Position numbers and translations under genes: made by a program. From a virus (lineage: Duplodnaviria; Caudoviricetes): 30,590 nt of DNA. Under the pieces are notes generated by a model. That model was not told the origin of the DNA. It saw only the letters and a list, made by a program, of their open reading frames with translations, and made no database searches. Every line of letters starts with the position of its first letter. The first letter of the stretch is position 1. The stretch covers positions 1-30,590 of the IMG/VR virus record IMGVR_UViG_3300032277_000052; one strand, given 5' to 3'. Positions 1 through 30,590 of the stretch are shown here, in pieces.

Positions 1-168
1 CACCTTCCGACCGCAGTCGACCGCAGCAAACCAGGCGAGATTCACCTTCCGACCGCAGTCGACCGCAGCAAACCAGGCGAGATTCACCTTCCGACCGCAG
101 TCGACCGCAGCAAACCAGGCGAGATTCACCTTCCGACCGCAGTCGACCGCAGCAAACCAGGCGAGATT
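1..168. repeat. Perfect 42-bp tandem repeat, 4 copies (may continue beyond the window edge)
   Basis: Unit CACCTTCCGACCGCAGTCGACCGCAGCAAACCAGGCGAGATT at 1, 43, 85 and 127; each unit contains CGACCGCAG twice. Confidence 0.98.
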
Positions 169-482
169 CCCACAGAATGCCCTATTTCGCGGCCACGGCT
201 TGCGTTATTGTTCCTGAGATGGTCATTTTTTCCCACAATGCAAACAGGCGAGTTTTCAATTCATAATCATAATATTCATTTATAGTTAGTCTTTTATTTT
301 TTTCTTTTTTAAGGTGTCGGGCAATTTTCGCGGTTTCCAACCGTCCCGATTACCTTGGGCAACACTATAGGAATATTGGTGCTATTGTGATTATGCAATG
401 CAAACAAGCGGTTTAACGCTCGCCTGGTTTGTTTATTGGCTTGTCAATATTCATGCTTCCCCGTTTCTACTTTGTGGGTTAT

Positions 483-510
483 CTTACAATCCGGCAAAAT
501 ATCATATAAT
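483..510 (+). promoter_or_regulatory. Candidate sigma70-type promoter for the early ORFs
   Basis: Perfect TATAAT at 505-510 in an AT-rich noncoding stretch; weak -35 (CTTACA, 483-488, 16-bp spacer). Confidence 0.35.
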
Positions 511-608
511 TTCATAGAATAACTGCCGGGTGATATTGTCAACTGTCGATGGTATCCATATATTTTCAAGTGTTGAATTTGTTTTGTCTAACTAGTGAGG
601 GTTTCAAA

Positions 609-917
609 ATGGTTTTTTCGATTTTGTGCGGTGGAGTTGCTGGTGTTTGTTTCTTGGGTTTCTGTTTCTGGTCCGTCCTGGACCGGTTTTCAGAACTAGA
701 ACACGTCCAACGCGCTGAGCGCTCAAGGCTTTATCATGCTGCGTGTACGGCTCAAGCTGAACGGGAACAACAATTGCGCGAGGAACTACGTTTTGAGCGC
801 TGGAAGGCTGACAAGCTCGCCAGGGGTGAAGCTGTGACAATTAAAGCTCCTGCTGGCTACGAGCGCCCACAAAATACAATCACAACCAGACCGATTTTTG
901 ACGTTCGCGAATTGTAA
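609..917 (+). CDS. Hypothetical protein with N-terminal transmembrane helix and charged coiled coil (102 aa)
   Basis: Start moved from 549 to ATG 609 because of upstream GAGGG; hydrophobic MVFSILCGGVAGVCFLGFCFWSVL followed by an E/R/Q-rich helix. Confidence 0.7.
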   Translation: MVFSILCGGVAGVCFLGFCFWSVLDRFSELEHVQRAERSRLYHAACTAQAEREQQLREELRFERWKADKLARGEAVTIKAPAGYERPQNTITTRPIFDVREL

Positions 918-1003
918 GCCGGTGAGTTGATAACCTGGACCTTGGTTTTGCTTGGGTCCTGGTTTTCGTTTTACTTGTTTCTTCAACCAGTGAGGGTTTT
1001 ATT

Positions 1004-1093
1004 ATGGTGTCTGATATTGCAATTTGGATTGTTGGGGGCGCGCTGGTCCTCTCCTGCCTGGCTATCGCTTCTGATATCAGGAGGGTTCTGTAG
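1004..1093 (+). CDS. 29-aa single-TM microprotein (not in ORF track)
   Basis: MVSDIAIWIVGGALVLSCLAIASDIRRVL*; same AGTGAGGGTTT leader as the 609 gene; TAG abuts the ATG at 1094. Confidence 0.6.
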   Translation: MVSDIAIWIVGGALVLSCLAIASDIRRVL

Positions 1094-1816
1094 ATGGTCA
1101 AAATGAATTTTCCTCTCGGTAGCTTGCCGATAGGCGTAGAGAATGCGGTTTCGTGCAATTTTAGTGCAAGCGCTGGCGCTTCTGACAATTGTGATAGAAG
1201 ATGTCCGCAATACAATAACGGTTGTTATGCGCAGAACGGCGAGAATTTCAGGCCGAACCTTAAAAAGTCCGGTTTGCGCCGTGAGAAACATCCTGTTTTG
1301 ATCTTGAACCAAGCAAGGTTAGAAATGCGGAACCGTCGAAACATTTGGTTTCGTTTTTCCTCCAGAGGATCCGTTCCCAAGGTGGGCAAGGCGCGCAAAA
1401 CTGCCGGTTTTGAAACTGCATTTAAGGCACTGATTGCTGAGATTCTGGAAAGCGGTTCAATGGTCCACCTGCCGGTGGAGTCTCTTTCTAAACGTCTTTA
1501 TTATCAGGCGCTGTGTGATGCTGTTTCACCTGGTTCGGTTGTTGTCCGTGAAACGGTCCATTCTGAACGGGTTCTCTTTAAGCGGTCAACTCCTCGTGCG
1601 TTTGTTGTGGGCGGTAAGGGTGATGGGCGTTCAATGCCAGAGCGTATCTCCAAAGCGTACGAGCTACGCGATAGGCTGATTGCTGCGGGCGTTTCTGCGA
1701 TTGTCTGCGGTAAAGTTAAGCCGGCCCGATTTAAGGGCCGTAAAGCTAAGTGCGGGGACTGTAAAGCGTGTGCAGTCGATGCGGTGGATGTGGTTCTCTA
1801 TCCGTTCCACCGATAG
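1094..1816 (+). CDS. Cys-rich phage protein resembling GP88-like putative Fe-S/metal-binding proteins
   Basis: CDRRCPQYNNGCYA near the N-terminus, RFSSRGS core, C-terminal C...CGDCKAC...YPFH; AGGAGG upstream. Confidence 0.6.
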   Translation: MVKMNFPLGSLPIGVENAVSCNFSASAGASDNCDRRCPQYNNGCYAQNGENFRPNLKKSGLRREKHPVLILNQARLEMRNRRNIWFRFSSRGSVPKVGKARKTAGFETAFKALIAEILESGSMVHLPVESLSKRLYYQALCDAVSPGSVVVRETVHSERVLFKRSTPRAFVVGGKGDGRSMPERISKAYELRDRLIAAGVSAIVCGKVKPARFKGRKAKCGDCKACAVDAVDVVLYPFHR

Positions 1817-1827
1817 GGGGGTTGGTC

Positions 1828-1891
1828 CTGGTTCCAGTCTAGGTGATACACCACCTAGACTGGGCAACCAGCGGCGGCGGCGGCGTTTTTT
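1828..1891 (+). terminator. Strong hairpin followed by (CGG)4 and a T6 tract; atypical terminator or processing site
   Basis: CCAGTCTAGGTG (1834-1845) / CACCTAGACTGG (1852-1863) is a perfect 12-bp stem, extended by CTGGTT/AACCAG; the T tract is about 14 nt from the stem base. Confidence 0.45.
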
Positions 1892-1936
1892 GAATTGCGT
1901 GGCAGAGCAAAATGCTCCGCAATTCAGAGAATTCTA

Positions 1937-2081
1937 TTCATCGAGTTCGATCTAGTTTTTTTTTCATCGAGTTCGATCTAGTTTTTTTTTCATCGGGCGT
2001 GATTTTGTTTTATCGAGTCCGATTAAGTTTTTTGTTCATCGAGTTCGATTTTGTTTTATCGAGGTCGGTTAAATTTTTTTT
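1937..2081. repeat. Array of six ATCGA-NN-TCGAT palindrome-like boxes separated by T tracts
   Basis: Cores at 1940, 1966 and 2038 (ATCGAGTTCGAT) with variants at 1992, 2012 and 2058; spacing 26,26,20,26,20. Confidence 0.9.
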
Positions 2082-2099
2082 CAATGAGGAATTAGTTTC

Positions 2100-2441
2100 A
2101 TGGCAATGTCGAAAGAAGAAGCACTAAGCAAGTTAAATGATTTTGCTCACAATGTCATTGGTGACACAATCATAGGTGACCTGGTAATTGATTCGTTGCC
2201 GCATTTCAGAAGTCAGGCTAACAGCGATTACGGTATTCATAATTTGCAGGATTACAAAATGATTTGCGAAGCTCTCAGGGACGAAAACATTTCTTTGCAA
2301 TCTCGGAACACTGAGTTGCACAATACTTTTCAACAATTGCAGACAACAGAAAATCGAATTGAGAAACGTCTATGCAATTTGCGGGAACAAGCGGAGGAAA
2401 TGCGAGACACATTGAACATCCTTCTGGACGAGTCACGTTAA
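2100..2441 (+). CDS. Hypothetical protein with C-terminal coiled coil
   Basis: 113-aa ORF, GAGGA upstream, heptad-like LRDENISLQSRNTELHNTFQQLQ segment. Confidence 0.75.
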   Translation: MAMSKEEALSKLNDFAHNVIGDTIIGDLVIDSLPHFRSQANSDYGIHNLQDYKMICEALRDENISLQSRNTELHNTFQQLQTTENRIEKRLCNLREQAEEMRDTLNILLDESR

Positions 2442-2450
2442 GTTTTTTTG

Positions 2451-2547
2451 CAGTTCGGATTAAATCAGTATTTAATCAGTATTTAATCCGTATTTAATCC
2501 GTAAATCAGTATTAAATCAGTATTAAATCCGATTTAAATCCGAACTG
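2451..2547. repeat. About 11-bp tandem repeats (WAATCMGTATT) bracketed by an 11-bp inverted repeat
   Basis: Eight AATC(A/C)G-containing units; CAGTTCGGATT (2451-2461) / AATCCGAACTG (2537-2547). Confidence 0.9.
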
Positions 2548-2552
2548 TTTTT

Positions 2553-2605
2553 ATTTCAATTTCAATTTCAATTTACTTTATTTCGATTTCGATTTCGATT
2601 TCGAT
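2553..2605. repeat. Hexamer microsatellites (ATTTCA)3 and (ATTTCG)4
   Basis: Read directly at 2553-2570 and 2580-2603. Confidence 0.9.
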
Positions 2606-2627
2606 CATTTCAATTTGGTTTTCAATC

Positions 2628-2975
2628 ATGAATCACAAAACAGAATTTCCCAATGTCCAGGTTCCCGAACAATTTCATTCTCTGATGTTTGACGACATCT
2701 CTCTCGCTAATAATTGCGATTGTCCTACATTTATTCTGCGAGATTCGGTCCTGGACGATCACCATTACATCACAGTCTTGGTGGATAGTATCGGGGTAAG
2801 ATTCCGCGCAATACGTCACAGTGCTTTTTTCGAGCCACAATTAATTTGCGAAGAAGATACGGTTCGCGGATTTTTTCTTTGGCTTTTAAAATCAATCAGT
2901 CAGGAAAAGAAAATTCTATCTAATCGTCGAAAAGTGTTTTTAATATTGGAGAACCAAATTAATGTTGCAAATTGA
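2628..2975 (+). CDS. Hypothetical protein
   Basis: 115-aa ORF, first of three overlapping co-oriented ORFs; no clear SD. Confidence 0.65.
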   Translation: MNHKTEFPNVQVPEQFHSLMFDDISLANNCDCPTFILRDSVLDDHHYITVLVDSIGVRFRAIRHSAFFEPQLICEEDTVRGFFLWLLKSISQEKKILSNRRKVFLILENQINVAN

Positions 2976-3147
2976 ATATATGAACGGCAAAGTAGAGGAG
3001 TTGCCAATCAGCGTTTTTAAAACTGTGTCCAATGCTAGACGTTGGGCAAAAGCATTTATTTTGAATCAAGACATGATCGAAACTCGGTTGTTTGTAACTG
3101 ACAAAGATGGTGTCGAAATCTGTGAAACTTATCGAAAGGAACTGTGA
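2962..3147 (+). CDS. Hypothetical protein (61 aa)
   Basis: GGAG upstream; its TGA overlaps the next ATG (TGATG). Confidence 0.7.
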   Translation: MLQIEYMNGKVEELPISVFKTVSNARRWAKAFILNQDMIETRLFVTDKDGVEICETYRKEL

Positions 3148-3494
3148 TGAAAAACCGTTACCCACATTTTAAACAGCGATTTGAGGAATTTACTTTTAGC
3201 AATGAACTAGGCTTTGACATCGAGGTAGAAGTCGAAGTCGATCCAGGTGAGCCTGAAGTACATACTTATTCAAATGGTGATCCAGGGCATCCAGGAACCC
3301 CATTCTCGTTCGAAATTGTAGATGTCGAGGTCAAATCCGCGATTGTCTCTTGTATTATCGAGGAATACTGTTTGATCGAAATGCAAGGCAAACCAGACGT
3401 TAAGAAAGCGTTTGAAGTTATGCTGCTAGATTACTTTCAAGAAAACATAAACGTACTTGAACTAGAATTACCGGAGGACTTGCATTGTATTTAG
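3147..3494 (+). CDS. Acidic hypothetical phage protein
   Basis: AAGGA upstream, coupled start; contains PGEP...YSNGDPGHPGTP segment. Confidence 0.75.
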   Translation: MKNRYPHFKQRFEEFTFSNELGFDIEVEVEVDPGEPEVHTYSNGDPGHPGTPFSFEIVDVEVKSAIVSCIIEEYCLIEMQGKPDVKKAFEVMLLDYFQENINVLELELPEDLHCI

Positions 3495-3580
3495 TCCTCC
3501 AATTGTTTTGGTACGGGCTAATCATTTGCTGTTTGTGGGAATCAAGCCCACCGACCGCAATTTTTTTCGCCTGTTTAATT

Positions 3581-5947
3581 TTACTCTGGTTTAAATTTAA
3601 GATGTCTTGAAGTAGCAAGAATTTCTTTATTCAGGATCGCGAAGCACTCTCCGCTAAAACCGAATTGTGCTTGTGATTCTGGTTTTTTGAGTCTCTGCAA
3701 CTCTCCGTTGTCCACAAGGTTCTGTATCGCTCGTTTCATGGCATTTGATGCTCCGATCCGGTCATTTTTAAAACAGGCTTTACGAATGCACTTGTGGCTT
3801 AGATAGAACATTGGAATTATTCCATGATCGAACATAAGTTTGTTCAGCATCGAGGTTCCAATCGGTTTGACATTTGCAAAGTCGAGCAAAAGATAATTTT
3901 GAATTGCTGTTCTTATTTCGGACATTTGCATTAGCTCGCCCTGGTCGCCTCCAATTCGCCCCATATCGAATTGTTCTGTCATCGAGTCTACATCGAGGCA
4001 GATTAAATTTATTGCCCACTGAACGCATTCTGGGTTGATTACAGGCTTAACAGGATTGCATCCGACTGCTACCAGCGCAGAAAGTTTTAAGACTTTTAAA
4101 TGACATCTGGTCCAAAGTTTAGCAATCAATCCAGTGTTGTCATTAATCATTTTGTCGCATCGCTCATCGAAGTCAGCAATCATTTCCTCTGCTTCTTGAT
4201 CCATTTCGACATAATTGACAGCGCCATTATTCATATAAGTAAACACGGAACCAAACAGCGAATTAAGATCGTCATTTAATTTCGAGTCAATTTTCGCCTT
4301 ATGATGATTCGGGTTCAGTTTAGGTCTTTTTCCGTAATACGGAATCGTAATAAATCTTGGAATCAAACCCGATTCGACCGTCTGCTCGGTAATACCTTCG
4401 AAATAGGTGCTAGGCTGAGAATCCCCCACAAGGCTGAATGCTGGACTTTTAATCGGGGCAGTGTTCCGAGTCGTATCAGAATAAACAGTTGGTTTGAGAG
4501 TGTCTGTGACTGCTGATTTGGTATAGAGGTCGAGCAAGACTTTCTTAAAACTTACATTCGGTCCGAAGCTATCATTTGATAACTGTTTTAGTTTAAAACC
4601 AAACTCTCCCAAGTTTGACACAAAACAACCTGTCTTGTGTTCGGACAAGGCTCGAACTAAAGACGGACCGGAACTGAAATCGCCTGGTCCTTCAAAGTCG
4701 CCCACTACCGGAAACTGTTTTGTAAAATGGTCAAAAATCAAAGACATTCCACGCTGAATCAAATCTTTACCTCGTCCAGTTTCTGCTAGGACCATGACGT
4801 AATGATTGAGTCCGCTATTTGAAATGTTGTATGACTTCCCGCAAACTCCGGCCATCAATCCTATTGCGCCTGTGATTGCAATTTCGGGAACAGGTCTAGG
4901 TGCTGCTTTAAGCATGAAATCCGCAATGTCTCCCATCAAACCAGGTGGCTTTGGTATTGTGGAATCTTGCCAACCTTTGGGTGCTTCTCTTTGCTCGTAA
5001 CTTGGTTTTATTGGTGCTGAATACAAAGGTTCTTGCGGAACTGATTTCGGAATAATCTCCGAGTTCAACTTTTCTCGAAATTCTTGCAGTTCATTAAACA
5101 AATTGTCAAAATTCAATGTCGTCTCGATTTGATCGTATGCTTTTCGAAGCATTGGTTCGAGGTAGCTCGGTCGAGTTGATTTTTCAGGTCTAAACAATCC
5201 TGATTGAAAAAACATTCTTCGAAGTTGATCTTTATTTTTCGTGTAAAATGCAATTATGTTGCACAATGCCAAATCTGCTTCGGATTGACTTGAATGGTAT
5301 ATTTGCCAGTTTCCGTTCCACAAATCTACAAACTTTTTTCCGTTTTCAGCAGATGCTGCTCTGTTGTAAACTGTCAGGTCGTCATCAATCTGCGGTGAAT
5401 TACCGTCATGAACTTCTACTGTTTCGCCACGACTACTGCCTAGCATTTCCCACAGCATAGAAACTTTAGCTTGTTCGAGTTTAATGATATTTTTGTTGTC
5501 AAAAACATCACCAGTAACTGTCATGTACCTTTCATTTGAATAAACTTCGATGCCGAGTTTTGAAACCCTTCGACCGCTAGGAACGCTCCCCTTACCAATA
5601 ATGTGCAAACCTTTTCCGCTAGGACTGCGTTCCTGATAAGTTCCGAAATCGCGAGCAATGTCAATTTGCCTTTGTCGAGCATCTTCACAATCAATGTCAT
5701 CGAGATCGACAAAAAAGAATGGATCGTTGTGAGTTAAAACAAAACCGATTCCGTGATATTCTCCTGTGACAAGACATGACATTGCTGCTTCATAGGTTGT
5801 CCATTGACCAGGGTTCTTCACAGATGCAGGTCTACCTGTTTGTGGGCAATATGGTATTTTTGTTTTTCGTTTATTTGGAGCATTCTCAATTCGATAGCAA
5901 ACCCACTGCGCATACTCTCGCATCTCTGCCGGTACATTCTCAAGCAT
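3581..5947 (-). CDS. Primase-polymerase (AEP superfamily, NrS-1-like) fused to a DUF3987-like P-loop helicase domain
   Basis: WVCY..TKIPY, GIGFVL, FVDLD (DxD), SPSGKGLH and EVYS..RYMTVTG prim-pol motifs; SEADLALC helical bundle; Walker A-like AETGRGKD. Confidence 0.9.
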   Translation of the reverse strand: MLENVPAEMREYAQWVCYRIENAPNKRKTKIPYCPQTGRPASVKNPGQWTTYEAAMSCLVTGEYHGIGFVLTHNDPFFFVDLDDIDCEDARQRQIDIARDFGTYQERSPSGKGLHIIGKGSVPSGRRVSKLGIEVYSNERYMTVTGDVFDNKNIIKLEQAKVSMLWEMLGSSRGETVEVHDGNSPQIDDDLTVYNRAASAENGKKFVDLWNGNWQIYHSSQSEADLALCNIIAFYTKNKDQLRRMFFQSGLFRPEKSTRPSYLEPMLRKAYDQIETTLNFDNLFNELQEFREKLNSEIIPKSVPQEPLYSAPIKPSYEQREAPKGWQDSTIPKPPGLMGDIADFMLKAAPRPVPEIAITGAIGLMAGVCGKSYNISNSGLNHYVMVLAETGRGKDLIQRGMSLIFDHFTKQFPVVGDFEGPGDFSSGPSLVRALSEHKTGCFVSNLGEFGFKLKQLSNDSFGPNVSFKKVLLDLYTKSAVTDTLKPTVYSDTTRNTAPIKSPAFSLVGDSQPSTYFEGITEQTVESGLIPRFITIPYYGKRPKLNPNHHKAKIDSKLNDDLNSLFGSVFTYMNNGAVNYVEMDQEAEEMIADFDERCDKMINDNTGLIAKLWTRCHLKVLKLSALVAVGCNPVKPVINPECVQWAINLICLDVDSMTEQFDMGRIGGDQGELMQMSEIRTAIQNYLLLDFANVKPIGTSMLNKLMFDHGIIPMFYLSHKCIRKACFKNDRIGASNAMKRAIQNLVDNGELQRLKKPESQAQFGFSGECFAILNKEILATSRHLKFKPE

Positions 5948-5961
5948 TCAATTCGCCTCGA

Positions 5962-6189
5962 TTAAAATTTAAGTGGTTCTTCAGCCAAAAGGTTGTAAAG
6001 TGCGACTGCGATGTCAGCATTCGGGTTTTTAACCTTGCCGTTGCAGAAATTGCTTAACCATTGGATCGAAACCTCCGGCTCAATTCGCTCAACAATTACT
6101 TCAAATGTGTAAGGTCGAGGTCGATTGATGACCAATTTACGAACGTGTTCAACAAAACTCTGCCCTGTTTTTTTGTTTTTCTTTGCCAT
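5962..6189 (-). CDS. Small XRE/Cro-like HTH DNA-binding protein
   Basis: FEVIVERIEPEVSIQWLSNFCNGKVKNPNADIAVALYNLL fits an XRE HTH pattern; first gene of the leftward operon. Confidence 0.75.
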   Translation of the reverse strand: MAKKNKKTGQSFVEHVRKLVINRPRPYTFEVIVERIEPEVSIQWLSNFCNGKVKNPNADIAVALYNLLAEEPLKF

Positions 6190-6226
6190 AGGAAAGTCCT
6201 AAAAATTAGTAAAAAGTAGAGCCAGA

Positions 6227-6255
6227 AACATATTCCCTATAGTTTTTTGTGTCAA
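6227..6255 (-). promoter_or_regulatory. Leftward sigma70-type promoter (HTH + primase)
   Basis: Minus strand TTGACA (6255-6250), 17-bp spacer, TATGTT (6232-6227). Confidence 0.7.
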
Positions 6256-6282
6256 GGTAGTAATTTTTTTTAAATTTTGTTG

Positions 6283-6311
6283 TTGACGGACGATCAGCAA
6301 GTCGATAACTT
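6283..6311 (+). promoter_or_regulatory. Rightward sigma70-type promoter (replication operon)
   Basis: TTGACG (6283-6288), 17-bp spacer, TAACTT (6306-6311), with an AT-rich UP-like tract upstream. Confidence 0.6.
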
Positions 6312-6357
6312 TTCTATCTCACAAGTTTCTTAACCCCCAAATGATTGGAAAAAACTG

Positions 6358-6783
6358 ATGACTAAAAACGAACTTGTAACACAGTGGCGAGAAGCACAGC
6401 AGGCAATGAACTCTTGGAAAGCGGAAGAAGCAAAACTTCGCAAGAAAGTTTTAGAGCGATTTGCTGACGAAAGCATTATTGAGGGAACTCAAAATGTTGA
6501 CACAGAAATTGGCGTATTGTCAATTTCTAAAAGCCAGCGTTATTCTTTGGAAAACAAAAACGGCGAGACACAGGAACTTGCCGAATCTTTGTCACCGGAA
6601 GATCGACTTCGGTTGTTTAGTTGGTCTGCCAAGCTGAACACGAAAGAGTACAAACAACTCTTAAAAATTGCTGAAGCTGAAACTGGTGCTGGTGTTAAAT
6701 CTAGCAAAACCATGAAGCTATTACGGCAGGTTGAAACCGTCATGACTATCAAATCTGGTAGTCCTCAATTGAAGATCAAATAG
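6358..6783 (+). CDS. Phage hypothetical protein, N-terminal coiled coil
   Basis: 141-aa ORF heading the recombination/replication operon; W..A...WKAEEAKLRK..EGTQ..P.L.I layout recalls proteins found beside Sak4-like ATPases. Confidence 0.8.
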   Translation: MTKNELVTQWREAQQAMNSWKAEEAKLRKKVLERFADESIIEGTQNVDTEIGVLSISKSQRYSLENKNGETQELAESLSPEDRLRLFSWSAKLNTKEYKQLLKIAEAETGAGVKSSKTMKLLRQVETVMTIKSGSPQLKIK

Positions 6784-6804
6784 CAATTGATCTTTTTCTT
6801 TTAC

Positions 6805-6830
6805 GCCCGACTTCGGTCGGGCATCTTTTT
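6805..6830 (+). terminator. Intrinsic terminator with UUCG tetraloop
   Basis: GCCCGAC-TTCG-GTCGGGC followed by ATCTTTTT. Confidence 0.8.
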
Positions 6831-6841
6831 AGGAGAAACCG

Positions 6842-7012
6842 ATGTTGGTAATTTCTCGGAAGGTCGATGAAACCATTACGATTGGCGATGCCATTAAATT
6901 GACTGTCGTTAGCATAAAAGGTAACCAAGTCAAAATTGGAATTGATGCACCAAAGGAACTAAAAGTGTGGCGTGATGATTACAAGGAATCCAATGCAAAT
7001 ACAAACGACTAA
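6842..7012 (+). CDS. csrA: CsrA/RsmA-family RNA-binding translational regulator (56 aa; not in ORF track)
   Basis: MLVISRKVDETITIGDAIKLTVVSIKGNQVKIGIDAPKELKVWRDD matches the CsrA signature, with Arg at position 44; AGGAG SD at 6831-6835. Confidence 0.95.
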   Translation: MLVISRKVDETITIGDAIKLTVVSIKGNQVKIGIDAPKELKVWRDDYKESNANTND

Positions 7013-7694
7013 AAATTCAAAGGTTAGTCCCGTAGTGCTTATTTACGGCGCGGCGGGAGTTGGTAAAAGCTATCTTGCTAATCCTGAAAATTGCGACAGG
7101 CCGATTGTAATTGACCTGGACAAAGGTCTAAGCAGTCTACGTCAATTTGACGTTCCTTTTGTTTCAATTAACAGTGCCAATGATATTCAGGATTGTTTGA
7201 ACCAAGCAAAAGGAAACTTTGGTTACGCAGATGGTCAAGGATTTAAAACAATAATCCTAGATGATTTGACGGAAATGGGCATGATGTGGCTGAGGCAAAA
7301 TAAGGCATCGTTTAAAAATCTTATGCAGGCTTATGGCGAAATGGCAGATTGGTCGATGCAAATCATCCATGAATTTCGAGCATTGTCCGAATTTGGTTTT
7401 AATGTGGTCTTTCTTTGCAAGGAAGAAAAGATTCAGGACCACTCAACAGGTGGTTTAATTTGGGGTCCGCAATTTCCAGGCAAACAAATTCAGTCAATGC
7501 TTGACTATTTAGTTGGCGAAGTTTTCCACATGGAAATTTACGTTGACCCTGCTGACGAAAGTCAGCAAAAGCACAGAGTTTTTCGGACTGTGCGAACTCC
7601 GCAAATTGCGGCAAAAAGTAGGTACGGTAAATTTGGCGAACTTGAATACGCCAATTTAAATTCAATTTTTTCACGAATGAAAGAGGAAGTTTAG
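6993..7694 (+). CDS. Sak4-like / AAA_24 P-loop ATPase (putative ssDNA-annealing recombinase)
   Basis: Walker A YGAAGVGKS, Walker B TIILDDLTE, C-terminal AKSR; start placed at ATG 6993 after AAGGA. Confidence 0.85.
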   Translation: MQIQTTKNSKVSPVVLIYGAAGVGKSYLANPENCDRPIVIDLDKGLSSLRQFDVPFVSINSANDIQDCLNQAKGNFGYADGQGFKTIILDDLTEMGMMWLRQNKASFKNLMQAYGEMADWSMQIIHEFRALSEFGFNVVFLCKEEKIQDHSTGGLIWGPQFPGKQIQSMLDYLVGEVFHMEIYVDPADESQQKHRVFRTVRTPQIAAKSRYGKFGELEYANLNSIFSRMKEEV

Positions 7695-7695
7695 T

Positions 7696-8349
7696 ATGAA
7701 TGATTTACTCGCAGGTTTTAATCCCCTTGAAGTCCAACCCGCATCTGGGGGTGGAGGTAATTTACCGGTCAGTGATGCGAACGGTCACCTGGTCGTAATC
7801 GAATCGGCAGAGTTTAAACCTTTTGCTGATGCGTCAGCGGGACATCGGCTTGTTTTTACTCTTAGAATTACAGAAGGTGCTTTAGCTGGCACAACTGGTT
7901 TCTACAGTTTGAATATTGGTCATCTCCGATCTGCGGAAGCAGTCAATATTGCTCGCGCTGATCTCTCAGCAATTTGTCATTGCTGCGGGTTCCTTCAGCC
8001 GTTGCAGCAACCACTGTGCGGCGATCTTTACAACCGTCCATTCCGAGTTGTTGTCGGATTGCAAAAGGGCGAGGAGGCAGCAGCAAAAGGTTACACCGAG
8101 GTTAAGAAGATTCTTGACCCGCAGGGCAACCGAGCAGGTCAACAAAAAGCAAATCCTGCCGCAATGTCACCGGCAGGCAACTCTGCACCCGCACCTAGTC
8201 CAGTTGCACCTGCACCTGCTCCTGCTCCGGTCGCATCTGCACCTGCCCCGTCAACTATGTCAGGAATCATAAACTCCATTGAGTCAAACAGTGGTGGTGA
8301 TAAAAATGCCGGTTCTGCCACGCCTGGTTGGGCAAGACCTCCCCAGTAA
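7696..8349 (+). CDS. DUF669-like putative ssDNA-binding protein
   Basis: LP...HLVVIESAEFK..LNI...A...L..IC...YTEVK pattern, Pro/Ala linker and PGW tail; follows the Sak4-like gene. Confidence 0.75.
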   Translation: MNDLLAGFNPLEVQPASGGGGNLPVSDANGHLVVIESAEFKPFADASAGHRLVFTLRITEGALAGTTGFYSLNIGHLRSAEAVNIARADLSAICHCCGFLQPLQQPLCGDLYNRPFRVVVGLQKGEEAAAKGYTEVKKILDPQGNRAGQQKANPAAMSPAGNSAPAPSPVAPAPAPAPVASAPAPSTMSGIINSIESNSGGDKNAGSATPGWARPPQ

Positions 8350-8370
8350 TTTTTTAATTTAAACTGTAAC

Positions 8371-8404
8371 GCTAGGTAGGGTAAAATCTACCTAGCTTTT
8401 TTTT
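8371..8404 (+). terminator. Intrinsic terminator
   Basis: GCTAGGTAG / CTACCTAGC 9-bp stem followed by T8. Confidence 0.85.
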
Positions 8405-8415
8405 GGAGAACAATA

Positions 8416-9291
8416 ATGAAGTTTGATCCTGACAACAAAAACGATGTCGATCTACTTGTTGATACAATTGATGCACAAATCGAGGATGCTTCAGTTGAAA
8501 TATTTGAGGCCGGACATCGAGATCATCTCGGTGCGAGTTTGATTGGAGATTCTTGCAGCAGGAAGTTGTGGTATTTGTTTCGTTGGGTAAAGCCAGCAAA
8601 GTTTGATTCTGCCACGCGAACTCAAGGGCAGGTTCTTAGATTGTTTAATCGAGGTCACAGGGAAGAACCTGCGATAATTAAACTTTTGGAAAAGTCAGGG
8701 CATCGTTTTTTGCCAGTTCCAGATGGGCAAGATCAGCACAGGATTACACTTAAATGCAATGGTCATTTTGGTGGGTCGCTCGATGCAATTGGTTACCTAC
8801 CAGAAATTTTTAATTTTGACGATCAAGTGTTGTATGAGTTTAAGACTGCTGGAGAGACTCAGTTTCGACGATTAAAGAAGGCGGGGGTTAAAGCTGACAA
8901 GCCATTGCATTGGGCGCAGATGTGCGTTTACGGTAACGATAAAGGTATTCATCACGCATTGTATCTTTGCGTTAACAAAAACACTGACGAAATTTACATT
9001 GAGTTTTTAGTTTTGGATTGGAATCTTGCCGAAACAATGGAAATGAAAGCGGAAGCAATTATTGAAGCTGACGAAGCTCCGGCAAAAATTGCAATGTCTG
9101 CAAGTCATTTTGTTTGCAAGTGGTGTAACTTTAAAGATGTTTGTCATTACGACGAACCAGTAGACGTAAATTGCCGTTCTTGCAAGCATTCAAAAGCTGT
9201 TGAAAACAGTCAATGGAAATGCAAATTAGCTGACCAGGTAATTCCTAAAGATGTGGTAAAATTAGGTTGCGAACTACATGAGGGCATTTAA
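8416..9291 (+). CDS. PD-(D/E)XK exonuclease, Cas4/AddB-like with Cys cluster
   Basis: GASLIGDSCSRKLWY, GSLD, YEFKT, QMCVY and CKWCNFKDVC, plus an extra C-terminal CRSC..WKC..GC.LH module. Confidence 0.88.
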   Translation: MKFDPDNKNDVDLLVDTIDAQIEDASVEIFEAGHRDHLGASLIGDSCSRKLWYLFRWVKPAKFDSATRTQGQVLRLFNRGHREEPAIIKLLEKSGHRFLPVPDGQDQHRITLKCNGHFGGSLDAIGYLPEIFNFDDQVLYEFKTAGETQFRRLKKAGVKADKPLHWAQMCVYGNDKGIHHALYLCVNKNTDEIYIEFLVLDWNLAETMEMKAEAIIEADEAPAKIAMSASHFVCKWCNFKDVCHYDEPVDVNCRSCKHSKAVENSQWKCKLADQVIPKDVVKLGCELHEGI

Positions 9292-10943
9292 TGTTTATTC
9301 CACGACCATATCAATCAGAAGCAGTTGTCTCTTTATTTGAATACTTTAATCAGCACACAGGTAATCCGTTAATTGGATTGCCCACAGGTACTGGTAAAAG
9401 TGTAATTCCTCCGATGTTTATGAGCCAGGCTTTTGGTCAATTTCCAAACAGCAAGTTCCTTCTCTGCACTCATGTCAAAGAGTTAATTTCTCAAAATGAG
9501 CGAGCATTAAAAAGAATTTGGCCTACTGCTCCAATCGGAGTTTGTTCATCGGGTCTAAGTCGATGGGAACCATACGCTCCAATCGTTTATGCAGGTGTTG
9601 CATCGGTTTACAAAAAGTATCAGCAACTCGGTCATGTTGACTTGATGTTTATTGACGAAGCTCATTTGCTTGCACCAAATGACAACACGATGTACCAAAA
9701 GTTAATTGTGGGTTTAAGGCAGATTAATCCTAATATGAAAGTCATTGGCTTGTCGGCAACTCTTTTTCGAATGGGACAAGGAATGCTTACCGATGGCGAT
9801 GACTCAATGTTTACGGACGTTTGTTATGACAAAACATCTATGGAAGAATTTGTTTCGTTTATCGACGATTATTATTTGTCGAATCTGATTACGCCAATGA
9901 CTCAAAATATCATTGATGTGAGTGACGTAAGGCAACTTGCAAACGACTTTAATCAAAAAGACCTACAACTTGCTGTCGATAAAGATTCCGTCATTAGAGA
10001 GTCACTGACAGAGGCTTGTGACGTTGCGAAGGATCGCAAATCGTGGATGGTTTTTGGCGCAGGTGTCGATAACTGTGAGCATATCAATACGATGCTAAAC
10101 GAAATGGGAGTCCCATCGACGGTAGTTCATTCAAAGATGGACGATGACGAAAGAGACAGGCGATTGGCATTGTTTCAAAGCGGAACTTTTCGGGCAGTTG
10201 TTAGTTACGGAATTTTGACAACTGGATTTGATCACCCACAGGTTGATTGCATTGTCGATTTGCGACCAACGACATCTGTCGTATTGCATATTCAGAAGTA
10301 TGGGAGAGGCACTCGACCGTATTATCACCCCGACTGGTCATTTGATCGACTGAGAGACAAAGAGGAACGCAAACAGGCGATGATTGCTGGTGGAAAAGAG
10401 AATTGCTTAATCCTAGACTTCGCTGGCAACACTGCGAGGCTCGGACCGATTAACGATCCGAGAGTTCCGAAGAAGAAAGGCAAAGGCACTGGCGAAGTTC
10501 CGGTGAAACTTTGCCCAGAGTGCGATGGCTACAATCATACTACAGCAAAGTTTTGCGATATTTGTGGATTCGAATTTGTATTTCGGGTCAAGATTAAACC
10601 AAAAGCCAGCGAAGAAATTGTCATTAAGCGTGATGAACCGGACATGCACTTGTTTCCAGTCGAACATGTAACGCACCAAATTCATCGCAAGAAAGCCATA
10701 CCCTCTCTCAAGGTCACTTACTTCACCCCAGAGATGCGAGGTTTCCCCGTTTGGCTATGCTTTGAACACAAAGGTTTAGCTCGTCACAAAGCCCATGAAT
10801 GGTGGAGACAACATCATGGCGATGACATACCGGACTCTGTTGATAAAGCAGCGGAGATGTTTGACCAATGTCGTCGAGCAGCAAAAATAAAAGTCAAAAT
10901 TCCGAGCAAAGGTTACCCTGAAATAATGGAGTATATGTTTTGA
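9291..10943 (+). CDS. Superfamily 2 DEAH helicase (RadD/YejH-like) with zinc ribbon
   Basis: PRPYQ, PTGTGKS, DEAH, SAT, LTTGFD and QKYGRGTR motifs; CPEC...CDIC. Confidence 0.95.
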   Translation: MFIPRPYQSEAVVSLFEYFNQHTGNPLIGLPTGTGKSVIPPMFMSQAFGQFPNSKFLLCTHVKELISQNERALKRIWPTAPIGVCSSGLSRWEPYAPIVYAGVASVYKKYQQLGHVDLMFIDEAHLLAPNDNTMYQKLIVGLRQINPNMKVIGLSATLFRMGQGMLTDGDDSMFTDVCYDKTSMEEFVSFIDDYYLSNLITPMTQNIIDVSDVRQLANDFNQKDLQLAVDKDSVIRESLTEACDVAKDRKSWMVFGAGVDNCEHINTMLNEMGVPSTVVHSKMDDDERDRRLALFQSGTFRAVVSYGILTTGFDHPQVDCIVDLRPTTSVVLHIQKYGRGTRPYYHPDWSFDRLRDKEERKQAMIAGGKENCLILDFAGNTARLGPINDPRVPKKKGKGTGEVPVKLCPECDGYNHTTAKFCDICGFEFVFRVKIKPKASEEIVIKRDEPDMHLFPVEHVTHQIHRKKAIPSLKVTYFTPEMRGFPVWLCFEHKGLARHKAHEWWRQHHGDDIPDSVDKAAEMFDQCRRAAKIKVKIPSKGYPEIMEYMF

Positions 10944-11131
10944 ACGAAGAAGAAGAACGTAAACGGGAAAACGAAAAATGGTTACATCACAAATGTCAAA
11001 TGGAAGCGGAGCTAAAGGAGTACGCTGAAAACGTAGGTAATTTTTATAATCATTTAGTCGGTATGGGTCTTCCACCGGATCATGCCTGTGCCATTACAAG
11101 TTCTAAAGTTCATGCCGAAGGGAGAGATTGA
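10940..11131 (+). CDS. Hypothetical protein (63 aa)
   Basis: TTG start overlapping the helicase stop, GGAG upstream; FYNHLVGMGL pattern. Confidence 0.65.
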   Translation: MNEEEERKRENEKWLHHKCQMEAELKEYAENVGNFYNHLVGMGLPPDHACAITSSKVHAEGRD

Positions 11132-11352
11132 TGTTGTATTACATTTCAATTTCAATTTTAGTTGTTTTGTTCATTGCGTTTGCAATTCATTTTGTAAATT
11201 TCCAAAAAACTCGTTGCCGTTACTCGGAGTCTGGTTCTGATGCTCACGACTGGAGTTTCTGGGAAACAAAATGGGACAAAATGATTCAGCACCGTTATTG
11301 TGAATGTTGCAATTTAGTTGAGGTTAAGAAACTTGATGGAAAAACAAAATAA
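11131..11352 (+). CDS. Small membrane-anchored protein with possible Zn site
   Basis: Hydrophobic N-terminus, then C...HDW..W...RYCECC; TGATG coupling with the upstream gene. Confidence 0.7.
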   Translation: MLYYISISILVVLFIAFAIHFVNFQKTRCRYSESGSDAHDWSFWETKWDKMIQHRYCECCNLVEVKKLDGKTK

Positions 11353-13222
11353 CACTTTGAGCCGTGAAGAACTGTTTGAAAAAAAACGAACATTCATGTT
11401 TGACATCGAGTGTTATCGTAATTTTTTCCTTGCGTCTTTTATGTGCTATGAAACTGGAAAAACCATTTCTTTTGAACGAAGTCCTAGTTCAGAAATTAAT
11501 CTTGCAGATTTAGACTGGATTCTGAACAATTTTTTAATCGTTGGTTTTAACAGTCGTAACTATGACATCCCGATGCTTTTTGCTGCTCGCGCAGGATTGT
11601 ATACCCATGAGCTAAAAACCCTTAGCGATGAATTAATACTAGAAGATTATCATATTGCCGAAGCTGAAAGGAAATGGAAGTTTAAGGTTGGCTTTTGCAA
11701 TCATGTTGACATTCAAGAAGTTGCCCCTGGTGTCATGATTGGATTGAAACATTACGCCGGAAGGATGCACTTAGAAAAACTTCAAGATTTACCTTTTGAT
11801 CCCAATTCAGATTTGACCGAGGACCAGGCAGCAGAGATTAAAAGTTATTGCAAAAATGATTTAGAGGTAACTGCTTACCTTTACTCTCGTCTTGAGCAAT
11901 CTATCAAGCTGCGAGAGCAAATGGGTTTAGATTATGAACTTGATTTGCGCTCGAAGTCAGACGCTCAGATTGCGGAATCAGTCCTAAAAAATGAAATAGA
12001 AAGTCGGAAATGCAAAAGGATTTCACGGCCTAAAAAAGATCGGACCGCAATCCTGAAATACAAAGTTCCTGATTACATTAAAGCAAAAACAGAGTCTCTT
12101 AAATCAATTGTTAAACTTGTAAAGAATGCTGAATTTAATCTTGATGAAGGTGGAAGGCCGAAAATGCCTGACGCAATCCGAAAGGCTAAAATTCAGATCG
12201 GAAACTCGGTTTACAACATGGGCATTGGAGGTTTGCATTCAACAGAGAAGAAGCAGTGTTTTGTTTCCAATGATGAATACATTCTGATTGACCGAGATGT
12301 AGCATCTTATTACCCACAGATTATTTTAAATCAAAAGTTGTACCCTGATCACATCGGCAAAGAGTTCCTGGACGTTTATCAATCAATTGTAGACAAAAGA
12401 CTAAAGGCGAAAGCAACGCCAGGAAAAATCGCCAAAAGCACTGCCGATAGCTTGAAAATTACTATTAATGGAGCATTTGGCAAGTTGGGTAGCGAATACT
12501 CATGCCTCTATGCTCCCCAGTTGCTCTTACAGGTCACTTTAACTGGTCAGCTATCTTTGCTGCTTTTAATTGAAATGATCGAAAATAGGGGCATCTCCGT
12601 TGTTTCAGCGAATACTGACGGGATAGTTGTCAAATGTCCGATTTACAGGCAGTGCGATTTACAAGAAGAAGTTAGCCGCTGGGAAAAAGTCACGCAATTT
12701 ACTACCGAAGAAACCGTTTACAAAGCTATCTATTCGCGAGATGTAAACAACTACATTGCCATTGGCGATCAAGGCGATTTTAAAGCCAAGGGCAGTTACG
12801 TTTGCGATCTTTCAATGAAAAACAAAGATCGGGAATCGTTAATGAAAAATCCAGAATTTACGATTTGCAACGAAGCAGTAATGCTGTTTTTGCGTGATGG
12901 CACTTCGATAGAAAAGACAATACGGACTTGCCAGGATATTTGCAAATTTGTTGCGGTTCGCAAAGTCAACGGTGGCGCAGTTAAAAACGGAAATTATCTC
13001 GGCAAGGTTGTTCGTTGGTACATTCAAGAAGGCGAGTTCGGGATAATCGAATACGCTAAAAACGGAAACAAGGTTCCTAACAGCGATGGTGGATGCCCAG
13101 TAATGAACTTTGGAGATTTTCCAAATGACATTAATTACGAGTGGTATCACGAACGATGTTTTGGAATATTGAAAGACTTAGGTTACGGAAGAAAAGTTGA
13201 AACCCAGCTAGGATTATTTTAA
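11336..13222 (+). CDS. Family B DNA polymerase with 3'-5' exonuclease domain
   Basis: ExoI FDIECY, ExoII GFNSRNYD, ExoIII YCKND; polymerase motifs DVASYYP, KITINGAFGK and NTDG; start estimated at MEKQ after GAGG. Confidence 0.93.
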   Translation: MEKQNNTLSREELFEKKRTFMFDIECYRNFFLASFMCYETGKTISFERSPSSEINLADLDWILNNFLIVGFNSRNYDIPMLFAARAGLYTHELKTLSDELILEDYHIAEAERKWKFKVGFCNHVDIQEVAPGVMIGLKHYAGRMHLEKLQDLPFDPNSDLTEDQAAEIKSYCKNDLEVTAYLYSRLEQSIKLREQMGLDYELDLRSKSDAQIAESVLKNEIESRKCKRISRPKKDRTAILKYKVPDYIKAKTESLKSIVKLVKNAEFNLDEGGRPKMPDAIRKAKIQIGNSVYNMGIGGLHSTEKKQCFVSNDEYILIDRDVASYYPQIILNQKLYPDHIGKEFLDVYQSIVDKRLKAKATPGKIAKSTADSLKITINGAFGKLGSEYSCLYAPQLLLQVTLTGQLSLLLLIEMIENRGISVVSANTDGIVVKCPIYRQCDLQEEVSRWEKVTQFTTEETVYKAIYSRDVNNYIAIGDQGDFKAKGSYVCDLSMKNKDRESLMKNPEFTICNEAVMLFLRDGTSIEKTIRTCQDICKFVAVRKVNGGAVKNGNYLGKVVRWYIQEGEFGIIEYAKNGNKVPNSDGGCPVMNFGDFPNDINYEWYHERCFGILKDLGYGRKVETQLGLF

Positions 13223-13597
13223 ATGGAAAGCAAGCGGCAAAGGAAACTTAGAGAAGACCGAGAGTCTTTAATATCTGCACTAAAGAAATTTCGTTCTATA
13301 GATAAAGTTGCTAAGGCACTTGGTAAGTCTCGAAGTTCAATCAAATCAGCAGCATACGCTTTAAAGAAATATGGGCATGAGCTTAGTTTCCTTGAAGATG
13401 GGAATGACTACAACAAAGAAGTCTACGAACCAAGCCCAGAGCAAATTGCAGAGGCTTGCCAAGAGATTAGATCAAACTGGTCAAAGCACGACAGACGTAG
13501 GAATTTAAGGTCGGATTGGAAAGCCAAACCTGTGGAATTAAAAAGTGTCGAATATCGAGTGCATCAAAAACTTTCATCTTCAATGGGAAACGATTAG
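13223..13597 (+). CDS. HTH-like protein with PSPEQI..IR..W motif (paralog of 14764-15054)
   Basis: SIDKVAKALGKSRSSIKSAAYALKK helix-turn-helix pattern. Confidence 0.75.
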   Translation: MESKRQRKLREDRESLISALKKFRSIDKVAKALGKSRSSIKSAAYALKKYGHELSFLEDGNDYNKEVYEPSPEQIAEACQEIRSNWSKHDRRRNLRSDWKAKPVELKSVEYRVHQKLSSSMGND

Positions 13598-13602
13598 TTA
13601 AA

Positions 13603-13788
13603 ATGAACTTTGAAATAACAGGTGGCGTTCCCGAAGGATACAAAGCGATTGGTTATCGAAAAGTAAAAAAGGGCGAACTGTATTTAGTTGTTGGTCGAGA
13701 AAGAAATTACTCAATGAAATGGCACTCTAACGTAGAAAGTTTTGTTGAAGTAGTAATTTTAGTAAAGAACAAACAGGAATTGGAATGA
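13603..13788 (+). CDS. Hypothetical protein (61 aa)
   Basis: ATG 13603 avoids overlap with the upstream gene; VPEGYKAIGYRKVKKGE; ATGA overlap with the next gene. Confidence 0.65.
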   Translation: MNFEITGGVPEGYKAIGYRKVKKGELYLVVGRERNYSMKWHSNVESFVEVVILVKNKQELE

Positions 13789-14489
13789 TTTGTTACGTTG
13801 CTGCCAATGCAAACATGCTTTTGGGTTATCTTGCCGGTAAGCATGAAGGTAAAATAGGAATGATGGTTTCTCCGGCCACAAACTGGTACAAACAGCACTC
13901 ATTTATTCCTTATTCAATTGATAACGGAATTTATGCAGATACGGTTGCGGGTCGAAAATGGGAATTTGAACCTTTTTTAAAATTGCTTTATAAAGCAAAA
14001 GAATCTCCAGTTGATCCTGAGTTTATAGTAGTTCCAGATGAGTTATTTGACGCTAAAAAGACAAAGGAAAAGTTCAAATATTACAGTGAACATATCAAAA
14101 ATCTTGGTTTTAAATTTCGCTTGGCAATGGCAGTCCAGGATGGCATGACTCCGAACGACATTCCGTCTAAAGATGTTGTTGCATTCATTGGAGGTTCAAC
14201 AAAATTCAAACAAGAAAAAACTGCCGATTTTATTAAAGCTGGATTTGACGTTCATGTAGGGCGTGTAAATACTTTAAAAAGATTATTATGGGCAAAGCAA
14301 CTTGGTTGCGTTTCGGTTGATGGTTCTGGTTGGTTTAGATGTGGAGGAATTGAAAATCAAAATCAACGACCACAAAGAGTAGACGGTTTGATTGATTTTT
14401 TACAATGGCAAGAAAATCCTGTGTATGAAACAAATTTGTTTCAAGAAAAAATACCCTTTATAGGAAAGAAAAATGATCCCAGAAATTAA
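13785..14489 (+). CDS. DpdA/TGT-like (7-deazaguanine transglycosylase-type) TIM-barrel protein
   Basis: Ordered motifs DNGIY, VVPD, AVQDG, FIGGS, VHVGRVN and SVDGSGW parallel the TGT/DpdA motifs DSG.F, D, Q.G, GG, H.LG and S.DS. Confidence 0.7.
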   Translation: MICYVAANANMLLGYLAGKHEGKIGMMVSPATNWYKQHSFIPYSIDNGIYADTVAGRKWEFEPFLKLLYKAKESPVDPEFIVVPDELFDAKKTKEKFKYYSEHIKNLGFKFRLAMAVQDGMTPNDIPSKDVVAFIGGSTKFKQEKTADFIKAGFDVHVGRVNTLKRLLWAKQLGCVSVDGSGWFRCGGIENQNQRPQRVDGLIDFLQWQENPVYETNLFQEKIPFIGKKNDPRN

Positions 14490-14763
14490 ATTAGAACGAC
14501 GAGTCCATTGGAATTATCAAACTGATGATATGAATGGAATTTGCATAATTGCAAAAGACAAGATGACAATTAATTTTAAATTTGAAGCGTTTACTAAAGA
14601 AATTTATGACGTTTTGAAAATAGATAAAGTCATACAGGCTCTTTTAGAAAACCCAGTTTCCGTTGAGGGTTCTCAAGAATTTTTAAAAAATAAATTCCCT
14701 ACAATGGTCGTAACTGTAAGAGGCAGAGCAGTAAGTCACGGGTGGATCGAGGCTAAAAGTTAA
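14473..14763 (+). CDS. Small putative T-fold (QueF-like) protein
   Basis: C-x4-D, then SVE and a C-terminal beta-strand with HG.IE, loosely resembling single-domain QueF-L; overlaps the DpdA-like gene. Confidence 0.4.
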   Translation: MIPEIKLERRVHWNYQTDDMNGICIIAKDKMTINFKFEAFTKEIYDVLKIDKVIQALLENPVSVEGSQEFLKNKFPTMVVTVRGRAVSHGWIEAKS

Positions 14764-15054
14764 ATGGGAAGAAAAAAAATTTGTGACAATTTGGCGATAA
14801 AATTTCAAAATCATTGGAATAAATCAAGCAACACAAAAGAAGTTGCTGAAAAAATGGAAATGACAATTCTTGAAGTTAAGAGAATGGCGTATTCATTGCG
14901 GCGAAGAAAAATAATTTTAAATAATTTTAAAACCACACCTTATAAACTGGCAAATAAAACAATTGACCCAACGCCCGAAGAAATAAAAATTAGGGCCGAG
15001 CAAATAAGAGAAACATGGAAAAAGAAAATTAAGCCGGTTGACGATAAATGCTAA
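14764..15054 (+). CDS. HTH-like protein with PTPEEI..IR..W motif (paralog of 13223-13597)
   Basis: NTKEVAEKMEMTILEVKRMAYSLRR and DPTPEEIKIRAEQIRETW. Confidence 0.75.
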   Translation: MGRKKICDNLAIKFQNHWNKSSNTKEVAEKMEMTILEVKRMAYSLRRRKIILNNFKTTPYKLANKTIDPTPEEIKIRAEQIRETWKKKIKPVDDKC

Positions 15055-18000
15055 CTCCGTCAGGTCGGAATATTCTGTCTCCATTCGACCGCAAGTAAGT
15101 CGGTTTCAGTCCGATCTGAGTGACTTTAATGTCGTCAAGCAAACCACCTACGCCATCACCTTGAATTGATTGAAATTTCAATCTGGTCGTTGAACTTGAT
15201 GGTGCATCAAACGACAATTCAATTGTTTCCCAGACAGTCTCTGTGTTGTTAGTTCCGTCAGTTGCCATTGTGTGGACAAGTGATCCGTCCCAGTAAATGT
15301 CTATTTGGTTGTCAAGTTGGCTTACAGCAGGTCTTGGTGAATAAAACAAACTGATCGAATAGGTGTTGGCAGGGTTTGTTGTCAAGTCAACCCAGATCGC
15401 ATTAGTACCATCAAGCTCGCCATGCTTAACGCCCTGCGCTGCCGGACCGATGCCAACAATGTTGTTTTGTATCTCAAATGCAACTGTTGAATCAAATCCA
15501 CCAGGATTCTCATAGAGTCTCCATTGACCGGCAGGACAATCTAAATCTTCCCAGTTTTCGATAAAGATTATTGTGTCGTCAGATATTTCGTCAAAGAATC
15601 CAGTCAAGAAATCTGTGTCATGAGCGTAAAACCTATCGTCATAATTAGTTGCTTGCATCGAAACAACGTAACTGTCTTTTGGATCGATCTCTTTAACAAG
15701 AAAAGCACTCGGTCTTACACGAGAATTTTTTACAATTTGGTAAGTTGTTCGGGCATATCGATCAGCATCTAAAACCAGAGGTAACCTTGGAGGCGATCCG
15801 ACAGTAACATGCGTAGTGTCATTTACCGCACCGACATCTAAACTTTCGACGCTACCGTCAAAGTGCTGAATAAAGATCGTGTAATCCTCTCCCGAATCAG
15901 GCACAAACGGTTGCGACAATTCAAGAGTTACGCCATTTTGAGAAACAATGTTGCCATCGTTTGTATCTGGGCGAGTGTTGTCGGCAATAAGAATTCTGTC
16001 ATTAAGAGTCAATATTGCTGCCTCGGCAGTTGAATCAAACTCGACTGCCACATTTTGGTATTGAATTTTTTGCCATTCTCGCCAAGCGTGCATGTGAGCT
16101 TGTATTTCGCTTGTGATACCCACAATCTCGATCTTCTTTGGATTGCTTGCTGAACCGTCATAAGGAATTTGGTAAGTCTCTGTAGCCCCGTCAGAGGTGT
16201 CAGTCCAATCAAACTCAACCCCATCGTGATTGTCACTTGTTCCAAACCTTATGTTTCTAACTTCGGAACCAGGGATTTTATTTCTGTGGTTAAAAAGCAA
16301 TTTAGACAAATCAGTTTTTTGCTCAAAATTTAGCTTTAGCTTGCTACCTTGCCGGTAGGGAGTTGAAAACATTGAGTTTGCAACTGCAATTATCATTTCT
16401 TCAGCAGACAAATCTTTGTTGTCAAAAGTGTGATTAAAAAACACACACTGAGGTGTACCAAAGTAAGTTCGGTTTAAACTCGATGCTGTAAACATACTGT
16501 CGTAATCAAGATCACTTTCTTGCATGTTGCCAAGAGTTGGATCAAGTGCAATGTGACGAATGATTAAAGTTGCATCACTGTTTGTTTCGTTGAAATTAGT
16601 AAAATCATATTTTGTGTCTGGGATTCGACTTGGTATTTTTCGCCAAGCCAAGCAATTAAGTTTTCGTTGCTTAACTGCCAAAGCACCTGCGGTCGCTGGG
16701 GTTCTGACCATGATGGTTGTGACATCACCAAAAGTTTGGTTTTCAACATACTCAAGACCGTAGAGATCACGCCATTGAACTTCGTCAACAAACCTTGTGT
16801 CTTTTTCATCAAAGGTTGGGGTCACCCTTCTCGCTCTTACTTCCCACAGTTTATCTTTTGCGTTTGCAACACTTGTGTTACCTGTTAATTCATGCCAAGA
16901 CGACTCGGATCGAGAGTTTTGCAATACGTCAGAACCTTCAATGAATCTTCTGGTAGTTTGCTTAGTTCCGAGAATCTCCTGACCTTCGGAATTTACCTGC
17001 TTCATTTCAGTTTCGATTTCAACTGTAATTGCGCTTTGTTCTTCGCCATCGTCTTTATACATTCCATTTACGGCAATGTAGTTTGCAAGAATGATCCAAG
17101 GACTTTTAACAGTAAACGGGCCGACCCATTTTTCTTCGTCCGAACTTAGGTTGGCATTTGAATAATCAGTGTTGAAATTTCCGTTCCATTCACTGTTAAT
17201 CAATCCTGGATTTATTAAAACAATGGAATTGTTAGAAACTTGAAATATTTCGTAAACTCCGTCTAAGTTTTTAGAACCCTCACCTGTATTTAAACCAGTT
17301 TGAGAATTAGCAATCGTTATTTTATCACCAACGGCAAAATAACTTTCAAAATTTGTATCTTGGTTGTTAGTGACGATTTGATCTGGACCGTTAAAAGCAA
17401 TATCTTCATCACCTTCAATCAATGTTGCATCTGGCGCACGCAAAATCTGTCCGTTTGCAGCGTTTGACTTTACGGCACTCCAAACTCTTTCATCAATTGC
17501 ACGACCAATTGACTGCTGGATTGTCTTGCCAGGTTTATTTGGCGATTCGTATGGGCCGTACACTTCGACCGAAACCGCAGCAATGTCCTCAATTGGAGTC
17601 TGGTCGTCTTTTATGTCATGAATCCTAAACTCGCCACGACCAACACACATGTAGCTATACTCAACCTCTTGGTTAGCCTCGAAACGAAAGTACGGCTTTG
17701 CGATAAGATCAGGTACTGCACGAACCTCACCGTAAATGTCAGGAACCCTTTCATTTGGTCTAGCCTTGTTGACTCGCTCAGAAAGACCGTTGTTAGGTGA
17801 CTGGTCGCCCGTATTTCGCTCCACAGGCGGTTTTGGACGTAAAAGGTAACTAAGCAGTCCCAATAGAAGAACTTTGAGCAGCGAGCCGAATACGCCCGTC
17901 AGACCGAACAGGAAGAACTGTGGGTAAACCACACAGAAGATGTCACCTTCTAATTCTCGGAGTTGCTCCATTGAATGAACAATGTCACCTGCAACCGGAG

Positions 18001-18169
18001 TGACATCAGTCTTTGTCGAAACACTCCCATGATAAAGTCTTGAGTTATCTGGAAAATGACCTTCGAAATGGTCGTACAGCGAATCAATTACATTGTCAGT
18101 TTCAATGTAAACATTTTCTTCGCGGTCTAAAACATTAGGTATTACTGTGAGTTGTACTTTGTGTTGCAT
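15029..18169 (-). CDS. Tail tip / host specificity protein J-like (central hub) with C-terminal carbohydrate-binding-like domain
   Basis: SPNNGLSERVNKARPNERVPDIYGEVRAVPDL, LFNHRNKIPGSE and ATNYDDRFY segments typical of siphophage J-like proteins; last gene of the tail operon. Confidence 0.9.
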   Translation of the reverse strand: MQHKVQLTVIPNVLDREENVYIETDNVIDSLYDHFEGHFPDNSRLYHGSVSTKTDVTPVAGDIVHSMEQLRELEGDIFCVVYPQFFLFGLTGVFGSLLKVLLLGLLSYLLRPKPPVERNTGDQSPNNGLSERVNKARPNERVPDIYGEVRAVPDLIAKPYFRFEANQEVEYSYMCVGRGEFRIHDIKDDQTPIEDIAAVSVEVYGPYESPNKPGKTIQQSIGRAIDERVWSAVKSNAANGQILRAPDATLIEGDEDIAFNGPDQIVTNNQDTNFESYFAVGDKITIANSQTGLNTGEGSKNLDGVYEIFQVSNNSIVLINPGLINSEWNGNFNTDYSNANLSSDEEKWVGPFTVKSPWIILANYIAVNGMYKDDGEEQSAITVEIETEMKQVNSEGQEILGTKQTTRRFIEGSDVLQNSRSESSWHELTGNTSVANAKDKLWEVRARRVTPTFDEKDTRFVDEVQWRDLYGLEYVENQTFGDVTTIMVRTPATAGALAVKQRKLNCLAWRKIPSRIPDTKYDFTNFNETNSDATLIIRHIALDPTLGNMQESDLDYDSMFTASSLNRTYFGTPQCVFFNHTFDNKDLSAEEMIIAVANSMFSTPYRQGSKLKLNFEQKTDLSKLLFNHRNKIPGSEVRNIRFGTSDNHDGVEFDWTDTSDGATETYQIPYDGSASNPKKIEIVGITSEIQAHMHAWREWQKIQYQNVAVEFDSTAEAAILTLNDRILIADNTRPDTNDGNIVSQNGVTLELSQPFVPDSGEDYTIFIQHFDGSVESLDVGAVNDTTHVTVGSPPRLPLVLDADRYARTTYQIVKNSRVRPSAFLVKEIDPKDSYVVSMQATNYDDRFYAHDTDFLTGFFDEISDDTIIFIENWEDLDCPAGQWRLYENPGGFDSTVAFEIQNNIVGIGPAAQGVKHGELDGTNAIWVDLTTNPANTYSISLFYSPRPAVSQLDNQIDIYWDGSLVHTMATDGTNNTETVWETIELSFDAPSSSTTRLKFQSIQGDGVGGLLDDIKVTQIGLKPTYLRSNGDRIFRPDGVSIYRQPA

Positions 18170-18522
18170 AGGTAATACTTCACGCTTTCAAAAGTTGATA
18201 AAACATAAGACAAGTTTTGAAGTTCTGGGCCTGTCTCAGTCATGTGGAATACCATTCCTTGCATGAACACTCCAACATGAGGAGGGTCACCTTTTCTCGC
18301 AAACAAAGCTATGCAGGGATCAACAGGATTTTCTAATTTCCACAATCCTTTCCGACTTGTCATTGCATCGGAAAGACTGTTTGAGTTCCAAGCAGATACC
18401 ATATCACAGATGTCTTGATGCTCCAAAAACATCCACAGGTCGCGAACAAAATGCGAGCAATTGTAATTTAATCGGTCGTATTTTTTGAAATGGAAATCAT
18501 CAAGTTCTGTTTCGCCTGACAT
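18142..18522 (-). CDS. NlpC/P60-like tail tip assembly protein
   Basis: YNCSHFV (catalytic-type Cys) and HVGVF..G.VFH; position between the minor tail gene and J. Confidence 0.8.
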   Translation of the reverse strand: MSGETELDDFHFKKYDRLNYNCSHFVRDLWMFLEHQDICDMVSAWNSNSLSDAMTSRKGLWKLENPVDPCIALFARKGDPPHVGVFMQGMVFHMTETGPELQNLSYVLSTFESVKYYLCNTKYNSQ

Positions 18523-19025
18523 TACAGGAACCCTCTGAGCATTGGAAATTGATTCAAAGTGTAAAGCCTGCCAGTCGAACTCTGGTTTTGATAAGGTGCG
18601 ACAGCGTCAAACTGTGCGCCATCTTTGTTAAATGCAAGCTCGTTGACCTCAAGAGTTAATGGTCCGTGAATCGGTTTAGACAAATCGTCAGAACGATAAC
18701 CTCTCATCTTGCAGACAGGTTTTGTATCGAACCCGTTGTTTGCAGCAACCAAGTCTAGCTCAAGTTGTAAGTTGCCACCAAGATCGCCAAACTCAATCTG
18801 CAATCCGTAATCAAGATCGCCAATGCTTCCATTCTTTGTGATCTTTAGCGGATAGTAAACGTAAGTGTAATCAATCGAATCTTCGTGAGTGACTGTAACT
18901 CCGGCAGTAATATTTCTGACAACTCGATGAGTCTGAGAAAAATCAGGATGCGAAAGTTCAATGCACTCAACCAATACAATTGAGGACTTTGAATTTAAAA
19001 AGAATTTTTCGTAATCTCTAGTCAT
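18522..19025 (-). CDS. DUF1833-like minor tail protein
   Basis: ECIELSHPDF, YRSDDLSKP and TGRLYTLNQFPMLRGF; synteny. Confidence 0.82.
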   Translation of the reverse strand: MTRDYEKFFLNSKSSIVLVECIELSHPDFSQTHRVVRNITAGVTVTHEDSIDYTYVYYPLKITKNGSIGDLDYGLQIEFGDLGGNLQLELDLVAANNGFDTKPVCKMRGYRSDDLSKPIHGPLTLEVNELAFNKDGAQFDAVAPYQNQSSTGRLYTLNQFPMLRGFL

Positions 19026-19762
19026 TATGGAGGCGGCGCGTTATTGACTTGAACTGACCAGGTAAACTCTTGAGTTGCAAATCCCGTAGGTCCAGTTGCA
19101 ATGATTGTCGCAAATAAGGATGTGGGAGTTTGCGTAATTGTACCACTAATCAAACCTGTGCTTGAATTGATTGTTAATCCAGCAGGCAGATAAGTTGCAG
19201 AATAAACAATGCCTGCTGAGTCAGGATCGCTAAAGTAGCTTGAAGTTGCAAAACTTACAACATCTGACTGGATGTTGCTTTGACTCGCAATTGTTCCCAC
19301 AGATTGCGGTGGCGAATCTGTCGGAACTGTTATTTGCGACAGGTCTGTATTTGGATCGGCCTCATACGCAGCAACTCTTGCCGCATTCAAAGCATCGTCA
19401 ATCGGAACAGGGATTGCTTCGAGTTGACCAGTGACTTGGTAAGAATGTCCGGTTTGCCCAGATAGTTTTTTGCTATCCTGAATAAAGTGAACCTGATGCA
19501 ACACTGGAATCGGGTCGTCTAAGATTAAATAAATCTTGAACGACAAAGAACCTTCGTCAATTGTTGTGTTGTAGAAAGAAGTGAAATAAAGGTATTCGTT
19601 TCGATCAAAAGTCCACCGGACATCGACAACTCTGGCACTTCCGATTTTGTCTTTTCGAAACCTACTTTGACCACCGTCAAGCTGAACTCCCACAAAGCTC
19701 ATACCATCTGCAACGGCATAAGAAGCACTCTCAGGATTAATCTTAAATGTTGACAATGACAT
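19025..19762 (-). CDS. Distal tail-like minor tail protein with appended Ig-like (He_PIG-type) domain
   Basis: VQLDGGQSRFR N-terminal domain downstream of the tape measure gene; C-terminal YSATYLPAGLTINSSTGLISGT. Confidence 0.8.
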   Translation of the reverse strand: MSLSTFKINPESASYAVADGMSFVGVQLDGGQSRFRKDKIGSARVVDVRWTFDRNEYLYFTSFYNTTIDEGSLSFKIYLILDDPIPVLHQVHFIQDSKKLSGQTGHSYQVTGQLEAIPVPIDDALNAARVAAYEADPNTDLSQITVPTDSPPQSVGTIASQSNIQSDVVSFATSSYFSDPDSAGIVYSATYLPAGLTINSSTGLISGTITQTPTSLFATIIATGPTGFATQEFTWSVQVNNAPPP

Positions 19763-20143
19763 TTAGCGTTTCCTTCTAGTATAAGTTGATTGCCCCAGTG
19801 CTTTTGATTCGCGACTATTGGCGTTTCGAAGGTTTGCAGAAATTAGCTTTGGAGTCTGCTCTGCAATTTGTTGGCGAGCAATTTCTCGAATCGTAAGTTC
19901 GAGTTCACCGTTCTTGTTTCTTTCCACAGAAACATTTGAATCGGTGTAGTTGTTGACGTTGACCATAACACCACCACCAGCGGTCGATCCCGTTTTCAAT
20001 GTTCCATTTCTCATGGCATCTAGTGTTGATCTGTATTTCGCTGTTTGCGATGCAGGCATAACGTATTCTTGCCCGTGGACAAAACCTGCGAATGAGTTCG
20101 TTGATACACCACCTGTGTACCCGCCAGAGGCAAAACCTGCCCC
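19763..20143 (-). CDS. C-terminal domain of the tape measure protein, in frame with 20159-23482 but beyond two TGA codons
   Basis: Reads GAGFASGGYTGGVSTNSFAGFVHGQEYVMPASQT...VNVNNY...; the conserved motif lies upstream of the track's ATG at 20059, which has no evident SD. Confidence 0.85.
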   Translation of the reverse strand, partial: GAGFASGGYTGGVSTNSFAGFVHGQEYVMPASQTAKYRSTLDAMRNGTLKTGSTAGGGVMVNVNNYTDSNVSVERNKNGELELTIREIARQQIAEQTPKLISANLRNANSRESKALGQSTYTRRKR

Positions 20144-20158
20144 TCAGCCACCCGCGCC

Positions 20159-23100
20159 TCACAAGCCACCTGCTCCAAAACCGCCTCCACCACCTCCAAT
20201 TGAAGGAACAGCACCTCCCCCAGCAAAGTTCATCATTCCACCAAGAAAACCGCCACCCCCTCCCAACATGCCCTGGAACAATTGTTGGAACAATTTGTTC
20301 ATGAACAACTTGAGAAGGTCAGCAAGAATGGATCGCATCAATTCTTTAAAACTTAGCTTTCCAGTTCTAACAAAGTTTTGAAATGCGTTTGAAAGATTAC
20401 TAAAAACAGATTGCAAGGCACTTGCTTGCTCTGTCATTTGAGGCAAGCCGCTATTTTCTAGCGGACCTTGACCTCCGCTTTCGCCTGGAGCTTTTGATAT
20501 TCCTTGTCTAAGAGAATCTCCAATATTTTTCATCATACTTTGGATTTTTGCAGCAGTAGAAACAAGCGACTCTTTTAAAGATTCTAATGCTGATTTCAAT
20601 GCTGGATTTTCAATCCTACTCAATAAATTGTCAAACATTGAATTAGCAGAATTTGAAAGGATATTAATTCCTTGATTAACAATATCAATAGCTCCAGCAA
20701 AAGATAAAAACTTATCTTTTAAAGCAGAGTTAATAACCGTAGTTTCAAATAATAAAAACGACTCTCTGGATTTTTCTAAAAAGTCTGTGGTTCCCTTTCC
20801 AATGTTTTGGAAAAATTTAAAAGCTACAGGAGCAGATATTTGCTGAGTTTCGACTGCAACTGTTCTTGCTTCTTCTAATCTACTCCTAAGTTGTGCAGCA
20901 ATTTCTGCTGTTTCTTTTAATCTTTCTGCCCTTCTTTCGTCTGCTCTGAGCTTTTCTTCCTCGCTGAATTCTTCTAAATACCTGTTATGTTGATTTCTAT
21001 AATTTTCAATGTCTGCCCCAATTCTCATCTCTCTTGGTAAAAATGCTATTTTTTTATTAGCAAATTCACGAAGATTCATAACTTCTTTTTCATCAGAACC
21101 AAAAATCATGTTTTTCGTTATATCTCTCATTCCGATCATCACATTTGCAATGACCGCTGAAAGTTTAGATGCAATATCAATTGATGTTATAAGTAGCTGA
21201 TTCCCAATTAAAGCAGGTAAATCGGCAAGTAATTTTAAAAAGTTTTTACCTGCTCGACCTAATGCTGAATCAAGTTCCGATTCAATTTCAAGACCTACGC
21301 CACTATAATCGGCTGTTATTAGCTTAGAAACTGCATTTCCAATTCCGGCAACAACACCAACAACAACTAGCAGTATTTCTTTTACTAAACCTAAAACTTC
21401 TTTTAAAACTTCAGTAATTCCACCCAAAGTTTTTGTGGGTAAAAAAATTGAAAAGAAGTCCTCACTTATAGTTGTAAGAAATTTAAAAACCTTATCAAAA
21501 TGAAAGGCAACTGAATTGATAACTTCGGTCAAAGTTAAAAATACATTTCCCCCAAGGTCAATAAGTTTTATTTGATCTCCCATGTAAACAATTCTTGCAA
21601 CAATAAGACCAATGATTCCTGGTATCAAAGCAAGGTTACCAACGCCAGAAACTATTAAAGCAAAAAATCCACCGATTATTGAAGCGGCCCCACTTGCGGC
21701 TAATCCTGCCGCGAGCGATCTCATCGACCTTAATATGTAATCAAGGTTGTTTCCAATATCGTCTAAAATTTTTGCAAGTTTTTCAGTAAACTTAGTTCTT
21801 TTGTCAAACTGACCAAACAGATAAATTAGTTTGTTTGTAAGCTGAGTAAAGGATTGACCAATTGTTCGACCCGATGATGCCATTAACCTATCAATTGGTT
21901 TTTCAAGCGATTGAAACGCTTTTATTAAAACGTCAACAGTGATCTCACCGTCTTTTGACATTTTAAATAATTCTTTTCTTGACCGACCTGTAGCCCTTGC
22001 AATTGCATCAAGAATTTGTGGCATCAATTCAGCAACGGACCTAAACTCATCACCGTCTAGTTTGCCTTTGTTAAAGGCTTGGCTTAACTGCAACAATGCT
22101 GACGCAGATTCATTTGCAGAAGCACCGTTTAAAGCAAGCATTTTTCCAATTGTTTCGGTAATCCTAAGACTACCTTTTTGACCCATGCCTGTCTTTGATA
22201 GAGCGTTGTCATATCTACGATATGCAATTGTTAAATCGGCAATTGGAACTCTTGCTCTTTGTGCAACTCCAAATAATTCTTCTGTAACTTGATTCAATTG
22301 AGCAGAACTATTGGTAGTACCTCGCAATTGGTTTTGAATTCTTTTAAATGAATCAATTCCTTTTAATGCTCCACCTGCACCAACTAAAGCACCGAGAGAA
22401 ACATAACTTCTCAAGCTACTTACCATGCCACCAATAGCACCTCGATTGCCCACTGCTGCGGCCTTCATTCGCCTAATGTTTGCGACCATCCTGGTTACAC
22501 TTATATTTGCTCTTTTAGTGGCAGTGTCAAACCGCTGAGTTGCTGCGGTATTTCTATTATAAGCCCCTGTTAATTTTGCTTTGGCAATTGCTAAATCAAC
22601 AGTAGCTTTTTTTGCTAATGTTTGTGTTTTGGAAAGTTTTGCTAGAGAGGTTTGTCTTTTTATTTCTTCTTTGCTTAATTTTGAAGTGAAAGTGGCAGTC
22701 ACATTTGAACTTTGCGCCATCCCAACCATCGCCGCGCGTAGCCTGTTTTGAGATGCTGCTGCACCAAGACCTTCTTTTTGTAACTTTGCTTCTTGGACTG
22801 TAAGCGTGTTTAAGTTTTTATTTAAACTAACAGTAGAACTGGCAGCAGCGTTTGTTGCAGTCGTTACTTGTTTTTGAGATTTAGCTACGTTTTGAGTAGA
22901 GCTTACTACTGCATTTGCACTTATCGCTAACGAGTTTTGCTTTATCTGCAAATCGATTGTTGACATCTTTACTTTTTCATTCGACATTTTTAAGTCGTTG
23001 TTTGAAATAGCAAGTCTGTTTATTGCAAGTTGAGATTTAATTTGCTTGGCAGTTAAATCGCTCGTTGATATAGCAGTGACATTAGTAACTTTATTTAAGT

Positions 23101-23482
23101 TTTTTAATGACATTGATTGCGAGGTAGTGGCCGCAGCTTTTGCCATTCCCTCCTTAGCCATTTTCTGTTCTTGAATGCGCAAACTATTTAAACTTTTTTG
23201 ATAATTGTTTGTAACAATTTGAGTTTGCATTTGAGATTGCTTTAATCTTTCGATTGCGATCTCTAATTTTTTTGCTTCTGTAGCAGTTCGCTTCATCTGC
23301 TGCGCTACAGAACCAAGACCCACCCCGCTAAGACCTGAGAAATCTAAACCTTGCCAGGCTTTTTTAAACGCCGCCAATGCTGGGGCCGCAGCTTTTGCGC
23401 TTTCACCAATTGCCAACAACTTCGGAGCAATTTTATTTCCGATTCTGTCTTTAATTTGTATTGAAACTTCTGTGTTTGCCAT
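20159..23482 (-). CDS. Tail tape measure protein (1107 aa to the first TGA; 1239 aa if both TGAs are read through)
   Basis: LFGVAQRAR...ALLQLSQAFNKGKLDGDEFRSVAE tape-measure domain, long helical Ala/Lys-rich sequence, hydrophobic segments, position after the chaperones. Confidence 0.95.
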   Translation of the reverse strand: MANTEVSIQIKDRIGNKIAPKLLAIGESAKAAAPALAAFKKAWQGLDFSGLSGVGLGSVAQQMKRTATEAKKLEIAIERLKQSQMQTQIVTNNYQKSLNSLRIQEQKMAKEGMAKAAATTSQSMSLKNLNKVTNVTAISTSDLTAKQIKSQLAINRLAISNNDLKMSNEKVKMSTIDLQIKQNSLAISANAVVSSTQNVAKSQKQVTTATNAAASSTVSLNKNLNTLTVQEAKLQKEGLGAAASQNRLRAAMVGMAQSSNVTATFTSKLSKEEIKRQTSLAKLSKTQTLAKKATVDLAIAKAKLTGAYNRNTAATQRFDTATKRANISVTRMVANIRRMKAAAVGNRGAIGGMVSSLRSYVSLGALVGAGGALKGIDSFKRIQNQLRGTTNSSAQLNQVTEELFGVAQRARVPIADLTIAYRRYDNALSKTGMGQKGSLRITETIGKMLALNGASANESASALLQLSQAFNKGKLDGDEFRSVAELMPQILDAIARATGRSRKELFKMSKDGEITVDVLIKAFQSLEKPIDRLMASSGRTIGQSFTQLTNKLIYLFGQFDKRTKFTEKLAKILDDIGNNLDYILRSMRSLAAGLAASGAASIIGGFFALIVSGVGNLALIPGIIGLIVARIVYMGDQIKLIDLGGNVFLTLTEVINSVAFHFDKVFKFLTTISEDFFSIFLPTKTLGGITEVLKEVLGLVKEILLVVVGVVAGIGNAVSKLITADYSGVGLEIESELDSALGRAGKNFLKLLADLPALIGNQLLITSIDIASKLSAVIANVMIGMRDITKNMIFGSDEKEVMNLREFANKKIAFLPREMRIGADIENYRNQHNRYLEEFSEEEKLRADERRAERLKETAEIAAQLRSRLEEARTVAVETQQISAPVAFKFFQNIGKGTTDFLEKSRESFLLFETTVINSALKDKFLSFAGAIDIVNQGINILSNSANSMFDNLLSRIENPALKSALESLKESLVSTAAKIQSMMKNIGDSLRQGISKAPGESGGQGPLENSGLPQMTEQASALQSVFSNLSNAFQNFVRTGKLSFKELMRSILADLLKLFMNKLFQQLFQGMLGGGGGFLGGMMNFAGGGAVPSIGGGGGGFGAGGL

Positions 23483-23490
23483 TTATTTTC

Positions 23491-23940
23491 TCACCTAAAG
23501 TATTTCAACCTTGCTCCGGTTTCTTGCTTTGCTCGATATTCTCCGACTTTTTCAGCAATTGGTATAAGATTATCTTTAATGTTTAAATAATCTTCTACAT
23601 AGTCTAAGTTGTTAGAAACAAAGATCGGATCAAGTGGCTTTGCACTTTTTAAATTTGGAAGTTCTCGACGTACACCAAGTTGGAATGACTGCGGTTTAGT
23701 TGAACCTTTTTCACCTGGGAAATAAGCCTCTCTTTCTAAACTTTGATCATTTGGAGTTCTTATTTTCCAGTTTGAAATAGCTTTTGATGTGTCAACAGTT
23801 GTTTTTTGCATCATTCTAAGAAAAATGTAACCGGCAACATCTTTCTTAATTTCATTCAAATCTTCTTCTATTGATTTAGATGCAAAATTTGCTTGTGTAC
23901 CAAATTTTTCCAACTGATCTAATCCGGTTATTTCAATCAT
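23491..23940 (-). CDS. HK97 gp10-like tail completion/neck protein
   Basis: TTVDTSKAISNW and IFVSNNLDY motifs. Confidence 0.72.
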   Translation of the reverse strand: MIEITGLDQLEKFGTQANFASKSIEEDLNEIKKDVAGYIFLRMMQKTTVDTSKAISNWKIRTPNDQSLEREAYFPGEKGSTKPQSFQLGVRRELPNLKSAKPLDPIFVSNNLDYVEDYLNIKDNLIPIAEKVGEYRAKQETGARLKYFR

Positions 23941-24272
23941 GATTTCATTTTCTTTTTGTTTTCTGATGAAACATGTTCAAGAAAAATATTGTCCATCGCT
24001 CTTATAAAAAACAACAAATCATTTTCTTCTTCTTGATCAAAATCGTAATAATTTGCAAAATTTAAAATTGCCATTGTGGGGATCGGACCCATTTCATGAA
24101 GTCGATCCGCTGTCAATTTAAAAAATATGTCAACATAAAAAACGAGTCCGTCATTTAATTCAGGACTCGTCATTGCTTTATTGTCGTCTAAACCTGCTCT
24201 CTTTAACTGTCGCTGGAGGGTGGAGGCATTTGAGCCTCCGAACTCCAACTGGTACTTGAGGAAGGCACAGAG
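23937..24272 (-). CDS. Tail assembly chaperone GT, -1 frameshifted C-terminal part
   Basis: The -1 frame after the slippery site reads LCAFLKYQLEFGGSN...GPIP..AI..FA..Y...FIRAMD. Confidence 0.85.
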   Translation of the reverse strand, partial: LCAFLKYQLEFGGSNASTLQRQLKRAGLDDNKAMTSPELNDGLVFYVDIFFKLTADRLHEMGPIPTMAILNFANYYDFDQEEENDLLFFIRAMDNIFLEHVSSENKKKMKS

Positions 24273-24703
24273 TTTTTTGCTGCATCGTCCTCATCTTTTT
24301 CAGATGGCATTCCAAAGTTGTTTGGGTCACTTGCCTCTGTTGAAATAAACTCGTAAAGGTCTGGAAAATTTTCCATTAAAGCAAAAGCATTTTCTTCATT
24401 AAATGGAATCAACTCACCTTCGTCGTTATAAGCATTTTTCCAATCAACCAAAATTATTCTGCAAAACGCTTTCATCGCAATTCTAGTTTGCACTTCGTAA
24501 GAAAGCTCACCTGATTGCCTGCGATAAGGCTTGGTTAACTTTGTTACGCATTTTGCGTAGTCTGGATTTGAAGCAATTTTTAGGTAACGAACTTTTAATT
24601 GGAACGCTTCGTCCCCATCAAATTCGTCACAATTGATCCAAACTCCGTCATCAACTTTTGATTTATCCCGACCCCATTTTGAAGCAATACTTTTCTTAGA
24701 CAT
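24203..24703 (-). CDS. Tail assembly chaperone G
   Basis: Follows the tail tube gene; DGVW, ILVDWK and FPDLYE motifs; GAGG SD. Confidence 0.88.
   Translation of the reverse strand: MSKKSIASKWGRDKSKVDDGVWINCDEFDGDEAFQLKVRYLKIASNPDYAKCVTKLTKPYRRQSGELSYEVQTRIAMKAFCRIILVDWKNAYNDEGELIPFNEENAFALMENFPDLYEFISTEASDPNNFGMPSEKDEDDAAKNSVPSSSTSWSSEAQMPPPSSDS
24272..24278 (-). other. -1 programmed ribosomal frameshift slippery heptamer A AAA AAC
   Basis: GCA AAA AAC in the G frame; a -1 shift joins the downstream ORF, as in lambda G/GT. Confidence 0.88.
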
Positions 24704-24723
24704 AATTTCCTCTTTGGATGATT

Positions 24724-24770
24724 AAAAAAAACGGATGATTTAGCCTCGATGGTTAACTGTCCATCGAGAC
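24724..24770 (-). terminator. Hairpin enclosing the tail tube stop codon, with downstream T8
   Basis: Minus strand GTCTCGATGG-ACAGTTAA-CCATCGAGGC, then 11 nt, then T8. Confidence 0.5.
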
Positions 24771-26711
24771 TGTTGGTAGGTAAGCAAACCAGGTTGACAA
24801 CAATGTGTAACCTGCTTCGTTTTCTGCTGCCATTGTTTCCAAGGGAAGCATGATGGCAGAGTCTTTTTCGACTTCAAGTCGTCCACCACCAAGACTTAGC
24901 AATGGAATGTCAAAGACAAATCCAGCGTTGTCCAGAGCAGTAATGACATTAAAGCCAACATCTGCATTTGCCCGAACTGCTTCAACAGCAGCAACCGTAG
25001 CAAAATAAACATTCAATGTGCCAGAAACTTCAAAGTCACCGACATTCAAATCCATTGAGCCTAAAGTTCCGATAGCCTTGAGTCCATCTACGTTGTTGTT
25101 GATGGTCAACTCACCATCCATCACAAACGCAAATAGCGAGTCAGGGGTGATTGCATCGTCATCGTGGACATAGAGTCGAGTTTGATAAATGTGGCTCGTA
25201 GTGTTGAATGCACTTTCCACAGGCATTGTCACTCGCGTACCATTTTTTAGACCTGTCGATCCATTTCGAGTTTCAGTGTCCAATGCGGTAAAACTGACAT
25301 CTGCGTTGAGTTTTTCAACACTTGGGATGTTTAGCTTAAACTCATTGGCAACTGCACCAATAAGGTATTGCGACTGAGTTCCAAAAGCATCCTGACCAAG
25401 TTGCCGTTCAAGCTGGTAGCTTTGGCATTTAATCAGTGTTGGGTCTTTTTCGTTGCGAATGACTGTACCGAGATAAATTTGCAACTGCCTGCCAGTACCA
25501 CTGTCAATTTGTGGAGTTGCCCAAGAACATTGCTCAAGACTTAAAGTTGAACCGTCTGTTGCAACGGCAGCAACTCTTGCAAAGCCTGGAGCGTTGCTAA
25601 CAAGCCGGTTAATGATTGCATCGCCACCAACGTGAATCCATTCGCCAACTTGCACTCCAAGCTCGACAAACTTATTTGCGGCACTTGCCATGATAAATTT
25701 ATTACCAGTCACAGTAACGCTAACATCAGACGCTGCAAACTCGTAGCCCACAATCTCTAACTTTGCTCCGGCAGGTGCAGTTTCAGTTGTGAAAGTTGCA
25801 GCAGAACAAACAAGACTTCCTGAAGATTTGCTTGTCACTTCAAAAACGCCGTTGTTAGCAGCATTTGCAAAACCCGAAAGTTTTACAAGACTTCCAACGT
25901 AAAATTCTGCTTCATCGCCAGCACCAATCGTAATGGCAGTGCTTGCAACGCTTGTCAAAGTAACTGAGTCTGCTGCTGACTTGATTGAACTGTTTGTAGC
26001 TCGCTCATGTGCTTTAGCAAAAAAGAAACCTTGCATTAGCCGCTGAAGGTTTGTTTGAGTAATGTCAGTGTTGAAACCACCATCGGCAGTAACATCAGTA
26101 ACAACACCTTTCTTTTGCTGTCGAGAAGCATTGATTGGTGAACGAGCAACCGTCTCAATTTCCGACCCCAAAGAATCGTAACTGTTTGGCTCAAGCTCGT
26201 ACCATTTCGCAACTCCTGTCCCAAGAGTTGTAACTGTCAAAACTCTGGATGCAGGAGGACTGCTGAAACTTGAATCAATGTCAAATTCAACTGTAAATGA
26301 GTCACCATCTGCAACAGACGGTATGTAAGCAACCGCAATCAGATCGGTATCCCCAGTTTCTCCAGCACCTGCCCATTGAGCAATGTCAGTACCTGTAGGA
26401 TCAGAACCGACAAATGTTCCTGGCGAGTTAATTGAAACAAGTTCACCAACCACTCCGACTACGCTTCCAGCTTGTGTGATTCTTGCAACTGCTGCTGTTT
26501 CGCCAGCATCAATTGTTCCAGTGATTGTAATTCGACGAGTAACGTCATCCCAAGCAATTGAAATTGCACTGAACTCACCGCTGGTAGTGGTTGTGCCTCC
26601 AGGTGCGTCATCGACACCGACAGTTCCGTCAGGCAAAATTTTCAAAGCGACTTCTTCGGCATAAGCCAAACCTGTCACGTTGCTACTTAAACTGTTTTCA
26701 CCGCAACCCAT
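24753..26711 (-). CDS. Major tail (tube) protein with accessory domains
   Basis: SNVTGLAYAEE...WYELEPNSY...VARSPINASRQ..KG..TD and C-terminal G.LNVYF...FDIPLLSLGGGRL; synteny. Confidence 0.9.
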   Translation of the reverse strand: MGCGENSLSSNVTGLAYAEEVALKILPDGTVGVDDAPGGTTTTSGEFSAISIAWDDVTRRITITGTIDAGETAAVARITQAGSVVGVVGELVSINSPGTFVGSDPTGTDIAQWAGAGETGDTDLIAVAYIPSVADGDSFTVEFDIDSSFSSPPASRVLTVTTLGTGVAKWYELEPNSYDSLGSEIETVARSPINASRQQKKGVVTDVTADGGFNTDITQTNLQRLMQGFFFAKAHERATNSSIKSAADSVTLTSVASTAITIGAGDEAEFYVGSLVKLSGFANAANNGVFEVTSKSSGSLVCSAATFTTETAPAGAKLEIVGYEFAASDVSVTVTGNKFIMASAANKFVELGVQVGEWIHVGGDAIINRLVSNAPGFARVAAVATDGSTLSLEQCSWATPQIDSGTGRQLQIYLGTVIRNEKDPTLIKCQSYQLERQLGQDAFGTQSQYLIGAVANEFKLNIPSVEKLNADVSFTALDTETRNGSTGLKNGTRVTMPVESAFNTTSHIYQTRLYVHDDDAITPDSLFAFVMDGELTINNNVDGLKAIGTLGSMDLNVGDFEVSGTLNVYFATVAAVEAVRANADVGFNVITALDNAGFVFDIPLLSLGGGRLEVEKDSAIMLPLETMAAENEAGYTLLSTWFAYLPTVSMDS

Positions 26712-26724
26712 ATCTTCACCTCTT

Positions 26725-27258
26725 TTAGATTAATTCATCGTATTGATAGTCCACAAAAACGTCCGTCCTAAAAAACTTTTCCGTTGGTGACAAATCTGCA
26801 AAATATGCGTTTCTGTACCAAACAGGATTGTTTACTAAATTTCTAGGACGAAAAATGTCGCGGGCAATCACTGAAAGCCTACGATGATCTCCCGCAAAAG
26901 CCGCTTTTGCGAAAAATATCTGGATAATTATAAAACCGTTAGTCGTATATTTTGCTTTTCTACAACCTGTAGTGCCGCTTCTAAACGCAGATTGACCACT
27001 ACCTAGCATTTCATCACTGAATCTTAGGCAATGCTTTGAATGATCAATCGGAAAATCTGTTTCAACATTGTGCCAATGAATTTGAGGAATGTAAGACGCT
27101 CCCCCGCCAGCTTGCTTTAAAACAACCGGAGTCTTTCTAGCACCGCTGGTATCACGTATATCAACAGGTTCTCCGTTTGTAATCCAATCAACCCAATCAG
27201 AATAAAAACGAGTTCTCATTGAATCTGAGGCACTTTCATAAGTTGCTGGCTCACTCAT
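26725..27258 (-). CDS. Tail terminator-like protein
   Basis: G.IIIQIF, VWYRNA and V.VDYQYDE pattern; directly upstream of the tail tube gene. Confidence 0.75.
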   Translation of the reverse strand: MSEPATYESASDSMRTRFYSDWVDWITNGEPVDIRDTSGARKTPVVLKQAGGGASYIPQIHWHNVETDFPIDHSKHCLRFSDEMLGSGQSAFRSGTTGCRKAKYTTNGFIIIQIFFAKAAFAGDHRRLSVIARDIFRPRNLVNNPVWYRNAYFADLSPTEKFFRTDVFVDYQYDELI

Positions 27259-27641
27259 TACGAACCCAATTCAAATTTAAACAATAAATCGACACCACCA
27301 GGATTTAATGGAGAAATATTGTCAATTGTAAGCAATTGACTTCCTCTTACCACAACATCTTTTGCTTTTGGAAAAACTCCAGGCACTACTGCCATATACC
27401 CATTGATTTGACCGCTAACAACTTCAGTGTCTTTAAGGTATTTAATCTCTTGATGACCATCCATCCCATCAGGAATAAATACAATTTTTACTGTGTGATC
27501 AACTCCAGGTACTTCGGCAGGCATCCAAGGTTTATTGTTATCTGGCAATGTCCCAGAATCCATTACTCGAAGAATAGCAGTTTCGCCGTAATTCGCGATC
27601 AGTCTTTTTACAGTGCTTTGCAATCTTGAATAAAAAGTCAT
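27258..27641 (-). CDS. Head closure / head-tail joining protein
   Basis: Y.RL..T..RLIANYG, KPW and PLNPGG..LLF pattern; synteny. Confidence 0.75.
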   Translation of the reverse strand: MTFYSRLQSTVKRLIANYGETAILRVMDSGTLPDNNKPWMPAEVPGVDHTVKIVFIPDGMDGHQEIKYLKDTEVVSGQINGYMAVVPGVFPKAKDVVVRGSQLLTIDNISPLNPGGVDLLFKFELGS

Positions 27642-27642
27642 C

Positions 27643-28173
27643 TTAAACCCTAATTGTATTTAAGAAATAACCATTTGCACCATCACTAAACAATGACGCA
27701 AGTAAGACTTCAACCGCTGCAAAAGTAACGCCCCTGTATTTGCTTCCTGCCGACTTTTCTTCTGAATACTTGACCGTAATTGGACCTACTGTTTCCTGCG
27801 TAACCTGACCTCCAACAGAAGCATCGGGAAGTGGGAATAAAACTGTCCCAGCGTGTTGCTCAATGCAAAGTTGTGCTTGCGCTTGTTTTAAAACCTCTGG
27901 TATTGAATCTTTGCCAACAGTAACCACTTTGTCCATGACCAAATCGGTACGTGGAAATTGCAAAGATTGAGTAGTGTTGGTTTTGTAACCGCCGTACTCA
28001 AAACGTCGAGATTCAAGATAATCAGTGGCAGCAATAATTTGCTGACCTAATGTGGCATCTCGGTTAGAAACAACAGCACCTCTGTTGTCCGCATAGGTTC
28101 TTACATACGCCAAATCAACATAGCAATTTGCATTTGCAACATTTGATCCGTCCTCAATGATTAAAGTTGGCAT
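27643..28173 (-). CDS. Head-tail adaptor (often annotated DnaT-like)
   Basis: LIIEDGSNVANANCY, ATDYLE, QSLQFPR, IPEVLKQAQ and ETVGPITVKY motifs. Confidence 0.85.
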   Translation of the reverse strand: MPTLIIEDGSNVANANCYVDLAYVRTYADNRGAVVSNRDATLGQQIIAATDYLESRRFEYGGYKTNTTQSLQFPRTDLVMDKVVTVGKDSIPEVLKQAQAQLCIEQHAGTVLFPLPDASVGGQVTQETVGPITVKYSEEKSAGSKYRGVTFAAVEVLLASLFSDGANGYFLNTIRV

Positions 28174-28278
28174 TTAAGATTCCTGATTTAAACTTGCCCT
28201 GACGTAAATCATCCAGAAACCGCCAGAGCAAGCCTCGCCAATCAAGCGATTCCGTTCACCCGTGATAACTGACGAAGT

Positions 28279-28692
28279 TTATTCGTTGTAGTAACTCATT
28301 ATGTGGTTGACTAAATTCTGTCTCGATTTTAGTTTTGCTTCATTTCGTTTTGCCCATAAATTCTTTTCATGCGCCAAAACCACCTGATTTGTAACATCAC
28401 TAGAAACATCGTAAGCATTTTTTGGAGCTTGTTTTTTTGGCTCAACTGTACTTGGAGTTTCTTCAACTTCTTGCCGCATCACCGTAATTATTTGAAATCG
28501 CGGGTCAGAATCATTTAATGGATACCAATTTGAGCTTTGAGGTAGCTCATGTTGACCACAAGTTGATTCAAACCAAACACTCAATTGCTCCGCACTTCTC
28601 AAAAAACCTGACTGATCGAAATACTGACTTTTGCCAGATTCATCGATTGCATGTAATTGATAAACACCCTGTTGAAATTCTGTTTCTGACAT
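28279..28692 (-). CDS. Hypothetical protein downstream of the major capsid gene
   Basis: 137-aa ORF with GAGGT SD. Confidence 0.75.
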   Translation of the reverse strand: MSETEFQQGVYQLHAIDESGKSQYFDQSGFLRSAEQLSVWFESTCGQHELPQSSNWYPLNDSDPRFQIITVMRQEVEETPSTVEPKKQAPKNAYDVSSDVTNQVVLAHEKNLWAKRNEAKLKSRQNLVNHIMSYYNE

Positions 28693-28713
28693 TTTTACCT
28701 CTTAGATGATTTT

Positions 28714-28765
28714 AAAAAAACGGGATCAACACATTGCCAAAACTGTGAAAAACAATGCTCCCCCG
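28714..28765 (-). terminator. Long imperfect hairpin plus T7 after the major capsid gene
   Basis: Minus strand CGGGG..GCATTG...CAATGT..TCCCG followed by TTTTTTT. Confidence 0.55.
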
Positions 28766-28791
28766 ATTTTAGTTTGTTTTGCCTAAAGCAT

Positions 28792-29835
28792 TTAGCCATT
28801 TGTGACTAGGAATGCCATAGGTACGTTTTTACGAGCAAGGACGCGAGTCCAGTTGCTCTGATTTCGAAGGTCGGCAAGTGTCTGGTTTCCAGAAGCACCA
28901 GTTGCGACAGCGTTGTTGTTGGTATGACCAAACGGATGAATCATCCAAGTCTTACGCAACCAAAGTTGTTCTTCACCACCACCATGACCAGTTTGAGGAT
29001 TTCTCCAAACTTCAGTCGGTACGGTCGGCGTTCCTTCGCCGTAGGCAAACATGGCACGACCAAACAAGATTGAGACATACTTATAACCAGAAGTTGTTCC
29101 AGCCACAGTTGGGCAAGAATCGTCAACGATTACAGTTCGACCCATGTAAGTTGGAATTCGTGTTCGACCAGATGCGTCAAGAATGTAAGCAATGTCATCT
29201 TGCTCAACCATTGTTTTCATGACGACTGAGTGAACACAAATTGCGCGAATTTCTTCGCCTCGATCACCCATCGTAAACACGGCATTGACAAACGCACTTC
29301 GCGAGAAAAGGTTTGCTGCGGCAGCGTTGTCACCATCTTCGATAGCAACGTCGATAACCATATCGCCAGCAACACCAGGACTTTGCGTGGCAAAGTTTCC
29401 GTTGACGTTTGCGTTGAGAATACCCAATGCACAAGCAACCAATCGGTCTTGCCAGTAGTAAGTCCAGTATGCGGCAGTCCTGTCACGGATGTGCTGCATT
29501 GCATTTGTGCCAGTCTGAAGTTCGACTGCCAAGTCCATTGCCGACCAACCATTGTTGACATGAACTTTGCGAGTCTTTTGAACATCCTGCTGGACGTTGT
29601 CAGGAGTCGCGTTAACTGCTTGATCTGAACTGTAGTTTGGCTCAGACGAGTGATCCAAATCACGCCAAAATGGAAGTTCTGCTGAACGACCAGCAGCACT
29701 TGCAAGACTGTTGAAAAGATCGCTCGAAGCGATGACACCTGATTGATACAAAGCTGTTAGCTTTGGATCGTTTTCAGAAACTAAATCTTCAAAGACTGTT
29801 ACGTCGATGATGTCCGATAATTGCACTGTACTCAT
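28792..29835 (-). CDS. Major capsid protein
   Basis: VQLSDII, ELPFWRDL, MGD, HSVV, PTYMGRTVIVDD, GGGEEQLW.R..W.IHPFG and NWTRV..RKNVP.AFLVTNG; GAGGA SD. Confidence 0.95.
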   Translation of the reverse strand: MSTVQLSDIIDVTVFEDLVSENDPKLTALYQSGVIASSDLFNSLASAAGRSAELPFWRDLDHSSEPNYSSDQAVNATPDNVQQDVQKTRKVHVNNGWSAMDLAVELQTGTNAMQHIRDRTAAYWTYYWQDRLVACALGILNANVNGNFATQSPGVAGDMVIDVAIEDGDNAAAANLFSRSAFVNAVFTMGDRGEEIRAICVHSVVMKTMVEQDDIAYILDASGRTRIPTYMGRTVIVDDSCPTVAGTTSGYKYVSILFGRAMFAYGEGTPTVPTEVWRNPQTGHGGGEEQLWLRKTWMIHPFGHTNNNAVATGASGNQTLADLRNQSNWTRVLARKNVPMAFLVTNG

Positions 29836-29858
29836 TGAAAATCCTCAATTGGTTATGG

Positions 29859-30590
29859 CTACTCTACGCGAGTTGCTTTTAGTTCTTGATAACCGGAGGG
29901 ATTCTCTTTGCGAAGTTGTACCAACTGCTCCGACGAGAAATCACTCCATTTCTTCCCCATTGTCTCCACTGGAGAACCTGAAGATGTCGAGCCACTGGCT
30001 CCGCTTGCTTTACTGCCGATAATTATAGGAGCGTATTCATTGTTGTCAACGAACTCTTTCTCCAAGTTATCTATTGTGAAATTCGGGTTTATGTTTCCCG
30101 ATTTATCCATAGCAATCACATTCCCTAGTTCGTCCACATCAAGCCTTTGCATTACCACTGGTGATAACAGACTCGGTGTAGTTGAAATTTTTGTTGCAAT
30201 GTCAGACGCAACTTTATTTAACTTTGTTTCCTTAACCAACTGCTGTTGACGCTCAATTTCTGCACGTTGGGAATTAAGTTCTTTTGCATGCTGGGCTTGC
30301 ATTTTCTTTATTTGACCTTGCAAGTCTGCGTGTAAAGCAGCAACGTCTTGGTTTTCCAATGCTGCTTTTCTAGCTTTTTCTTCAGCTTCGATTTTTAATC
30401 TTTGCTTATCAGCTTCGGCCTTATCTCTAATTGCTTTCAATTCAGCTTCGACAGCTTTACGTTTTTCAACCTCATGATTCTTTGCATTTAGAAGTGCAGC
30501 AGGATCGTTGTCAAGCAGAAAACCACCTGCAATATCCAGCTTGTAATCATCACCTGATTTAACGTAAAGAGATTTTGTTCCTTCAGGCAA
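29859..30590 (-). CDS. Capsid scaffolding protein (5' end outside the window)
   Basis: Coiled-coil ORF open to the window edge, directly upstream of MCP; ..SKASG.G.. motif near the C-terminus. Confidence 0.85.
   Translation of the reverse strand: MPEGTKSLYVKSGDDYKLDIAGGFLLDNDPAALLNAKNHEVEKRKAVEAELKAIRDKAEADKQRLKIEAEEKARKAALENQDVAALHADLQGQIKKMQAQHAKELNSQRAEIERQQQLVKETKLNKVASDIATKISTTPSLLSPVVMQRLDVDELGNVIAMDKSGNINPNFTIDNLEKEFVDNNEYAPIIIGSKASGASGSTSSGSPVETMGKKWSDFSSEQLVQLRKENPSGYQELKATRVE

What the first reader, a model, noticed from the sequence alone, without database searches (positions are those of the whole stretch)
19763..20226. Tape measure gene crosses two in-frame UGA codons: candidate site-specific recoding in a virion protein
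Seen: the minus strand reads ...GGT GGC TTG TGA GGC GCG GGT GGC TGA GGG GCA GGT TTT GCC TCT GGC GGG TAC ACA GGT... = GFGAGGL*GAGG*GAGFASGGYTGGVSTNSFAGFVHGQEYVMPA, then stays open in the same frame to TAA at 19763 abutting the next gene. The TGAs are at 20159-20161 and 20144-20146, and the GAGG repeat continues through both. Known: FAxGGYTG...G.VH..E.V is a conserved tape-measure C-terminal motif and the protein is essential. The motif falls between the stops and the next ATG, so separate initiation at that ATG would lose it. TGA is otherwise a normal stop here (TGATG/ATGA couplings at 3147, 11131, 13788 and 23937; stop at 23491) and TGG and GGA are used freely, arguing against genome-wide code 4 or 25. 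Inference: local double readthrough (Sec, Cys or Trp) giving a 1239-aa protein, possibly as regulated long and short forms. Two independent sequencing errors that both produce TGA seem unlikely.
Basis: partly seen in the sequence, partly recalled or inferred. Interest (0 to 1): 0.9.

Follow-up and report, generated by a model that had tools for sequence, protein, structure and literature searches.

The report
Double selenocysteine in phage tape measure
Two TGA 'stop' codons inside the tail-length gene of this marine phage are real and shared by most close relatives examined, and they are likely read as the rare amino acid selenocysteine by the host's machinery, which would make a virus-particle protein a selenoprotein.

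Summary
Both in-frame TGAs (20159-61, 20144-46) are real. Contigs from other studies carry them, and 8 of 12 related loci covering the site have exactly two TGAs (U-x4-U or UU) in otherwise unlike glycine-rich linkers. None has TAA, TAG or TGG there. The genome otherwise uses code 11, and no tRNA was found. A 7-bp hairpin with an AGGUG loop lies 29 nt after the second TGA. It shows compensatory changes and nearly frozen synonymous sites, and its core matches the selD SECIS of Mariniblastus. That genus is rich in selenoproteins, and one of its MAGs holds a fully syntenic phage. Best reading (about 0.68): host SelB inserts selenocysteine at both codons. A second fold-back hairpin may bring the first UGA into range. 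Against: no cysteine homologues, only indirect host evidence, a first UGA beyond the usual spacing, TGA-free alleles that keep the hairpin, and no expression or protein data. The main rival is hairpin-aided Trp readthrough. My literature searches found no phage selenoprotein; unchecked notes from this scan report similar cases elsewhere.

The parts
19763..23482 (-). Tape measure protein gene, 1239 aa if both TGAs are decoded (1107 aa to the first TGA)
   Evidence: phrog_3336, E 3e-89
20159..20161 (-). First in-frame TGA (codon 1108), candidate Sec
20144..20146 (-). Second in-frame TGA (codon 1113), candidate Sec
20126..20144 (-). Fold-back hairpin 1 (AGGGGCA-GGUUU-UGCCUCU), predicted to form while the ribosome sits on the first UGA; its loop is 21 nt from that UGA
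20103..20121 (-). Candidate SECIS: GGUACAC-AGGUG-GUGUAUC, 7 bp; loop 29 nt after UGA2 and 44 nt after UGA1
20052..20089 (-). Third hairpin, paired in all 12 aligned loci with or without TGA; role unknown
20126..20190 (-). Swappable glycine-rich linker that carries the TGAs; replaced by other alleles in relatives
19763..20143 (-). Conserved 126-aa C-terminal domain (FASGGYTGG...VHGQEYVMP) that needs readthrough; next in-frame ATG at 20059 lies after the motif

Best explanation
The tape measure gene has two conserved in-frame UGA codons followed by a conserved GGU-loop hairpin, and the host's SelB/tRNA-Sec system likely inserts selenocysteine at both to give the 1239-aa protein. Shown: the codons, their conservation, code 11 elsewhere, the conserved hairpin and its match to Mariniblastus SECIS elements. 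Inferred: the host is a Sec-using planctomycete. The hairpin at 20103-20121 binds SelB. For the first UGA, a fold-back hairpin (UGA2-GGN pairing with GCCUC) shortens the effective spacer and then melts when the ribosome reaches the second UGA. Also inferred: failed insertion releases a 1107- or 1112-aa form, so the amount of full-length protein would depend on selenium. The two Sec residues most likely close a diselenide in the flexible linker just before the C-terminal domain; this last step is the most speculative.
For: (1) Two TGAs in 8 of 12 distinct clade loci covering the site, plus the X14 loose end: 18 of 18 internal stops are TGA, across six linker types. The same gene's terminal stop varies between TAA and TAG. 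(2) No TGG variant was seen at these positions although 448 Trp columns elsewhere are TGG. This fits a residue whose only codon is UGA. (3) The hairpin meets the published bacterial SECIS model for UGA2: 5-nt loop, 7-bp stem, G at loop position 2, 23-29 nt spacing in 8 of 8 loci (model passages in PMC13188914). (4) The core CAC-AGGUG-GUG is identical to a selD SECIS 31 nt after the Sec codon in a genome of G004's genus; host SECIS-like loops lie 17-31 nt out. (5) Fourfold sites vary at 1 of 8 in the hairpin decade, against 26 of 33 later in the gene and 68 of 76 in the next gene (Fisher p 0.001 and 1e-5). Two of 7 pairs change on both sides. (6) Controls: synonymous shuffling gives such a stem 3-4% of the time, and 0 of 7 true TGA stops has one. 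Of 120 GYTG...VH motif loci, only the 2 with in-frame TGA have a stem over 3 bp in that register. (7) Host leads: a fully syntenic phage contig in a Mariniblastus MAG, and a planctomycete chromosomal prophage sharing a two-gene module with the complete relative G001. SelB is in 169 of 301 family genomes and tRNA-Sec in 34 of 41 genus genomes; 46 of 48 FdhA matches over the cut-off carry a TGA.
Against: There is no Cys in the 50 residues before the motif in any listed full-length homologue, whereas nearly all selenoproteins have Cys homologues (PMC13188914). UGA1 lies 38-44 nt from the main loop in the five U-x4-U alleles, beyond the 16-37 nt model and the 31 nt maximum in my host sample. Hairpin 1 passes my GGU-loop descriptor in only 2 of those 5. 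TGA-free alleles L014 and L021 keep a full 7-bp stem. The bare CAC-NGGTN-GTG core also occurs in 8 of 11 pattern hits, from three unrelated TGA-free tape measures. The low synonymous variation extends past the hairpin and may partly reflect recombination. The alleles are related, so the counts are not independent. My hairpin descriptor was written after seeing the hairpins and misses some host loops. No CRISPR spacer link was found, and the MAG contig may be mis-binned. Stop-free linkers are rich in Phe and Tyr, which would suit Trp.
Confidence: 0.68

Rival explanations
1. Leaky UGA readthrough by near-cognate tRNA-Trp (or tRNA-Cys), helped by the downstream hairpins, keeps full-length tape measure protein scarce or makes long and short forms.
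For: Trp fits an aromatic, glycine-rich linker; stop-free alleles have Phe and Tyr there, and distant L006/L007 have a TGG nearby. It needs neither Cys homologues nor SECIS spacing. Only UGA is seen, as UGA-specific misreading also predicts.
Against: Exactly two UGAs occur in all 9 alleles, never one or three. Two inefficient events in series would leave very little product (inference). No TGG revertant was seen. The hairpin has the loop and spacing of host SECIS elements.
Confidence: 0.17
2. The first TGA is a true stop, and the C-terminal domain is a separate protein started further down, mimicking the cleaved tape measures of T5 and lambda.
For: T5 and lambda tape measures are cut near the C-terminus, and the T5 piece stays in the tail (bioRxiv 10.1101/2022.09.20.507954 passages). 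TGAGG resembles a Shine-Dalgarno core (own knowledge).
Against: No in-frame ATG, GTG or TTG lies between UGA2 and the motif in any of the 8 loci, and the ATG at 20059 follows the motif. A true stop should drift to TAA, the commonest stop here (24 of 38). This reading does not explain a second conserved TGA or the preserved frame across linkers of different length.
Confidence: 0.07
3. SECIS-dependent insertion of Cys at UGA by a selC*-type tRNA (tRNA-ReC) of the host.
For: It uses the same cis signals. tRNA-ReC is enriched in genomes with UXXU hydrogenases (PMC13582414 passages).
Against: One tRNA-Sec match per genome in 34 of 41 genus genomes; I did not test for tRNA-ReC specifically. If Cys sufficed, TGC or TGT alleles should occur, and none was seen.
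Confidence: 0.04
4. Ribosomes hop over each stop from a GGC codon to the next GGN codon.
For: GGC precedes the last TGA or TGA pair, and GGN follows it, in all 9 alleles.
Against: The first TGA has unmatched flanks in the window and L005 (TTG/GGC) and in L001 (ACG/TCG). Hopping would work with TAA or TAG, which never occur.
Confidence: 0.03
5. Sequencing error or decay of a defective phage.
For: The window is a partial 30.6-kb contig, and only assembled contigs could be laid on it.
Against: Identical letters in X2 and X6 and conserved TGAs in divergent relatives. The downstream domain is under purifying selection. The other identified genes are intact.
Confidence: 0.01

Closest known systems
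Bacterial selenoprotein genes with an in-ORF SECIS bound by SelB (E. coli fdhF model; here selD, fdhA and Prx/Trx genes of G004's genus, Mariniblastus by the record title)
   Same: In-frame UGA in a code-11 genome, followed at 23-29 nt by a 7-bp stem with a GGU-containing loop; the 11-nt core is identical to a selD SECIS.
   Different: Phage virion structural gene rather than a redox enzyme; no Cys homologues; two UGAs with variable spacing in a swappable linker; first UGA up to 44 nt from the loop.
UXXU selenoproteins proposed to use one SECIS for two UGAs (group 4 [NiFeSe] hydrogenases, PMC13582414; passages read)
   Same: Two close UGAs upstream of a single conserved SECIS-like hairpin, with the hairpin persisting in UGA-free relatives.
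   Different: There the residues replace Cys of a fixed CXXC metal site. Here the spacing is UU or U-x4-U and no Cys form was found.
TGA-recoded (code 4) phages with suppressor tRNAs, e.g. Agate and Jade clades (Borges et al., bioRxiv 10.1101/2021.08.26.457843; passages read)
   Same: In-frame TGA in a structural gene of a phage whose host presumably uses the standard code.
   Different: Only one site in one gene; all other Trp columns avoid TGA; TGA remains a stop; no tRNA found in the window or in the complete TGA-free relative.
T5 pb2 and lambda gpH tape measure proteins processed near the C-terminus (bioRxiv 10.1101/2022.09.20.507954; passages read)
   Same: A boundary near the C-terminus that separates the body of the protein from a terminal domain.
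   Different: There the two pieces arise by proteolysis; here the boundary is marked by recoded stop codons.

Membership tests
Siphophage tape measure protein | Profile match and position between tail chaperones and distal tail genes | tested here: met
Bacterial selenoprotein | Conserved in-frame UGA with conserved coding sequence on both sides | tested here: met
   8 of 12 loci
Bacterial selenoprotein | SECIS with 3-9 nt loop, 4-16 bp stem, G in the first two loop positions, energy at or below -7.5 kcal/mol | tested here: met
   5-nt AGGUG loop, 7 bp; -9.1 to -12.3 kcal/mol downstream of UGA2 with the ribosome footprint blocked (model)
Bacterial selenoprotein | 16-37 nt from UGA to the loop, second UGA | tested here: met
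   23-29 nt in 8 of 8 loci
Bacterial selenoprotein | 16-37 nt from UGA to the loop, first UGA | tested here: inconclusive
   32 nt in 3 UU loci; 38-44 nt in 5 U-x4-U loci, 2 of which have a nearer GGU-loop hairpin at 19-21 nt
Bacterial selenoprotein | Cys at the aligned position in homologues | tested here: not met
   No Cys in the 50 aa before the motif in any listed full-length homologue or in 4 TGA-free clade loci
Bacterial selenoprotein | Host encodes SelB and tRNA-Sec | tested here: inconclusive
   Met for the candidate lineage (selA not searched), but the host link is indirect
Bacterial selenoprotein | Selenium incorporated in a SelB-dependent way | not testable with these tools
   Needs labelling or mass spectrometry
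Code 4 or code 25 recoded phage | In-frame TGA spread over many genes at Trp or Gly columns | tested here: not met
   448 Trp columns are TGG, TGA only at this site; TGA swaps with TAA/TAG at gene ends
Code 4 recoded phage | Phage-encoded suppressor tRNA | tested here: inconclusive
   None in the window, in 21 loci or in the complete TGA-free relative G001; no complete TGA-bearing genome was available
Stop-hopping | Matched take-off and landing codons around each stop | tested here: not met
   First TGA unmatched in the window, L001 and L005

The most novel reading that the evidence does not exclude
A widespread marine planctomycete phage clade builds a di-selenocysteine motif into its tail tape measure protein from a swappable cassette. 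The motif has no cysteine ancestor. One SECIS serves both UGAs through a fold-back spacer that melts as the ribosome advances. Full-length tail protein, and so phage yield, is gated by host selenium supply, with selenium-independent alleles kept in the population by recombination.
Probability: 0.35. Interest if true: 0.92.

Novelty: new variant of a known kind. Interest (0 to 1): 0.8.

Why it matters
A 2026 review of prokaryotic selenoproteins does not mention phages or viruses at all, and standard pipelines require cysteine homologues, so a case like this would be missed twice. Gene callers truncate the protein: 13 of 18 clade clusters end at the first stop. If confirmed, this is a selenium-containing virion protein and a natural test of how one bacterial SECIS decodes two UGAs at 23-44 nt. 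It would also link selenium supply to the yield of a marine phage. Near-identical phages with and without the cassette (L002 and L021) supply a built-in control.

Tried and rejected
Genome-wide code 4 or 25: rejected. Suppressor tRNA or Rfam RNA: none in the window, in 21 loci, or in 6 sources searched against Rfam. L015's record was not held for genome search, so no complete TGA-bearing genome was seen. No RNA holder was listed, which says nothing on expression. CRISPR link: 22 of 401 family genomes had short matches to window 10591-30590; none of 19 loci checked sat in an array. The rest of the window was not searched. The YTV-like G001 protein had no match in 151 family genomes; its Atlas hits were Planctomycetota clusters at 0.84-0.87, a lead only; cluster look-ups gave no organism names. 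The exact core pattern TGA-N15-44-CACAGGTRGTG gave 4 hits against 6 control hits in 3 host genomes, so it is not enriched genome-wide. A motif search for a second tRNA found nothing and was uninformative. A single-sequence fold of the C-terminal 245 aa had mean pLDDT 49.5 with the linker unresolved. The alignment-based fold had not finished, so no fold search was run. No solved-structure homologue of the last 126 aa was found (best E 0.32). No promoter-like site in 19600-20600. No Sec variant of the adaptor Cys17 in the loci or 42 homologues. I could not determine which residue stop-free ASPIC paralogues have at the DL*S site.

Full report
Observation. The window is a whole 30,590-nt virus contig of a siphophage, with replication genes mostly on the plus strand and a tail operon on the minus strand. 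The tape measure frame 23482->19763 holds two internal TGAs, at 20159-20161 and 20144-20146, in ...GFGAGGL*GAGG*GAGFASGGYTGGVSTNSFAGFVHGQEYVMP.... It closes at a TAA abutting the next gene; read through, it is 1239 aa. The 126 aa after the second TGA match the ends of tape-measure profiles, and the next in-frame ATG (20059) lies after the conserved motif.

The codons are real. Twenty-one runs from 16 studies hold the stretch or part of it; I laid 8 of them, all as contigs. X1 may be the source. X2 and X6, other studies of the same year and habitat, have 0 differences over the site. X3 covers it with 12 other letters; the 11 displayed lie downstream and one was not displayed. X8 and X11 replace 63 nt by 81, and X19 replaces 120 by 123, so the frame is kept but I could not see their letters. 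The loose end of X14 reads L-P-S-G-TGA-TGA-G-K-G.

The codons are conserved, but in a swappable cassette. Of 12 distinct clade loci covering the site (the window included; duplicates L013, L016 and L017 dropped; L022 and L023 do not cover it), 8 have exactly two TGAs: L*GAGG* (window, L005), T*SPFG* (L001), G*GPGG* (L002), G*GAGG* (L020) and LPGG** (L015, L018, L019). Four (L003, L004, L014, L021) have stop-free Gly/aromatic linkers without Cys or Trp. With X14, 18 of 18 internal stops are TGA. Among protein clusters, 13 of 18 clade members (the window's own included) end at the linker and 5 are full length; the codon behind most of these records is not visible. On a tree of the next gene the label needs 3 changes, no fewer than shuffled labels, and L002 (TGA) and L021 (none) are about 100% identical there. 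The linker therefore moves by recombination and is not essential to the lineage.

The genome uses code 11. In relatives, 448 columns aligned to window Trp are TGG, and TGA appears only at this site. TGA swaps with TAA or TAG at aligned ends of four genes, and the tape measure's own terminal stop is TAA or TAG. Other internal stops in that scan were single TAAs in L037 and L035, a TAG in L033, and stops in the over-extended start of ORF 13516. No tRNA was found in the window, in 21 loci or in the complete 48.5-kb TGA-free relative G001. No complete TGA-bearing genome was available.

A SECIS-like element follows. GGUACAC-AGGUG-GUGUAUC (20121-20103) has its loop 29 nt after UGA2, and 23-29 nt in the 8 loci. 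It meets the published bacterial model for loop, stem, G position, spacing and energy (PMC13188914 passages). Two of its 7 pairs change on both sides across 12 loci. Fourfold sites vary at 1 of 8 in this decade among TGA loci, against 26 of 33 further down and 68 of 76 in the next gene. Controls: 6 of 1249 TGA triplets of the window have a 7-bp GGU hairpin, and two of them are these codons. Synonymous shuffling of the same peptide gives one 3-4% of the time, and 0 of 7 true TGA stops has one. Against: the peptide predisposes the bare core, which also occurs in 8 of 11 hits from three unrelated TGA-free lineages. L014 and L021 keep the stem without TGA. Conservation runs on into a third hairpin in all 12 loci. 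My descriptor was written after seeing the hairpins.

The candidate host uses Sec. The only genome-collection hit was a 51.6-kb contig in a Mariniblastus MAG (Planctomycetota). It is syntenic with the window and G001 over about two dozen genes at 28-63% identity, but may be mis-binned. A chromosomal prophage in a genome of the same phylum shares a two-gene module with G001 (1 of 401 genomes), and a G001 protein resembles planctomycete clusters at lead level only. No spacer link was found. G004 has tRNA-Sec and SelB. SelB is in 169 of 301 family genomes and tRNA-Sec in 34 of 41 genus genomes. In that genus, 46 of 48 FdhA matches over the cut-off and 26 of 73 AhpC-TSA matches carry one TGA. The two Sec-type selD genes have CAC-AGGUG-GUG and CAC-AGGUA-GUG loops at 31 nt; fdhA has GGUCU at 18 nt in 13 of 14; 12 Prx/Trx genes have hairpins at 17-31 nt. 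A planctomycete genome paper lists UGA-containing ASPIC/FG-GAP genes whose closest hit has Gly (PMC4807772: passages, table S9 and a search of S2 Text). I found the same DL*S site in 11 loci. This is predicted precedent for Sec without an obvious Cys partner.

Mechanism. Shown: the codons, their conservation, the hairpins and the code. Inferred: SelB-GTP-Sec-tRNA bound to the AGGUG loop decodes UGA2 at normal spacing. UGA1 is 32 nt away in UU alleles but 38-44 nt in U-x4-U alleles. With the ribosome footprint blocked, all 5 of those fold GAGGN against GCCUC, and GCC-TCT is present in all 8 TGA loci and replaced by GCC-AAT in all 4 others. This fold-back could shorten the spacer for UGA1 and would melt for UGA2; shared ancestry could also explain the correlation. 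One SECIS for two UGAs has been proposed for UXXU hydrogenases (PMC13582414 passages). Sec insertion in E. coli is about 40% efficient, with the rest terminating (PMC7026636 passages), so two sites would give a minority of full-length chains plus 1107- and 1112-aa forms. T5 and lambda tape measures are cleaved near the C-terminus, so a boundary here has a parallel. The function of the Sec pair is unshown. A diselenide-closed loop before the terminal domain is my guess, and the fold prediction left this region unresolved.

Rivals. Near-cognate Trp readthrough (0.17) fits the aromatic linker and the lack of Cys, but not the strict pair of UGAs, the absence of TGG alleles or the host-type loop. 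A true stop with a separate C-terminal protein (0.07) lacks an in-frame start before the motif. tRNA-ReC Cys (0.04), hopping (0.03) and error or decay (0.01) fit worse.

Novelty. Five full-text searches on phage, tape measure, UGA, selenocysteine and SECIS terms (listings and abstract starts only) showed no report of a phage selenoprotein. The 2026 review has no occurrence of phage, virus or viral, and the BSepDB paper none of phage, viral or tape measure. The library lacks most subscription papers, and bioRxiv supplements were closed. The code-4 phage preprint does not mention selenocysteine. PMC8659212 and PMC1976440 were read as passages only. Unchecked notes from this scan describe single-UGA candidates in tape measure and other virion genes of other genomes. 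I did not test them and they are not support, but they suggest this is not a lone case. What sets this one apart is the double UGA, the absence of Cys forms and the swappable cassette. It works like a bacterial selenoprotein gene, but it fails the Cys-homologue criterion and membership is unproven. Verdict: real and conserved recoding site, probably Sec; interest 0.8.

Noticed in passing
window 28068-28090 (-), head-tail adaptor gene 27643-28173: An 8-9 bp hairpin with the same AGGUG loop lies 41 nt after a clade-specific Cys17 codon (mostly Ser or Thr in distant homologues). G001 and L004 keep it through two synonymous compensatory changes; L015 and L136 have lost it. No TGA variant was found. 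It may be a relic or incipient SECIS.
   Followed up: partly
L078, L080-L082, L086, L089, L093, L094, L096, L098, L101 (G004, G315, G324): ASPIC/UnbV FG-GAP proteins of G004's genus carry a conserved in-frame TGA in D-[LT]-*-S-x-x-W-R, often with a GGUC-loop hairpin at 17 nt. ASPIC and CRTAC1 do not occur in the 2026 selenoprotein review.
   Followed up: partly
G004, G315, G324, G328, G342: Large predicted selenoproteome: 26 of 73 AhpC-TSA matches carry one TGA.
   Followed up: partly
window 20052-20089 (-): A third hairpin is fully paired in all 12 clade loci with or without TGA; it may be a recombination anchor or a regulatory element.
   Followed up: partly
window 23937-24703 (-): Two overlapping ORFs match the N- and C-terminal parts of one tail assembly chaperone profile (phrog_8233), as expected for a G/GT-type programmed frameshift (the frameshift reading is from my own knowledge).
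   Followed up: no
L001:2861-3546 and L002:7479-8164: About 690 extra bases lie between the tape measure gene and the distal tail gene; they are absent in the window.
   Followed up: no
L034:1201-3270 (G001): A module of a signal-peptide YTV-like protein, an unknown protein and a papain-family peptidase lies upstream of the head genes; two of the genes recur in a planctomycete prophage (G811). It is a candidate lysis module.
   Followed up: partly
L037 (DNA polymerase) and L035 (homologue of window 18142-18522): Each has a single internal TAA, probably an error or a lesion.
   Followed up: no
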